From Gemmatimonadales bacterium (GTDB taxonomy: Bacteria > Krumholzibacteriota > Krumholzibacteriia > LZORAL124-64-63): a DNA stretch of 64,000 bases. Of the stretch, positions 1 through 64,000 are shown piece after piece (the first letter of the stretch is position 1; every line of letters begins with the position of its first letter). The DNA lies in NCBI GenBank assembly GCA_019038745.1, contig JAHOYV010000046.1, positions 32,431 through 96,430 on the forward strand. Reading direction: 5' to 3'. Under the pieces are notes generated by a model. The model saw only the letters and a list, made by a program, of their open reading frames with translations, was not told the origin of the DNA and did not search any database. The position numbers and the translations under genes are program-made.

Positions 1-314
1 ACCATCCTCCCCACATCACCATCGACCTGGACAAGACCGGCGACGACAAGTTGTACATGGTCCACAATTTCGAGGGCCAGCCCCTGGTTCAGGATTTTAT
101 CCACAACACCATGCTCGGCCTTGAATATCTGTGGGGCGACAAGGTGATGCTGGAGACAACCGAAGTGAAATCGATCAAAACCCCCGACAATCAACAGCCG
201 TCGCTGCCGGGAATGGGCCCCCAAGCCCTGGATGATGCCGCAAAACCCGAGATCGAATGGCAGAGGGTCCGTTACACCATGAAGGACAAAAAGCTGAGCA
301 AGGGAGTGATTTAG
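1..314 (+). CDS. spoVR: SpoVR family protein, C-terminal part (5'-truncated by window edge)
   Basis: Frame open from nt 3: HPPHITIDLDK...LYMVHNFEGQPLVQDFIHNTMLGLEYLWGDKVMLETT, resembling the SpoVR C-terminus; lies directly upstream of a PrkA gene, its usual partner. Confidence 0.75.
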   Translation, partial: HPPHITIDLDKTGDDKLYMVHNFEGQPLVQDFIHNTMLGLEYLWGDKVMLETTEVKSIKTPDNQQPSLPGMGPQALDDAAKPEIEWQRVRYTMKDKKLSKGVI

Positions 315-316
315 GC

Positions 317-2608
317 ATGGATCAGATCCGGAAAGCCATGCTGGACCTGGAGGAATCCCAGCGGGGAACAGGAACCGAAGGTACGATTACCTTCGAGGAA
401 TTCCTGGTCCTGGTCCGCGAAAATCCCCTGCAGCACGTGCGCAACGTGCACCAGGTCTTCCACGACATGGTTCACACTTTTTTGGGCACTGGCGAGGATG
501 AATACCCGGAGGATCCGGAATCCATCAACTTCATCTCCTACGACACGAATGCCTTGTTTGTGGAAGACGCCGACCAACCGTTTTTTGCCGACCGCCTATT
601 CACCAACCGCCTGATGAACATGGTTGACGGCATGCGGGGCAGCGCCCAGCAGAACAAGATCTACATCTTCGACGGACCCCCGGGGTGCGGCAAGTCGATC
701 TTCCTCAACAATCTGCTGCAGAAATTTCAGAAGTACGCCAATAGCCCGGCCGGCTGCCGTTACGAAACGGTTTGGCGTTTGGATCGCTCTCTGCTGGATC
801 AGTCACCCGAACGCGACGGCCCGCCGGTCCTGGATAAGCTGGCCGCATTGCTGGAAAACCGGGAAGTCCCCGAGGCGTTGAAGAATTCCCCGGACGAACC
901 GCTGCTCCGCTTCGGAAAAGGTTTTGTGGAGGTTCCCTGTCCAAGCCATGACAGTCCGTTCCTGATGATTCCCAAAAACCAGCGGCCCAAATTCCTGGAC
1001 GATCTGTTCCATAACGACGAGTTCAAGTGGAACCTGTCCTACGGCAAGGAATACGACTGGGTATTCCGAACCAACCCCTGCACGATATGCACTACCCTGT
1101 ACAAGGCACTCCTGCATCAACTGGGCGACCCGTCGGAAGTCTTCAAAATGATTCACGCCCGCCCTTACGTTTTCAACCGTCGGCTGGGCGAGGGAGTTAC
1201 CGTTTTCAATCCGGGGGACCGGGTCACCCGCCAGCCCGTGCTGACGAACCCCCAGCTCCAGAAGCGCATCAGCTCCCTGCTGCAGGACAGCAACAAGGTG
1301 CGTTACATCTTCTCGCGCTACGCCCGAACGAACAACGGCATCTTCGCCCTGATGGACATCAAGGGACACAACAAGGACCGCCTGCACGAGTTGCATAACA
1401 TCATCAGCGATGGCGTGCACAAGGTTGAGGAAATCGAGGAAAACATCAATTCATTGTTCCTGGGTGTCATGAACCCGGAGGACAACAAGACCATCCGCGG
1501 CATCCAGTCCCTCAGCGACCGCATCGAATTCATCAACATCAGCTACGTCCTGGATTCCAACACCGAGGTGGAAATTTACCGCAACATCTTCGGCCGCCAC
1601 ATCGGTGAACTCTTCCTGCCCCGGGTTCTTGAAAACTTCGCCCGAATTATCATCAGCAGCCGTTTAAGTGATAAATCCCCTGCCCTACTGAGTTGGATAG
1701 GTGATCCAGACAAGTATAAACTATACTGCGACAAGAAGTTACACCTATTGAAGATGTCCATTTACGCGGGACGAATCCCTACCTGGTTGGACCAGGAAGA
1801 CGAGAAAAACTTCACCGCCAAACGGCGACGGAAAGTAATTGCCGAAGCGGAATCAGAAGGGCACGAGGGTTTCAGTGGACGGGATGCATTGGACATTTTC
1901 CACGATCTGTATTCCAGCTTTGCCCGGGACGACTCCATGATCACCATGGATACCCTTTGCGCCTTCTTCACAAAAACCCGACCCGAGCTCGGCAAGCAGA
2001 TCCCCGAGGGCTTCCTTGATTCCCTACGCCGGATGTACAACTACCAGACCCTGCAGGAAGTGAAGGAATCCCTCTACTACTACAATGAGAGCCAGATCAG
2101 CCGGGACATCCAGAACTACCTCTTCGCCCTGAACTACGAGCCGGGCACGACCGCAATCTGCTCCTACACCGAGGACAAACTTGAAATTACCGAGGCTTTC
2201 CTATCAGGAATCGAAGATCACCTCCTTGGTCAGGACGTCCGCCAGGGGCGCCGCCGGGAATTCAGGGAGGAGACCCAACGGGAATACACCTCCCAAACCC
2301 TTACCCAGGAAATCATGGTCGAGGGAATCGACATCTCCGAAACCCAGCTCTTCACGGAATTGAACCAACGCTACGTTTACAGCCTCAAGGAAAAAGTCCT
2401 GGAACCGTTCCTGAAAAATGCCAATTTCAGCCGGGCCTTGAAGGAATTCGGAGGCGACGATTTCAAAACCTACGACAAGAAGATCCAGGATGATGTCTCC
2501 TTCCTGATCGCCAATCTCTGCGACCGCTTCGGCTACACTGAACAAGGTGCCCGTGAGATGTGCATCTACGTGGTAGACAACAACTTGACCGAGGAATTCG
2601 CTGATTAA
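317..2608 (+). CDS. prkA: PrkA/YeaG-family AAA+ serine protein kinase
   Basis: Walker A GPPGCGKS, VEVPCPSHDSP and GFSGRD motifs typical of PrkA; start moved to ATG 317 (GGGAG RBS, 2 nt after the spoVR stop). Confidence 0.85.
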   Translation: MDQIRKAMLDLEESQRGTGTEGTITFEEFLVLVRENPLQHVRNVHQVFHDMVHTFLGTGEDEYPEDPESINFISYDTNALFVEDADQPFFADRLFTNRLMNMVDGMRGSAQQNKIYIFDGPPGCGKSIFLNNLLQKFQKYANSPAGCRYETVWRLDRSLLDQSPERDGPPVLDKLAALLENREVPEALKNSPDEPLLRFGKGFVEVPCPSHDSPFLMIPKNQRPKFLDDLFHNDEFKWNLSYGKEYDWVFRTNPCTICTTLYKALLHQLGDPSEVFKMIHARPYVFNRRLGEGVTVFNPGDRVTRQPVLTNPQLQKRISSLLQDSNKVRYIFSRYARTNNGIFALMDIKGHNKDRLHELHNIISDGVHKVEEIEENINSLFLGVMNPEDNKTIRGIQSLSDRIEFINISYVLDSNTEVEIYRNIFGRHIGELFLPRVLENFARIIISSRLSDKSPALLSWIGDPDKYKLYCDKKLHLLKMSIYAGRIPTWLDQEDEKNFTAKRRRKVIAEAESEGHEGFSGRDALDIFHDLYSSFARDDSMITMDTLCAFFTKTRPELGKQIPEGFLDSLRRMYNYQTLQEVKESLYYYNESQISRDIQNYLFALNYEPGTTAICSYTEDKLEITEAFLSGIEDHLLGQDVRQGRRREFREETQREYTSQTLTQEIMVEGIDISETQLFTELNQRYVYSLKEKVLEPFLKNANFSRALKEFGGDDFKTYDKKIQDDVSFLIANLCDRFGYTEQGAREMCIYVVDNNLTEEFAD

Positions 2609-2681
2609 CCAGCCCCTCGGACCGCCCTGAAACAGACCTAGATCAAAATCAGGGCCGAATTACTTAACTTATTGTTTTTCG

Positions 2682-2710
2682 TTGATTTAGGAATGTTATT
2701 TGCTTATAAT
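2682..2710 (+). promoter_or_regulatory. sigma70-type promoter of the cytochrome operon
   Basis: TTGATT (2682-2687), 17 nt spacer, TATAAT (2705-2710) in an AT-rich intergenic region. Confidence 0.75.
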
Positions 2711-2713
2711 CTT

Positions 2714-2731
2714 TCGTGAAACAATTAACAA
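2714..2731. promoter_or_regulatory. Rex-like operator (NADH/NAD+ sensing repressor site)
   Basis: TCGTGAA-ACAA-TTAACAA versus Rex consensus TTGTGAA-N4-TTCACAA (2 mismatches); overlaps the predicted transcription start. Confidence 0.6.
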
Positions 2732-2762
2732 CACACCTTTTGTCCCTGAATAGGCAGGAATC

Positions 2763-3782
2763 ATGAAAAACATCATCCTAATCCTCGCCGTGGTCGCCCT
2801 GGCAGCCCCCAGCTTCGCGCAAATCTCCCCTGCTCCTCTTGGCCAGGAGGCTGAAATATTCTGGTCCCACGCACCCTATGAAATGGGCGAATGCTCCATC
2901 TGCCACCAGAACAGTGATCCGAACAACCCTGGTGAATTGATCTCCGGAGTGAATGAGCTCTGCTTTTCCTGTCACGATATCTTCCAGGAGATGTTGGGGG
3001 AATTCGAGAACGTCCACTCGCCGGTAGAGAACTCCTGCATCGATTGCCATAACCCTCACAACTCACTCTACGGCAAGCTGCTGAACCTTGATACGGCCAA
3101 CCTTTGCGGAACCTGCCACGATGATATTATGGACGGGGTTCGGAATCACAAGGTCCAGCACGATGCCATCACCCAGGGCGATGCCTGCCTGACCTGCCAC
3201 GATGCCCACGCCACGAACGTGCAGGCCATGCTGCGGGCCCTGCCCTACGACTTGTGCGTCGACTGCCACGGTAAGGACGGCATGACCGATGAGCAGGGAC
3301 GTCCAATGACCAACCTGAAGAGCCTGATTGAGGGAGCCCACATGAGCCACGGCCCGGTAGAAAACAAGGACTGCTCATCCTGTCACTTCACGCATAGCGG
3401 TGACAACTTCAGGATGTTGACCGAATCCTACCCTGCCAAGTTCTATGCTCCCTACGAGGAAGAGAACTATGCGCTCTGCTTCAACTGCCACGAGAGCAAT
3501 GTTTTCACTTCCGAGTTCACCAGTACCTTGACCGGCTTCCGGGACGGCGACAACAATCTGCATTATATTCACGTAAACAAGGCCCGCCGCGGACGCACCT
3601 GCCGCTCCTGCCACGAAGTACATGCCTCACCGCAGGAACATTTGGTCCGTGACGGAGTACCTTACGGTTCCAGTGGATGGGTCCTGAAGATCAACTTCGA
3701 GAAACTTGAAAATGGTGGATCCTGCGCGAAAACCTGTCACCCGACCAAGCCCTACGACCGGGAGATGAACGCCTCACAATGA
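2763..3782 (+). CDS. Periplasmic ~10-heme cytochrome c (doubled-CXXCH family)
   Basis: Sec signal MKNIILILAVVALAAPSFA; 9 CXXCH plus terminal CAKTCH; paired CxxCHxxH...LCxxCH units. Confidence 0.92.
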   Translation: MKNIILILAVVALAAPSFAQISPAPLGQEAEIFWSHAPYEMGECSICHQNSDPNNPGELISGVNELCFSCHDIFQEMLGEFENVHSPVENSCIDCHNPHNSLYGKLLNLDTANLCGTCHDDIMDGVRNHKVQHDAITQGDACLTCHDAHATNVQAMLRALPYDLCVDCHGKDGMTDEQGRPMTNLKSLIEGAHMSHGPVENKDCSSCHFTHSGDNFRMLTESYPAKFYAPYEEENYALCFNCHESNVFTSEFTSTLTGFRDGDNNLHYIHVNKARRGRTCRSCHEVHASPQEHLVRDGVPYGSSGWVLKINFEKLENGGSCAKTCHPTKPYDREMNASQ

Positions 3783-4666
3783 AAGCCGGCTGGGCAAAGC
3801 TCCATTGTGTGAAATCAAATATGAGGGTGCATTGGCGCACCCTCAATGGAAAATGGCTATGTCTGGCCTTTACGTTGGCCCTGCTGGGCGTGGTCTCTGC
3901 TCCCGCTTCTGATCTTGCTTTCACCTTCATCGCCGAAGGCGATCTTCTGCCTGATATGGAACTGGACAGCGCCCGCGGGGGATCCGCCGGTTATCTTGGC
4001 GGGGAAGATTCCCAGGCCCGAGTCTTCGCGTTTGTGAAGGACGGCCGCGTCAGTTCCAACGAATTTCTGGAAACGATGGCCGGATTGCATGAGGAATTTT
4101 TGGGACGCCCAGTGAGCTGGTCATTGGTTGTCTCCAAACGTTGCTCTCCTGCCTGGATTGATACCGTGTGCAACCGCTGCCCGGATGTTTCGGTCCTGAT
4201 AGACAAGGATGACAAACTGTACGGAACTCTGGGAGTCCCCCTGACTCCCGTGGTTGGGATCGGGGATGGGGATCGGATCCTGCGGGCCTATTTAACCTAT
4301 CGCAAAATCAACTACCAGGCCCTGATTTCCGCCCACGTGAAATTCATTCTGGGCGACATCGACCAGGCCGAATTGGATCTGCTCCTGAACCCCCATGGTC
4401 GGATGCGGGACACGGTAGCCGGCAGCTCCGCCCGTAAGCTGAAGCTGGCCCGCCTATTGTTTGACAAGCAGAAGTTCGATCTGGCCATCAAGCAAGTGGA
4501 AAGCGCACTCAGCGAGCAACCGAACCTCCCGGAGGCCTACGAGCTGCTGGTCGAGATCCGCCTCGCCGGCGGAGACGAGGCTGGAGCCGCCGAGGCCCGG
4601 GAAAAAGCAGATGCATTGGCTGACTCGACAGCCGGTTCCGCCGAATCAAATGGAGACGGCAACTGA
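3779..4666 (+). CDS. Exported redoxin/thioredoxin-fold + TPR protein lacking CXXC active site
   Basis: Hydrophobic signal-like segment; GDLLPDMEL...VLIDKDDKLYGTLGVPLTP redoxin-like pattern; C-terminal TPR-like helices; ATGA overlap with upstream gene; exact start uncertain. Confidence 0.6.
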   Translation: MKAGWAKLHCVKSNMRVHWRTLNGKWLCLAFTLALLGVVSAPASDLAFTFIAEGDLLPDMELDSARGGSAGYLGGEDSQARVFAFVKDGRVSSNEFLETMAGLHEEFLGRPVSWSLVVSKRCSPAWIDTVCNRCPDVSVLIDKDDKLYGTLGVPLTPVVGIGDGDRILRAYLTYRKINYQALISAHVKFILGDIDQAELDLLLNPHGRMRDTVAGSSARKLKLARLLFDKQKFDLAIKQVESALSEQPNLPEAYELLVEIRLAGGDEAGAAEAREKADALADSTAGSAESNGDGN

Positions 4667-4726
4667 CCCCGAGGACTCGCCCCCATCGTTGTCGGACCTT
4701 GATTTTCACCAACAAGAGGAGTCTGT

Positions 4727-5395
4727 ATGCCCTCCCGGACGACCTGTTTGAGGATAACCACCCTGGCGGCTCTTTGCCTGCTGTCGACCGCTACGGCATG
4801 GTCGGGTGTTGAGGATTCCGTCCACGATTTCCGTACTGAATTATCCATTAACGAGGTCTGCGTCGTTTGCCACACCCCGCACAACGCGGTCGACCCCGCA
4901 GCGGCCGGCCTGGACTACGCACCCCTGTGGGGCCACGAGTCCACAGCCGGAGTGTACACCTTGTACTCCAGTGCCTCCCTCGACCATACTCCGGGGCAAC
5001 CGGACGGCAGTACCAAGCTGTGCCTGAGCTGCCACGACGGTTCCATCGCCATCGATAACTACGGCGGCACAACCACCGGCACCGTTTTCGTGGATGATGC
5101 GACTTTCGACGGTTCACCGGGATCCGCCTCGGGCAGCGCCCTGGATTTCGGAACGAACCTGGACAACGACCACCCCGTCTCGTTCAGCTACGATGCGGTG
5201 GCCACTGCGGATCCGGAAATCCTGCCCTCGACCACGGCAACACCCATCGGGGGCACCATCGCCAGCCGATTGCTGGTCGACGGCAAGGTCCAGTGCTCAT
5301 CCTGCCACGATGTGCACGATGTGGACGGCAACCCCAGTCTGTTGGTGGTCACCAACGATGGCAGCGCCCTTTGCCTGGTCTGCCACGACAAATGA
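4727..5395 (+). CDS. omcE: OmcE-like tetraheme cytochrome c (candidate nanowire subunit)
   Basis: Signal peptide; 4 CXXCH; motif order HDF..VCVVCHTPHNA..PLW..TLYSS..CLSCHDG..GTNLDNDHPVSF..QCSSCHDVHD..GSALCLVCHDK matches my recollection of G. sulfurreducens OmcE; strong RBS GAGGAG. Confidence 0.8.
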   Translation: MPSRTTCLRITTLAALCLLSTATAWSGVEDSVHDFRTELSINEVCVVCHTPHNAVDPAAAGLDYAPLWGHESTAGVYTLYSSASLDHTPGQPDGSTKLCLSCHDGSIAIDNYGGTTTGTVFVDDATFDGSPGSASGSALDFGTNLDNDHPVSFSYDAVATADPEILPSTTATPIGGTIASRLLVDGKVQCSSCHDVHDVDGNPSLLVVTNDGSALCLVCHDK

Positions 5396-6480
5396 GATCC
5401 ACAGCGAACAAAGTTCTGCTGATCGTACTTCTGAGCCTATCACTGGGTCTTCTTTTGAGTGGCTGCACCACCGCGCCCGGGCCATCGCTGAAGGAGGCGG
5501 TTTTCTACCCCAGCCCGCCGACCTCTCCTCGTCTGCAGTACCTGACCCACTATTCCGGCGCCGAGCAGGTAACCATCCAACCGGGAACCGCTTCCCGCTT
5601 TCTGTTCGGTGACTCAGCCCCCACCGAAGCCCTGTCCAAGCCCTACGGGATGGCCCTGCACGGCGGCAAACTTTACGTTTGTGATACAAAGTTAAATTCA
5701 CTAGTGATCTTCGACATCGCACAACACAGGTTTGGTTATACCGGACTTCAGGGCAGCGAACGCCTGCGCAAGCCCCTGAACCTCTGCGTGGACAACCAGG
5801 GCAACAAATTCGTGGCCGACGCCCTGCGCGGGGAAATCGTGGTATTCGATGAGAACGATGCCTGGACCACCGTTTTCGGCGGCAACCTGCTTCAGCGCCC
5901 GGTGGATGTGGCCTGGCTCGACGGCAAACTGTACGTTTGCGATGCGGACGCCTGCACCATAGTCGTTTTCGACGCGACCACCCATGAAAGGGTCACCGTC
6001 TTCGGTGGCAAGGGAGACGACCCGGGACAATTCGCGCGGCCCACCAATCTGGCTTTGGATCCCGAGGGGAACATCTACGTCAGCGACACCATCAACGGCC
6101 GTATCCAAAAGCTGGGTCCCGATGGGAATCACGTGGCCACCTTCGGCTCCCGCGGTGACCGTCCCGGGACCTTCGCCCGACCCAAGGGTGTGGCGGTGGA
6201 TCCGGAAGGCCAACTCTATGTAGTCGATGCCGCCTTTGAAAACGTCCAGATCTTCGCTCCTGCCGGCAGGATGCTGATGGACTTCGGCGGACCCGGCGCA
6301 GACCCGGGCAATCTGGTCCTTCCCGCCCAGGTGATCATCGATACCGATCACTTGTCCCTTTTCCGCGAACTGATCGAACCCGGTTTCAAGGCCGAGCATC
6401 TGGTATTGGTATCCAGCCAGTACGGACCTCGCAAAATCAGCGTCTACGCGTACGGCCGCTCCGAGGGGAGCGGCCACTGA
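5392..6480 (+). CDS. NHL-repeat six-bladed beta-propeller lipoprotein
   Basis: Start ATG 5392 (ATGA overlap); lipobox LLLSGC; repeats such as FARPTNLALDPEGNIYVSD and FARPKGVAVDPEGQLYVVD. Confidence 0.9.
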   Translation: MRSTANKVLLIVLLSLSLGLLLSGCTTAPGPSLKEAVFYPSPPTSPRLQYLTHYSGAEQVTIQPGTASRFLFGDSAPTEALSKPYGMALHGGKLYVCDTKLNSLVIFDIAQHRFGYTGLQGSERLRKPLNLCVDNQGNKFVADALRGEIVVFDENDAWTTVFGGNLLQRPVDVAWLDGKLYVCDADACTIVVFDATTHERVTVFGGKGDDPGQFARPTNLALDPEGNIYVSDTINGRIQKLGPDGNHVATFGSRGDRPGTFARPKGVAVDPEGQLYVVDAAFENVQIFAPAGRMLMDFGGPGADPGNLVLPAQVIIDTDHLSLFRELIEPGFKAEHLVLVSSQYGPRKISVYAYGRSEGSGH

Positions 6481-7139
6481 TGGGATGGAAGGGCGCGGCA
6501 GCACTCATCCTGCTGGGAATCCTGGCGGCCGGCTGCAGTGGCCCAACCCGGGACAAGTGGCTGACTGTCTTCTTTGATGATCCTCCCGTCGAACAAATAT
6601 CCAATCCCGTGGATTCCGACTTCCAGGCTACATTCACCGCACCCCGCGTAGCCGCCGCTGCAGCGGGAACAGCACACGCCCCCTTCGAAGCAGGCGCCTG
6701 TCAGGTGTGCCACGATCTTTCCGGCAGCACTTCCTTCCCCGGAGGCGGCGGCTGGCCGGGACGCGAACCTGACGCAGGAAGGGCCGACCAGTCCAAGCAC
6801 CCGGAGACTGCGGGCTCTGCCCGACTCCGTCTGCCCGGAGACCGCCTCTGCGGCGGTTGCCACAACGATCTCGACGTTGAAACCCTGGCCCAAACCAACC
6901 TCGTTGTACACGCTCCACTAGCTACCGGGGACTGCTGCTTCTGCCACGATCCGCACCGCAGTCCGTATCCACATCTCTTGAAACAGGCTGACAGTTCGGT
7001 CCTTTGCGTGGCCTGTCACGATCAGGAAGCGGCCGCACGTCGCTGTCACCATCCGGGGGCCGGGATACAATCCTGTGTATCCTGCCACCAGCCCCACGCC
7101 TCGGCCCAACGTTTCCTTCTCCGCCGGGAGGAGCCATGA
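6480..7139 (+). CDS. Pentaheme lipoprotein cytochrome c (doubled CXXCH)
   Basis: Lipobox LAAGC; CQVCH, CGGCH, CCFCH, CVACH, CVSCH. Confidence 0.88.
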   Translation: MGWKGAAALILLGILAAGCSGPTRDKWLTVFFDDPPVEQISNPVDSDFQATFTAPRVAAAAAGTAHAPFEAGACQVCHDLSGSTSFPGGGGWPGREPDAGRADQSKHPETAGSARLRLPGDRLCGGCHNDLDVETLAQTNLVVHAPLATGDCCFCHDPHRSPYPHLLKQADSSVLCVACHDQEAAARRCHHPGAGIQSCVSCHQPHASAQRFLLRREEP

Positions 7140-9127
7140 GGTTCCGAAACTTCATCTCGGCCAACTTGTTTCAATGGTTGACGGGCTTACTGCTGAGCAT
7201 CGTGCTTGCGACGGGCGCCCTGGCCAACGGCCCCGTCTACCTGGACGAGAGCTCACCCCAAAGGAAAATCGTGGCCTTGGATAACCTGGGCGGTTGGAGT
7301 GAATTCTTCGTGCGTGGGTCCCGCACACGAACGGGGGATTTTTCCCTGGATGAGACCATCCTGGCCCCGGGGATCCACCTGGATACCGCCGGTGGTCTGT
7401 ACGAGCGACAGCTGTTGACCTTTCGGGCCGGGGGAACCCTCAGCTACCAGCATCGCAGCCTGGACGGCACCGTGGAAAATTCCGACGATCTGTCTTTCCA
7501 GGATTTCGCGGGGAACCTGGATCTGCTCCCCGAAAAGCCTCTCAAACTGCACCTGTTCGGGAATCGCACGCACGGCTGGCATTCCTCGCCTTACAAAAGC
7601 AGTACGCGAACCCGCTCCACGGCTTGGGGAATCGGTGCGGATCTCGGCTTGGCTGAATTGCCCTCGACTCTGACCTGGTCACGAGAAGAATATCTGGAGG
7701 AATACTATTCCGGAGACCGGATCACGACCCGGGACCGTCTCCGCTTCGGGGTAAAACGAAGCAACGGGCCCATTCGCGGCTCCTTGACGATGCGCCACGA
7801 AGCCTTCCGCAAAAACCTCCAGCCCCAGAACTACAGCACGGACGGAGCCGACGGGCGCATCTCCTATCGACCCGGAAAAACCCTTGGCTTGGCCGGTTCC
7901 ATGCACTGGCTCCACCGTTACGGTTCCCGGGAACATACCAACTTCAGCACCCGCGCTACCACCCGCTGGAATCCCCGTCCCGACTTCGGAGGCCAGGTCG
8001 AAGCCGAACATCGACGCCTGCGTCCCGGCGGAAAAGACGTGCCCGTTGTCGCCGCCAACTCGGGAGCCCTCTCGGTTCGGCATCTGTTGTACGGGAGCCT
8101 AGAAACCACCATGGGCATGAACCTGCAAGACGAAACCAGCCGTTTGGATGATCTCGAAGTCGGAACCTTGCGCAGAACCAGCGGCCATCTCCGCCTGGAC
8201 TACAGGAGACGCCTGGCTGTTGGCGCTTTACAGCTTTCCACCAGTCGAACCTTGCTGCGTCAGGATCGGACCGGCACGGAAACCGAGCGCCCGGTGTCCA
8301 ACGAGGGGCATGTCCTGCCCGATTTGGCCGAAGTACGTCTTGAAAATCCGGACGTGGTGCCCGGTTCGGTGGTAGTTACCGACGCAACCGGGTATGTCGT
8401 CTACACGGAGAACCTGGACTTCGCCCTGACCGAAGTGGGAGGCTTCACCCTCTTGAATCGGATCCCCACCGGGGCCATCGCCGAGGACGAGCGGATCCAG
8501 GTGGATTATCGGTACCTGCTTTCTCCCGACCTGGTTTTTGACGCGGCGACCTGGAGTTTGGCCGCCCGCTTCGACGGCAACCGGGTCTGGTCGGTTTGGA
8601 CCCGGCACCAGGACACCGACGAAACTCCGGTTTCCGGATCCTCCGAAACCGGGTTGCAGGACCGAACCCGGAATGTGGCGGGCGGACTCCTGCGCCGGGG
8701 ACGGGTCACCCTGAGACAGGAATACGAAACTCATCGCCTGGCAGAAACCCGGTTCAAAACAAATCGTCTGCAGTTGGATACCCGGTTCCGACCCGGCCGC
8801 CGCTGGCGGGCTTCCGTGGGGGCCAACCACACGTGGTCCCGAACGGTCGCCCCACGACGCACCCAACGATACCTGCAGCTGAACGCCCGGACCGCATACG
8901 CCGGCGCCGGCGGTTCGACAGCAAGTCTGGAATCCTGGTTTCGCTGGAACGAGCGGGAAGACGGAATCGCCGCCCCCGGCGACGGCCTGTACGGTGGCCG
9001 ATTGCGCTACACACGTCGCTGGCGAGCCCTTACCCTTGAAGCGGAAGTCACCCTGCAAAGCACCGACCGCAACGAGATCGACGACGACCGGCTTGTCTTC
9101 CGCACCGGATTACGGAGGGTCTTCTGA
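7136..9127 (+). CDS. Large outer-membrane beta-barrel protein (~663 aa)
   Basis: Start ATG 7136 (ATGA overlap, GGAGGAG RBS); signal peptide ending ALA; alternating amphipathic strands; C-terminal Phe (RRVF). Confidence 0.75.
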   Translation: MRFRNFISANLFQWLTGLLLSIVLATGALANGPVYLDESSPQRKIVALDNLGGWSEFFVRGSRTRTGDFSLDETILAPGIHLDTAGGLYERQLLTFRAGGTLSYQHRSLDGTVENSDDLSFQDFAGNLDLLPEKPLKLHLFGNRTHGWHSSPYKSSTRTRSTAWGIGADLGLAELPSTLTWSREEYLEEYYSGDRITTRDRLRFGVKRSNGPIRGSLTMRHEAFRKNLQPQNYSTDGADGRISYRPGKTLGLAGSMHWLHRYGSREHTNFSTRATTRWNPRPDFGGQVEAEHRRLRPGGKDVPVVAANSGALSVRHLLYGSLETTMGMNLQDETSRLDDLEVGTLRRTSGHLRLDYRRRLAVGALQLSTSRTLLRQDRTGTETERPVSNEGHVLPDLAEVRLENPDVVPGSVVVTDATGYVVYTENLDFALTEVGGFTLLNRIPTGAIAEDERIQVDYRYLLSPDLVFDAATWSLAARFDGNRVWSVWTRHQDTDETPVSGSSETGLQDRTRNVAGGLLRRGRVTLRQEYETHRLAETRFKTNRLQLDTRFRPGRRWRASVGANHTWSRTVAPRRTQRYLQLNARTAYAGAGGSTASLESWFRWNEREDGIAAPGDGLYGGRLRYTRRWRALTLEAEVTLQSTDRNEIDDDRLVFRTGLRRVF

Positions 9128-10176
9128 TGCTCCGGTGGAATACACACCGACACGCGGGGATAGGTTTCCTGCTGGTGGGTACCTGGTTGGCGGCAAATAG
9201 TTTCCCCTTTCCTGCACAAGCCCAGGACCTTGTCTTTCCTGCCCCACCGGCCGAGGCCCGACTGGCCTACCTCGGTGAGATTTCCGACCTGGAGGCGTTC
9301 AGCAAGCCCCGAAACCTCATCGGCAAACTGACGGATTGGATCGCCGGAGGCAGACAGAAGCCACAATTGATTCAGCCTCACGGAGTAGGCCTGGGCGATG
9401 ACGCTCTGCTGGTAGCGGACCCGGAAACGGGCTTCGTTCACTACTTTTCCCTGGCTGATTCCACCTGGAAACGGATCCCGGCGAAGAACAGGCTGCACTC
9501 GCCAGTGGATGCCGCATCGGGACCGGACGGGGTGATCTTCATCTCGGATTCCGGGGCAGCCCAGGTAGTGGCCTGTGACAAGAACGGCGAAATCCTCTTT
9601 GCCTGCGACGGCCCTTTTGTCCGTCCCACCGGTCTGGCCTTCGACCAAGGCAGCGGACGCCTGCTTGTCGCCGATGCCGCCGCCCACCACCTGGTTTGGG
9701 TTGATCCGGACGGTAGCCGGTTGGGAACAATCGGGTGCCGGGGCACGGAGCCCGGGGAGTTCAACTTCCCCATCGACATTGCACTGACCTCCACGGGAAA
9801 CATTCTGGTCCTGGATGCCCTTAACTTTCGAATCCAGGTTCTGGATGGAGACGGGAATTTCGTGCGGGAATTCGGAGTCCAGGGCGATTCACCCGGCCGT
9901 TTCTCCAGACCACGCGGCCTTTGTGCCGACGCGGCAGACAACATCCTGGTTACGGACGCCCTGCAGGACAATTTCCAGATCTTCGACGCCACCGGACGTT
10001 TGTTACTGGCTGTGGGCGGCACGGGCCGGGATCCTGGATCGTTCTGGATGCCCGCGGGAATCTGCGCCGGGACCGATGGTCGCATTTTCGTAGCCGACGC
10101 CTACAATCGCCGGGTCCAGGTCTTTGCCTACCTGGCATCGTCCGGGCAGGACGGGCCGGAAGAAGGATCAGAATAA
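9127..10176 (+). CDS. NHL-repeat beta-propeller protein
   Basis: Signal peptide; repeats EFNFPIDIALT, FSRPRGLCAD, FWMPAGICAG..IFVADAYNRRVQVF. Confidence 0.9.
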   Translation: MLRWNTHRHAGIGFLLVGTWLAANSFPFPAQAQDLVFPAPPAEARLAYLGEISDLEAFSKPRNLIGKLTDWIAGGRQKPQLIQPHGVGLGDDALLVADPETGFVHYFSLADSTWKRIPAKNRLHSPVDAASGPDGVIFISDSGAAQVVACDKNGEILFACDGPFVRPTGLAFDQGSGRLLVADAAAHHLVWVDPDGSRLGTIGCRGTEPGEFNFPIDIALTSTGNILVLDALNFRIQVLDGDGNFVREFGVQGDSPGRFSRPRGLCADAADNILVTDALQDNFQIFDATGRLLLAVGGTGRDPGSFWMPAGICAGTDGRIFVADAYNRRVQVFAYLASSGQDGPEEGSE

Positions 10177-11897
10177 TGATGAGCCGAATCTCTCGTGTTT
10201 GTCTCTTGCTGACAGGGCTGGCGTGTTTGGCCTGGTTGATCCCAGCCGTCCAGGTCGGAAGCGCCCGGGCGGATGTCGTGAACACCCGCCACAACCTCTC
10301 GGTCAGTGGTCCGGGTACGGTGAAGGCCCTTGAGGAGACCCGAGTCTGCGTTTTTTGTCACACGCCACACTCGGCTTCGACCGAGGCCCAGCTCTGGAAT
10401 CGCAACTCTTCGGCCGCCGGCTACACACCCTACACCTCCTCCACCCTGGACGCCCTTGCCGGCCAACCAACCGGATCCTCTCGATTGTGTCTGGGTTGCC
10501 ACGATGGAACCATCGCCCTGGGATCGGTGATCAGCGAATCGACGGTAATCACCATGGCCGGCGGAGTAACGGTGATGCCGGACGGTGACACCAATCTGAA
10601 CGTCGACCTGCACGACGACCATCCGTTTTCCTTCCTCTATGACGCCGCCTTGGCTGCCTCCGACGGCCAACTCATCGACCCGGCCGTCCTTCCGGCCGAA
10701 ACCGTCCTGGACCCCTCCGGCGAAATCCAGTGCACCACTTGTCACGATCCGCACGACGACGCAAACGGCTTCTTCCTGGTGTTGCCGGGGGACGACGCCG
10801 GCCTCTGCGAAGCCTGCCACAGTCCCGACCAGTGGGCTTCGGCATCCCACAACACTCCACTGCTCCGTAAAATCCATTCCCCAGCCGCCACCGCGACGGC
10901 AACCGACTCCGCACACGACAAGGGCATACCATCGACCAACAGCTGTCTGAACTGTCACGACGCTCACGGCGGCGACGGCGGTGCTCGTCTGTTGGCCTTC
11001 GCCCGGGAAGAAGAAGGGTGCATTGTCTGCCACGGAGTCACCGGGCCCGCTTCGGACATCGAATCGGAACTGGGAAAGTTCTCCGCCCACCCGGTGGCGC
11101 TGACCGACGGCGTGCACGACCCCAGAGAGGCCCTACCGATAGCTTCGGCCCACGTAGAATGCGTTGACTGCCACAATCCCCATGCCACCCGCGCCGAGGC
11201 AACCAATGCCCCCGACGTACCCGGTGCACTTTCCGGAGTGCGGGGCCTGAACGGGGACAACGTGACGGTCGAGGAAGCGGCCTACACCTACGAGGTCTGC
11301 TACAAATGCCATGCCGGATCCGCTTGGAGACCGGGCCCGGCCACACCGCGCCAGGTGGTGCAATCCAACTCGATGTTGGAATTCGATCCTGGCAACCCCT
11401 CCTTCCACCCGGTGGAGGGACCGGGAAACAACCCCAACGTGCCCAGCCTGTTGCACCCCTACACCGAAACCAGCATCATCACCTGTACCGACTGCCACAA
11501 CAGCAGCGGCGATTCCCCCGCGGGCCTCCACGGATCGGATTTCCCCCACCTGTTGGGCTGGAACTACGAAACCGCCCAGGGCACCATCGAAAGCTACGAA
11601 GCCTACGAACTTTGTTACCGCTGCCATGACCGGACAACGATATTATCCAACGCCAGCTGGCAATCCCACCGCAAGCATGTGGTCAACGAGGGCTTCTCCT
11701 GCAACTCCTGCCACGATCCACACGGTATCAGCGCCACCCAGGGCGACGAATCAAACCACTCCCGGCTGATCAATTTTGATCTGACCTACGTGGAACCCGA
11801 AGATGATACCGGTTTGCTGGAATTCGTGGACAACGGGGGATTCGGCACCTGTACCCTGAAGTGCCATGGGGATAATCATCGCGACAAGAACTGGTAG
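10176..11897 (+). CDS. ~12-heme cytochrome c with N-terminal OmcE-like tetraheme domain
   Basis: Start ATG 10176 or 10179 (TAATG overlap); signal peptide; 11 CXXCH plus terminal CTLKCH; first four hemes colinear with the 4727-5395 product. Confidence 0.9.
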   Translation: MMSRISRVCLLLTGLACLAWLIPAVQVGSARADVVNTRHNLSVSGPGTVKALEETRVCVFCHTPHSASTEAQLWNRNSSAAGYTPYTSSTLDALAGQPTGSSRLCLGCHDGTIALGSVISESTVITMAGGVTVMPDGDTNLNVDLHDDHPFSFLYDAALAASDGQLIDPAVLPAETVLDPSGEIQCTTCHDPHDDANGFFLVLPGDDAGLCEACHSPDQWASASHNTPLLRKIHSPAATATATDSAHDKGIPSTNSCLNCHDAHGGDGGARLLAFAREEEGCIVCHGVTGPASDIESELGKFSAHPVALTDGVHDPREALPIASAHVECVDCHNPHATRAEATNAPDVPGALSGVRGLNGDNVTVEEAAYTYEVCYKCHAGSAWRPGPATPRQVVQSNSMLEFDPGNPSFHPVEGPGNNPNVPSLLHPYTETSIITCTDCHNSSGDSPAGLHGSDFPHLLGWNYETAQGTIESYEAYELCYRCHDRTTILSNASWQSHRKHVVNEGFSCNSCHDPHGISATQGDESNHSRLINFDLTYVEPEDDTGLLEFVDNGGFGTCTLKCHGDNHRDKNW

Positions 11898-11918
11898 CCG
11901 CCGGGTCAGTCTTCAGGA

Positions 11919-12941
11919 TCAGTCTTCCGGATAACCATCCGGGTTTTCGGACTGCCAACGCCAGGCATCAACACACATCTCGGACAGCCCCTTCTCTGCA
12001 CGCCAGCCGAGCAAGGAAGCAGCCATGGCTGAATCGGCATAACAAGTAGCAATGTCTCCAGCTCGCCGATCGCCAATCCGGTAGGAAATTTCCCGGCCGG
12101 AGGCTTCCCTGCCTGCGGCAATCATCTCCAGGACCGAATACCCCTGGCCGGTGCCCAAATTCACGGCCGTGCAGCCCGGTAATCCAGGCAATTTTTCCAG
12201 GGCGACCAGATGTCCCAAGGCGAGATCAACAACGTGGATATAATCACGGACACCCGTTCCATCCGGCGTTTCGTAATCATCGCCGAAAACAACCACTTCC
12301 TCCCTCAAGCCTACGGCCACCTGCATGACGTAGGGCATCAGATTGTTGGGAATGCCATTGGGATCTTCCCCGATACGTCCACTGGAATGAGCCCCGATGG
12401 GGTTGAAATACCTCAGCAACAAACAGCGCCAGCGATCATCGGCAAGACACTGGTCGCGCAGGATCTCCTCGATGAAATACTTGGTCCGCCCATAGGGGTT
12501 TGTCGTCTGCAGAGGAAAATCCTCGGTGATCGGAACACTAGCCGGATCACCGTAAACAGTTGCCGATGAAGAAAAAACGATGTTCCGGCAATCGTGTTTG
12601 TCCATGGCCTTCATGAGTTCGAATGTACCGTGGAGATTATTCTCGTAGTAGCGCAGGGGTATTTCACAGGATTCGCCAACGGCTTTCAGGCCGGCGAAGT
12701 GGACCACGGCATCGAAAGTGTGTTCCTCGAACACCCTCTCCAAGGCAACCGCATCGCAAAGATCAACCTGACGGAACTCCAGGGATCGGCCGACCAACTC
12801 CTCGACCCGCCGCAGGCTCTCCTGGCTGGAATTGACCAAATTGTCCACAACGACCACATCGTGCCCGGCTTTGAGCAATTCCACGCAGGTATGGCTACCG
12901 ATATAGCCTGCCCCACCGGTTACCAAAATATTCTTTGCCAT
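11919..12941 (-). CDS. galE: UDP-glucose 4-epimerase
   Basis: [50 protein letters not shown]; start chosen 9 nt after AGGAGA. Confidence 0.96.
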
Positions 12942-13077
12942 AGCCTTCATTCTCCTGGATTGGGTTTTGGGCCCGTCCTGATATTTCCTCAACCACATGT
13001 TTGGAAGTTCGGCCGATAATATTATACCGAAAGAGTTGTTGCCTGCAAATCATGCCTTGATTTCCTATCATTCAATA

Positions 13078-13099
13078 TATTAACTTAGTTAAGTTAATA
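13078..13099. promoter_or_regulatory. Perfect inverted repeat, probable MarR operator
   Basis: TATTAACTTA-GT-TAAGTTAATA, 16 nt upstream of the MarR start, in the divergent galE/marR region. Confidence 0.7.
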
Positions 13100-13115
13100 A
13101 TAAATGAGGTTAACA

Positions 13116-13667
13116 ATGTCTGACGTTTCAGAGATCGACAAAGTTCTACGGGAAAACATCCGAATCATGGCGCAGGTCATCACGGAAGTTTGCCAGCGCA
13201 GCACGCGCAAGCAGGTCAGCCCCTCCACATTGTCCAGGAACCAGTTCTATATCCTGAACATCCTGGGCACCAGTGGGGAATTCCTGATCAGCGATCTGGC
13301 ACGGAGCCTGGACATCAGTCCTGCGGCTGCGAGCAAGAACATTGACCGTTTGGAGCAAATGGAATTCGTTGAACGCCGAGCCCGACCCGAGGACCGGCGC
13401 AGCCTTGAAGTGTGCCTGTTGCCCAAGGGCAAAGCCATCGTGGATGAGTTCAAACTCGTAACAATCGAAAAACAAGCCCCGCTCCTGGCCCAGTTCTCCG
13501 CCGAGGAGAAAGTGGTTCTGCTGGACCTACTGCGGAGAATCGTGAAGTACACCGTGAACGAGGAACACAACACCGAATTGATCTGTCTGCAATGCGGTGG
13601 AGCCTGTGGTGAAGAATGTGTCGTCAAAGACGGTATGGGGCCATGCGCCTTGCCGCCAAAACAATGA
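13116..13667 (+). CDS. MarR-family regulator with Cys-rich C-terminal tail
   Basis: wHTH ISDLARSLDISPAAASKNIDRLEQMEFVER..PEDRRS; tail CLQCGGACGEEC..C; GAGGT RBS before ATG 13116. Confidence 0.88.
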   Translation: MSDVSEIDKVLRENIRIMAQVITEVCQRSTRKQVSPSTLSRNQFYILNILGTSGEFLISDLARSLDISPAAASKNIDRLEQMEFVERRARPEDRRSLEVCLLPKGKAIVDEFKLVTIEKQAPLLAQFSAEEKVVLLDLLRRIVKYTVNEEHNTELICLQCGGACGEECVVKDGMGPCALPPKQ

Positions 13668-13725
13668 CCCTGCTCCAAATCCGGCGTGAATTCAGCCGGA
13701 CCAGGAGCGGAACAGGGAGTTGATC

Positions 13726-14655
13726 ATGGTCAGTCGTCGGGATTTCATGAAAATATCGGGAAGTGTGGCCGGAACTGCCGCCGCGTCCCTGGCCGGAGTA
13801 CAAACGGCCTGCGCGTCGGGGCATCACCTCGAACCGGACCGGATCGGGGTTTTGACCGACTACACCGAGTGTATCGGCTGCCGACGTTGTGAATGGGCCT
13901 GCGCCCAGGAAAACGGACTGCCCTTCGGAGACCTGGAATCCTGCGATGATCAGAGCGTCTTCCAGGAAATGCGACGTCCTGACGAGAGGCAGTATACGGT
14001 TGTGAATCGTTACCCGGCTCCCGAGGGTTCGGACAAGCCCCTGGATGTGAAGGTCAATTGCATGCACTGCGAGCATCCGACTTGCGTCTCGGCCTGCATT
14101 GTTGGAGCCCTCAAGAAGGACCCCATGGGGCCGGTGACCTACGATGCCTCGGCCTGCATCGGCTGCCGCTACTGCATGGTGGCTTGTCCCTTCCAGATCC
14201 CTGCCTACGAGTACCATGATCCTCTGACGCCCAAGGTTCTGAAGTGCACTCTCTGCACCGAACGCACGCTCGAGGAAAACAAAATGCCGGCCTGCGTTGA
14301 GATGTGTCCCAAGGAGGCCCTGACCTTCGGTCGCCGGGAGGATTTGCTGGACTTGGCTCGCGACCGCATCCGCCGCAATCCCGACCGCTACCTACCCCAC
14401 ATCTTCGGAGAATACGACGGTGGCGGCACTTCTTGGCTCATGATCGCCGACCGTGACTTTACCGAGGTGGATTTGCCTGAATTGTCTGACCGCAGCGCAG
14501 CGGAAATAACCGAGGGCATTCAACACGGTATTTTCAGGGGTTTTACAGGTCCCCTGATGGTCTTTGGACTCGTAAGCATCCTGGGCAAATCCATGGGTGA
14601 CCAGGAAGGTCGACTTGACCAGGAAGGTCAGCGTAAGGAGGGCGACAATGAATAA
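13726..14655 (+). CDS. hybA: Tat-exported 4Fe-4S electron-transfer subunit (HybA/HmcB/NrfC family)
   Basis: SRRDFMK Tat motif; CIGCRRCEWAC, CMHCEHPTCVSAC, CIGCRYCMVACP, KCTLC..PACVEMCP; C-terminal TM helix. Confidence 0.88.
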   Translation: MVSRRDFMKISGSVAGTAAASLAGVQTACASGHHLEPDRIGVLTDYTECIGCRRCEWACAQENGLPFGDLESCDDQSVFQEMRRPDERQYTVVNRYPAPEGSDKPLDVKVNCMHCEHPTCVSACIVGALKKDPMGPVTYDASACIGCRYCMVACPFQIPAYEYHDPLTPKVLKCTLCTERTLEENKMPACVEMCPKEALTFGRREDLLDLARDRIRRNPDRYLPHIFGEYDGGGTSWLMIADRDFTEVDLPELSDRSAAEITEGIQHGIFRGFTGPLMVFGLVSILGKSMGDQEGRLDQEGQRKEGDNE

Positions 14656-15943
14656 CCCAATCAACGGCAGCAGCGCAGGCGCCCTGCCCCTGAATGCCCC
14701 CGAGGCAACCGGCCATGGCGACCATGAGGTCTGCCTCCCCCTGGCCGAGCAGGGCCGGGTCCCCTTCATCACGCCGGGAGTCATGGTACTCATGGGCTTT
14801 GCGGCTATCGGGCTCCTCGTTTTGGCCGCCCGGTTCATCTTCGGCATCGGTGCGGTGACCAACCTGGACAACCAGTACCCCTGGGGACTGTGGATCGGCA
14901 TCGACGTGGCTACCGGAGTGGCCCTGGCCGCCGGTGGATTCACAACCGCCTTCATCGCCCACGTCCTGCACCAGAATCGTTACCACGAAATCGTCCGGCC
15001 CGCCTTGTTGACGGCGATGCTCGGCTACACTTTCGTGGCCCTGGGTGTGGTCGTGGATCTGGGCCGCTACTACAACATTTGGCACGTGCTGGTGCCGAAG
15101 TACTGGCAGGGTAATTCAGCCCTCTTCGAAGTGGGTATGTGCGTCTGCATCTACTTGACGGTGCTGTACATCGAGTTCCTGCCCATCGTGTGCGAGCGAT
15201 TCATCGGCCGGATCAACCTGCCGGGCCCCCTTGGAGCATTGAACGGCCCACTGGATAAGATCCTACGCCTGGCTGATGCAGCCTTGAACAAAACCATCAC
15301 GTTCTTCATCATCATGGGCGTCGTCCTGTCCTGTGCTCACCAGTCATCGCTGGGTACCCTGATGGTCATCGCCCCGACCAAGCTACACGCGCTTTGGTAC
15401 ACGCCGATCCTGCCGCTTCAGTTCCTGCTTTCAGCCTTCGCAGTGGGCCTGGCAATGGCCATTTTCGAGTCGCTGATCGCCTCAAGGTCGTTCAAACGGC
15501 CCTTCGAGATGAGCGTTCTGTCGCCGCTGGGACGGATGATTCCCTTCCTGCTGACGATCTATTTCGCAGCCAAGCTCATTGACCTGGTCAACCGCGGCGT
15601 CTTGCCGCTGGCCCTGGAGCCGACCCTCCAGGCAGCGACTTTCTGGATCGAGATCATCGGCGGAGTGCTCCTGCCCATTTTCATCTTCCTGATCCACGGC
15701 TTGCGCCGCCGGCCCGGTTGGCTATTCGCTGCCGCGGCCATGGTGGTCCTGGGCGTGGCCCTGAACAGGGTCAATGTATTCATCATCGGATATAAACCGT
15801 TGTTCGGTGACGGACCCTACGTTCCGGCCATTCCCGAGGTCCTCCTGACCATCGGCTTCATCTCCATCCTGACCCTGGTCTACCGGGCCTGGGTATTCAT
15901 CTTCCCGATTCTCCCGGTAGAAGGAGGTCACGACAATGCGTAG
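14648..15943 (+). CDS. hybB: NrfD/HybB-family quinone-interacting membrane subunit
   Basis: GAVTNLDNQYPWGLWIGIDVATGVALAAGG, VDLGRY, HQSSLG motifs; about 10 TM helices. Confidence 0.88.
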   Translation: MNNPINGSSAGALPLNAPEATGHGDHEVCLPLAEQGRVPFITPGVMVLMGFAAIGLLVLAARFIFGIGAVTNLDNQYPWGLWIGIDVATGVALAAGGFTTAFIAHVLHQNRYHEIVRPALLTAMLGYTFVALGVVVDLGRYYNIWHVLVPKYWQGNSALFEVGMCVCIYLTVLYIEFLPIVCERFIGRINLPGPLGALNGPLDKILRLADAALNKTITFFIIMGVVLSCAHQSSLGTLMVIAPTKLHALWYTPILPLQFLLSAFAVGLAMAIFESLIASRSFKRPFEMSVLSPLGRMIPFLLTIYFAAKLIDLVNRGVLPLALEPTLQAATFWIEIIGGVLLPIFIFLIHGLRRRPGWLFAAAAMVVLGVALNRVNVFIIGYKPLFGDGPYVPAIPEVLLTIGFISILTLVYRAWVFIFPILPVEGGHDNA

Positions 15944-17123
15944 CTTTTCTGCAACAAGACTCATTCTCCTGATGGTGATGTTGATAATCTTCCTGGTTCC
16001 ATTGGCCGCATTCGGAGCCGCATCCGGGACAGCGTCCGACCAAGTGGTAGATAAGGATCACCCCCAGGACAAGATGCATCAGGAAGAAACCGGTCGGAAA
16101 TTGCAGTCCTGCCTGGACTGCCACAAGTGCAAACGCCCCACTCGAAAAGACCCCTGTCTGGTGGCTTGCCCACGCTACGAGAGTCACTTCTTCAGCCAGC
16201 AGCAGGTAGAGGAAAGCCCGGAAATCATCATCATCGATCAGCTTTCCGAATTGTACGGGTCCGTTGTCTTCGCCCACCGCTTACACGCGGAAATGGCCGA
16301 GATGGCGGGCGGTTGCGAAACCTGCCACCACTATTCCGAGCAATCCGGGGTCATCCCACCTTGCCGTGAATGTCACGATGAAGAGCGTAACGTAGTGGAC
16401 CTGTCCAAGCCCGCCCTGAAGGGGGCCTACCACCGGCAGTGCATGAATTGCCACTTGGACTGGAGCCATGAAAACGCCTGCGGCTTCTGCCATGAGCAAG
16501 CCACCGACGAGTTGAGTGCAGTCACACCCGACACCACCGATATCGTGGGCATCCCGCATCCGATCATTGCGGCCACGCCTACCTACACCTACAACACGCC
16601 CCACGAGGACGGCCCCATCGTCACCTTCCACCACAATGACCACGTGGATATGTTTGGTCAGAAGTGTGTGGACTGCCACCGGGGAGACAGTTGCAGTCGC
16701 TGCCACGATGCCGATCGAGAAGAGGCGAAGCCGCTGAATCACATCACGAGCTGCTGCTCCTGCCACGGCAAGCGGGATTGTACGTTCTGCCACAAGGATG
16801 AGGCGATGCCCAACTTCGAGCATGGGTTGTCCACCGGGTGGTCGCTGGAGCCGTATCACACGGGCAAGGACTGCACCTTGTGCCACGGCAAGCCGGATTC
16901 CTTCCGTAAGCCGGAGACCACATGCACTTCCTGCCATATCCACTGGGAGGATGGAGCATTCAACCACGCCGTTACCGGTTTGACGCTGGACGACGACCAT
17001 ATCGACAGCGATTGCGTGGATTGTCACGTTAAGTTGGAGTTTACGATCACTCCCACTTGTGACAACTGCCACGACGAACCCATGCTGCCGGAAAAAATCC
17101 CCGGTCGATTGAAACTGCATTGA
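15936..17123 (+). CDS. 13-heme cytochrome c3-family (HmcA-like) protein
   Basis: Signal peptide; 13 CXXCH; c3-type motifs VVFAHRLH and LKGAYHRQCMNCH. Confidence 0.92.
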   Translation: MRSFSATRLILLMVMLIIFLVPLAAFGAASGTASDQVVDKDHPQDKMHQEETGRKLQSCLDCHKCKRPTRKDPCLVACPRYESHFFSQQQVEESPEIIIIDQLSELYGSVVFAHRLHAEMAEMAGGCETCHHYSEQSGVIPPCRECHDEERNVVDLSKPALKGAYHRQCMNCHLDWSHENACGFCHEQATDELSAVTPDTTDIVGIPHPIIAATPTYTYNTPHEDGPIVTFHHNDHVDMFGQKCVDCHRGDSCSRCHDADREEAKPLNHITSCCSCHGKRDCTFCHKDEAMPNFEHGLSTGWSLEPYHTGKDCTLCHGKPDSFRKPETTCTSCHIHWEDGAFNHAVTGLTLDDDHIDSDCVDCHVKLEFTITPTCDNCHDEPMLPEKIPGRLKLH

Positions 17124-17130
17124 TTTAAAC

Positions 17131-17162
17131 GAATGGGCGGGGTCATACGACCCCGCCCATTC
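17131..17162. terminator. Strong hairpin between convergent genes
   Basis: GAATGGGCGGGGTC-ATAC-GACCCCGCCCATTC, perfect 14-bp stem. Confidence 0.75.
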
Positions 17163-17181
17163 ACATCATAAATTGTAGTAC

Positions 17182-18156
17182 TTAAAAACCCACTACATAC
17201 TGAATGACGGCCAAGTCCTCTAGATTGTCCCCGAACTGGTACTCGCAACGAATCTCGGCCCCCTCGCGCAGAACCCAACCACCACCCAGGCACAGGCGAT
17301 TCGTTTCAGGGTAGACAGCAGCGGGCGAATAGTTGCCATAGCGGGCAAAGACACTGTACTGCTCGAAACGATACAAACCCTGTGCGTAGTATCCCTCGTT
17401 AGTCTCCGGGTGGTCGGTGTTCTGGCCGAGTTTATGCGAAATGAATTCTCCCTTGGCGGAGAAAGCCCCCAATTCGAGCTGTCCATCCACACCCAACAAT
17501 GACTGAAATTCATCGCCGGCTTCATTGGCAACCGAGGCGTATGAAACGCCTACCTCTACCCTCTCGGTGGGCAGAAATCCCAAGCGACTCCCGAAGGCCA
17601 GGTCGGCCGTTTCGGTCTCGGAATCGAGTCCGTTGGTCACATAGAAAACGGCATTGAACGGACCATTCTCCAGATAGCTCATCATGCCCAAATCATTCCA
17701 ACCGTCGTGAGTCCCGGCCACCGCGATTGGCCCGGTTACAAGCTGGCGGTCGATTGAGGGATAGACCAGCCAGTCAATACCAAACGGAACATCGAACTGG
17801 CCAATGATTATGCCGGCGTGCTCAATCGAGGCTTCATTGAAATGGGTCTCAGCGTCGCCGAAGAGACGGAAATCAATGGTCATGGCGCCGAGTACGAAAG
17901 ACTCGCCCGCGGGATCATAGCCCATGGCCACACCCAGATCGATGCAATCGTCAATACTCGCCGCGATATCCACCTCTACTTGTCCCCAAAAAAATCCGGT
18001 ATCTCCCTCTTCGGAATCATCAACGACAACCTGCTGAAAATCAGCAAATCCACAGACGACCAACTCCGGTGCATCCTGCGCGACGGCCGAAGCGGTACAA
18101 AAACACACAACAAATACAAAGGTCAGAATATCGGTACAGCCTTTGCGATTTCCCAT
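17182..18156 (-). CDS. Outer-membrane porin (OprO/P-like beta-barrel)
   Basis: Signal peptide; IIIGQFDVPFGIDW motif typical of this porin class; amphipathic strands; C-terminal YVVGF. Confidence 0.75.
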   Translation of the reverse strand: MGNRKGCTDILTFVFVVCFCTASAVAQDAPELVVCGFADFQQVVVDDSEEGDTGFFWGQVEVDIAASIDDCIDLGVAMGYDPAGESFVLGAMTIDFRLFGDAETHFNEASIEHAGIIIGQFDVPFGIDWLVYPSIDRQLVTGPIAVAGTHDGWNDLGMMSYLENGPFNAVFYVTNGLDSETETADLAFGSRLGFLPTERVEVGVSYASVANEAGDEFQSLLGVDGQLELGAFSAKGEFISHKLGQNTDHPETNEGYYAQGLYRFEQYSVFARYGNYSPAAVYPETNRLCLGGGWVLREGAEIRCEYQFGDNLEDLAVIQYVVGF

Positions 18157-18541
18157 GATTGGATCTCCTTGGGCGGATATTTCAACACGTACACATCATG
18201 TTGTTTTTCGCCAAAAAGTCACAGGACTTGAGATCATGTTGTTGTTATTGGAGTTTTTTGAGAGGGGTGGTCCATATTCTGCCTGAAAGGCCGCCCAAAA
18301 CACTATTCGCGTAATTTCCCTTCCTCCACCACCGCAAGCCGACGAGATGAAACAGCAGGAACTGTACTCTTGCTACAATACTACCTCTTTACCTAGCAAC
18401 TGGTTAGGGCGCCTCATGGGAAATTTAAATATTTTAGCCTTATTTTAAACCATTTATTGTGATATCATGCTATTAATCGAATCTACAACTACCGGGATAT
18501 TTCTTCAATCCCGGACAAAAAACAGCAAAAGGAAAACCTCC

Positions 18542-18949
18542 GTGAACAACAATTACAAAATCAAGGGTCTCCTTTTGGGGTTTACCCTGATTCTGTGCGG
18601 GGCTACGGCCAGCGCAGCAATTGAAGACCAGGCTGTAATCGACGGCGGGATCAATCTGGAGGCAATGGTAGCCAAACATGTCGTCGTTTCGGTTACGAAC
18701 ATCGAAGTTAATCCCGACGGCACCGTAATCAACGGCCAGGTCAAGCGGCACCGTTTCGGGCCTCGTGGCCCGCTTGATGGAACAGTGGCGTTGGATGTTG
18801 TTTCTGCGGACGGTGAAGTTCTACAGCGCGTTTCCGGCAATATTTCCCCGAAGTTCGTCCCCAAGGGAATCCGGACTTCGACCTTCAGCATCACAATTCC
18901 CAAGAACTATCCGTTGGACGCCGCGTTCAAGCTTAGTTTTGTCGAGTAA
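18542..18949 (+). CDS. Small exported hypothetical protein (Ig-like beta-sandwich?)
   Basis: Probable GTG start after AAGGA; signal peptide ending ASA; beta-rich mature part. Confidence 0.6.
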   Translation: MNNNYKIKGLLLGFTLILCGATASAAIEDQAVIDGGINLEAMVAKHVVVSVTNIEVNPDGTVINGQVKRHRFGPRGPLDGTVALDVVSADGEVLQRVSGNISPKFVPKGIRTSTFSITIPKNYPLDAAFKLSFVE

Positions 18950-18968
18950 AACGCTACGTTCCAGAATA

Positions 18969-19006
18969 AAAAATTGGCGGCCTCCTCATGGTGACCGCCA
19001 ATTTTT
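18969..19006. terminator. Bidirectional intrinsic terminator
   Basis: AAAAATTGGCGG...CCGCCAATTTTT between convergent genes. Confidence 0.75.
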
Positions 19007-19025
19007 CTAGAACTGAACCAGGGTC

Positions 19026-20195
19026 CTACTCGACACCCGGCCCAAAGCTGGCATGACGCTCCCACTTGCGGTCGTCGTCGTGACAGTTGTCACAGGTCGT
19101 ATGCTGTCCATACCCCTCGGAGTGGCAGTCCGAGCAATCTGAATCCAGATGCACCTCGTCCAGCACAACACCCGTCACATTGTGGTTGAAGTGTTTCTCG
19201 TCGAAACCATCGAAGTGACAGGTCTCGCAACGAGGATCATTGGCCTGGTACTTGCCCGGGTCATGGTGGCAGTCATTGCACTGCAGCACCTTGTGATAGG
19301 CCTCCAGTGGCCAACCGATATCCGCGTGATCAAACAGATCATTGGAATTCCGACCGTGGCACTCCTTGCACCCTTTTTCCTCGTCATGGCACTGATAACA
19401 AGTGTCATGCAAGTCGATGTCCTCGATCAGCCCCAGGGGATGAGAATCTGAGCCATGTACGTGGCAGCTGGCACAGGTCTCATTCTGGTGGCAGACACTG
19501 CAATCACGGTTGTACTGTTCAACGTGGTTATGGTGATGGAAAGGAACGACGCCTCCCTCTTCATAACTGGTTTCAAACAGGATCAGATCCTTAACTATCA
19601 GCGGGGCCTGGTGAATCAGATCGGGCAGAGCATCGATCTCGGCCTTTGACATGCCACCTTCCTTTTTACGGTGACACCACTCGCAATGAGTTTCGGTGTC
19701 CCACTCGGAGTGGCAGTTGAGACATTGGCGATGGTAAGCAGCCTTCAAACTGGGTTGAATCTTGCTTTTTACGCCTTCGGGGGCATGACATTCCTTGCAG
19801 GCGGGATGCCCTGCCGTAGCCGGTGCGAAGTGGTGGCAGTTCACGCAACCGCCCCCCATCTCGGACATCTGGGCATGCTTCTCGTGGCTGAAGTACACCG
19901 GGTCGTAGACCTTCTCCAGTTCATCCAGAACCATAACTTTTTCCTGGGGCAAGCCCGATTCACCCTTCTTCACCTTGCTTCTGATGCAGAAATTCTTGCT
20001 CAGACAAAGATCGGAATGGGTGGGAAACTCGCAGGTATGACAAAGCGAGCAGGCCAGATTTTCTCCTGCCTCCGGGACATAATCCTCGAAGGCCAAGAGA
20101 GGGGAGGCCGCAAAAATCAAGACCCCTCCCATAATCAGGGCCAAGGCCCTCCCGGCAGAGCGCCGGCCAAATCCGTGAATACTTCCAGTCCGCAT
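19026..20195 (-). CDS. 13-heme cytochrome c3-family protein (paralog of 15936-17123)
   Basis: Signal peptide; 13 CXXCH colinear with the other copy (FSHEKH, LKAAYHRQCLNCH, FNHNVTGVVLDEVH). Confidence 0.92.
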   Translation of the reverse strand: MRTGSIHGFGRRSAGRALALIMGGVLIFAASPLLAFEDYVPEAGENLACSLCHTCEFPTHSDLCLSKNFCIRSKVKKGESGLPQEKVMVLDELEKVYDPVYFSHEKHAQMSEMGGGCVNCHHFAPATAGHPACKECHAPEGVKSKIQPSLKAAYHRQCLNCHSEWDTETHCEWCHRKKEGGMSKAEIDALPDLIHQAPLIVKDLILFETSYEEGGVVPFHHHNHVEQYNRDCSVCHQNETCASCHVHGSDSHPLGLIEDIDLHDTCYQCHDEEKGCKECHGRNSNDLFDHADIGWPLEAYHKVLQCNDCHHDPGKYQANDPRCETCHFDGFDEKHFNHNVTGVVLDEVHLDSDCSDCHSEGYGQHTTCDNCHDDDRKWERHASFGPGVE

Positions 20196-20197
20196 GG

Positions 20198-20344
20198 TTA
20201 ATCCTTTCCGGCGGTTTTCTTACCGTTCTTCTTGGGAGCCCCGATAGCTTTCGAGAACACCACAAACGAAATGAAGTAGAGCAGGACTACTATGTATTCC
20301 AGGCCCTTCGTTGCGAAAATATCCAGGTACGTGTATTCAGCCAT
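20198..20344 (-). CDS. HmcD-like small membrane protein (48 aa), absent from ORF track
   Basis: Manual translation MAEYTYLDIFATKGLEYIVVLLYFISFVVFSKAIGAPKKNGKKTAGKD; TKGxEY plus single TM helix; AAAGGT RBS; stop 2 nt before the cytochrome start. Confidence 0.8.
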   Translation of the reverse strand: MAEYTYLDIFATKGLEYIVVLLYFISFVVFSKAIGAPKKNGKKTAGKD

Positions 20345-20400
20345 GATGGCACCTTTCCCGGGCACGGCCCCTTCGAACAGGGACCGGCCGATCTTCCGAT

Positions 20401-21639
20401 CTAGTTGTCGTCCATGTCTGCGGCCCAGGCCGGCGGATCACTCAGTACAGGCATCCGCATGACGACCCAACGCACAGCCCACAGTTCCAGCAAAACAACG
20501 GTCACGGTCACCCAAATCTCTGCCCAGTGGGGAATGTAAGGAGTCGGATCAAACCAGTTGAAGGCGATTACGGAAATATTCAACCGGTTCAAAAGAATTC
20601 CGATCAGGGTCAATCCCGCAGCCACCTTGATCAACTGGACGTTACCCTCCCGAACAGCCTTGAAGTACAAGACCAAGGGGACGAGAACGAATCCTACCAC
20701 CTCAAGCAGGAACCATAAGCCCCACTTGGTACCCAGCAGACTGAACTGCTGACCGTGAATAACCACCAGAACCTTCAGGAACAGATAAACGAACATCGCC
20801 CCGGCGCAGATCCGGCCCAAGCCGATTACAATGTCGTCCTGATTGGCATGTTGTTCGTGACCCAGACGAGCCGCGAAAACCTTATGACTGATCGATCCCT
20901 CGAAGATCACCATGGAGAGGCCCGAGAAAATACTGGAGACGAAGAACAGGACCGGAATAAACTCCGTGTACCACAGCGGATGAATCTTGCTCTCGGCCAT
21001 CAGGAAAAGAGCACCCAAACCCGACTGGTGCAGGGTCGACAGGGTAATACCGAAGATCACTGAAGCGATGGTCAGACCGCCTACAATCTTCCGCAGCCTC
21101 TTCATCCCCAACCACTCGGCAATTGCAGGCGAGAACTCAATGAACTCGGCAGCCATGTAGAGCAGGAAGTGCCAGGCCACCAGGAAAAGCACCGAACTGA
21201 CCCCGAAGTTGTTGCCGATGATCGGGTTGATGATTTTCCAGGGACGACCAAGATCCAGCATCAAGGCTCCGGCATAGAACATGTAGGCCAGGAACCCGTT
21301 GAGAACCACGGCCCGAACGATGGCGTGATAACGATGCCGTCCCATGATGTAGACGATGAAAGTCAGCGTGTAGGCTCCGCCTGCAAACGCTACCCCGCAC
21401 ACCACGTCAAAACCGATCCAGATACCCCACGGCGTCTGCTGATCAAGATTCGTGATGGCCCCGATCCCATTGACGAAGCGCAGGACGATCAGCCCCATGC
21501 CCACCAGGATTACGGGAATGGATATCATGTTGAAGGGAGTAAGAATTTTCCCCTTCGGCTTCATCTCGCTTAGGAGGAAGCGAACGAAATCCCCGATGCT
21601 CCCGATATTGGGCTTCGCGGTTTCCTGAATTTTGTTCAT
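20401..21639 (-). CDS. NrfD/HmcC-family membrane subunit
   Basis: LTPFN..GAITNLDQQTPWGIWIGFDVVCGVAFAGG, LDLGRPW, LHQSGLG; multiple TM helices. Confidence 0.9.
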   Translation of the reverse strand: MNKIQETAKPNIGSIGDFVRFLLSEMKPKGKILTPFNMISIPVILVGMGLIVLRFVNGIGAITNLDQQTPWGIWIGFDVVCGVAFAGGAYTLTFIVYIMGRHRYHAIVRAVVLNGFLAYMFYAGALMLDLGRPWKIINPIIGNNFGVSSVLFLVAWHFLLYMAAEFIEFSPAIAEWLGMKRLRKIVGGLTIASVIFGITLSTLHQSGLGALFLMAESKIHPLWYTEFIPVLFFVSSIFSGLSMVIFEGSISHKVFAARLGHEQHANQDDIVIGLGRICAGAMFVYLFLKVLVVIHGQQFSLLGTKWGLWFLLEVVGFVLVPLVLYFKAVREGNVQLIKVAAGLTLIGILLNRLNISVIAFNWFDPTPYIPHWAEIWVTVTVVLLELWAVRWVVMRMPVLSDPPAWAADMDDN

Positions 21640-22547
21640 GATTCCTCCCCGGGACCACGGCCCGTTTCAACCGACGCCACATCATTATGAGTCTTGTCGG
21701 TATGCTCATCGTCCTCGTTGGTCTTGATGTACCGCATCCCGTTCAAAAAGGCCGGCCAGAGCAGAAACACGACTGGAACCGAGTAAAGAAAATTCTGCGT
21801 CAAGGCGGGAACCGATTCACGTCCCAGGTCGGTGCGGAAACCGAGCTGATCGAAAGGGACCCCAGAGAGGTACATCCAACCCGTTCCTCCGACTTCTTCC
21901 TGCCCGTAGATATGATCGATGTACTGGCCGGGATATTCGAAGGTCCGGTTTTGGGCGACCCGCTCCATATCCCGACGGAAACCGAATTCCAAAGCATCCA
22001 CCGGACAAGCATCGACACAAGCGGGCTTTTCTCCCTCGATCACCCGGTCGTAGCAGAGGATACACTTCTGGATTTTTGGATTCGCGCTGTAGTATTCAAA
22101 ACGTGGGACGACAAAGGGGCAGGACACCATACAGAAACGGCACCCCATGCACTTGCCCTCACGCCAGATAACCGGTCCCTCTTCGGTCTTGTACATGGCC
22201 TGGGTCAAACACGCAGTGGAACAGGCGGCCTGATTACAGTGCATACACTGTTTCTTGACGAAGACCTCTCCGGCGTCGGTATCGTACTTGTTGACGACCG
22301 TCCATTGGTCGGTCGTCATGTCCCGCTCCTCTTTGAACACATCGCGGGTAGTTTTCGGAATCGGCAAATCGTTCTGCGTGGCGCAGGCCACTTCGCAGTT
22401 CCGACAACCGATACACCGGGTCGTGTCCACCAACACCGACATGAACTCAGTCTCTGCCGGCTTACCTGACGCCTCCGCCAAAGATGGCAATGCAGCCGAA
22501 GTGACTCCGGCCACACACAGGTTCTTTATGAAATTCCGTCTGTCCAT
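21636..22547 (-). CDS. Tat-exported 4Fe-4S subunit (HybA/HmcB family)
   Basis: MDRRNFIK Tat motif; CIGCRNCEVAC, CMHCNQAACSTAC, CMGCRFCMVSCP, KCILC..PACVDACP; C-terminal TM. Confidence 0.9.
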   Translation of the reverse strand: MDRRNFIKNLCVAGVTSAALPSLAEASGKPAETEFMSVLVDTTRCIGCRNCEVACATQNDLPIPKTTRDVFKEERDMTTDQWTVVNKYDTDAGEVFVKKQCMHCNQAACSTACLTQAMYKTEEGPVIWREGKCMGCRFCMVSCPFVVPRFEYYSANPKIQKCILCYDRVIEGEKPACVDACPVDALEFGFRRDMERVAQNRTFEYPGQYIDHIYGQEEVGGTGWMYLSGVPFDQLGFRTDLGRESVPALTQNFLYSVPVVFLLWPAFLNGMRYIKTNEDDEHTDKTHNDVASVETGRGPGEES

Positions 22548-22588
22548 CCTCAAACCTTTCCGATCAAGGGGAATCGACTGAAACCACC

Positions 22589-22942
22589 CTAGTCATCGGT
22601 GATGATCTCCAGGGGATTGATCTCCAGAGCGAGCTCTCCCCTCCTCTTCATACCGTCAATCAGAACCGTGCGGATCAATTGGCAAGCTTCGACAATTCTC
22701 TTGTCGGCGGGCTTGTAAAACACCTTAGTTCCCTCCTGGCGGGAAGTCACTAAGTGTTTGTTCTTCATCACACTCAAGTGCCTGCTTACCGTGGAAAGCG
22801 GAACTTCGAGGCACTCCGAAAGCTCGGTAACGCTCATTTCACGCCGGTCCAAACACGCCATAATGGCCAGTCGTTTGGAACTGGCCAAGGCGCGACAATA
22901 TGACGCGTGAATTTCAAATATTTCATAGTTCTGAACTTTCAT
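22589..22942 (-). CDS. ArsR/SmtB-family transcriptional regulator
   Basis: RALASSKRLAIM..EMSVTEL..STVSRHL..LVTSRQEGTKVFY; start set at ATG 22942 from promoter position. Confidence 0.9.
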   Translation of the reverse strand: MKVQNYEIFEIHASYCRALASSKRLAIMACLDRREMSVTELSECLEVPLSTVSRHLSVMKNKHLVTSRQEGTKVFYKPADKRIVEACQLIRTVLIDGMKRRGELALEINPLEIITDD

Positions 22943-22978
22943 GTTTTCGAAAGTAGGTAACTTCCAAGGAGCTGTCAA
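22935..22978 (-). promoter_or_regulatory. sigma70 promoter of arsR operon with overlapping inverted repeat (leaderless)
   Basis: Minus strand TTGACA (22978-22973), 17 nt, TACTTT (22955-22950), 7 nt, ATG; ACTTTC-N8-GAAAGT at 22935-22954. Confidence 0.7.
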
Positions 22979-23138
22979 AAAATAATCCCTGCCACCTATT
23001 TGGCGTAAATCAGAGTAAATTTGTGGAATTTCAGGTGGAAAAACCGCCATGTAATTGGGATTGGTAGCGGCACCGGATCAGTGAGTTAACGCATGTTAAC
23101 TTTTTCAACATTACTTATTTCAACAGGTTACACCAATA

Positions 23139-25871
23139 TTAAAACTCCATTACTTCGACCTTGCCTAAATTCAGGCCAACCAAATCCTGCTTCATTTCCT
23201 CCCAATCCCCAACAATAATCCAGACCACTTTATTGACATCAAGTCCACTCTTGGCCAATTTCTCCATTTTTGCGGAATCGCTGGAAGAAATCAGGTCTCG
23301 GGCGGTCTGCCAGTCATCCAACGGCATCCCGCAGGCCAATATCCGATCCAGGCTGGTCGCTATCCTTTCCAGAGTTTCGAACTGCCGGGGAAAGCCATCA
23401 ATCATGGCGGTCCGGGTATTCTCCAATTCCTCTCCCCCCAGAAGCCGGGTGGATCCAATTTCCTCCATCTCCCGCCATAATTCAGCCAGTGATTCGGCCG
23501 TGTGTTCCAGCTGAACGGAAGCTTCAACCAGAAAAATTCCCGCCTCCCGGAAACTCACCAACCGGGATTTGGCACCATAGGAATAGCCCTTTTCCGAGCG
23601 GAGATTACGATTGATCCTGCTGGAAAAATTCCCGCCAAAAGCCTGATTCAAAAGCTGAAAAGCCCTCCGATCAGGATGGGCGCGGTGCAACCCCGTGAAA
23701 CCACCGACGATCAGACTTTGGGGAGAACCCGGGCGATCCAAGACCACGATCCTGCAGTCTGCTGTCGGCAAAATTTCCGGAAGGGGGAGTACGATCGAGG
23801 CACTACCGCGCCAGGATCCGAAAGTCTTTTGAAGGGCGGATCTGGCCTCTTCCAGGGTGATATCTCCAACGAAAACCACGGCCGCGTTGTCCGGTCGATA
23901 CCAGAGGTCGTGGAATTCCAGCAAATCCTCGACCCCCAATCTGGCCAAGGCATCCTCGGTGCCGCTTCCAGTGAAAGGCTGGGCATACGGATGTCCGGAC
24001 CCGAAAATACGGGTCTGCAATTCCTTGACGGCACGGTCGCGGGGCCGGACGGCTTCCATTTTCAGTCGCCCCTGGTAATCCTGCCGGATCCGCTGAAATT
24101 CCTCCCGGCGAAAATCAGCCTTCATGACGAGGTCTCCCACCAGGTCGATCCCCTTCGCCAGATTCCCCTTCGGTATGTTCAGACGGAGCAGCGACGCATC
24201 GAAATTGCTGCTGCTCTTCAAGCGGGCCCCCATTCGATCCAGTTCTGTCGTAATTTGCCCGGCACTCCGCTTTAGCATTCCCTCGGTTAGCATCTCGGCA
24301 GTCATCGAACAGGTGCCGGGCTTATCCGGGGTGTCCGCCGACCAACCGCTCAAAATATTAAAATGTACCTCCACCAAGGGCAGATTATGCCGCTCCACTA
24401 CGAAGAGTCTTAAACCGTTTTCCAGGGTTGCTGTCTGGATCTGTGGGGGGAAGAACGGGTCCTGCCCCGATGAGGTCGGTTGAACAGAACGATCGGGAGC
24501 GGAATCGCCGGCAACCAGTGACCCCCTGGGCACGATGTGCAGAACCGCTCTTTGATCAAAGCCCAGATAATCCCGGGCCACTTCATGCGCGGATTTGGCC
24601 GTGACTTCTCGAAAACGCCGAAAATCCGAGGCCAGAAATCCAGGATCCCCCAGAAACACGTTGTAATGGTTCAGGAGACTGGCCCGCCCCCCGAATCCAC
24701 CGATCCGCTCCAGTCGGCGCAGTAAATCAGCCTCCAGCATGTTGGCGGCGATCTTCACTTCATCATCCGAAACACCGTCATCCATAAGACGACGAAGTTC
24801 GCCATCCAGAATTCCTTCAACCTCGGCCAAATTCCGGCCGGGCGCCACGGTGACCTCGATCTCAAAGGTGCTGCCCAATTCACGGGACCGTTGCCGCACG
24901 CGCACATCCTGGGCGAATCCCTCGTCGTTGATCAAAACCTGCCGCAACCGCGAGGACTTCCGCCCACCGAGGATATTGGCCAATACGTCGAACTCGGCGT
25001 CCAGCGGACGAAACCGGGCGGGAGTGTGCCAGGACATTATCAGACGCGGCAGCTCCACCGCATCCTCAGCCATGGCCCGGCGTTCGGACGAAAGGACCGG
25101 CACCCAGGAAGTCAATTTCTCCCGGGGTGGCCCCGGCGGCAAACCTCCGAAGTATTCCTCTATCCAACCCCGAGCCTGCTCAAGGTCGAAATTTCCCGCT
25201 ACACAGAGCGAAGCATTGTTGGGCACGTAGAATTTTTCGAAAAAATCCGCTACATCCTTCCGCGTAGCGAGGATCAATTCGGAAGGCACGCCGCCAACGA
25301 CCCAGGAATAGGGGTGCTCGGGAGGAAACAAAAGTTTCAATAGAAGTTCATCCTGGCGGGCGTAGGGCTTGTTCGCCTTCTGAAGCAGTTCGTTCTGCAC
25401 GACCGCGAGTTGGTTGTCCAGTTTCTCCTGGGTCATGGCCTCCAGCAGGAACCCCATGCGGTCGGCTTCCAGCCAAAGCGCCAATTCGAGTTGGTCCGGT
25501 GGAAGCAATTCCCAATAAACGGTTCGGTCCTTGTCCGTCATTCCGTTGGCGTGAGCCCCGATGCCCTGCAACGTCAGGAGGGTATCCTTGTCGTGATGCG
25601 CGGACCCCTTGAACATCATGTGTTCGAAAAGATGGGCAAGACCCCGCAGGCCCGGCCGCTCGTTCCTGGACCCGACATGGTACCAGATGTTGACCGCCAC
25701 GTTGGGCAGGGATTCATCCCGATGCAGGATGACCTGCAACCCGTTGGTCAGTTCGTATTTCTCGAACGACAATTCAGGAAGATCCGTCTTTTCGTCAGCC
25801 CCGAAGGATCCGGAAAATGCCAATAGGCTGACGACCAGCATCATTGGAACAACTCGGACAATACTATTCAC
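23139..25871 (-). CDS. M16 (pitrilysin/insulinase) family zinc peptidase, exported
   Basis: Signal peptide; inverted zinc motif HLFEH; two-half architecture (LTNGLQV / LENGLRL; RSEKGYSYG). Confidence 0.93.
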   Translation of the reverse strand: MNSIVRVVPMMLVVSLLAFSGSFGADEKTDLPELSFEKYELTNGLQVILHRDESLPNVAVNIWYHVGSRNERPGLRGLAHLFEHMMFKGSAHHDKDTLLTLQGIGAHANGMTDKDRTVYWELLPPDQLELALWLEADRMGFLLEAMTQEKLDNQLAVVQNELLQKANKPYARQDELLLKLLFPPEHPYSWVVGGVPSELILATRKDVADFFEKFYVPNNASLCVAGNFDLEQARGWIEEYFGGLPPGPPREKLTSWVPVLSSERRAMAEDAVELPRLIMSWHTPARFRPLDAEFDVLANILGGRKSSRLRQVLINDEGFAQDVRVRQRSRELGSTFEIEVTVAPGRNLAEVEGILDGELRRLMDDGVSDDEVKIAANMLEADLLRRLERIGGFGGRASLLNHYNVFLGDPGFLASDFRRFREVTAKSAHEVARDYLGFDQRAVLHIVPRGSLVAGDSAPDRSVQPTSSGQDPFFPPQIQTATLENGLRLFVVERHNLPLVEVHFNILSGWSADTPDKPGTCSMTAEMLTEGMLKRSAGQITTELDRMGARLKSSSNFDASLLRLNIPKGNLAKGIDLVGDLVMKADFRREEFQRIRQDYQGRLKMEAVRPRDRAVKELQTRIFGSGHPYAQPFTGSGTEDALARLGVEDLLEFHDLWYRPDNAAVVFVGDITLEEARSALQKTFGSWRGSASIVLPLPEILPTADCRIVVLDRPGSPQSLIVGGFTGLHRAHPDRRAFQLLNQAFGGNFSSRINRNLRSEKGYSYGAKSRLVSFREAGIFLVEASVQLEHTAESLAELWREMEEIGSTRLLGGEELENTRTAMIDGFPRQFETLERIATSLDRILACGMPLDDWQTARDLISSSDSAKMEKLAKSGLDVNKVVWIIVGDWEEMKQDLVGLNLGKVEVMEF

Positions 25872-26057
25872 GGTTTTCCTCCAAGAGGCGCAGAGTCGAC
25901 AAGGCGTACATGGCCCGGTCGATGGTTATCCGACAGTCTCCTAGGCAATAAGGCATTTCGATCCCGCAGTCAATGACGCTGGATAATTACACCCTGTTTC
26001 TGGTATGATACCCGATATTGGGCTTTTGCTACCCTGAATTTCATCGGAGGTTTCCCG

Positions 26058-26618
26058 GTGATACGTTACGCTTTGTTAAGAACGGTCTTGGACCCATTGC
26101 TGGCCGTCGCCGGCCCCGAGGGCTTGGTCCGTCTGGATTTCCTGCCCCGAGCCTGGGAATACCACACCCTCGCCCATGCCATCGCCCGTGACTCCTTCCC
26201 ACCCCCCGCGGCCGGTCCCCTGGAAATCAATGAACACCCGGACGCCTTTGCCGGCTTGTTGGATCAACTGGCCGAGTACTTCACCGGCCGCCGAGACCAA
26301 TTCGACATCCCCCTGGATCTGCGGGGCACTCCTTTCCAAATGCGTGTCTGGAAACAGCTGCGGAAAATTCCCTACGGAAAGCTTCGCACCTACGGTCAGA
26401 TCGCCAAAACCCTGCGCAAACCCCAGGCAACGCGGGCGGTGGGCCAAGCAGCCGGACGCAACCCCCTGCCCATTCTTATCCCCTGTCACCGGGTAGTCGG
26501 CAAGGGAGGATCATTGGTCGGTTTCGCGGGAGGAATCACCACCAAGGCCCGGCTCCTGAGATTGGAAGGCCACATGCTCGGCGACAAGGCCAAGATCGAG
26601 GAGCCGCGACTGTTCTAA
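26058..26618 (+). CDS. ogt: Methylated-DNA--protein-cysteine methyltransferase
   Basis: GTPFQMRVW, IPYG, RAVG, PCHRV active-site motif. Confidence 0.93.
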   Translation: MIRYALLRTVLDPLLAVAGPEGLVRLDFLPRAWEYHTLAHAIARDSFPPPAAGPLEINEHPDAFAGLLDQLAEYFTGRRDQFDIPLDLRGTPFQMRVWKQLRKIPYGKLRTYGQIAKTLRKPQATRAVGQAAGRNPLPILIPCHRVVGKGGSLVGFAGGITTKARLLRLEGHMLGDKAKIEEPRLF

Positions 26619-28678
26619 TGAAGTTCCTGGACTGGACAATCGTCTTGGCCATGTACGCCGGCATCGTTCTCACGGTGGTGCTGACCAAACGATACATGCG
26701 CGGGGTAACCGACTACCTGGCTGCCGGGCGATCCGCAGGACGTTATCTGCTGACCATCTCGGCCGGGATCGCCGGGCTGGGCGCGATCACCGTAGTGGCC
26801 AACCTGGAAATGGGATACGAAGCCGGCTTCGCCCTGGGCTGGTGGGGCTTGACCATGGCCCTGTTCCAGGTCTTCGTTACCGTCAGCGGCTGGGTCAATT
26901 ACCGCTTCCGCCGAACCCGCTCACTGACCCTTGCCGAATTCTTCGAGCGCCGCTACAGCCGACGATTCAGGATCTTCGCCGGTTCCGTCGCCTTCGTGGC
27001 CGGCCTGATCAACTTCGGCATCTTTCCCTCGGTGGGCGCCCGTTTTTTCATTCACTTTCTCGGCCTGCCCGAAACCTGGGCCCTGGGCCCCCTCGTATTG
27101 CCAGTCTTCCCCACCCTGATGGCGGGTCTGTTGATTACCGCCGTCTACTTCGTCTTCGCCGGCGGCCAGGTGGCGGTCATGATCACCGACTTCATCCAGG
27201 GGGCCTTTGCCAATATCGTCTTCCTGGTCCTGGCGGTGTACCTCCTGCTGTACGTGGGTTGGGGCGATGTGGGAGAAGTGCTTTCCCAAACTCCGGCCGG
27301 GCACTCGAAAATCAATCCGTTCGACACCGGGTTCGTCGAGGATTTCAATTTCAAATATTTTTTAATCGGCGTCCTAGGATTGTTTTACGGTGCCATGTCC
27401 TGGCAGGGCACACAAGCCTACAACAGCTCCGCGAAAACAGCCCACGAGGGCAAGATGGGCGGCGTCCTGGGCCTGTGGCGCGGCCGCTCCCAGGATGTGT
27501 TCATGACCCTGGTTCCCATCCTTGTCTTCACAGTGATGCATCATTCCAACTGGGCCGGTTTCGCTTCGGGCATCAGTGATCAATTGGCCGGAATCGACAA
27601 CGAGGCTGTGCGCAACCAGATGCGCGCCCCTCTGGTTTTGGCCGCCCTGTTGCCGGTGGGTCTGTTGGGAGCCTTCGCCGCCCTGATGCTCGGCGCCTTC
27701 ATCAGCACACACAATACCTACCTGCATTCATGGAGCAGCATCTTCATCCAGGATGTGGTGATCCCCTTCCGCAAGACACCCCTCTCTCCCGGGGCCCACC
27801 TGATGTTACTGCGCGGCGGAGTGATCGGCGTGGCAATATTCATATTCATCTTCAGCCTGTTCTACAAACAGACCCAAGCGATCATGCTGTTCTTCGCCCT
27901 TACCGCGGCCATTTTTGCCGGTTGGTCGGGGGCCGTCATCATCGGCGGTTTGTACACACGCTGGGGTACGACGGCAGGTGCCTGGGCAGCAACCCTCTCC
28001 GGAGTCACCTTGGCCGTCACGGGATTCATCCTGGAACAGGCCCAACGCTCGTGGGATGAATCGGCCGTCGCCTTCTGGGGAATCCTTGATTTTCTGGGCA
28101 CTGCCCGTGCCGAGAACGGGGCAATCTGGGTCGATGCGAATCTCCCCAACGGCCAGGAATTGTGGGGCTGGGCCATGTGGATGTGCGCCGTGATCTACGT
28201 GGCCGTTTCCTGGGGGGAGCAGGCCTTGCGTCGCCGGATGTTCGACCTGGACCGGCTACTGCACCGCGGCGAGTATGAAATCGTCGGCGAAACCGAGGGG
28301 AACACCAAAATCGTCAACCGCGGCTGGAGGGCCCTCGGCATAACCAGCGAATTCGGTCGTCGAGATCGCTTCCTGTATCTGCTGACCTGGGGCTGGAATA
28401 TCACCTGGGTGCTCATCTTCATCGCCGGCACGGTTTTCTTCCTTACCCGGCATATCGAAGGCGGCGACTGGTCCCGCTGGGATTTTCTCTGGCTCGATTT
28501 CTGGCACACCAAGATCTGGATCGAACTGGCCGTGGCCGTGGTTGTGATCGTATGGTTCACTTGGGGTGGAGTCCGCGATGTGAAACGATTATTACGGGAC
28601 CTGTCCTCGCGACCCGTCGATGAGAGTGACGATGGGTTTGTGGATGCACGTGCCGAGGAAGATTCTGCAGATTCGTAA
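26618..28678 (+). CDS. Sodium:solute symporter family transporter
   Basis: DYLAAGRS, TLAEFFERRYS, AVMITDFIQG; more than 12 TM helices. Confidence 0.88.
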   Translation: MKFLDWTIVLAMYAGIVLTVVLTKRYMRGVTDYLAAGRSAGRYLLTISAGIAGLGAITVVANLEMGYEAGFALGWWGLTMALFQVFVTVSGWVNYRFRRTRSLTLAEFFERRYSRRFRIFAGSVAFVAGLINFGIFPSVGARFFIHFLGLPETWALGPLVLPVFPTLMAGLLITAVYFVFAGGQVAVMITDFIQGAFANIVFLVLAVYLLLYVGWGDVGEVLSQTPAGHSKINPFDTGFVEDFNFKYFLIGVLGLFYGAMSWQGTQAYNSSAKTAHEGKMGGVLGLWRGRSQDVFMTLVPILVFTVMHHSNWAGFASGISDQLAGIDNEAVRNQMRAPLVLAALLPVGLLGAFAALMLGAFISTHNTYLHSWSSIFIQDVVIPFRKTPLSPGAHLMLLRGGVIGVAIFIFIFSLFYKQTQAIMLFFALTAAIFAGWSGAVIIGGLYTRWGTTAGAWAATLSGVTLAVTGFILEQAQRSWDESAVAFWGILDFLGTARAENGAIWVDANLPNGQELWGWAMWMCAVIYVAVSWGEQALRRRMFDLDRLLHRGEYEIVGETEGNTKIVNRGWRALGITSEFGRRDRFLYLLTWGWNITWVLIFIAGTVFFLTRHIEGGDWSRWDFLWLDFWHTKIWIELAVAVVVIVWFTWGGVRDVKRLLRDLSSRPVDESDDGFVDARAEEDSADS

Positions 28679-28907
28679 AGAGGGTTGCGGGGATTTTGGC
28701 TGTAATTTCTTCCCCCCAGGGAAGCATTCCTGCACAAAATTCAGATCGGGCCAACCCTGAAACCCAGAACACCCTCTATATATTTGGTACAGATGTCGTG
28801 GTATTTTTTGTTGGTTGTTTTTGTTTCCAAAAATAGAAAAAATCCTATCATCCTTAGAATAACAGAACAAGGCAAAAGGCTCTAAATCACTTTATGCCTG
28901 GAGAAAC

Positions 28908-31115
28908 ATGTTAGAATCCAATCTCTCCCAAAACGATTCCTCCTTTGACCCCAGTCGGCTGATCAGGCGCCGAATGCGTTTGATTTTCTCTCTCGTGATT
29001 ACAGTTGGACTGGTCATTGGGCTGGCCATGACCTTCGTCATGAGGATGAGCAACAACCTGGCCAAGGTTCACTCCAGACACTTGGCCGCCGTTCACGGAA
29101 TCCAGCTCGACGTGACCCTGGCCCACCTTTGGTTCGAGGAGATCCTGAACGGGGATGAAAATGTGGACATCGAAGAGGTTTGGCGATACTTCGAACAGAC
29201 TCGGGGCCATGTTCTCGCCATGCTCAATGGAGCGGAAATGCCCTATGGAACCGTCACCCCCGTGGAGGACCCGCTGTTTCGAAAACAACTCGGGGATGTC
29301 CTGAATCAATTGATTAACTACGAGGAAACAGCCTTAAAGCGATTCGAAGCCGGAACCTCGGCATCGTCCGGTTCTGAACTCGACCAGGCTTTCGACCTTT
29401 TTTTCGAGAACTTTCTGACCCAGACCCACCTTTTGAATGATGAACTGAATTCCCAAATCAAACGGGAAATACGGAATTTCAGAATTGTGCAGTTAGCCAT
29501 GCTGGTCTTTTTCATCGCTTTGGCCGTCGGACTCCTGACCGCCGCCTTTCGATATGAAAAAGGCAGAGTAGAGGCCACCCGGCTTCTCGCAGCCAGCGAA
29601 AAACGATACCGCTCCTTCTTCGAAGCCGCCATCGAGGGCATTATCATTGCCGACCTGAAGGACTTCACCTTCAAATACGCCAATCCCGCCATTTGTGAAA
29701 TGCTGGGCTACACTTCCGAGGAATTGATGCGGACTCGGGTCATGGACATTCACCCGAAATCCGAATGGGAGGAAATCGCAGACCTTTTCCAGAAGAACGC
29801 CCAGAATAAAAAAACTGCCGCCATGGATCTCCCCTGCCTACGCAAGGACGGCTCTGTTTTTCATGCCGAAATCAGGTCCGGTCTGGTGGAGATCGAAGGC
29901 CGGGCACATAGCATCGGTTTCTTCACCGACCTGACCGAACGCCGGCAGGTCCAGGAGGAAAAGGAAAAGCTGGAAACCCAGCTGCGGCAGGCCCAGAAGA
30001 TGCAAGCGGTGGGGAATCTGGCCGGTGGCATCGCCCACGATTTCAACAACCTGTTGCAGGCTATTCTCGGCTATTCGGAGCTCATGCTGGAAAATGAAAA
30101 CCTGCCTGCGGAGTGCAATCAGGATCTGCAAAAAATCCAACAAGCCGCCGAAAGAGCCGCTGACCTGACGAGGCAATTGCTGACTTTCAGCCGCCGCCAG
30201 CTCATTTCGCCCAAGGACATCAATCTAAATCAGGTTATCACTGAAGCCCTGCAAATGCTGGAGCGACTGATCGGCGCGGGAATCGAATTGCAGAGGATTG
30301 CCGGCCACAACCTGGGAACCGTCTGTGTCGACCGCAGCCAGTTGGAACAAATCTTCATGAACCTTTGTCTGAACGCCCGTGACGCCATGAACGGCAAGGG
30401 GACCCTGACCATCGAGACCGAAAACGTGGTTTTGGATTCGGCATACTGCCAGGATCACCCCTGGGCCCAACCCGGTCGGTTCGTATTACTCAGTATAACG
30501 GACACCGGTATGGGCATGGACAAGGAAACCCTCAAGCAGATTTTCGAACCGTTCTTCACGACCAAGGAAATTGGCAAGGGAACCGGGCTGGGATTGGCCA
30601 CCGTCTACGGCATCGTCAAACAGAATTCCGGAATGGTCCACGTGTACAGCGAGGCAGGACACGGGACCACCTTCAAGATATACTTTCCCCTGGTCGAGCG
30701 GCCCGCCCTGGAAGTGGGCAATAAGATCAACGCCCCGGTCCGTGGCGGGGACGAAACCATCCTCCTGGCCGAAGACGATCCCGGTGTTTTGGGTCTTGCC
30801 ACCCGGATCCTGCAGGATGCCGGTTACCGGGTCTTGTCGGCCCAAGATGGGGAAAAGGCCTTGGAAATATTCCGCGCCAACCCCGATGCCATGGATCTGG
30901 CCCTGCTGGATGTGGTGATGCCTAAACTCGGCGGGCGTGAGGTCCAGAAGGAAATCCAAAGGACCAAGCCCGACTTCAAGGTGGTCTTTGCCAGCGGTTA
31001 CAGCGAGAATGCCATCCACACCGATTTTATTCTGGATAAAGGCAATATCCTGGTCCAGAAACCCTACCGCAGAAATGATCTGCTGAACAAGATCAGACAG
31101 ATGCTGGATTCCTGA
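28908..31115 (+). CDS. Hybrid sensor histidine kinase (2 TM, PAS, HisKA, HATPase, REC)
   Basis: [12 protein letters not shown]-box, NARDAM, EPFFTTK, GTGLGL, C-terminal receiver LLDVVMP. Confidence 0.95.
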
Positions 31116-31133
31116 TTGTAGCCGGCGCCCGAT

Positions 31134-31772
31134 TCATTTCCTGCGCTTCTCAGCGAATTTCTGGCGGAACTTCTTCAATTTCGGATCAATGACCGTCCGG
31201 CAGTACCCTTGCGCCCGATTGCGTTGGTAATAATCCTGATGATACTCCTCGGCCTTGTAGAACTTTAAAAACGGCGCAACCTCGGTCACCACCGGGCTGG
31301 AATAAACATGCTCCTTCTCCAAGGCCGTGATGACTTCCCGCGCTTCCTGCTCCTGGGCAGAGGAATGGGTAAAGATAGCCGACCGGTACTGGCTCCCCAC
31401 ATCCGCACCCTGTCGGTTCAATGTGGTCGGATCATGGATCGTGAAGAAGGCAGCCAGCAATTCACGGTAAGTGGTGATTGTTGGATCGAAGGTAACCTGG
31501 ATTACCTCGGCGTGCCCGGTTGAACCGGAACAGACCTCTTGATAAGTAGGATCTGGGTTATCCCCGCCGGCGTACCCCGAAGCCACTGAATGGACCCCTT
31601 CCATCTCCATGAAAATCGCCTCCAGGCACCAGAAACAACCGCCGCCCAGGGTGGCGGTCTCCCTGTTGACTGATTCAGTGGACTGCTTGGTTTCGGGCAT
31701 CGCGAAAACACCTCCGACGATTATCGATACCCCGAGTAGGGTAATCGCCATGATGAATATCCTGTTGTTCAT
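31134..31772 (-). CDS. msrA: Peptide-methionine (S)-S-oxide reductase with signal-like N-terminus
   Basis: GGGCFWC, TGHAEV, AEEYHQDYY motifs. Confidence 0.95.
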   Translation of the reverse strand: MNNRIFIMAITLLGVSIIVGGVFAMPETKQSTESVNRETATLGGGCFWCLEAIFMEMEGVHSVASGYAGGDNPDPTYQEVCSGSTGHAEVIQVTFDPTITTYRELLAAFFTIHDPTTLNRQGADVGSQYRSAIFTHSSAQEQEAREVITALEKEHVYSSPVVTEVAPFLKFYKAEEYHQDYYQRNRAQGYCRTVIDPKLKKFRQKFAEKRRK

Positions 31773-31878
31773 GGTTTTTTTCCGCCCTATGGTGCTGGCT
31801 GATTGTGTAAAGCATATTGCGTTCCGGTTGCGAACCCAACCACTTTTCGATTACTATCGATAGAGGGGGTAGGTAGTC

Positions 31879-32649
31879 ATGCGACCTTTTATACTGCCAT
31901 TCAAGCAGACCATCCCGGGTCACCAAGTTCTGGCGGGGCTAATCATGCTCGGAGTCATTCTCTTTCCATTCGACTCTTGCGGCGGGGATTACTCCGGCCC
32001 CCATCAACGTATGATGCTGGCCATCCATCGTGATGTGGCCCGTAACAGTCAGGTGCTCGGCCGAGACAATCTGTCGGACGAGGTGGCCCGAGCAATGGCC
32101 CGAGTCGAACGTCATCTCTTTGTCCCTCTCGAGTTGCGGAGCAATGCTTACGCCAACAGTCCCTTGCCCATCGGGCACGGTCAGACGATCAGCCAACCCA
32201 CCATCGTGGCCATGATGACCGATCTACTGGCCCTCAGTCCTGCCGACACGGTGCTGGAGATCGGAACGGGTTCCGGCTACCAGGCTGCCGTGTTGGCCGA
32301 GATTGTACCCGGGGGAATCGTCCACACCATCGAGATCGTCCCGGAGCTGGCGCGGTCTGCACGTAACCGCCTGGCCACCCTGGGTTACGACAACATAGAG
32401 GTACATGAGGGTGACGGCTACCTGGGGCTGCCCGATCAAGCCCCCTTCACCGGTATCATGGTCACCGCCGCGGCATCGGAAATTCCCGAGCCGCTTATCC
32501 AGCAATTGGCCCCCGGCGGCCGTCTGGTCATGCCGGTCGGCCCTCACGGAGAAACACAGTATCTGACTCTCCTGAGCAAGAACAATGAAGGTCAGGTCAC
32601 TGAAAAAGTGGTCCTCGCCGTACGTTTCGTACCGCTTGTGCGACGCTGA
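31879..32649 (+). CDS. pcm: Protein-L-isoaspartate O-methyltransferase
   Basis: LPIGHGQTISQP, VLEIGTGSGYQAA, VRFVPL; start uncertain. Confidence 0.93.
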   Translation: MRPFILPFKQTIPGHQVLAGLIMLGVILFPFDSCGGDYSGPHQRMMLAIHRDVARNSQVLGRDNLSDEVARAMARVERHLFVPLELRSNAYANSPLPIGHGQTISQPTIVAMMTDLLALSPADTVLEIGTGSGYQAAVLAEIVPGGIVHTIEIVPELARSARNRLATLGYDNIEVHEGDGYLGLPDQAPFTGIMVTAAASEIPEPLIQQLAPGGRLVMPVGPHGETQYLTLLSKNNEGQVTEKVVLAVRFVPLVRR

Positions 32650-32816
32650 TCCAACCCATGTCCCCTTCACCGGAGCCGGGTGGATCGCCCAAAAAAATCG
32701 CCGTAAAAATGCTTCCGGGTTGAGGAAATCCCTCCCGTTTGTTACTTATTGGCCGACCCTCAAGCGGCCGGCGATCTCGCCGGTTGCACTCCCCTCCTCA
32801 ACCCGGGAAGGGCCCA

Positions 32817-34682
32817 ATGCAGCACGATGCCATCGCCGTCATCGATTTCGGCGGCCAGTACGCCCATCTGATCGCCACCAAAGTTCGCCGTGCCAACGTG
32901 TTGGCCGAGATCCGCCAGCCGGAGGACCCCATCGAGGCCTTCGCCGATTACCGTGGGATCATTCTCAGCGGCAGCCCCTCCCTGGCCTCTTTCGGCGAGG
33001 ATTCCGGTTACAACAAGGCAATCTACGACCTGGATGTGCCCATCCTGGGCTTTTGCTTTGGTCACCAGGAGATCGCAAAACACTACGGCGGACAAGTTGT
33101 CCATGGCAAGCAGGAGTGGGGACACGCAAACCTTCACATCGCCCGCGAACACGAACTCTTTGCCGGCTTGGAAAAAGTTGAGCAGGTCTGGATGAGCCAC
33201 TTTGATTCGGTGACTGGAATCGGGCCTGATTTCGAGGAACTGGGTTACAGTGTGCTGGGTGGGAACGACAGTCAAACCGAAGGCGCCGCCCCCCACCGCT
33301 ACGCCGCCATCGGATCAGACAAATTGCGCCGCTACGGATTCCAGTTTCACCCCGAGGTCGACGACACCCTGCACGGCGATGAAATGATCGCCAACTTCGT
33401 GTTGAGGATCTGCGGCTGCGAACCAACCTGGACCATGGACAGCTACGTGCAGGAGCAAGTGGAGAAAATCCGCACCCAGGTCGGTGACGGCTCGGTCTTT
33501 CTGCTGGCCAGCGGCGGCGTGGATTCCACGGTGGCCGCCAAGCTTTTCGGCGAGGCCCTGGGCCCCGATCGCATGCACTTACTGCACGTGGACAACGGCC
33601 TGATGCGCAAGGATGAATCGGCTGCGGTCATAGAGATGTTCAACGAACTGGGCCTCGGCGAAAACTTCCACTTCATCAACGCCACCGATTCCTTCCTGAC
33701 CGCCATGGAGGGAAAGATCGACCCGGAGGACAAGCGCCGCGCCATCGGCGACACCTTCATCAGTGTCTTCGAGAGCGAGGCCCGACGACTGGGCATTGAG
33801 GACCACTTGCTGGGCCAGGGCACCATCTATCCCGACACTATCGAGAGCGGGGCAACGAAACGCGCCGACACGATCAAGACCCACCACAACCGCGTGCCGA
33901 TCATCGAGGAGATGATCGCCGCCGGGAAGGTGATCGAACCACTGGCCGACTTGTACAAGGTCGAGGTCCGTGAACTGGGAGAATTGCTGGGTATCCCCCA
34001 CGATATGATCTGGCGGCATCCCTTCCCCGGGCCCGGCTTGGGCATCCGGCTTCTGTGCTCCGATGGCCGGATAGAGGGCAAGGAACAACTCGCGGACATC
34101 AATACCGCTGTTGCTGCCGCCGCGGCGGAGTATGGGTTGAAAGCCACTGCCCTTCCCATCAAATCGGTGGGCGTGAAGGCGGATCTGCGGAGCTACGAAC
34201 ACCCGGTGCTGCTCCAGGGAGGATTCGACGCCGAAGCCGGCGGCGAACCCGATTGGGACAAACTTCAAGAGGCTGCCGGCACCATCTTCAAAACCGTTGG
34301 CGGAATCAACCGCGCGCTGTGGAACCTGGGCGACCGCCTGCCGCAGAACTTCATTCTCCAGTCGGCCGCCATGACTAGCGAACGGCTGGGCCTGTTGCGC
34401 GAATGCGACCACCTGATGATGGAGGGTCTGCGGCGACATGATTTGTATGGCCGTATTTGGCAATGTCCGACCGTATTGGTGCCCCTGGAAATCGACGGCG
34501 TCGGCAGGGAGCTTTGCATCCTGCGTCCCATCCACAGCGAACGGGCCATGACCGCCACGGCGGCCCGTTTGCCCGCCGGGTTACTGCATGAGTTGAGTGC
34601 GTCGATCACTGCCCTGCCCGGCATCAGCGGCCTGGCCTACGATCTAACCAGCAAACCGCCCGGAACCATCGAATGGGAGTGA
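32817..34682 (+). CDS. guaA: GMP synthase (glutamine-hydrolysing)
   Basis: IDFGGQY, FQFHPEV, SGGVDST, QGTIYPD, IKTHHN, RHPFPGPGLG, KPPGTIEWE. Confidence 0.96.
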   Translation: MQHDAIAVIDFGGQYAHLIATKVRRANVLAEIRQPEDPIEAFADYRGIILSGSPSLASFGEDSGYNKAIYDLDVPILGFCFGHQEIAKHYGGQVVHGKQEWGHANLHIAREHELFAGLEKVEQVWMSHFDSVTGIGPDFEELGYSVLGGNDSQTEGAAPHRYAAIGSDKLRRYGFQFHPEVDDTLHGDEMIANFVLRICGCEPTWTMDSYVQEQVEKIRTQVGDGSVFLLASGGVDSTVAAKLFGEALGPDRMHLLHVDNGLMRKDESAAVIEMFNELGLGENFHFINATDSFLTAMEGKIDPEDKRRAIGDTFISVFESEARRLGIEDHLLGQGTIYPDTIESGATKRADTIKTHHNRVPIIEEMIAAGKVIEPLADLYKVEVRELGELLGIPHDMIWRHPFPGPGLGIRLLCSDGRIEGKEQLADINTAVAAAAAEYGLKATALPIKSVGVKADLRSYEHPVLLQGGFDAEAGGEPDWDKLQEAAGTIFKTVGGINRALWNLGDRLPQNFILQSAAMTSERLGLLRECDHLMMEGLRRHDLYGRIWQCPTVLVPLEIDGVGRELCILRPIHSERAMTATAARLPAGLLHELSASITALPGISGLAYDLTSKPPGTIEWE

Positions 34683-34689
34683 TCCGTAA

Positions 34690-35709
34690 ATGAAGAATCC
34701 TTGGCATAACCACACCCTGGCCCGAGAACTGGACCTGGGCATCGCCGCCGTCGCCGAGGCCGGATTATTGTGCCGCGCCGTCCAGGACCGAATCGATCCC
34801 GGGGCCCTGCAGAAAAAGGACCGCAGCCCCGTCACCGTAGCCGACTTCGGCAGTCAGGCCCTGATCTGCCGTACTCTGGGCGAGGTGTTTCCCGACGACC
34901 CGGTGATCGGGGAAGAGGACTCGGCCGCCTTGCGCGAGGCCGGCAACGAGACCCTGGCCGGATGGGTGGTAAAACACGTGACCCAGCACTTGCCCGGACA
35001 CATGGCCCCCGACCTGGACCAGGTCTGCGCCTGGATCGACCGCGGCAACGCCAAGGACTACTCCCCTCGTTTCTGGACCCTCGACCCGATCGACGGTACC
35101 AAAGGGTTCCTGCGCAAGCAGCAGTACGCCATCTCCCTGGCCTTGATCATTGAGGGGGAAATCGAAGCCGCCATTGTGGGCTGCCCCAACCTGGGCGAAA
35201 GCCTGACCGGGGACCGAGGCACGGGCACACTCTACGCAGCCATTCGGGGCCAGGGCGCCTGGCAGCTGCCCCTTTCCGGTGAAGGAGAACCGGTTCGCGT
35301 GCACGTAAGCAAACAGGTTGATCCGACCCTGATCCGCTTCTGTGAATCGGTGGAAGCCGCCCACTCATCCCACGGGGATGCCGCCCGCATAGCCGAACAT
35401 CTGGCCATCGCCGCCGAGCCCGCCCGGCTGGACAGCCAGGCCAAGTATGCCGTCGTGGCCCGCGGCGAGGCCGAGGCCTATCTGCGCCTACCGCGTGACG
35501 CGGAGTACAAGGAGAAAATCTGGGATCACGCCGGCGGTTTGTTGATCGTCACCGAAGCCGGCGGCAAGGTGACCGACATCAAGGGACGCGAACTCGAATT
35601 CAACCACGGCCATCTGCTGGGAAAAAGCATGGGCGTCATCGTGACCAACGGTCTGGTCCACGATGCGGTGATTGAGGCGATCCGGGAATTGGGAATCGGG
35701 GAGTTCTAA
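34690..35709 (+). CDS. 3'(2'),5'-bisphosphate nucleotidase, HAL2/SAL1-type
   Basis: KKDRSPVTVADFGSQA, WTLDPIDGTKGFLR, DSQAKY, EKIWDHAGG. Confidence 0.92.
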   Translation: MKNPWHNHTLARELDLGIAAVAEAGLLCRAVQDRIDPGALQKKDRSPVTVADFGSQALICRTLGEVFPDDPVIGEEDSAALREAGNETLAGWVVKHVTQHLPGHMAPDLDQVCAWIDRGNAKDYSPRFWTLDPIDGTKGFLRKQQYAISLALIIEGEIEAAIVGCPNLGESLTGDRGTGTLYAAIRGQGAWQLPLSGEGEPVRVHVSKQVDPTLIRFCESVEAAHSSHGDAARIAEHLAIAAEPARLDSQAKYAVVARGEAEAYLRLPRDAEYKEKIWDHAGGLLIVTEAGGKVTDIKGRELEFNHGHLLGKSMGVIVTNGLVHDAVIEAIRELGIGEF

Positions 35710-35732
35710 CCCCCTTCCGGCTAAAGACCGGA

Positions 35733-36593
35733 TCAATGAGACCACTCCGGCCATGAGCACACCGTGACCTCGAGCCCTACGCCCAACCGGGAAACGTGGG
35801 GTGCGACCGTCGTCTGCCTGCCTTCATGGAGTCGCAGTACTCCCTTGGCCACCGACCACCCGTAGAATGACGAAAAAAACACATCGCTGGGCCAGTGCAT
35901 ATTCGAGCGCACCCGCTGAATCCCCACGCTGGCAGCCACCGAATAGGCCAAGACGGTGAAAGCAGGGTGGTCCACGTGATGGCTGAGAATCACCGGTAGT
36001 TGGAAGATGTTGTTGGAGTGTCCGGAAGGAAAAGAAGTCGCGTTATCGACCCCGAATTCCCGGGGACCCAGATCTCCATAAGGACGCTGCCTGCCCACGA
36101 TGTGCTGGATCAGGTTCTTGCCCATGCCCCCGATGTAGTGGCTCTCCAGAATCTGGGCGCATACCAGCGAAAATTTTTCCTGCCGCGTTGCATAGCCCAG
36201 CACCACCCCGCCCATGTACCAGATATTCGTGTTGCCCATGTGTCCGAGGGGTTCGAAGAAATCTCCCGTCTCCCACAGGGGTTTCCACAGATCGGATTCC
36301 TCGTTGCGTTGAACGGCGTCCAGAATTTCCTGATCGTAAGCGTAAATCAATCCCGTTACGGCCAGCACTCCTGACAGCACCGCCGCATCCCTGCCGGACA
36401 TGTGCAGAGGGAAGGTGTAAATGTGGAACGCATCGCCGGCGAAGGTGCGGGTCATGTGTATCAGGTCATTGGGAACTGAATCGGCAGCTTGGGATACGGC
36501 GGGAAGCATGGCCGGAATACTGGCCAGGCTCAGCAACAGTACCCCCAGGGTTTCAAGTCGGAATATTCTTTGTCTTCTGCGCCCGAACACCAA
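35733..36593 (-). CDS. PAP2-family phosphatase-like protein
   Basis: K..VGRQRP, SFPSGH, QRV...HWPSDV motifs; start uncertain. Confidence 0.85.
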   Translation of the reverse strand: MVFGRRRQRIFRLETLGVLLLSLASIPAMLPAVSQAADSVPNDLIHMTRTFAGDAFHIYTFPLHMSGRDAAVLSGVLAVTGLIYAYDQEILDAVQRNEESDLWKPLWETGDFFEPLGHMGNTNIWYMGGVVLGYATRQEKFSLVCAQILESHYIGGMGKNLIQHIVGRQRPYGDLGPREFGVDNATSFPSGHSNNIFQLPVILSHHVDHPAFTVLAYSVAASVGIQRVRSNMHWPSDVFFSSFYGWSVAKGVLRLHEGRQTTVAPHVSRLGVGLEVTVCSWPEWSH

Positions 36594-36802
36594 ATTCCTA
36601 CTTCCGCCAATTCCCCAGGAAGCCCTCTCGCTGTAGAGGTTTGCCCAATATTCTAACTCTTGGAACGACCTGTTTCAACGGGGTATTCTCGTTTTTGGAG
36701 AGGCCAAACGACAACAATTCCCGAGTTGGCAACCCGCCGAACAACTGGCATTATCCAACCCAATGGTGAACTTCGGCTTGAGAACTGGCAGAAAGAAGGC
36801 TC

Positions 36803-38089
36803 ATGATTATCGTCATCGGAGGCGGCCCGGCCGGCTTCTTCGCAGCCACCGCCGCACGCGAGGCCAATCCCGACAAACCGGTGGTCATCCTGGAAAAACA
36901 GGATCGTGTCCTGCGCAAGGTGGCCATCAGCGGAGGCGGCCGTTGCAACCTCACTCATTACTGTGAAAATGCCCGCGAGCTGGCAACCCACTATCCCCGC
37001 GGGGGTCGTGAGCTGATCGGGCCGTTCACGCACTGGGGCGTAGCCGACACCATCGACTGGTTTGCCGGACGCGGTGTCCGCCTGAAAACAGAACCGGACG
37101 GACGGATGTTTCCGGAGTCCAATTCCTCCGCCACCATCGTTGATTGCCTGGGAAGCACCGCCCGCGTTGCTGGAATCGATGTGTTGACCCGGCACCCGGT
37201 AGCCGGAATCGTCCGCCGTAAGAGCGGTGGATTTCTGGTCGAGCTGGCCGACGGAACATCGCTGGAGTGCGACCAGGTTCTAATCGCAACCGGGGGCCGC
37301 ACCGAAAGCCCCGTGGAAAACCGCTCCGTGGATGGGTACACCCTTGCCCGCTCCCTGGGCCACGACCTGATCCAACCGGTGCCGTCCCTGTTCACCTTCA
37401 AGGTGGAGGATTCCCGCTGGACGGAAATGGCCGGTCTGGCTGTTGAAAATGCAAAGATCCGTGCTGTCGGCCCGGATTTGCCCGCCAAGGGGTTTTCCGC
37501 CGAGGGACCCCTGTTGCTTACGCATTGGGGATTGAGTGGCCCGGCTGTGCTGAAGCTGTCGGCAATCGGCGCGCGACGCTTCCATGAAATCGGCTACCGG
37601 TTCGAACTTGGCATCGACTGGCTGCCCGACCGTAAGCAGCCAGCCATTGAAGCCGACCTGCAGGATTGGGCCCATCGGAACGGCAAGAAATCCATGATCT
37701 CCGGCGGGCCGGAAAATCTGCCCCGACGCCTGTGGCAAGCCCTTCTTCAGGTTGCGGGAATTCCCGAAAATTCCAAATGGGCCGAGTTGAGCCGGAAGCA
37801 CCGCAACCTACTCGGGGGGCTGCTCAAAAACACCACGATGCCCATTACGGGAAAAGCCACGAACAAGGAAGAGTTCGTAACCTGCGGGGGCGTACCCCTT
37901 AGCGAAGTTGATCTGCGAACCATGGCCAGCCGGGTCTGCCCGGGACTATTCCTGGCCGGCGAAGTATTGGACATCGACGGGCTCACCGGAGGGTTCAACT
38001 TCCAGGCCGCCTGGACTACAGGTAGGCTGGCTGGCATCGCAATGGCCGGTCTGGGGATTCCAGCCGACGATGAAGGAGACCCATCTTGA
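36803..38089 (+). CDS. HI0933/YhiN-family flavoprotein
   Basis: IGGGPAG, ISGGGRCNLT, THWGLSGP, VTCGGV, GLTGGFNFQAAW. Confidence 0.93.
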   Translation: MIIVIGGGPAGFFAATAAREANPDKPVVILEKQDRVLRKVAISGGGRCNLTHYCENARELATHYPRGGRELIGPFTHWGVADTIDWFAGRGVRLKTEPDGRMFPESNSSATIVDCLGSTARVAGIDVLTRHPVAGIVRRKSGGFLVELADGTSLECDQVLIATGGRTESPVENRSVDGYTLARSLGHDLIQPVPSLFTFKVEDSRWTEMAGLAVENAKIRAVGPDLPAKGFSAEGPLLLTHWGLSGPAVLKLSAIGARRFHEIGYRFELGIDWLPDRKQPAIEADLQDWAHRNGKKSMISGGPENLPRRLWQALLQVAGIPENSKWAELSRKHRNLLGGLLKNTTMPITGKATNKEEFVTCGGVPLSEVDLRTMASRVCPGLFLAGEVLDIDGLTGGFNFQAAWTTGRLAGIAMAGLGIPADDEGDPS

Positions 38090-38919
38090 AGATCGCGCTC
38101 ATCCAACAACACGCCACCGCCAACAGGCAGGAAAACCTCAACCGAGGTTTGGCAGCCGCCCGAGCCGCCGCTGAACAGGGTGCCCAAATTCTGTGTTTCG
38201 CCGAGTTGGCGTTCGACCTGTTCTACCCCCAAAATCCGGCCACTGCCAAGGACCTGGCCCAGGCCGAGCCGGTACCCGGACCCACAACCGAGGCTTTCTG
38301 CGCCCTGGCCGCCGAATTGGGCGTTGTGGTGGTGCTGAACGTATTCGAACAGGCCGACGATGGCGGCCTACCCTACGATTCCTCCCCCGTGATCGATGCG
38401 GACGGTTCCTTGTTGGGCGTTTGCCGGATGGTCCACATCACTGAATATCCGTTCTTCCACGAGCAGGGTTATTACCGTCCTGGTGACCGAGGAGTACCCG
38501 TTTTCCAAACCCGCCACGGTCGAATCGGCGTAGCGATTTGCTACGACCGCCATTATCCGGAATACATGCGAGCCCTGGCCCTGAACGGCGCGGAGTTGGT
38601 TGTGGTCCCCCAGGCCGGCTCGGTGGGAGAATGGCCCCCGGGACTCTACGAAGCCGAGATGCAGGTGGCTGCCTTCCAAAATGGCTACTTTACTGCCTTG
38701 TGCAACCGGGTGGGATCCGAAGAGCACCTTGATTTCGCCGGTGAATCCTTCGTGTGCGATCCAGCCGGCCGCGTACTCAAGAGGGCCGGAGCGGATGTAG
38801 ATGAAATACTATGCTGCGACATCGACCTCGATCAGGTTGAAAAGTCACATGCGCGGCAACTCTTTCTGCGCGACCGGCGGCCAAAGCTGTATGCCAACTG
38901 GCTTGGCCAGGAGATATGA
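38086..38919 (+). CDS. Carbon-nitrogen hydrolase (N-carbamoylputrescine amidase/beta-ureidopropionase-like)
   Basis: FAEL, VAICYDRHYPE, NRVG, FAGESF, RDRRP. Confidence 0.88.
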   Translation: MKIALIQQHATANRQENLNRGLAAARAAAEQGAQILCFAELAFDLFYPQNPATAKDLAQAEPVPGPTTEAFCALAAELGVVVVLNVFEQADDGGLPYDSSPVIDADGSLLGVCRMVHITEYPFFHEQGYYRPGDRGVPVFQTRHGRIGVAICYDRHYPEYMRALALNGAELVVVPQAGSVGEWPPGLYEAEMQVAAFQNGYFTALCNRVGSEEHLDFAGESFVCDPAGRVLKRAGADVDEILCCDIDLDQVEKSHARQLFLRDRRPKLYANWLGQEI

Positions 38920-39080
38920 CAAGTTTTTTCAGTGCTCAAAATTGGCAAAACGTCCGTATTTTCTGCTAGAATGGTCATAATTCTTTTGGGATCAATGTAA
39001 GATTTCCTTCTCTTGGGAAACAGTACAGGAGGAAGCCAGATTTTTTGTCTAACCAGAATGCCCCGCAAAAGGAGAATACG

Positions 39081-40652
39081 ATGCGCCCCCTGAAGTTTCT
39101 GTTACTGCCCCTCCTTCTGTCCCTGTTCTACTTGCCGGCCTTGGCCGATCCCTGCGAGCTATCCGACAATGGCACCGGGACAATTAACCTTCCGCCCGAT
39201 TGTCCCAATGGCTACATCGGCATCCTGACCATAATCGACGGCTTGCCACCAGGCTCCACTCTCACCGGCGAAGCTGTTCTGACCGACTTTTTCGGCCAGA
39301 GCACCATTCCGGGCGGATCGCTCGGCGGTGAAGGCCACGCTTTCGGCGCCACACTGCACTGGAGCATGGTGGGGACCGGCATGATGGCCGGATACGAACG
39401 CCAAATTGCCATCCCGGTCAACTGCGAGATGCACACCGCCCCGCGCATTCCGGGTGATCCTGTCCAGACCTTCGCCAATGACATGTTCTTCATGCATGGT
39501 CAACTTTTCGGCGATCCTGATTTCTGCGCCCTGGACATCACCGCCGGCACTGCCAACGGTCTACCCTGTCCCGGCTCGACGACCCTGACCGAATTGCCCG
39601 ACGGCGACTTCGCCGTCGACAGCTTCTTCGACATCACCTACCAAATCGACTTCGAGGGCTGCCCCGGGTCCCTCTTCGAGGGTCTTATGGGCAGCACCTT
39701 GGGCACCGAGCGCTACCAGGCGGGCCAGGAATATTTCCCGCCCCTGGACCATAATTGCCAACTGCCGGACAACCGCACCGGCACCATCGATCTGCCCCCG
39801 GAATGCCCGGACGGGTACGTGGGCGAACTTACTATAGTCGATGGACTGCCGCCCGGTACGACTATCACCGGCGAAGCAGTCCTAAAGGATATCTTCGTCA
39901 CCTCCCGCGGAATTGGCGGCAGCCTCGGCGGCGAGTTCCAGACCTTCGACGCCATGGTCTACTGGCAAGCCACCGGCACCGGTGATTTGACCGGATTCCA
40001 GCGCCAAATCCTCATCGGCGTCACCTGCGAAGTCCACACGGGCCCTCGCAATCCGGGCGATCCGGTTCAGACATTCGCCAACGAGATGATCGCAATGCAG
40101 GGTAGTCTATATGGCGACCCCGACTTCTGCGACCTGATCCTCTCCGCCGGTTCAAATTTCGGAATGCCCAGTCCCGGCTCGACGACGTTGACCAAGCTGC
40201 CCAGTGACGATTTCGCCGTCGACAGCTTCTTCGACATCTTTTTCCAGATCGACTTCGAGGGTTGCCCCGGCTCAATCATCGAGGGCCTTTCCGGTAGCAC
40301 TCTCGGTACGAATGTTTTTCAGGCAGGTGAGAGCTATTCTATCACCGCGGTTGGCGATCTGATGGGCGCGCAACTCAGCGTACTCCACCAGAATGCACCG
40401 AATCCCTTCAACCCTATGACTGTGATCCGCTACGAACTGCCGCCGAGCGGTGGACGCGTGGTCCTGGACGTTTTCGACATTCGCGGAAAGCACGTCTGTA
40501 ATCTGGTCGATGCAATTCAGATCGGTGGCCAGAAATCGGTGACCTGGTACGGCGAGGATGCCAAGGGCCGGCGCACGGCCTCAGGAGTGTATCTTTACAC
40601 ACTGAAAACAGGCGGCGAAACGCTGATCCGCAAGATGGCCATTTTGAAATAA
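39081..40652 (+). CDS. Secreted protein with two tandem ~201-aa domains and C-terminal FlgD-Ig/T9SS-like sorting domain
   Basis: AGGAG RBS, signal peptide; two colinear repeats; tail QNAPNPFNPMTVIRYEL..ASGVYLY. Confidence 0.85.
   Translation: MRPLKFLLLPLLLSLFYLPALADPCELSDNGTGTINLPPDCPNGYIGILTIIDGLPPGSTLTGEAVLTDFFGQSTIPGGSLGGEGHAFGATLHWSMVGTGMMAGYERQIAIPVNCEMHTAPRIPGDPVQTFANDMFFMHGQLFGDPDFCALDITAGTANGLPCPGSTTLTELPDGDFAVDSFFDITYQIDFEGCPGSLFEGLMGSTLGTERYQAGQEYFPPLDHNCQLPDNRTGTIDLPPECPDGYVGELTIVDGLPPGTTITGEAVLKDIFVTSRGIGGSLGGEFQTFDAMVYWQATGTGDLTGFQRQILIGVTCEVHTGPRNPGDPVQTFANEMIAMQGSLYGDPDFCDLILSAGSNFGMPSPGSTTLTKLPSDDFAVDSFFDIFFQIDFEGCPGSIIEGLSGSTLGTNVFQAGESYSITAVGDLMGAQLSVLHQNAPNPFNPMTVIRYELPPSGGRVVLDVFDIRGKHVCNLVDAIQIGGQKSVTWYGEDAKGRRTASGVYLYTLKTGGETLIRKMAILK
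39153..40335 (+). repeat. Intragenic tandem duplication, 603-nt period
   Basis: CELSDNGTGTINLPPDCPNGY (39153) versus CQLPDNRTGTIDLPPECPDGY (39756); both units contain DFAVDSFFDI..QIDFEGCPGS. Confidence 0.9.
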
Positions 40653-40749
40653 AGTTGCCCCGCAAGCGGCCTTGCTGCCGAGGGGTGGAGAGGAACTGGT
40701 CGGGCCCAAACAGGTCCGGCCGACCTATTTCTCAAATCATGGGGGCCAA

Positions 40750-41928
40750 GTGCTGAAATCAACCAGCTTGTTCCTTCGTTCGTTGGGTATTACCCGGCCA
40801 ACCGTTATTGTGGACGAGCAACGTGCCCGAAACAACATCGCCAGGATGGCCGCCAAGGCCCGCAACGCGAAAGTCGATTTCCGGCCCCACTTCAAGACCC
40901 ATCAAAGCGCGGAAATCGGACGATGGTTCGCAGACGAGAGTGTCACCAGGATTACCGTTTCCTCCCTGGCGATGGCCGAGTACTTCGCTTCGGCCGGATG
41001 GGACGATATCACCCTGGCCTTCCTGCTCAATCCCCTGGAGATGCCCCGGCTGCTGGAGTTGGCCCATGAATTACAGGACCGCGGCGGATCTCTCGGCGTG
41101 ACCATTGACTCCGTTGAAGCAGCCAGCGTTTTGGCAAAAAGCGGAGAATCACCTTTAAAGGTGTGGATCAAGATAGACACCGGTTACGGCCGAACCGGCG
41201 TTGCCTGGAACCAGACCAGCCAACTCGTCACCATCTCCAGGAAATTGGGCCCGCAACAATCACCAACGGGGCTTTTGACCCATTCCGGAACCACTTACGG
41301 AGCCGAAAGCGTGGTGCAGATTGCCGCCATCCATGAAAAATCGGTGCAACGAATGAATGCGGCCCGGGATGCCATGACCAGCAACAATGCTGTCGGCAAT
41401 CTGCTCCTGTCTATCGGTGACACCCCTTCCTGCAACGTCGTGGACCGCTTCGAAAATGTTGACGAAATCAGGCCCGGCAATTTTGTTTTCCATGACTTGA
41501 TGCAATTGCAGATCGGCTCATGTTCACCGGGTGATCTGGCAGTTGCCGTAGCCTGTCCCGTAGTGGGGATTTATCCCGGCGTGGGTTCCGGAGTCCATCC
41601 GGACCGAACCAAAATCGTAATCCACGGGGGAGCAGTACACTTCTCCAAGGAGAGCCTGAAAGCTCCCGACGGCAACCGATTCTTCGGCCGGTTGGGGACC
41701 ATTTCCCCAAGCAACCCACCGACCATGAAACGAATTCTGGACCAGACTCCCGTTGTTGCCCTTTCGCAGGAGCACGGTGAAATCGAGATCGAAAGTGGAG
41801 AATTCAGCCGGCTTGCAGGTAATCTGGAGATTGGCGATCTTGTTCTTATCTGGCCGATTCATTCCTGTTTGACTTGCGATTTGAACTCTGAATTCACTAC
41901 CCTTTCCGGTAAACTGAGCCGGCGATAG
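40750..41928 (+). CDS. Fold-type III PLP enzyme (DSD1/D-threonine aldolase/alanine racemase family)
   Basis: FRPHFKTH (PLP Lys), KIDTGYGRTG, EIRPGNFVF, PIHSC. Confidence 0.87.
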   Translation: MLKSTSLFLRSLGITRPTVIVDEQRARNNIARMAAKARNAKVDFRPHFKTHQSAEIGRWFADESVTRITVSSLAMAEYFASAGWDDITLAFLLNPLEMPRLLELAHELQDRGGSLGVTIDSVEAASVLAKSGESPLKVWIKIDTGYGRTGVAWNQTSQLVTISRKLGPQQSPTGLLTHSGTTYGAESVVQIAAIHEKSVQRMNAARDAMTSNNAVGNLLLSIGDTPSCNVVDRFENVDEIRPGNFVFHDLMQLQIGSCSPGDLAVAVACPVVGIYPGVGSGVHPDRTKIVIHGGAVHFSKESLKAPDGNRFFGRLGTISPSNPPTMKRILDQTPVVALSQEHGEIEIESGEFSRLAGNLEIGDLVLIWPIHSCLTCDLNSEFTTLSGKLSRR

Positions 41929-42312
41929 GGACCCCATTTCTGGGGAAAGGATAACGATTGTTGGCCTCGATTTGGATAAAGAGAACGAACCCATTGTTGA
42001 ACAGAAGAGTTACTCAAGCTGACCTGCAAAGTTTCGAATACTTGTACTTTCAATAATATTCTTGAAAGCTCGGAGTTTTTCGGTCAAATTATTGATACTA
42101 ATTCGATGGGGTTGGGCATTGGCCGCCAGGCCATCCAAATTTCCACCGATTAGCTTCCGGCCATTCGGCTGGAGAATCAAATCTTCCGATTGTCGGGGGA
42201 TTGGGCTCGGAGTTCTGCCGAGCTGTTTCTGAGCACGAGGGGGTTCCCGGATTTGGCCGGTACTTTGAGTGCTTGTGTTTGCCGGAAAACCGGCACCAGG
42301 AGATGAGGGACA

Positions 42313-42621
42313 TTGAAGAAGCTTTACGTGGGTAACCTGCCCTTCAGCGCGACCGAAGACGAAATCAGTGAACTGTTCGGCCAGCACGGAACCGTCCACT
42401 CGGTAGCCCTGATCAACGATCGTGAGACCGGACGTCCCCGCGGATTTGGATTCGTGGAGATGGATGACGAAGCTGTTGCCGGTGCCATCCAGGCCCTCGA
42501 CGGGAATGAGATGGGTGGCCGTCAACTGCGCGTCAACGAAGCTCACGACCGTCCGCAGCGTGGTGGCGGCGGCGGCGGCGGCGGTGGTGGTGGCGGCGGC
42601 GGCGGCGGCGGTCGCTGGTAG
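42313..42621 (+). CDS. RRM RNA-binding protein with Gly-rich tail
   Basis: RNP2 LYVGNL, RNP1 RGFGFVEM; TTG start after GAGGGA; poly-Gly (GGC/GGT) tail. Confidence 0.95.
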   Translation: MKKLYVGNLPFSATEDEISELFGQHGTVHSVALINDRETGRPRGFGFVEMDDEAVAGAIQALDGNEMGGRQLRVNEAHDRPQRGGGGGGGGGGGGGGGGGRW

Positions 42622-42645
42622 TTCGCTAAACCCACAAATGGGGGT

Positions 42646-42684
42646 GATGGCCCTGTTTCCAAGCGGAAGCAGGGTCGTCTTTTT
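42646..42684 (+). terminator. Intrinsic terminator after RRM gene
   Basis: GATGGCCCTGTTTCC-AAGC-GGAAGCAGGGTCGTC followed by TTTTT. Confidence 0.7.
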
Positions 42685-42740
42685 GGTCTCTGGACCGTTC
42701 GTCCTTGTAATTTATTCCCCACTCCGTTTCATTTCCCGAC

Positions 42741-44540
42741 ATGGCACTTCTAGAACTTAAAGACCTGACCCTGGCCTTGGGCGGACCGCCCCTGTTGAAA
42801 GACGCGACCTTGCGTGTGGAAAAGGGCGAACGAATCTGCTTGCTGGGACGCAACGGAGAGGGGAAGACTACCCTGCTCCGCCTGCTGTCAGGTGAGTTGG
42901 AACCCGATTCCGGGGCCATCCATCGGCAAGCCGGCTTGCGCATCGGCGTCCTGCCCCAGGAAGTGCCCCCGCATCTTGCCGGAACAATTCGCGAAATAGT
43001 AAGTGAAGGACTGGCCGGAGAAGAATCCTGGGAAGCAGATCATGCCGTAGACAACACCCTGAGCCGGGCCGGATTGGACCCCGAAGCCGATTTTGCCACC
43101 CTCTCGATGGGCAACAAGCGACGCACGCTCCTGGCCCGGGCCCTGGTCGCCGAACCGGATCTCCTTCTCCTGGACGAGCCGACCAACCACCTGGACATCG
43201 ATGCCATCAAGTGGTTGGAGGGACAACTGCTGCGGTTTGCCGGCACACTGTTCTTCGTCACCCATGATCGAGCATTTTTGCGCACCCTGGCCCGCCGCAT
43301 CCTGGAACTTGATCGGGGCCGGCTGAGGGACTGGACCTGCGACTACGACACCTTCCTGCACCGTCGCGACCAGTTTTTGGAAGATGAACGCGCCCAGCAA
43401 AGGGAATTCGACAAGAAGCTGGCCCGGGAAGAAATTTGGATCCGAAAGGGCGTCCGCGAGCGCCGCACGCGCAACGAGGGCCGGGTTCGCGCCCTGAAGC
43501 AAATGCGCCAGGATCGCCAGGATCGACGATCCATGACGGGCGAGGCACGAATCCGTTTCCAGGATGCCGAGCGCAGCGGCCGTCTGGTAATCAGAGCCAA
43601 GGGAGCGGGCTTCTCCTGGGGCGACTTGCCCATTGTGCGGGATTTCCACACCATGATTCTACGCGGGGACAAAGTGGGAATCCTCGGGCCCAACGGGGCA
43701 GGCAAGACCACCCTCCTGCGCCTGCTTCTGGACGATTTGGAATGCAGCAGCGGGACGATTACACGGGGCACCAACCTGAATATTGCCTACTTCGACCAAC
43801 AACGCGCCCAGCTGGATGAATCGTCAACCGTGCAGGAGAACATCAGCGATTCCGGGGATCAAGTCCTCTTCAATGGACGATCCCTCCACGTGATCACCTA
43901 TCTGCAGAACTTTCTCTTCGCGCCTGACCAGGCCCGATCCCCCATATCCCACCTTTCAGGCGGGGAGCGAAATCGTCTTTTATTGGCCAAGCTTTTCACC
44001 CAGCCGGCCAATCTGTTCGTCCTGGATGAACCAACCAACGACCTGGACCTGGAAACGCTTGAGTTGCTTGAGGAACTACTGGTCGAATTCGACGGCACTC
44101 TTTTGCTGGTCAGCCATGACCGCGAATTCCTGGACAACGTGGCGACCAGTACTTTGGTCCTCGAGGGTGAAGGCCGAATCGCCGAAACAGTGGGCGGGTA
44201 CTCGGACTGGGCCCGGGTTTCGTCGGCAGGACCCTCCGGTGAAAGGGCCGGTCTAAAAAAGGACAGGAAGAAATCAATCCAGCCCGACCCGGCGGCAAGT
44301 ACAGAGCCGAACAAGCCCCAGCGCCTGACCTACAAGGAACGGCAGGAACTGTTGACCCTGCCCCAACTAATCGAAACGAGTGAAACCGAACAGGCCATGA
44401 TCCAAACCCAGTTGAGCGACCCAAAACTGTACCAGGAGGCCTCCGAAAAGGTGGGCGGCCTGAATGCCCGGCTCCAGGCGCTGGAGACTGAGCTGGCAAA
44501 TCTGTACTCACGCTGGGAAGATCTGGAGAGTCGTGGCTGA
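42741..44540 (+). CDS. uup: ABC-F ATPase Uup
   Basis: Two ABC domains (GRNGEGKT, GPNGAGKT, LDEPTN), RRTRNEGRVRAL linker, C-terminal coiled coil ..RWEDLE. Confidence 0.92.
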   Translation: MALLELKDLTLALGGPPLLKDATLRVEKGERICLLGRNGEGKTTLLRLLSGELEPDSGAIHRQAGLRIGVLPQEVPPHLAGTIREIVSEGLAGEESWEADHAVDNTLSRAGLDPEADFATLSMGNKRRTLLARALVAEPDLLLLDEPTNHLDIDAIKWLEGQLLRFAGTLFFVTHDRAFLRTLARRILELDRGRLRDWTCDYDTFLHRRDQFLEDERAQQREFDKKLAREEIWIRKGVRERRTRNEGRVRALKQMRQDRQDRRSMTGEARIRFQDAERSGRLVIRAKGAGFSWGDLPIVRDFHTMILRGDKVGILGPNGAGKTTLLRLLLDDLECSSGTITRGTNLNIAYFDQQRAQLDESSTVQENISDSGDQVLFNGRSLHVITYLQNFLFAPDQARSPISHLSGGERNRLLLAKLFTQPANLFVLDEPTNDLDLETLELLEELLVEFDGTLLLVSHDREFLDNVATSTLVLEGEGRIAETVGGYSDWARVSSAGPSGERAGLKKDRKKSIQPDPAASTEPNKPQRLTYKERQELLTLPQLIETSETEQAMIQTQLSDPKLYQEASEKVGGLNARLQALETELANLYSRWEDLESRG

Positions 44541-44587
44541 GAGGTGGGGAAGTTCGACCAAAGGTTGATCAAGTCTGAGGAGAACAC

Positions 44588-45130
44588 ATGGATCCAAAAA
44601 ATATTCAATGGTTGGAGACACCCGATCCAGGCTGCACCCCGGCCGAGTTGCCGTTCCTGGCTCTGGAAGACACTTTCGTTTCGGGCGACCGCTCGGACCA
44701 CCGCCTGAGCATTCGCTACTACCGGAGAAATGAAGACGGCGCCCTGATCGGGAAGGTCTTCTTCGGACCCGGCACCCAGGGCCCCCCGGATCACGCCCAC
44801 GGCGGAAGCATGGCAGCCTTACTGGACGAAGCCATGGGCGGTGCTGCCTGGCTAGCCGGCCACCCCGTTGTGGCCGCCCAGTTGAACATCAAATTCAGCA
44901 CTATGCTTCCCCTGGAGACTCCTTGCCTGGTAGAGGCCGAAGTAGTTGGCGTTGAGGGCCGCAAAATCCGCACCCGCGGCGTGCTACGCGATATGTCCGG
45001 CCAAAATACATTTTGCGAAGGCGAAGCGTTGTTCATCACCCTGGACAAGGGCAAAATCGGACAACTTTCAGCCAAAGCCCAGATCATCGTGGACAGGATG
45101 AGACAAAAAAACTCCGACCCCAAACCCTGA
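44588..45130 (+). CDS. PaaI/hotdog-fold thioesterase
   Basis: QGPPDHAHGGSMAALLDEAMG motif. Confidence 0.9.
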   Translation: MDPKNIQWLETPDPGCTPAELPFLALEDTFVSGDRSDHRLSIRYYRRNEDGALIGKVFFGPGTQGPPDHAHGGSMAALLDEAMGGAAWLAGHPVVAAQLNIKFSTMLPLETPCLVEAEVVGVEGRKIRTRGVLRDMSGQNTFCEGEALFITLDKGKIGQLSAKAQIIVDRMRQKNSDPKP

Positions 45131-45144
45131 GTCGATCTCTATTT

Positions 45145-45732
45145 TCATTTTTTCAATTCACCCTCGTCCCTAGCCCCAATCACATTCAGACTGGCCCGGG
45201 TACTCCAGTACCAGACGGCCTCTGCAAATTGAACCGCGGAATATTCACAGAATGTCCCACCCGTTTTTTCCAGCATGTTGCGCGCCATGCTCAAGGGATC
45301 CATGGGTTCTTCGGCTTCGGGACCGGCGATCAGGCAGACAACCTCCCAATCGAAATCACCGCTGCGCGTTCCCCCGTTCTGCAACAGGGTCGCAGACGAA
45401 TACAAAACTACCGAGGCGTGCAAGGCCTCTTCACGTGGGCCCTCAGCCAAAACCCTGATGTACCCTTCCTCGTGAGACTGGCGGCGCTCGAATGAGGCGG
45501 ACAACCGGGTCGATTCGTTCACCCGCACGGTATTGGACATAAATCCGGTCGGATCCACCGATACGATCACCACTTGGTTGAGATCACTTCGGCCCGCCCC
45601 GGGGCCTCGCTGCGGCCAACCCGCACGCACCCGTTCCAGCAGTTCGATTTCACTTCCCTCGAACCACGTATGCTTCCCACCGGGAATATGCCTCCCCAAG
45701 GCAAACTCACTCCAACCAATGGTTGGATCCAT
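45145..45732 (-). CDS. DUF3228-family protein
   Basis: VVLYS, EPMDPLSMARNML..GG, EAVWYWS motifs; start set at MDPTIG. Confidence 0.7.
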   Translation of the reverse strand: MDPTIGWSEFALGRHIPGGKHTWFEGSEIELLERVRAGWPQRGPGAGRSDLNQVVIVSVDPTGFMSNTVRVNESTRLSASFERRQSHEEGYIRVLAEGPREEALHASVVLYSSATLLQNGGTRSGDFDWEVVCLIAGPEAEEPMDPLSMARNMLEKTGGTFCEYSAVQFAEAVWYWSTRASLNVIGARDEGELKK

Positions 45733-45841
45733 AGGTGGGATGCCGCCGCTCTCTTCTGCATCATTTTTCAAGACGTTTCCTTTCGCGTGTACTATTTTTC
45801 GGGGACATCGCCCACTGCCCAACAGGAACCAAGGAGCCATT

Positions 45842-46318
45842 ATGGATTACGAAGCCAACGACAAGCAACTGATTCGCGATTGTGATATCGGCGAAGGTAC
45901 CAAAATTTGGAACTTCGTGAACATGTACTGCTGCAAACTGGGCAAGGATTGCATGGTGGGCCACTTCGTGGAGATCCAGGAAGGCGTTACCATCGGCGAT
46001 CGCACCCGGGTCCAGAGCCATACTTTCATTTGCGACATGGTCAACATCGGCAGCGACGTTTTCGTAGGCCATGGAGTGATGTTCATCAACGACACCATGC
46101 CGCCCCAGCCCGAGAAGGAAAAATGGAAACCCACCTTCATTGAGGACCGGGCCAGCATCGGATCGAACGCCACGATACTTCCCGTTACCGTGGGCCACGA
46201 CGCCGTCGTCGGCGCCGGCGCGGTTGTGACCAGGGACGTGCCTCCGGGAGCCATCGTCGCCGGGTCTCCGGCCAAGCTCCTGCGGTTCAAAAAAGGTTTT
46301 GGGCCGGACGCAAAATAA
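45842..46318 (+). CDS. Hexapeptide-repeat sugar N-acetyltransferase (WbpD/QdtC-like)
   Basis: IGEGTKIWNF, GVMFIND, ASIGSNATILP, VGAGAVVTRDV; AGGAG RBS. Confidence 0.88.
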   Translation: MDYEANDKQLIRDCDIGEGTKIWNFVNMYCCKLGKDCMVGHFVEIQEGVTIGDRTRVQSHTFICDMVNIGSDVFVGHGVMFINDTMPPQPEKEKWKPTFIEDRASIGSNATILPVTVGHDAVVGAGAVVTRDVPPGAIVAGSPAKLLRFKKGFGPDAK

Positions 46319-48417
46319 TGATCCTGTCCAACTACCTCCCCCGTATCGGCCTTTTGACTGGGTTCATCCTGGCCGGTACAATTCAAGCCGCTTTTCTTCA
46401 GCCCGTGCCCATGGTGCGGGCTGAGGTGTTGACTGGGCAATCGCTTGAAAAGCCCGTGCTTGCCGACTCCACCGTAGTCGAGTTGCCCGAATTGACGGTC
46501 AGCGGGGAGGCCGCCGCTCCTCCGGTCCCCGGGCGCTCGGTGATTAATACGGCCAGCGTAACCGTCCGAGATCCCGGCTCTCTTGCCGATCTCGGTAACC
46601 TGTTGCCTTCATCCCGCGTGGCTGTCAACTCGCGGGGGGAGAGCACGCTCATGATCCGGGGCGCTCCAGAGCGTCACGTCCAGACTTTCCTGGACGGGAT
46701 CCCCCTAAACTTGCCTTGGGATGAACGTACGGATCTGGGGACAATCCCCATCATCGGCGGGGCCGGACTGGAAGGCCGCCGTGGACTGCCCACACTGTTG
46801 GCTGGACCCGGTGTGTTGGCCGGTAGCGTGCGCATCCTGCCCCCCCGTCTGGCCGGAGCCCAACAGCAGACACGACTGAACACAACCTTGGGTGACGGCG
46901 GAATGAAGCGAGTCGGGCTGATGCACCAACGTACGGCAGGGCAGTGGACCCTCCTGGGCGCTGGTTCATGGCAGGATCGGGAGGCCTGGATCCTGCCGAC
47001 CGATGGATCGGATGGCTCTGTGCCGAAACCGGCCAGGACCGAGCGTTTCAACAGCGACCTGAGCCAGACATCCCTGCTGCTGCGGGCAAGCCGCCCGGTA
47101 GCGGAAACAGGCCGGGTGAATTTCCTGGCCACGGCCTGGAGTGCCGAAAAAGGTGTCCCGCCGGAATTGCACCTCGGAAATGATGCCCGATTCTGGCGCT
47201 ATCCGGTCCGACGGCGAGCCCTGTTGGGCGCCTCACTGACCCTTCCCCTGGGGCAGGATCATAATTGGGATTTATCCGGCATGGCGGCCCTGGATTTTTT
47301 CGAACAGGAGATTGATCCCCGCGGACCCGATGACTGGAATGCCCCCCTGGCGGTGGGCGACGAATATGAGAAGGACCTGGATCGGTCCGGTCATCTCCAG
47401 GGAGGATTGACCCGCTGGCTGGGCGAAACCGCACGCCTTTCTCTGCAGGGAAACGCCCGATACAGCCACCACCGGGAAAGCCTGATCGTGGGCGGACCCC
47501 GGGAATCCTACGCTCAATGGTTGACCGGCTTGGTCATCGAAGGGGAATTTCGCCCCCGATCGAGCTGGAGACTTCGCACCGGAGCAGGCTGGGACCACAG
47601 CGGAACGCCCGAATCGGGAAACAAATCCAAAGCCGCCACTTTTCACGAACCGGCCCTGAGCCTACGCCTCAGCCGGGAAATTTCCAGCCGGAGCGAAATC
47701 TACACCTCTTTCAGTCGCCGCAGTCGTTTTCCTTCCATGCGCGAACTCTACTCAGGAGCCCTCGATAAATTCGTTCCCAACCCGAACCTGATTCCCGAAC
47801 GACAGGATTTGTTGGAAACGGGTTTGACCGCTCGCGGCACCGGCTGGAACCTCGCTGCGGCGTGCTTCCTACAGAATCTGACCGATGGCATCGAAAAAAC
47901 GAAATTGCCCGAGGAGGATCCACTCCACCCGCTCAACCAGTTCATGCGCGTAAACCGGACCAGCATCAGGGTGCCGGGCGTGGAATTCAGTGGCCGCCTA
48001 CACTCGAACAACAACCTCGAAATCGCCCTTCAGCACACGATTCTCTCGGCCCGTGTGCAGGAAAACGGCTCCTACTCGCGACCGGCCGAGGATCGTCCCG
48101 ATTACCTCTCCCTGGCAGAAGCCGGCTGGAATCCCTTCGCCGGTCCCGGAGCTCATCTGGAGGCTGTAGTAACCGGACCACGCTGGAGTTCCGACGCAAC
48201 CGACCCGATCGACGGTCTACGACGCCTGCCGGCCGGTTTGATCTGGAACCTTCGCCTAAGCTACCCCTGGAATCTATCTCACTTCCTTGTGGGCCAGGAA
48301 ACGAAAATTGAACTCCATGTACGATTGAACAACATCTTCGATCAGCAGGTAAACTATCAAACAGGCCTACCCGGGCCGGGCCGGATGGTTTCCTTTGGTG
48401 CGAGCGCTGGTTTCTGA
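46318..48417 (+). CDS. TonB-dependent receptor
   Basis: TonB-box-like ELTVSG, plug IRG..FLDGIP, NPNLIPE, NNIFD, terminal aromatic F. Confidence 0.88.
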   Translation: MILSNYLPRIGLLTGFILAGTIQAAFLQPVPMVRAEVLTGQSLEKPVLADSTVVELPELTVSGEAAAPPVPGRSVINTASVTVRDPGSLADLGNLLPSSRVAVNSRGESTLMIRGAPERHVQTFLDGIPLNLPWDERTDLGTIPIIGGAGLEGRRGLPTLLAGPGVLAGSVRILPPRLAGAQQQTRLNTTLGDGGMKRVGLMHQRTAGQWTLLGAGSWQDREAWILPTDGSDGSVPKPARTERFNSDLSQTSLLLRASRPVAETGRVNFLATAWSAEKGVPPELHLGNDARFWRYPVRRRALLGASLTLPLGQDHNWDLSGMAALDFFEQEIDPRGPDDWNAPLAVGDEYEKDLDRSGHLQGGLTRWLGETARLSLQGNARYSHHRESLIVGGPRESYAQWLTGLVIEGEFRPRSSWRLRTGAGWDHSGTPESGNKSKAATFHEPALSLRLSREISSRSEIYTSFSRRSRFPSMRELYSGALDKFVPNPNLIPERQDLLETGLTARGTGWNLAAACFLQNLTDGIEKTKLPEEDPLHPLNQFMRVNRTSIRVPGVEFSGRLHSNNNLEIALQHTILSARVQENGSYSRPAEDRPDYLSLAEAGWNPFAGPGAHLEAVVTGPRWSSDATDPIDGLRRLPAGLIWNLRLSYPWNLSHFLVGQETKIELHVRLNNIFDQQVNYQTGLPGPGRMVSFGASAGF

Positions 48418-48781
48418 GCCGCGTGGGAGATCCTTTTTGGGTTGCGCCACCCCGGTCACTCATATTTTGTTGAATATCCAAAGGAAAATCATATAAAGAG
48501 TTCTTCCCCCGGGGGAACATCGGCGGGGGAAATGGTGCCGGCCTCGAAGGACATTGAAAAATGGGACCAGGCCCACGTTCAAAAACAACTTGGAACAATA
48601 ACTTTTCAAAAACCATGAATAACTCCACCTGTACCTTGGACAAAGATCCTACGCGGGCTATCTTCAGACCTGATGGTCATCGCCTGTTTCTGTTTTCGCG
48701 ATGATTCTGAAACGACTCCGACAGGACGGATCGACACGCGATTTCCCTGGCGGGCCGCAATCTATGAGTAAGGAGGTTGTC

Positions 48782-49981
48782 ATGAAAACCGAGAAGCTGG
48801 TTCAGATCGAGGATCATTACGGAGCGAACAATTACCACCCATTGGACATCGTCATCAAGAAGGCCGAGGGGGTTTGGGTCGAAGATGTCGAAGGCAACCG
48901 CTTCATGGATTTCCTGGCCGCGTACAGCGCCGTAAACCAGGGCCATTGTCATCCCCGGCTGTTGAAAGCACTTCGTAGCCAGGCAGGTAAGGTAACCCTG
49001 ACCAGCCGCGCCTTTCGCAACGACCAACTCCCGCTTTTCTGTCAGGAAGTATGCGAGCTCACGGACTTTGAAAAAGTCCTGCCCATGAATTCGGGGGCCG
49101 AGGCCGTTGAGACCGCCATCAAGGCCGCCCGCAAGTGGGGCGAGAAGGTCAAGGGAATCGCCAAGAACAAGGCCGAAATCATTGTCTGCGCCGATAATTT
49201 CCACGGCCGCACCACGACCATCGTCGGCTTCTCGACCGAGGATCAGTACAAGGACGGCTTCGGCCCCTTCACTCCCGGCTTCAAGGTCATTCCCTTCGGC
49301 GACTACAAGGCGCTGGAAAAGACCATCAACAAGAACACGGCCGCCTTCATGGTCGAGCCCGTGCAGGGCGAAGCCGGCATCAATATTCCGCCCAAGGGTT
49401 TCCTGAAGAAGGCAGCGGCACTGTGCAAGAAAAACAACGTACTGCTGATCGCCGATGAGATCCAATCCGGCTTGGGACGAACCGGCAAGATGTTCGCTTT
49501 CGAGCATGAGGACATCAAACCCGACGCGGTGATCATCGGTAAGGCCCTCAGTGGCGGGTTCTATCCCGTTTCGGCCTTCCTGAGCAATGCAGAGGTAATG
49601 GCTGTTTTCAACCCCGGCGACCATGGCTCGACTTTCGGGGGCAACCCGCTGGGCATGGCCGTCGCTCGCGAGGCATTGAAAGTCCTTGTCGAGGAAAAAC
49701 TGGTTCAGAACAGCGCCAAGCTCGGCCCCTGGTTCATGGAGCAGTTGGGAAACATGAAGTTCAAGAGCATCAAGAAAGTGCGGGGCCGTGGCCTGTTCAT
49801 AGGCTTGGTGCTGAACCGTCCCGCTCGGCCCTACTGTGAGGCCCTGATGGCTGAAGGAATGTTGTGTAAGGAAACGCACGAGAACGTCATCCGTTTTGCC
49901 CCGCCGCTGGTCGTAACCAAACGGGAACTGAACATGGCTCTGCGCCGGGTGGAGAAAGTGTTCAAAAAGCTGGATGGTTGA
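48782..49981 (+). CDS. rocD: Ornithine--oxo-acid transaminase
   Basis: ANNYHPL, AYSAVNQGHCHP, LTSRAF, ADEIQSGLGRTG, GKALSGG, HGSTFGGNPL; AGGAGG RBS. Confidence 0.95.
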   Translation: MKTEKLVQIEDHYGANNYHPLDIVIKKAEGVWVEDVEGNRFMDFLAAYSAVNQGHCHPRLLKALRSQAGKVTLTSRAFRNDQLPLFCQEVCELTDFEKVLPMNSGAEAVETAIKAARKWGEKVKGIAKNKAEIIVCADNFHGRTTTIVGFSTEDQYKDGFGPFTPGFKVIPFGDYKALEKTINKNTAAFMVEPVQGEAGINIPPKGFLKKAAALCKKNNVLLIADEIQSGLGRTGKMFAFEHEDIKPDAVIIGKALSGGFYPVSAFLSNAEVMAVFNPGDHGSTFGGNPLGMAVAREALKVLVEEKLVQNSAKLGPWFMEQLGNMKFKSIKKVRGRGLFIGLVLNRPARPYCEALMAEGMLCKETHENVIRFAPPLVVTKRELNMALRRVEKVFKKLDG

Positions 49982-50014
49982 TCGGGGGTTTCCCGAATAT
50001 TATTTTGCGAAGCG

Positions 50015-50042
50015 GGCCCGGGGCAAACGCCTCGGGCCTTTT
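50015..50042 (+). terminator. Intrinsic terminator after rocD
   Basis: GGCCCGGGGC-AAAC-GCCTCGGGCC-TTTT. Confidence 0.65.
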
Positions 50043-50099
50043 AGGTTTTGGCAACTCAATAGAATCCTGAAGGGCCGAAGCAAATTATGCGGGGGGACA

Positions 50100-51911
50100 T
50101 TATTTCCTGCGCCGGTTGCGACGACCGGTAGTTCCACTCCGGGTGGGAGCGGCGGCTTTGGCACGAGGCGAAATTCGGCGCTTACCCTCCCTCGAACCCT
50201 TGCGGATTCGTTCCTGGTTGATGAGCCCTTTCTCGACCAGAATGTCCTTCTGGGCCTGCTTCCTGCCGGGATCGCGCTCGACGAAAATCTCCTCGCCCGT
50301 GAACGGATCCTTGCCCGTCAGATACATAACCGCCGACCATGACGAAGGCAGGGGCGTAAAGATCTGAACCTGCTCGGGGTTCAACTTCAGCCGCTCGGAA
50401 ACGAAATCCTTGGCTTGGCGCATGTCGTTTTCCCGGCAACCAGGATGGGCGGCGATCATGTAGTAGGTAAGGAACTGTTTACGGCCCGCAACCCGACTTG
50501 CCTCCAGAAACCGGCGACGGAACTCCACCAGGCTGCCGACCCCCGGCTTACCCATCCTCTTCAACACATGATCCACGCTGTGCTCGGGAGCCAGCTTCAA
50601 TTGCCCCGAGACGTGGTGCCCAGCCAGTTGTTTCAGGTAACGACCTCCGTTCTTCCGATCCGCCAAAACCATGTCGTGGCGAATGCCCGAGGCTACGAAG
50701 ACTTTCTTGACTCCTTTCACCTTCCTCATTTTTTCCAGAAGGCGGATCTGCCGGGAATGGTCCGGCTTCAGGGTGGGGCAAACGGTTGGATCAACACAGC
50801 GCTTATCCAGACAGGGCCCCTTGGCCAATTTCTTGGCGCATTCGAAACCGTACATATTGGCCGTGGGTCCACCCACGTCCATGATATTTCCCTTGAAGTC
50901 AGCAAGGGCTGCAATCTCCCCGGTCTCCTTGATCAGGGATTCCTCGCTACGCCAACGCACCGTTTGTCCCTGATGCACGGCGATGGAGCAGAAATTGCAC
51001 TCACCGTAGCAACCGCGCAAAGCGGGCAGGGAAAAGCGGATCGTATCCAGAGCCCGCACCTCGCTGTTTTTCCCGTGGAAGGGATGCAAGGATCGCTCGA
51101 ACGGCAACTCGTGTACATGGTCCAACTCGGCTTGCGTCAGAAAATCAGCAGGGCGATTCTGCACCAGCCAGCGATCGCCGTGCTGCTGACAGAGGGGTCG
51201 CGCCGAGATGGGTTCATTGTTGTTGTAGAAGGTTCGGAACATCTCGGTAAAAGCCGTGTGGTCGGAGGCGCAATCCTCGTGTGAAGGAAGTTGCAAACAT
51301 TCAAGCGGTGGTTGTTTGGCTATGTGACATAGGCCGGAGATCGTAGTCGGGTCACCGCCGGCGGCAAGGGTTCGGGTCAACTCCAGGGTGGCGTTCTCCC
51401 CCATCCCGTAGACCAGGATATCGGCCTTGGCATCGAAGAGAACCGAACGCCGCACCTTGTTGGACCAGAAGTCGTAGTGCGAAATACGGCGCAGGCTGGC
51501 CTCGACCCCGCCCAGAACTATGGGAGCCGTTTGAGAAAAGTAACGCCGGACCAGGTTGGTATAGACGATCACTGCCCTGTCGGGCCGTTGGTCGTTGACT
51601 CCGCCGGGGGTGTAGTCGTCTTTGCGCCGACGCTTTTTAAGAGCCGTGTAATTGGCCACCATCGAATCTACGCCCCCGCCGCTAACACCCCAGAACAGGC
51701 GGGGTTCGCCCAGGCGGCCGATGTCCTTGTCGGAGGAAATATCAGGCTGACCGATTACCCCTACCCGGAAGCCGGCATCAACCAGCAGATGCCCGATAAT
51801 GGACACTCCGATGTAAGGGCTGTCGATATAGGCGTCACCGTTGACCAGGATTACATCCAGTTCATCCCAGCCCAGGATCTGCATTTCCTTGCGGGTTGTT
51901 GGTAGGAACAT
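50100..51911 (-). CDS. ygiQ: YgiQ-family radical SAM protein
   Basis: MFLPTT, GDAYID, GGVEASLRR, CYGECNFC, GGPTANMY, QVQIFTP. Confidence 0.93.
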   Translation of the reverse strand: MFLPTTRKEMQILGWDELDVILVNGDAYIDSPYIGVSIIGHLLVDAGFRVGVIGQPDISSDKDIGRLGEPRLFWGVSGGGVDSMVANYTALKKRRRKDDYTPGGVNDQRPDRAVIVYTNLVRRYFSQTAPIVLGGVEASLRRISHYDFWSNKVRRSVLFDAKADILVYGMGENATLELTRTLAAGGDPTTISGLCHIAKQPPLECLQLPSHEDCASDHTAFTEMFRTFYNNNEPISARPLCQQHGDRWLVQNRPADFLTQAELDHVHELPFERSLHPFHGKNSEVRALDTIRFSLPALRGCYGECNFCSIAVHQGQTVRWRSEESLIKETGEIAALADFKGNIMDVGGPTANMYGFECAKKLAKGPCLDKRCVDPTVCPTLKPDHSRQIRLLEKMRKVKGVKKVFVASGIRHDMVLADRKNGGRYLKQLAGHHVSGQLKLAPEHSVDHVLKRMGKPGVGSLVEFRRRFLEASRVAGRKQFLTYYMIAAHPGCRENDMRQAKDFVSERLKLNPEQVQIFTPLPSSWSAVMYLTGKDPFTGEEIFVERDPGRKQAQKDILVEKGLINQERIRKGSREGKRRISPRAKAAAPTRSGTTGRRNRRRK

Positions 51912-51912
51912 T

Positions 51913-53256
51913 TCAGCTTTCCAGGGTTGTCAGAACGGATCGGGCCGCAGCTTCGCCACCGACCCAACCGGTGGAAAAGGCAGCCATCAGGTTGAACCCG
52001 CCTGTATCGGCATCCACATCCAGCAATTCCCCCATGATATACAGCCCGGGCACAAGACGCGACTCCATACTGTGGGGATCCACCTCCTTCGTGTCCACGC
52101 CGCCGGCAGTAACAATGGCCTCTGGAAAACCGCCGAATCCCGTGATGGGAAATCTCCAATCCTTCAACCAATCCCTTAAAACACGCCGCTCGGGACCGGT
52201 GATCTGATGACAGGGCTTGCCCAAAGGTAAGCTGCAGATCCTCTCCGCCGTCGGCAGGAGCTCCCGGGGCAAAAGGCCTGCCAGCAGATCGCCCCAGGTA
52301 GCATTGTCCCGGCTGTCAAGATCCCGGATCAGGCGGGCATCCAGCTTCTTCACATCCAGGGCCGGTTTCAGATCCACGGCTAATTCCAGGTCGGGTTGCG
52401 GTGACTTCTTTCCGTCCAGGGCCGCCACAACCACTCGGCTGATCTCCAGAACCACCGGGCCGCCCAGGCCAGTTTTTGTGAAATGAAGTTCTCCAAAATG
52501 ACGGCTGTGAGTTTTTCCATTTATGCGTAGGGTTGTCCCCACGTTGCGCAGTTTCAGATCGGAAACACCGCTCGGTGGCGCACCCTCGGCCTTAAGCGGC
52601 ACCAGGGACGGCCTGGTCCGGATAATTTTGTGGCCCAGGTTTTCGGCTTCGAAGTGACCGTCTCCGGTAGAACCTGTTGTGGGATAGGATTTCCCCCCGG
52701 TGGCCAAAAGAATCGCCGTGGCTGCCAGCTTGGTCGCACCGCAGTCACCCCCGCTGCCCGCCTTGCCGTGTTCACTGAAAAGATCGTAATGCAGACCTCT
52801 GACCCTGCCGTGGCTGCAGTCCAACCCGCGGACATGGGCGCCGGTGATCACGCGAACACCCAACCCTCGTGCCCAGGCCTCGAGAATCTCAGCCACCGCG
52901 ACGGCGCTGCCGTCCGCCGGAAAGATCCGGCCGCCGCGTTCGACTACCGTGGGCAGATCCAGGTTGTTCAGCAATTCCAGAAGGTCTTCGGTGAAGAAGC
53001 GGCTGAAGGTCTGGTGGAGGAAGCGGCCGCTTCGATTGAAATGTTTGATGAATTCATTGGCAGGCAGAGTATTGGATAGGTTGCAGCGTCCCTTGCCGCT
53101 GATCCGGATCTTGCGGCCGACCTGGCGCATCCGCTCCAGCAGGACAACTTCGACTTCCCGTTCGCGACCCGCCTCGCGAACCAACTCGGCGGCCCGGCCG
53201 GCAGCCAAAAGCCCCGCGGCTCCGGCTCCGACAATGATGATGCGAGGGGAATCCAC
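51913..53256 (-). CDS. HI0933/YhiN-family flavoprotein (second paralog)
   Basis: VGAGAAG, ISGKGRCN, ATGGKSYPTTGSTGDG, VTAGGV, TGGFNL. Confidence 0.93.
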   Translation of the reverse strand: MDSPRIIIVGAGAAGLLAAGRAAELVREAGREREVEVVLLERMRQVGRKIRISGKGRCNLSNTLPANEFIKHFNRSGRFLHQTFSRFFTEDLLELLNNLDLPTVVERGGRIFPADGSAVAVAEILEAWARGLGVRVITGAHVRGLDCSHGRVRGLHYDLFSEHGKAGSGGDCGATKLAATAILLATGGKSYPTTGSTGDGHFEAENLGHKIIRTRPSLVPLKAEGAPPSGVSDLKLRNVGTTLRINGKTHSRHFGELHFTKTGLGGPVVLEISRVVVAALDGKKSPQPDLELAVDLKPALDVKKLDARLIRDLDSRDNATWGDLLAGLLPRELLPTAERICSLPLGKPCHQITGPERRVLRDWLKDWRFPITGFGGFPEAIVTAGGVDTKEVDPHSMESRLVPGLYIMGELLDVDADTGGFNLMAAFSTGWVGGEAAARSVLTTLES

Positions 53257-53468
53257 GGGGAGGACCTCTATCCAAGTTAAGGGCCGGATTGAGTGCCGAG
53301 ACGAGTTTTAGCACAGGTGCGAGCCCATTCTGCCAATTCGAGGGTTTGGAGTCAACTCGGCTTCCAATACTCAGCTTCCAATATTACCAAAGTGAAATCA
53401 AAAGACTATATTCATATCATTGCAACACTAACGGTCTAATGACAATACTCCCCCTCCAAGGAGCCACA

Positions 53469-54935
53469 ATGAAGCTGCGATCCTTCCTTGGCCTGCTCAT
53501 TCTTCCCAGCCTGCTGTTCCTTGCCTCCTGCGCCACAACATTCACTGTGGAGAAAACAATGTCCCACGAAGCGCTGTCCCCCGATCCCGGACCCCAAGCA
53601 GAACCTGCGCCCGTGAAAGCGGATCCGGTCCTTGAGGCCCTTCTGGACTCAGCCCTGGCCGATGGCTACACCTACGACAAGTTGGGCGAGCTGTGCGATG
53701 TGATCGGGCATCGACTGGTGGGATCACCGGGCATGAAGCGGGCCATCGAGTGGTCGGTACGTTCGATGGAGGAAGCCGGATTCGACAGTGTCTGGACCGA
53801 GCCCGTCACCGTACCCTACTGGACCCGCGGCAATGAATGGGCCCGCTGCACCGCGCCGACCGAGTTCGACCTGGATATCTCCGGCATGGGATTGAGCGAT
53901 GGAACCGGTTCGGAAAATCCCAATGGGATCGAGGCCGAGATCCTGGCCGTGCGCGACTTCGACGAGTTGGAGGCGCGGGCCGATGAGGCCGTCGGGAAAA
54001 TCGTTTTGTTCAACCCACCCTGGGAGGGCTATGGGAAAACCGTTCAGTATCGAGTGCACGGCGCCAGCAGGGCGGCCAAACACGGAGCCGTGGCCGCGCT
54101 GATCCGCTCGGTAACCGGGGTCAGCCTGGGCGCTCCACATACCGGGATGATGCACTACGCCGAAGATGTCCCCCGGATCCCGATCGCGGCCCTGACCGTT
54201 GAGGACGCCGGTCGTCTGTTCCGCCTGGCTCGCCGCGGCCTGAAACCACGGGTCAGACTCTACATGGAGGCCGAAAACCATGACGATACAATCAGTTACA
54301 ATGTAATCGGTGATATCCGCGGCCGGGAAAAGCCCGAGGAGATTGTCCTGTTGGGAGGCCATCTAGATTCCTGGGACGTGGGCACCTGCGCCCACGACGA
54401 TGGAGCCGGCGTGGCCCTGGCCATGGGTGCGGCACGACATATTCTGCAACAAGGCCTGCGCCCGCGCCGTACAGTGCGGGTTGTTCATTTCACATGCGAA
54501 GAAATGGGTGGGGTCGGTGGACAGGCTTATCTGGAAGCCCACCGCGCCGAGTTGGACGATCACATCCTGGCCCTTGAAAGCGATTCGGGTGCTTTTGCCC
54601 CTCGCGGCTTCAGCGTTCAGGCCGACAGTATCGTGATCCGCACCATAGCCAACCTGGCTGCACCCCTGGCCCGAGTCGCCCCTGATGACTGGATTGTCTC
54701 CAAAGGCGGCTCCGGAGTCGACGTCGGCCCGATAGTGCGCGAGGGAGTTCCGGGCGTCGGCCACCGGGTCGAGCATTCCCGTTACTTTGATGTCCACCAC
54801 AGCCTGGCCGACACCTTCGAGAAGATCGACCCTGATCTCCTGGCCAGAAACGTCGCCGTCATCGCCGGCCTGGTCTACACCGTTGCCGAGAACCCTGCTT
54901 CCCTGGGAAGCGATCCCTCTGTTGGAGGTCCTTGA
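53469..54935 (+). CDS. M28 metallopeptidase (carboxypeptidase Q-like) lipoprotein
   Basis: Lipobox LASC; GGHLDSWD, AHDDGAG, CEE, ESDSG, HHSLADT. Confidence 0.9.
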   Translation: MKLRSFLGLLILPSLLFLASCATTFTVEKTMSHEALSPDPGPQAEPAPVKADPVLEALLDSALADGYTYDKLGELCDVIGHRLVGSPGMKRAIEWSVRSMEEAGFDSVWTEPVTVPYWTRGNEWARCTAPTEFDLDISGMGLSDGTGSENPNGIEAEILAVRDFDELEARADEAVGKIVLFNPPWEGYGKTVQYRVHGASRAAKHGAVAALIRSVTGVSLGAPHTGMMHYAEDVPRIPIAALTVEDAGRLFRLARRGLKPRVRLYMEAENHDDTISYNVIGDIRGREKPEEIVLLGGHLDSWDVGTCAHDDGAGVALAMGAARHILQQGLRPRRTVRVVHFTCEEMGGVGGQAYLEAHRAELDDHILALESDSGAFAPRGFSVQADSIVIRTIANLAAPLARVAPDDWIVSKGGSGVDVGPIVREGVPGVGHRVEHSRYFDVHHSLADTFEKIDPDLLARNVAVIAGLVYTVAENPASLGSDPSVGGP

Positions 54936-57900
54936 TGCTGACCCTACCCTTCCGTCATTTTACATCCCTTGCCGTGCTGCTCCTTCTCCTGGTGTCGATT
55001 GCCTGCCTGGCCGACGATTTGGCCCAGGGTGAGCCCGATAACCAGGATATGCGCCTTTTGCGCTTCCCCGATATCCACGGGGACAACGTGATCTTCACCT
55101 ACGCGGGTGATTTGTGGACCGTCTCGGCCCAGGGCGGCACCGCCCATAGGCTGACAGCATCGATCGGCTACCAAAGTCAACCCAAGTTCAGCCCGGACGG
55201 GCAAGCCATCGCCTTCTCCGGCAACTACGACGGCAATGATGATGTATACGTCATCGACGCCCAGGGCGGGGAACCCGTTCGCCTGACCTGGCATCCGGGC
55301 TGGGATCGCGTGATCGACTGGCAACCCGACGGGAAGAGCGTGCGTTTTCAATCCCCCCGCCGGAGCATGACCGGTCGTGATCTCCAGCTTTACAGCGTAG
55401 CCGTCGGTGGCGGCCTGCCGGAAAAAATCATCCTGCCCACGGCCGGCCTTTCCAGCTACTCGCCCGACGGGAACCGGATCGCCTACAACCGCATCACCCG
55501 AGAGGATCGCACCTGGAAGCGGTACAAAGGGGGTATGGCCCAGGATATCTGGATCTACGACTTCAACAAAAACGACACGCAGAAGATGACCGACTGGATC
55601 GGCAGCGACAATTTCCCCATGTGGCACGGCGAAACCCTCTACTACAACAGCGATCAGACGGGCCGCCTGCAGATATGGGCCCTGGACCTGGCGTCGTCGG
55701 AAAACCCACAGCCCCGACAAGTCACTTTCCATGACGAATACGACGTCAAGCGCCCCAGCATGGGACCGGACGCCATTGTGTATGAGAACGGCGGTTGGCT
55801 GTACGTGTTGAATCTGGCCACCGAGCAGACACGCAGGCTGAAGATCGCCCTGCACAGCGACAACATCCACACGCGGCCCTTGATCAAGAAGGTGGGCCAG
55901 ATGGTCCGCTCGGCCGCCATTTCGCCGGATGCAAAGCGTGTGATCGTCTCGGCGCGGGGCGATGTTTTCACCGTCCCCGCTGAAAAAGGCAACATCCGCA
56001 ATCTGACGACCACTACGGGCATCCTTGAGCGGGACCCGGTCTGGTCACCGGACGGAAAGCAGGTAGCCTACCTAAGCGACCGCACCGGCGAGTACGAAAT
56101 CTGGCTCCGGTCATCCGACGGCAAGGGCGAGGAAAAACAGCTAACCAAGGGTACCGAATCCTGGAAATTCTCCCTTTCCTGGTCACCTGACAGCAAACAC
56201 CTGTTGATGAACGACGCCCGCATGAACCTGTGGATCGTGGACGCCCAGAGCGGCAAAATGAAACGCATCGCCCGGAGTGTCAGCGGTGAAATCCATGGCT
56301 TCGACTGGAGTCCGCACAGTGGCTGGGTGGCCTACTCTATGGGCGAGGAAAACGGGTTCCATTCAATTTTCCTGTACAACGTGGCCGACGATAAGTCACA
56401 TCGCGTGACCAGCGATTTCACAAGCGACACCGCGCCCTGCTTCGACGACGAAGGCAATTACCTTTTCTTCGCCTCAGGCCGCCACTTCAACCCCACCATC
56501 GGCGGCTTCGACCTGAAGCCCGTTTGGGCCAACATGGACGGACTTTACGTCCTTACCCTGCGCGAGGATGTGGAAAACCCGTTCCCCCCGGAAAGTGACG
56601 AAGTGGGAACCGCCGAAGACGATGAAAAAGACGAGGAAGAGAACGGCGACGAGGGCGACAATGACAACGAAGAGGAAAAAGAGGACGAAAAACCCATCGA
56701 GATCGACCTGAAAGGCCTGGCCGACCGCATGGTCGAGCTGAACGTCGGTCCGGGCAACTACTCAAGCCTGGCCTTTAGCGGAGGCAAGCTTTTCTACATG
56801 AGCCGCCCCTTCACTCCCGGTGGCGGCCGCGGCAACAACCAGGCCGTCAGTTCCATCAAACTTTTCGACATGGAAGAGCGCGAGGAAAAGACTGTTCTTG
56901 AAAAAGCCAACGGTTTCGACCTCGCGGCCGATGGAAAAAAGCTGCTGTACGCGGACGGTAACTCCTTCGGCATCATCGATGCGGAGGAGGACCAGAAACC
57001 GGCGGAGGATCTCCTGCGGATCGGCGAAATCCAGATCCGGGTCGACCCGCGCAGGGAATGGGCCCAGATGTTCCGTGACGGTTGGCAGCAGGAACGCGAT
57101 TTCTTCTACGATCCGGGAATGCACGGTGTGGACTGGAAACACATGTACCAGCGATACGCACAGTTGATTCCCTACGTGGCCCACAGTCTGGATTTCAGCT
57201 ATGTAATAGGAGAATTGCTCGGTGAATTGAACTGTTCCCACAGCTACGTACGAACCGGAGATGTGCCCCGGCCAGAGAATATCGGCACCGGCCTGCTCGG
57301 CTGTGATTTTTCCCTGGACGCCAAAACCGGGCGCTATCGCTTCGATCGTATCTTTAGTGATCGCGACTGGAATTCCGGCACCGAGACACCCCTGCACGTC
57401 CCGGGAAACGAGGTAGCCGAAGGCGACTACCTCCTGTCTGTCGATGGGGTCGAACTTCAGGCCGGCATGAATCCTTTCAGCCTTTTTGAGAACAAGGTCG
57501 GCAAGCAGGTTGTGTTGAAGATCGCAGCCAAGGCCGGCGGCAAGGACAGCCGGGAAATCACCGTTGAACCGGTGGCCCATGAGTTCAATTTGCGCTACGA
57601 AGCCTGGGTCCAGGACAACCGTCGCAAGGTGGATGAATGGTCCAACGGAAAAATCGGCTACCTGCACATGCCCAACACGGCGGTCGGCGGGCAACAGGGC
57701 TTCGCCAAGGGGTACTACCCCAACCTGCGCAAGGAAGGCTTGATCATCGATGAACGCTACAACGGCGGCGGTTTCATCCCCACCTTCTTCTTCAATATCC
57801 TGAACCAGAAACTGGTCAACCTGTGGAAACCCCGTCACGGTCAGGATTGGCGCGCGCCGGGATCCACCTTCGCCGGTCACCTGGCCATGGTCAGCAACGG

Positions 57901-58252
57901 CTATGCTGGCAGCGGCGGCGATGCCCTTCCCTACTACTTCAAGTACTACGAATTGGGTCCGGTGATAGGGATGCGCACCTGGGGAGGTCTGGTCGGCTAC
58001 ACCCGCAACATCCGCCTGATGGATGGCGGCAACCTCACCTTCCCCGAATTCGGCCTGTTCGATATGAACGGCGAGTGGGATGTGGAAAACTACGGAGTGG
58101 ATCCCACTATCGAGGTGGACAACCTGCCACACGAGGTCATCCTGGGGAAGGATCCACAGTTGAAGAAAACCGTGGAGTATCTCCTGCAGAAGATCGCCGA
58201 CGAGCCCGTGGAGGTTCCGACGATCCAAAAATTCCCCACAGATCGAAACTAG
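54935..58252 (+). CDS. Tricorn protease (S41 family)
   Basis: LLRFPDI, PD40 propeller repeats, PDZ, DERYNGGG, catalytic GSGGD, RTWGG; acidic insertion loop. Confidence 0.95.
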   Translation: MLTLPFRHFTSLAVLLLLLVSIACLADDLAQGEPDNQDMRLLRFPDIHGDNVIFTYAGDLWTVSAQGGTAHRLTASIGYQSQPKFSPDGQAIAFSGNYDGNDDVYVIDAQGGEPVRLTWHPGWDRVIDWQPDGKSVRFQSPRRSMTGRDLQLYSVAVGGGLPEKIILPTAGLSSYSPDGNRIAYNRITREDRTWKRYKGGMAQDIWIYDFNKNDTQKMTDWIGSDNFPMWHGETLYYNSDQTGRLQIWALDLASSENPQPRQVTFHDEYDVKRPSMGPDAIVYENGGWLYVLNLATEQTRRLKIALHSDNIHTRPLIKKVGQMVRSAAISPDAKRVIVSARGDVFTVPAEKGNIRNLTTTTGILERDPVWSPDGKQVAYLSDRTGEYEIWLRSSDGKGEEKQLTKGTESWKFSLSWSPDSKHLLMNDARMNLWIVDAQSGKMKRIARSVSGEIHGFDWSPHSGWVAYSMGEENGFHSIFLYNVADDKSHRVTSDFTSDTAPCFDDEGNYLFFASGRHFNPTIGGFDLKPVWANMDGLYVLTLREDVENPFPPESDEVGTAEDDEKDEEENGDEGDNDNEEEKEDEKPIEIDLKGLADRMVELNVGPGNYSSLAFSGGKLFYMSRPFTPGGGRGNNQAVSSIKLFDMEEREEKTVLEKANGFDLAADGKKLLYADGNSFGIIDAEEDQKPAEDLLRIGEIQIRVDPRREWAQMFRDGWQQERDFFYDPGMHGVDWKHMYQRYAQLIPYVAHSLDFSYVIGELLGELNCSHSYVRTGDVPRPENIGTGLLGCDFSLDAKTGRYRFDRIFSDRDWNSGTETPLHVPGNEVAEGDYLLSVDGVELQAGMNPFSLFENKVGKQVVLKIAAKAGGKDSREITVEPVAHEFNLRYEAWVQDNRRKVDEWSNGKIGYLHMPNTAVGGQQGFAKGYYPNLRKEGLIIDERYNGGGFIPTFFFNILNQKLVNLWKPRHGQDWRAPGSTFAGHLAMVSNGYAGSGGDALPYYFKYYELGPVIGMRTWGGLVGYTRNIRLMDGGNLTFPEFGLFDMNGEWDVENYGVDPTIEVDNLPHEVILGKDPQLKKTVEYLLQKIADEPVEVPTIQKFPTDRN

Positions 58253-58286
58253 TTTTCCGCCCTCGGGCAATGGAACTGGTCTCGAC

Positions 58287-58322
58287 CCAAAAGCGCCGCT
58301 CCCCGGGGGGCGGCGCTTTTGG
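58287..58322. terminator. Bidirectional intrinsic terminator
   Basis: CCAAAAGCGCCGCTCC...GGGGCGGCGCTTTTGG between convergent genes. Confidence 0.8.
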
Positions 58323-58355
58323 CCAACATCAACTTGGGGCTGACGTTGCCGGGCG

Positions 58356-59171
58356 TTAGAAGTGGCAAGCTACCGCCACACCGGTCGCCATGGGAATCAG
58401 GCGCCAGGTCGTGAACGGAGCAATTTTATTATCCACCTCATTCACCCCATTGACCCTGCTATTGCTCCTGCCGTCGGGATTCCCAACAGCCCAACCAATC
58501 GCCCAACCGACCGTCGCTCCAAATACCACATCGGAAGCGTAATGTTCGCGATCCGCCATCCTGCCCATCCCGGTCCAGACGCCTGCGGCCACCGCGGCTA
58601 TCCCGGCGTACGACCCACAATGCCGCCACACTACCGCAGCAGTAGCGAAAGCCCCCGAAGTGTGGCCCGAAGGAAAAGAATAATCCTCCCCGCTGGGCCG
58701 GGTGCGATTGGCGGCAATCTTGATCGCCCCTGTTGTCCCGTAATTCCATACCAGTGCATGGAAAGCATCATGGCCCATGGAAGCGAATCGATTCTGCCCG
58801 TTCCGAGAACCCAACCCTCGAGAGGCCAGACCCCAGGTGACCAACGCCAAAGGAGCCTGAACCCTTGGGTCCCCCCAAATATTGCCGGCGTCGGAAAGAG
58901 TGCGGGTCCAGCCGCCATCAAGGGCTCGTTCGATGCCATCGGGATCCTCGAATTCATGGATGATCAGCGCCAAGCCTCCTCCACCAGCCAACCACACGAA
59001 ACTTTCCCTGTTGACCAGACTATTCAGATCTTCATACCAGGCGGACCGCCACCCATCCCCCGCCGCCCCGGCAGGGCTTGCCACAAGAGTCACCGTACAC
59101 CAGGAAACAAGAATGAGAATAAACAGCATTCCCTCAAAACGTTGATTGATTCGGTAAACAAAGGCTTTCAT
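58356..59171 (-). CDS. PAP2-family phosphatase-like protein
   Basis: K..ANRTRP, SFPSGH, GRM...HYASDV; start uncertain. Confidence 0.85.
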   Translation of the reverse strand: MKAFVYRINQRFEGMLFILILVSWCTVTLVASPAGAAGDGWRSAWYEDLNSLVNRESFVWLAGGGGLALIIHEFEDPDGIERALDGGWTRTLSDAGNIWGDPRVQAPLALVTWGLASRGLGSRNGQNRFASMGHDAFHALVWNYGTTGAIKIAANRTRPSGEDYSFPSGHTSGAFATAAVVWRHCGSYAGIAAVAAGVWTGMGRMADREHYASDVVFGATVGWAIGWAVGNPDGRSNSRVNGVNEVDNKIAPFTTWRLIPMATGVAVACHF

Positions 59172-59266
59172 AAAATTTCTTTCGCAGGTTGAGGCGGTTT
59201 CACCGGTTGAAGCTTCCATCGGTGAGAGGGTCCCGGTATTCTCCGTCCATACTGAAAGGAAATCGT

Positions 59267-59785
59267 ATGCCCCGCAACGTTGAAATCAAAGCCCGCCTCG
59301 TTGATCCTGACCGGACCTTGAAACTGGCACAAATGTTGGCCAACACACCGCCTGAACTTATCCTGCAGACGGACATTTTTTTTACCTGTCCTGAAGGCCG
59401 CCTTAAGCTCAGGGATTTCCAGAACGGCTCCGGTGAACTGATCGCCTACTCCCGGCCCAACGCGGCGGGCCCAAAGATCTCCAGTTACAATATCTCTCCC
59501 ACCGCCGACCCAGCGGGCCTGCTGACTCTGCTGACCGCCGCCCTGGGCAAGGCTGGCACTGTTCGTAAAACCCGAAAGTTGCTCCTGGCCGGTCGCACTC
59601 GAATTCACCTGGACGAGGTTGAGGACCTGGGGCACTTCCTTGAATTGGAAGTCGTCCTGGCTGAAGGGGAAAGTGTTGCCGACGGTGAGGCAGAGGCCCG
59701 CCGCCTGATGGCCGAACTTGAAATCGACAAGGCCGACCTGATCGAGAAAGCCTACATCGACCTTTTGAGTGAATCTACCCCATGA
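59267..59785 (+). CDS. CYTH / class IV adenylate cyclase family protein
   Basis: NVEIKAR, GRLKLR, RIHLDEVEDLGHFLELEV, AYIDLL. Confidence 0.9.
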   Translation: MPRNVEIKARLVDPDRTLKLAQMLANTPPELILQTDIFFTCPEGRLKLRDFQNGSGELIAYSRPNAAGPKISSYNISPTADPAGLLTLLTAALGKAGTVRKTRKLLLAGRTRIHLDEVEDLGHFLELEVVLAEGESVADGEAEARRLMAELEIDKADLIEKAYIDLLSESTP

Positions 59786-59848
59786 TCGGCTGGTCAGGGA
59801 AAAACAACTGGAAAGCTCCGACAGCACGGCAAGCGGAACAAGGCTGGG

Positions 59849-61135
59849 TTACATGTATCGCCGCAACACCTTCTTGATTGTCAGGCCCTGCACCACGATG
59901 GAAAACAGGACCACGAGGTAGGTGCAGGTCAGGATCAGATTCTTCTCGGGGATGGGCGGCATGGACAGTGCCAGTGCCACCGAGATTCCGCCGCGTAGAC
60001 CCGCCCAGGTCAGTATGCGTACCACGCCCCGGGGAAACTGCGTCCGCAGCCCGATCACCGAAATCGGCAACCAAACACTGATGAAACGGGACAGCAACAC
60101 GATTACGATTACGATTAGCCCCGCCAGCAGACCCTTGCCGCTGAAAGCCACCATCAATACTTCTACCCCGATCAGCATGAAGAGCATTGCGTTCAGAATC
60201 TCGTCGATCAACTCCCAGAATTTTTCCAGGTAGTCGACCACCTCCGCGCTCATGGCGAAGGCGCGTCCGCGGTTGCCGATCAGCAGGCCGGCCACCACAA
60301 CAGCGATGGGGCCTGAAACGTGAATAGCCCAGGCCAGGCTGTAGCTGCCCATGACCAGGGCCAGAGTGAGCATGACCTCGACCTTGTAGTCGTCGATGCT
60401 GAGCATCAGACGATAGGCAGCGTAACCAAAAACCAAACCCAGCGCTCCCCCGCCGCCTGCTTCGCGCACAAAGAGCACAGCAAGATCCCAGGCTCCGATT
60501 TCACCTCCGTGGCCACCGGCCACTGCGACCTCGTGCCCTCCTGCTCCCACACCCGTCTTGGCGACCAACATGGCCACCAGACCAGTGAAGACCACTACCG
60601 CCACTCCGTCGTTGAAGAGTGATTCTCCGGCGATGTTCGCCTCCAATTCCTTGGGAGCGTTCAAGGTTTTCAACGTACCCATCACGGCGATGGGGTCAGT
60701 CGGCGATATCAGGGATCCGAAGACAAGGCACACCAAAAATGAAACATCCAAACCCAGCAATCCGAAGACAAGCCAGCTCAGATAGGCGACCAGAAAAGTG
60801 GAAATGAGCAGTCCGATGGTGGCCAGCGAAGCGATCGTACCCTTGCGCTTGATAAAGTATTCCAGATCCACATGCAGGGCCCCGGCGAAAAGCAGGAAAC
60901 CCAACATGCCGTGCATCAGGGCCTCGTTGAAGTCGATCTCCGCCACCCAGGCTTGCAGAGAATTCACGATTTCAAGACCGGGGAAAAGCCAGTGCAACCC
61001 CATTATACCGAGGGAACTGACCAGGCTGATCATCAATAACCCAACCGATGGCTCCAACTTCAACCAACGGTGGTTGAGATACCCGAGCACTGCAGCAAGA
61101 GTCATCAGAACTGCAATAATATCGAAAAGAGTCAC
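59849..61135 (-). CDS. nhaP: CPA1 Na+/H+ antiporter (NhaP-like)
   Basis: FLLFAGAL, ISPTDPIAV, GESLFNDG, GLRGGISVALAL. Confidence 0.9.
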   Translation of the reverse strand: MTLFDIIAVLMTLAAVLGYLNHRWLKLEPSVGLLMISLVSSLGIMGLHWLFPGLEIVNSLQAWVAEIDFNEALMHGMLGFLLFAGALHVDLEYFIKRKGTIASLATIGLLISTFLVAYLSWLVFGLLGLDVSFLVCLVFGSLISPTDPIAVMGTLKTLNAPKELEANIAGESLFNDGVAVVVFTGLVAMLVAKTGVGAGGHEVAVAGGHGGEIGAWDLAVLFVREAGGGGALGLVFGYAAYRLMLSIDDYKVEVMLTLALVMGSYSLAWAIHVSGPIAVVVAGLLIGNRGRAFAMSAEVVDYLEKFWELIDEILNAMLFMLIGVEVLMVAFSGKGLLAGLIVIVIVLLSRFISVWLPISVIGLRTQFPRGVVRILTWAGLRGGISVALALSMPPIPEKNLILTCTYLVVLFSIVVQGLTIKKVLRRYM

Positions 61136-61195
61136 TGGGGATCTCCTGATCCCCGATCGGCTAGAGCCAACCGGGGATCCGGCAGCGGAATAGTT

Positions 61196-61849
61196 TTAGA
61201 AAGAAAACAGGTCGTAGCCGACCATGAACGAAACCGTCCGGTTTTTCGAATCACCCAGGACACTTGTCCCTGTGTTCTCTTTGTTCAGCTCGGTCAAGCC
61301 CATTAGGTACCGCACATCAATATGAAACTTCAGGATGTTCACCCCGCCACCGATGGCCAGGCTCCATTCAGTGGACGCCATGTCGTCCTTGGTATCCACC
61401 CATTCCATGCTTGTTGATTCGTCAAGCTCCTCCGACTTGAGCAGGATGGCCATTGATGGCCCAGCATAGAGATAAGGGGACAAAGCCGGCAGGGGCAGCT
61501 CGAGCTTCAGCAAAAAGGGAATTTCGAAATAGGTGAGCTTGCTCTCCCAATTCTCCGTCCCGCCCAGGACCGTACCTTGGTTGCCCTTGACGGAATAGAG
61601 TCCCTCGATCTGCGCGTTCAAAGGACCCAGGGAGGCCTTGAAGAAAGCCCCGCCGATTAAGCCCATCTTGACGTCATTGGATAATTCATCACCGGAAGCG
61701 AGGGCCTCCAACTCGGACATCTTGGCGAGGTTCACCCCGGCCTTGAGACCGAATCCAGCCGAGGGACCGATCGGCAGGGCCGCAGCCTGGCCAACCAAAC
61801 CGACTGCCATCATCAGGGTCATAACAATCAGAATTGTACTCTTTCGCAT
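61196..61849 (-). CDS. Outer-membrane beta-barrel (PorT/OMP_b-brl_2-like)
   Basis: Signal peptide, FGLKAGVN, YFEIPFLLK, YAGPS, DVRY, terminal F. Confidence 0.8.
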   Translation of the reverse strand: MRKSTILIVMTLMMAVGLVGQAAALPIGPSAGFGLKAGVNLAKMSELEALASGDELSNDVKMGLIGGAFFKASLGPLNAQIEGLYSVKGNQGTVLGGTENWESKLTYFEIPFLLKLELPLPALSPYLYAGPSMAILLKSEELDESTSMEWVDTKDDMASTEWSLAIGGGVNILKFHIDVRYLMGLTELNKENTGTSVLGDSKNRTVSFMVGYDLFSF

Positions 61850-61993
61850 GAAACATAACCTCCGTGCTACTAACCCGCATTGCCATGCCCGTAATGGGAT
61901 GACAGGGACAATCCGAGTTATTATTGTTCCATTCAGGGTCCAAATCAGGGCCCAATAAGGGTCAAATCAACGCGTTTCAGAACGATTTTCGGT

Positions 61994-63559
61994 CTACTGT
62001 TTGATCCCCTTCCTTTGTAGAGTGTGCGCCCTTTGCAGCAATTTCATAACTTCCTGATTGCCTGGAGCCAGGCGTATTGCCTCGGCCAAATCTGTCTCCG
62101 CCTTGGCAAACTCCCCGGCCCGCAGATACAGCAGGCCCCGGTTGTACCAAGCGGTGGCGGAAGTCTGATCCAACTGGATGGATCTGTCCAACGCATTTTT
62201 AGCCCCTTCCTGGTCCTCACTCAGAACCAGGGACAGACCCAGATCAGCCCAGGCTTGCGCATTCCCCGGGTCCAAGGCCACCGCCCTGCGCAGATATGGT
62301 CTGGCTGCGTGATAGCGCTCCTTATGCAATAGGATTCTTCCCAGGCCAGCTTCCACCAGTGGATCCTCCAACCCTTTTTCCTTTAATTGGCTAGAGCATT
62401 TTCTGAGGTCCTCCAGGCTCTGTTCGAACTGACCCGTCTCCAGGAATACCAGCCCTCGAATCCGCAGGGACCAAGCCTGATCCATTCCCTTGCGTAATAG
62501 GATTCCAGCCCCGTTGACAGCCTGGCCGGCCCAGAATTCCCGCTCCGACTTACCCTCACCGACCAGGAACCGAGCCCAGGCGTAACCCGTGTAGGCAGAT
62601 AGGGAACCCGTCACGTAGTAGCGATCGAAGGCCAGCCAGAATTCGATTTCCCGGCGGTGTGGATCGCGACCCAACCGGGGAAATAATATCCTTTCAATGG
62701 GAGCAGTATCCGGGAAAGGCAGAGAGTGAAAGGACTCTCGATAATATTGCCGGGCGTTGGAAAACTTCTCTTCCTGTTCCGCTACCTCCCCCATTTCCCG
62801 CCAACATTCGGCGGCACGATCACCGTCCGGGCGCAGCCCTATCAGATGATTCAGGGATTCACGGTGAAATCCCCTGGCTCGATCCAGGGTGGCCTTGATC
62901 CAGGGAGCATCCGAGTCGAATACATCGTTTCTCTCGATGTCCTCGGCCATCTTCATGGCTAGTGAATGATTGGCCGCGCCCCCGGCAAGCAAACCGCGTA
63001 ATAACATGACCTGAGCATCTCCCGAACCACGCCGAGCCAGGGGATTGACCCAGGAAAGTCCTTCATGCCACTCGGCGCGGTCGTAATGCAGCCAGCCCCG
63101 CAACAGGGCAGTTTCCCGGGCCAGTGCCCAATGAGGCGATTCCCGATTCTCCGGCAATGTTTCCAATCCCTCGCCCAGATATCTCACGGCGGCAGCCGCG
63201 TTGTCCAACCAAGCCACAGTATGAACGTAACCGCCCACCCATCGTCCGAGCCTGGCCTGGGCCAGCCAGGTTTCCGGATCGTCCGGGGCCAAGCCCCCCG
63301 CATTGTTCAAAGCGTGGATTATTATGTCAAGATGACGGGACTTCCGGGCACGCAACCGCCAGGCTGTAGCCAATTCACGGCGCCGAGCCTGTTCGGTGTC
63401 TGGAAGATCCAGGAAAGCCTCCAAACCCAGGGAATCACCGGCGGCGTTGTAGCTCCAACTACTCGGTCCCTTGAAAACAGATCTGCCGCTGGATCCACAC
63501 CCCCCCAGAAAAACCAGAATCACCAGCATTAGAAAAAGAAGAATCGCTCCCGGTTTCAT
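61994..63559 (-). CDS. TPR-repeat lipoprotein
   Basis: Lipobox LGGC; C-terminal TPRs (LDPGNAQAWADLG, AWYNRGLLY). Confidence 0.8.
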   Translation of the reverse strand: MKPGAILLFLMLVILVFLGGCGSSGRSVFKGPSSWSYNAAGDSLGLEAFLDLPDTEQARRRELATAWRLRARKSRHLDIIIHALNNAGGLAPDDPETWLAQARLGRWVGGYVHTVAWLDNAAAAVRYLGEGLETLPENRESPHWALARETALLRGWLHYDRAEWHEGLSWVNPLARRGSGDAQVMLLRGLLAGGAANHSLAMKMAEDIERNDVFDSDAPWIKATLDRARGFHRESLNHLIGLRPDGDRAAECWREMGEVAEQEEKFSNARQYYRESFHSLPFPDTAPIERILFPRLGRDPHRREIEFWLAFDRYYVTGSLSAYTGYAWARFLVGEGKSEREFWAGQAVNGAGILLRKGMDQAWSLRIRGLVFLETGQFEQSLEDLRKCSSQLKEKGLEDPLVEAGLGRILLHKERYHAARPYLRRAVALDPGNAQAWADLGLSLVLSEDQEGAKNALDRSIQLDQTSATAWYNRGLLYLRAGEFAKAETDLAEAIRLAPGNQEVMKLLQRAHTLQRKGIKQ

Positions 63560-63590
63560 CCAGCTCACCCCTTCCACGACTGGATCCTGC

Positions 63591-64000
63591 TCAATTCATG
63601 AGACGGTCAAACCAGTTGCCTTTGGGATAATCCTCCAAAACGACGAGAGGAACACTTCCCAGTTCCAGTCCATCCAGGATAACGACCGCCCGTCCAACCT
63701 CCTGGTGTGCAACCAAGGGAGCCTGGATACTATCCGGCAAACGGTTATGTACGACCAGATCGCCCTCCCGGTTGCGGGGAACGCTGACGGTCAGGGATTC
63801 GCCGAATCCCACTATAGCCTGCTTTTTCTTGCCACCCTTCAGTAGCACCGGATCAGGCAGAGCGACTCCCGCCTCCGGAATGATCGCCACCTGCCGGTAC
63901 GCGTTGAAACCGTAGGTCAGCAGGCGGGTAGTCTCGGTGGCGCGGGATCGGTCGCTGGGACAGCCCATTACCACCGAGATCAGGCGCTTTCCCTTCTGCA
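63591..64000 (-). CDS. D-alanyl-D-alanine carboxypeptidase (S11/PBP5), C-terminal part, truncated by window edge
   Basis: RLISVVMG..R..ETTRLLTYGF followed by PBP5_C-like LKGGKK..APLVAHQEVG and amphipathic tail GNWFDRL. Confidence 0.8.
   Translation of the reverse strand, partial: QKGKRLISVVMGCPSDRSRATETTRLLTYGFNAYRQVAIIPEAGVALPDPVLLKGGKKKQAIVGFGESLTVSVPRNREGDLVVHNRLPDSIQAPLVAHQEVGRAVVILDGLELGSVPLVVLEDYPKGNWFDRLMN

Follow-up and report, generated by a model that had tools for sequence, protein, structure and literature searches.

The last gene of a cytochrome cassette in the analysed window (the whole stretch of 64,000 nucleotides of contig JAHOYV010000046.1) encodes a protein of 573 aa, in which an OmcE-like tetrahaem head is joined to an extension with eight more haem motifs. 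We propose that this fusion cytochrome (10176..11897, forward strand) forms the cell-proximal end of an OmcE-type filament, as a terminal subunit that caps the polymer and wires it through a neighbouring β-barrel, and we put the probability of this reading at roughly 0.4. In such a role the protein would act as anchor or terminator, and as electrical adaptor, of an OmcE-type cytochrome nanowire; a cell-proximal position was favoured over one at the distal tip. The cited passages of Petersen et al. (mBio 2026, PMC13712944) name as open questions of the field how cytochrome nanowires are secreted, how they begin and end, what attaches them to the cell and how they receive electrons.

Architecture of the fusion cytochrome and its OmcE-like head

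The open reading frame and its translation run from an ATG at 10176 to a stop codon at 11895-11897, in agreement with the earlier note, and the start shares one base with the TAA of the upstream NHL gene (TAATG). All features given here lie on the forward strand. The protein is predicted to be secreted by a Sec-type signal (..SARA/DVVNTRHNLS): residues 1-32 (10176..10271) end at a probable signal peptidase I site, SARA/DV, and lack a lipobox, and in the AF2 model a helix covers residues 2-28 of this region. Eleven CXXCH motifs were found at residues 58, 105, 186, 211, 257, 282, 329, 375, 437, 480 and 509. The twelfth haem motif is a CX3CH (CTLKCH) at residue 559, which was kept in 98-99% of 186 relatives.

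The head with haems 1-4 comprises residues 33-216 (10272..10823) and was modelled by AF2 with moderate confidence only. It is followed by a linker, residues 217-256 (10824..10943), which carries the invariant W220 and H225 (codon of H225 at 10848-10850) and an Ala/Thr-rich part (SPAATATATDS, about residues 231-248) with pLDDT below 50. The C-terminal octahaem module, residues 257-573 (10944..11894), showed pLDDT values of 80-97 and a small β-sheet at its end. The order of OmcE-like head, linker and 8-haem extension, which had been read from the letters, was thus borne out by the alignments, the motifs and the modelled linker. The count of eight additional haem motifs was right when the terminal CX3CH (11850-11867) was included, but CXXCH motifs alone numbered seven.

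As had also been claimed, the head was found to be colinear with the product of the gene at 4727..5395, with 36% identity over residues 1-215 (E = 3e-33) and all four haem motifs aligned. A phmmer search of the PDB matched residues 13-216 to 7tfs, the OmcE nanowire subunit of Geobacter sulfurreducens (E = 1.7e-25), and the protein to 9yuq, DSOUD_2954 of Desulfuromonas soudanensis (E = 1.4e-18). The fold agreed with that of 7tfs both in VIA (Z 11.2, rmsd 3.3 Å, 173 of 202 residues aligned) and in Foldseek (E = 8.7e-6, TM by target 0.63), and a second structural look at the model against the PDB added nothing beyond 7tfs. The four head haem motifs and H39, H65, H149 and H193 were each conserved in 98% or more of 186 relatives; the counterparts of these histidines in 61 stand-alone OmcE-like proteins are H7, H26, H123 and H171. 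The head therefore shares with OmcE the order of haem motifs, four extra conserved histidines including that of the N-terminal arm, and the fold. Residues 33-216 are a true OmcE-family tetrahaem domain.

The two kinds of protein part company after haem 4. OmcE subunits, which polymerise, end 1-2 residues past it; 50 of 60 stand-alone OmcE-like ORFs ended 2 aa past the haem-4 motif, and so did the 4727..5395 product. The chain of the fusion cytochrome does not stop there, as a subunit's would, but extends by another 357 residues, in which the eight further haems lie. At the position where stand-alone subunits end it carries H225, which, together with W220, was invariant among 120 family sequences and is specific to the fusion relative to OmcE subunits. 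A W-x4-H just past haem 4 was present in 181 of 186 family members, and this segment was absent from 15 stand-alone octahaem relatives. The N-terminal arm H39-N40-L41 (H39 at 10290-10292) likewise consisted of invariant columns among the 120 sequences. In OmcE the N-terminal histidine would be the ligand between subunits, judging from the 7tfs model, which begins one residue before it.

Residues 33-225 hold exactly nine family-conserved histidines (39, 62, 65, 109, 149, 190, 193, 215 and 225) and four haem motifs. The cited passages of Petersen et al. describe the ideal anchor as an OmcE-like protein with just these numbers of histidines and haems. H146, ninth among the histidines of this copy's head, was rejected as a self-capping ligand, being conserved in only 3% of relatives. 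The whole protein has 16 conserved non-motif histidines for its 12 haems (17 with the 'PWxH' position). With such a surplus H39 and H225 could also be ligands within the protein itself, and the histidine count does not tell the readings apart.

In a tree, heads and stand-alone OmcE-like proteins fell into two groups, with 2 label changes among 137 rows. Mean identity was 49% for the head versus 37% for the stand-alone subunit, the head being the higher in 1233 of 1275 genome pairs. By these comparisons the paralogy of head and stand-alone OmcE is old, and the heads form a separate, slower-evolving clade.

Co-folding with the tetrahaem subunit had been proposed as a check. When residues 33-573 were co-folded with the stand-alone subunit, a median score of 0.59 was obtained (runs of 0.62, 0.59 and 0.59), compared with 0.02 for the best of three controls; the runs agreed in at least 94% of contacts, and the partner pLDDT was at least 78. 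The result thus passed the mark applied, as had 116 of 157 solved complexes and 2 of 215 mismatched pairs. By this calibration the result is nevertheless weak, as scores of 0.60 or less comprised 18 of the 157 solved complexes and both of the passing mismatched pairs. The pass may reflect memory of the solved OmcE-OmcE interface.

The cassette and the spread of the family

The cassette consists, in order, of an OmcE-like gene, an NHL propeller, a pentahaem cytochrome, a barrel of ~680 aa, a second NHL propeller and the 12-haem cytochrome. The stand-alone OmcE-like tetrahaem gene (4727..5395, 222 aa) matched 9yuq (E = 1.2e-21) and 7tfs (E = 3.2e-18) and encodes the presumed filament subunit; its product and the fusion cytochrome were the only OmcE-like sequences of their own genome. 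It is followed by an NHL β-propeller lipoprotein (5392..6480; Pfam NHL, E = 1.7e-21; lipobox LLSGC) and a pentahaem lipoprotein cytochrome of 219 aa (6480..7139; five CXXCH, lipobox LAAGC, Paired_CXXCH_1). The gene at 7136..9127 encodes a large outer-membrane β-barrel of 663 aa, modelled with a pLDDT of 88.2 and about 30 long strands, with a conserved inserted domain at residues about 399-461. Foldseek placed MtrB (6r2q_B) first among its 218 barrel-like matches (E = 1.4e-8, TM 0.45/0.46, rmsd 13.9 Å), followed by Cir, LptD and pilus ushers. The second NHL β-propeller (9127..10176, 349 aa; Pfam NHL, E = 3.1e-30) has a signal peptide and no lipobox.

The same-strand block begins further upstream with a ten-motif cytochrome of 339 aa (2763..3782; nine CXXCH and one longer-spaced motif); in many loci the cassette is flanked by relatives of this protein that have 7-13 haems. 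Between it and the OmcE-like gene lies a gene for a TPR-containing protein of 295 aa (3779..4666), whose TPR matches were weak and below the Pfam cut-offs; with this gene as query, a counterpart turned up in just 1 of 80 related loci. A promoter and terminator scan of 2400-12100 gave counts at chance level. No RNA dataset containing the stretch was listed; one marine sediment metagenome DNA run contains it and may be its source.

The block 4727-11897 holds, on one strand, exactly the gene set that the cited passages of Petersen et al. give for the omcE cluster: two multihaem cytochromes, two β-propeller lipoproteins, OmcE and a large β-barrel. It differs in that only one of the two propellers here carries a lipobox. 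On the basis of these passages, the cassette is the omcE nanowire cluster of PMC13712944. They do not mention an OmcE-like start on either multihaem cytochrome, whereas the 12-haem cytochrome has such a head. A search of the main text of openly accessible papers likewise found no prior print of an OmcE-like head on this cytochrome of the cluster.

The protein had been taken for a special chimera, a view that did not hold, because its architecture is widespread and it belongs to the normal inventory of the omcE cluster as published. The architecture was found in more than 6000 protein clusters, full-length relatives being 548-592 aa long, and at least 578 matching stretches occurred in species genomes of many phyla. 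Beyond the five phyla that Petersen et al. list for the omcE cluster, the loci considered here came from Planctomycetota, Bacteroidota, Calditrichota, Verrucomicrobiota, Gemmatimonadota, Acidobacteriota and others. 'Chimeric' would accordingly apply in an evolutionary sense only, to an architecture that appears ancient and is very common, and the copy in this window looks by its sequence like an ordinary family member.

The fused ORF was intact in 77 of 80 loci, and none of the loci examined had more than one copy in a cassette. Two Desulfuromonadales loci (L014 and L024) showed an identical cassette order with the fusion last, an order that recurred in many of the 80 loci, and an NHL gene lay directly upstream of the fusion in 61 of the 71 loci with at least 1 kb of upstream sequence. 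A role at the filament would have been contradicted by a fusion commonly found without a stand-alone subunit. In 37 of the 41 loci that extended 8 kb or more to either side, a stand-alone four-haem OmcE-like gene lay within 10 kb of the fusion; in the other 4 none was found nearby, so that the two genes usually occur together. In L057, L063 and L069 (and L049), ORFs of ~1000 aa with 24 haems stand in for the stand-alone OmcE gene. These were considered as tandem OmcE repeats, a description that was dropped, as mostly the last two profile haems were matched and clean repeats were not seen.

Proposed role and alternative readings

In the cited passages of PMC13712944, the OmcE interface is described as having an unsatisfied haem, for which the next subunit supplies a histidine. 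We suggest that the last OmcE subunit has its open haem filled by the H39-N-L arm of the fusion cytochrome, in the way that one OmcE subunit would fill that of its neighbour. The open haem of the fusion's own head, which in a normal subunit would take the histidine of the next one, would be filled within the chain by the fusion-specific H225; no further subunit could then be added, and the polymer would be capped. The haem chain would run on through the eight haems of an elongated, MtrA-like tail, located in or just under the MtrB-like barrel, and this tail would hold the filament at the outer membrane and join it to donors in the periplasm, of which the pentahaem lipoprotein may be one. The complete proposal, that the fusion is the missing anchor and terminator of the OmcE nanowire, donating H39, capping itself with H225 and seating its tail in the barrel so as to end, fix and feed the wire, is advanced tentatively and has rather less than an even chance of being correct.

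The evidence on the tail also suits a simpler account, in which the protein is just an MtrA-like conduit cytochrome of a porin-cytochrome complex. It would form a 12-haem wire through the barrel, with a reused tetrahaem module of common ancestry as its head; in transient encounters it would hand electrons to OmcE filaments or to other acceptors, itself staying outside the polymer. In VIA, MtrA (6r2q_A) was the second-best structural match (Z 8.7, rmsd 4.1 Å, 223 of 265 residues aligned, 26% identity), at a Z barely above the level that VIA calls common. The alignment was colinear and took in model residues 137-533, i.e. both head and tail. The DmsE/MtrA profile TIGR03508 matched partially (E = 6e-14, 52.1 bits versus a cut-off of 192.2), its best stretch being residues 472-520 only. 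A Foldseek search of the whole model gave nothing significant for the tail, a sequence search of the PDB with residues 217-573 gave no match at E up to 10, and an ESM Atlas look-up returned generic cytochrome c3 / Paired_CXXCH clusters only. The octahaem module also occurs with other heads or none, namely alone in proteins of 361-400 aa with signal peptides and within giants of 900-1760 aa. These matches and occurrences, together with MtrB as the best fold match of the barrel, the 4 of 41 loci lacking a stand-alone subunit gene and the spare conserved histidines, which would permit H39 and H225 to be internal ligands, are what a conduit would lead one to expect. Such a conduit leaves unexplained, however, the invariance of H39-N40-L41, the fusion-specific W-x4-H at the exact end-point of subunits and the near-constant company of the stand-alone subunit, and the co-fold score, though weak, was far above the controls. 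We regard it as a serious but somewhat unlikely explanation.

The protein might also form the distal tip of the filament, secreted first, where its extra haems would widen the contact with minerals or partner cells. An OmcE-like tip with more exposed haems is called for in the discussion of PMC13712944, as cited here, and the fusion does offer an OmcE-like face, eight more haems and no lipid anchor. Against this stand its tight coupling to the barrel-side genes, seen in the NHL gene directly upstream and, here, in the overlap of its start with the NHL stop, and the apparent resemblance of its tail to a membrane-spanning wire. Moreover, if its C-terminal face is blocked, the protein could sit only at the end that exposes an open haem, which in a polymer growing from its base would be the proximal one. 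A position at the tip seems improbable. Less probable still is that the fusion has no connection with the OmcE filament and either forms a homopolymer of its own or stores electrons in the periplasm: it does retain what OmcE uses to polymerise, both the histidine of the N-arm and the core of four haems, and the cited part of PMC11492766 describes long multihaem 'wires' as common in organisms of this kind, but its 357-aa extension begins where subunits must end and it is single-copy in each cassette. A cell-proximal terminal subunit remains our preferred reading.

Comparison with known systems

For the omcE operons, the cited passages of Petersen et al. report no tip candidate and propose an anchor candidate that is encoded elsewhere. 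The fusion cytochrome, which lies within the omcE cassette and has a subunit-like head, is a concrete and widely conserved candidate for the anchor. The same passages give the omcE cluster for five phyla; the at least 578 stretches in many phyla suggest that in sediments and soils OmcE-type wiring reaches far beyond those five. A bioRxiv preprint (10.64898/2026.05.27.727921), in the part cited, describes EET1 'porin-scaffold-cytochrome' syntenic clusters of peat Acidobacteriota with 'OmcE-like' cytochromes of 8-13 haems. Matched by description, EET1 is probably the present cassette in other phyla, and the cited text makes no statement on an anchor or cap role. DFE_449, an outer-membrane 12-haem cytochrome of Desulfovibrio ferrophilus IS5, was rejected as an experimentally located orthologue of the same architecture by comparison with a supplementary table of PMC5815863, which lists it at 301 aa with 12 haems, compared with 573 aa here, and DFE_450 at 340 aa with 6 haems; the proteins may still be distantly related.

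The likeness to MtrA of MtrCAB (6r2q, chain A) would lie in haems arranged in single file along an elongated protein, encoded next to a very large barrel whose best fold match is MtrB. The fusion differs from MtrA in having 12 haems, not 10, and in scoring far under the DmsE/MtrA cut-off, and from MtrCAB in that an MtrC-like protein is missing from its cassette; outside the cell, the polymer would take that place. Because the structural alignment is colinear, a fusion seated in its barrel as MtrA is in MtrB would have its head facing the periplasm, not the outside.

The analogy with the terminator or anchor pilins of chaperone-usher pili is raised in the cited passages of PMC13712944. The proposal follows the logic of such a terminator pilin, histidine-haem ligation taking the part of donor-strand exchange; if it is correct, hundreds of species from more than 10 phyla would possess a histidine-haem equivalent of termination by donor strand. 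With PapH-type pilins the fusion cytochrome has no relation in sequence or fold. What the two would share is this logic only: each would bind the polymer, refuse the next subunit and fix the fibre at a barrel.

The 12-haem cytochrome and its occurrence

The ORF at 10176–11897 (+) encoded a 573-aa protein, F12, with a Sec-type signal without lipobox, and its ATG overlapped the stop (TAA) of the preceding NHL gene by one base (TAATG). Motif counting gave 12 haem sites, 11 CXXCH and a C-terminal CX3CH (CTLKCH, residues 559–564), so the haem number in the earlier note is right if the CX3CH is counted. The OmcE-like N-terminal domain claimed there was also found at the correct coordinates: F12 1–215 aligned colinearly with the 222-aa tetrahaem product of 4727–5395 (+), the stand-alone subunit, at 36% identity (E 3e-33). 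Against PDB sequences, F12 matched the OmcE of Geobacter sulfurreducens (7tfs, E 1.7e-25) and Desulfuromonas soudanensis (9yuq, E 1.4e-18), as did the stand-alone protein (E 3.2e-18 and 1.2e-21, respectively); both are true OmcE relatives. For the tail (residues 217–573), no sequence match was found in the PDB. Pfam and NCBIfam offered only generic multihaem models for F12.

The tail is a module in its own right, judged from its homologues. A full HMMER scan with residues 217–573 gave 1352 representatives at E ≤1e-3, 241 of them at E ≤1e-30. Among the best 150 matches, 66 were F12-like (470–700 aa, OmcE head present), many of the short proteins were fragments, a few proteins of 900–1760 aa had the octahaem module C-terminally, and about 15 were complete proteins of 361–400 aa that have a signal peptide, 7 CXXCH and, as in F12, a terminal CX3CH. 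Stand-alone octahaems colinear with the tail included P0200, P0222, P0225, P0248, P0253, P0257, P0258, P0260, P0264, P0265, P0268 and P0269, several of which have basic or 'KKWPW'-like C-terminal tails.

When 5.8 billion protein clusters were searched and 8000 candidates scored, at least 6169 F12 matches were obtained, the best 120 of which were all 548–592 aa at 93–100% query coverage. With one genome per species, at least 615 matching stretches were found, at least 578 coding for an F12 relative. Among the matches listed, relatives came from Planctomycetota, Bacteroidota, Calditrichota, Ignavibacteriota, Verrucomicrobiota, Gemmatimonadota, Nitrospirota, Acidobacteriota, Pseudomonadota, Thermodesulfobacteriota and others. 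By these comparisons F12 is no one-off chimera. The earlier observation is confirmed and its interpretation partly supported: the OmcE-like head and 8-haem module stood, but not a chimera special to this genome. F12 was present in only 3 of 31 related genomes, the window's own being one of the 3, which indicates a patchy distribution. In the sole same-family genome with F12, the OmcE-like gene match (G011:C23:6273–6821) holds one in-frame TGA, which may stem from a sequencing error or mark a pseudogene or split gene. The stretch was also present in one marine sediment metagenome DNA run, which may be its source.

Gene neighbourhood, conservation and paralogy

ORFs were called in 80 retained loci and compared with the window's genes. 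The fused F12 ORF was intact in 77; of the remaining three, one was split, one was cut off at a contig end and one was a variant with 10 haems. The usual order was OmcE-like (4 haems), NHL, pentahaem, ∼680-aa barrel, NHL and F12, the alternative having the NHL–F12 pair at the front. Where 1 kb or more of upstream sequence was available (71 loci), an NHL propeller gene lay immediately before F12 in 61. Of the 41 loci covering no less than 8 kb on either side, 37 had the stand-alone 4-haem gene, in line with the co-occurrence of fused and separate forms expected by the earlier note; a pentahaem was present in 19 and a recognisable barrel in 22, BLAST with the window's divergent barrel missing many barrels. 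The window's genome yielded no further OmcE-like sequence beyond F12 and the 4727–5395 product.

Four of the 41 loci (L052, L057, L063 and L069) had no stand-alone OmcE-like gene, and in the last three a ∼1000-aa 24-haem protein took its place. In Sulfuricella-, Sulfurimicrobium- and Thiobacillus-like loci and in a single Gammaproteobacteria locus, such proteins (∼1000–1150 aa, 24 CXXCH; L057:5635–8730, L063:5511–8573, L069:5901–8903 and L049:5280–8750) are flanked by both NHL genes and occupy the position that usually holds the stand-alone OmcE gene, the pentahaem and the barrel. A reading of them as clean OmcE repeats was rejected: their matches to the OmcE profile fell mostly on its last two haems. 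OmcE-like ORFs of 262–284 aa with 7 CXXCH adjoin several cassettes (starts L011:13295, L014:12264, L019:3016, L024:12227, L061:19437 and L071:5341); possibly they fall into the 'OmcE-like with extra haems' group of PMC13712944.

In an alignment of 186 relatives, each of F12's 12 haem motifs was conserved at 98–100%. Its 12 haems compare with 16 conserved non-motif histidines, four in the head (39, 65, 149 and 193) and the others beyond it (225, 264, 305, 314, 326, 336, 411, 452, 498, 501, 516 and 568); H146 was not conserved (3%). The N-terminal arm H39-N40-L41, W220 and H225 were invariant in 120 F12 sequences. The four histidines equivalent to those of the head were conserved in 61 stand-alone OmcE-like proteins, and in 50 of 60 the chain ended 2 residues past the haem-4 motif. 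H225 lies ten residues past this end point. W-x4-H followed haem 4 in 181 of 186 F12 members, and stand-alone octahaems aligned from the 'PWxH'/H247 position without the W220–H225 segment, so H225 is fusion-specific.

In a tree built from 76 heads and 61 stand-alone proteins, two changes sufficed to account for the labels, with four long-branch heads grouping with the opposite label, which argues for an ancient paralogy rather than repeated fusion. In 51 genomes with both, mean identity was 49% for heads versus 37% for subunits, with heads better conserved than subunits in 1233 of 1275 genome pairs.

Structural models and possible role

The AF2 model of F12 (120 sequences) had a pLDDT of 76.8 and a pTM of 0.73, with the tail at 80–97, the head moderate and the linker low. 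Its sole Foldseek match was 7tfs (E 8.7e-6). By an exhaustive aligner, 7tfs_A ranked first (Z 11.2, rmsd 3.3 Å, 173 aligned) and MtrA (6r2q_A) second over model residues 137–533 (rmsd 4.1 Å, 223/265 aligned) at Z 8.7, where values near 8 can be common; every other match had Z ≤5.6. The barrel model (7136–9127; 34 sequences) had a pLDDT of 88.2, ∼30 long strands and a domain inserted at 399–461, with MtrB as top Foldseek match (E 1.4e-8, TM 0.45/0.46), followed by Cir, LptD and pilus ushers. The insert, a ∼60-aa beta domain, contains most of the near-invariant columns of the 34-sequence alignment (V414, D428, Y429 and Y458, the last being its sole invariant column) and weakly matched the phage tail-tube model NF052337, under cut-off (E 5.7e-5); it could be a plug or docking domain. 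N-terminal lipoboxes were present in the pentahaem and one NHL protein, and were absent from F12, the barrel, the OmcE-like protein and the second NHL.

Co-folding of F12 33–573 with the tetrahaem subunit, a check proposed earlier, scored 0.62, 0.59 and 0.59 (median 0.59) against at most 0.02 for three controls, with ≥94% of contacts shared between runs and partner pLDDT ≥78. Of 157 solved complexes, 116 attain the mark it passed, as do 2 of 215 mismatched pairs; scores ≤0.60 came from just 18 of the 157 complexes and from both passing mismatches. As the co-fold used alignments made for this analysis, these counts hold only roughly. The predicted association is weakly supported, and since the OmcE–OmcE interface is already solved, the pass may show likeness alone.

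On the observed domain make-up, conservation, synteny and paralogy, we tentatively propose (probability about 0.42) that F12 is the cell-proximal anchor or terminator of an OmcE nanowire, with a haem chain via the barrel. In the searchable text of Petersen et al. (mBio 2026; PMC13712944), an unsatisfied haem at the OmcE interface receives a histidine of the next subunit, and an ideal anchor would resemble OmcE and bear nine histidines and four haems; F12 33–225 has nine conserved histidines and four haems. The N-arm histidine would bind the open-haem end of the polymer, H225 would close F12's own open haem, and the chain would continue along the MtrA-like, barrel-associated tail. Either the head would be outside with the tail threaded in the barrel, or the filament would pass through the barrel with F12 beneath; judged by the colinear alignment with MtrA, the head would by analogy lie on the periplasmic side.

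The main rival, which we consider rather unlikely, is a plain MtrA-like conduit cytochrome sharing OmcE ancestry and never in the polymer; the MtrA match would suit it. The anchor reading accounts for the invariance of the N-arm, for the W/H specific to the fusion, for the subunit's fixed C-terminus and for the near-constant presence of a stand-alone subunit. That F12 is a distal tip is doubtful, and that F12 is a homopolymer is very improbable. The anchor reading is directly testable.

Surrounding genes and the published cluster

A PrkA-type serine kinase gene (257–2608, +) lies upstream of the block. Shortly downstream are two paralogous modules (13104–17123, +; 19026–23050, –), each with a 4Fe-4S protein, an NrfD-type membrane protein, a 13-CXXCH cytochrome and an adjoining MarR or ArsR-type regulator; these may feed the cassette's electron route from the quinol side. 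Between them, a 324-aa exported protein (17182–18156, –), ending ..VVGF and with no Pfam match found, could be a small outer-membrane barrel.

No mention of an OmcE-homologous head on the cluster's 12-haem protein, or of the anchor reading of F12, was found in the searchable main text of the literature. The anchor candidate named in the searchable text of PMC13712944 is encoded outside the omcE cluster. 'OmcE-like' cytochromes with 8–13 haems are described, in the text seen of a preprint, from porin-scaffold-cytochrome clusters of peat bacteria (bioRxiv 10.64898/2026.05.27.727921). By its gene content, block 4727–11897 is the omcE cluster described by Petersen et al., with F12 as one of its two cytochromes. 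The window's F12 is a typical member of this known, recently described cluster.
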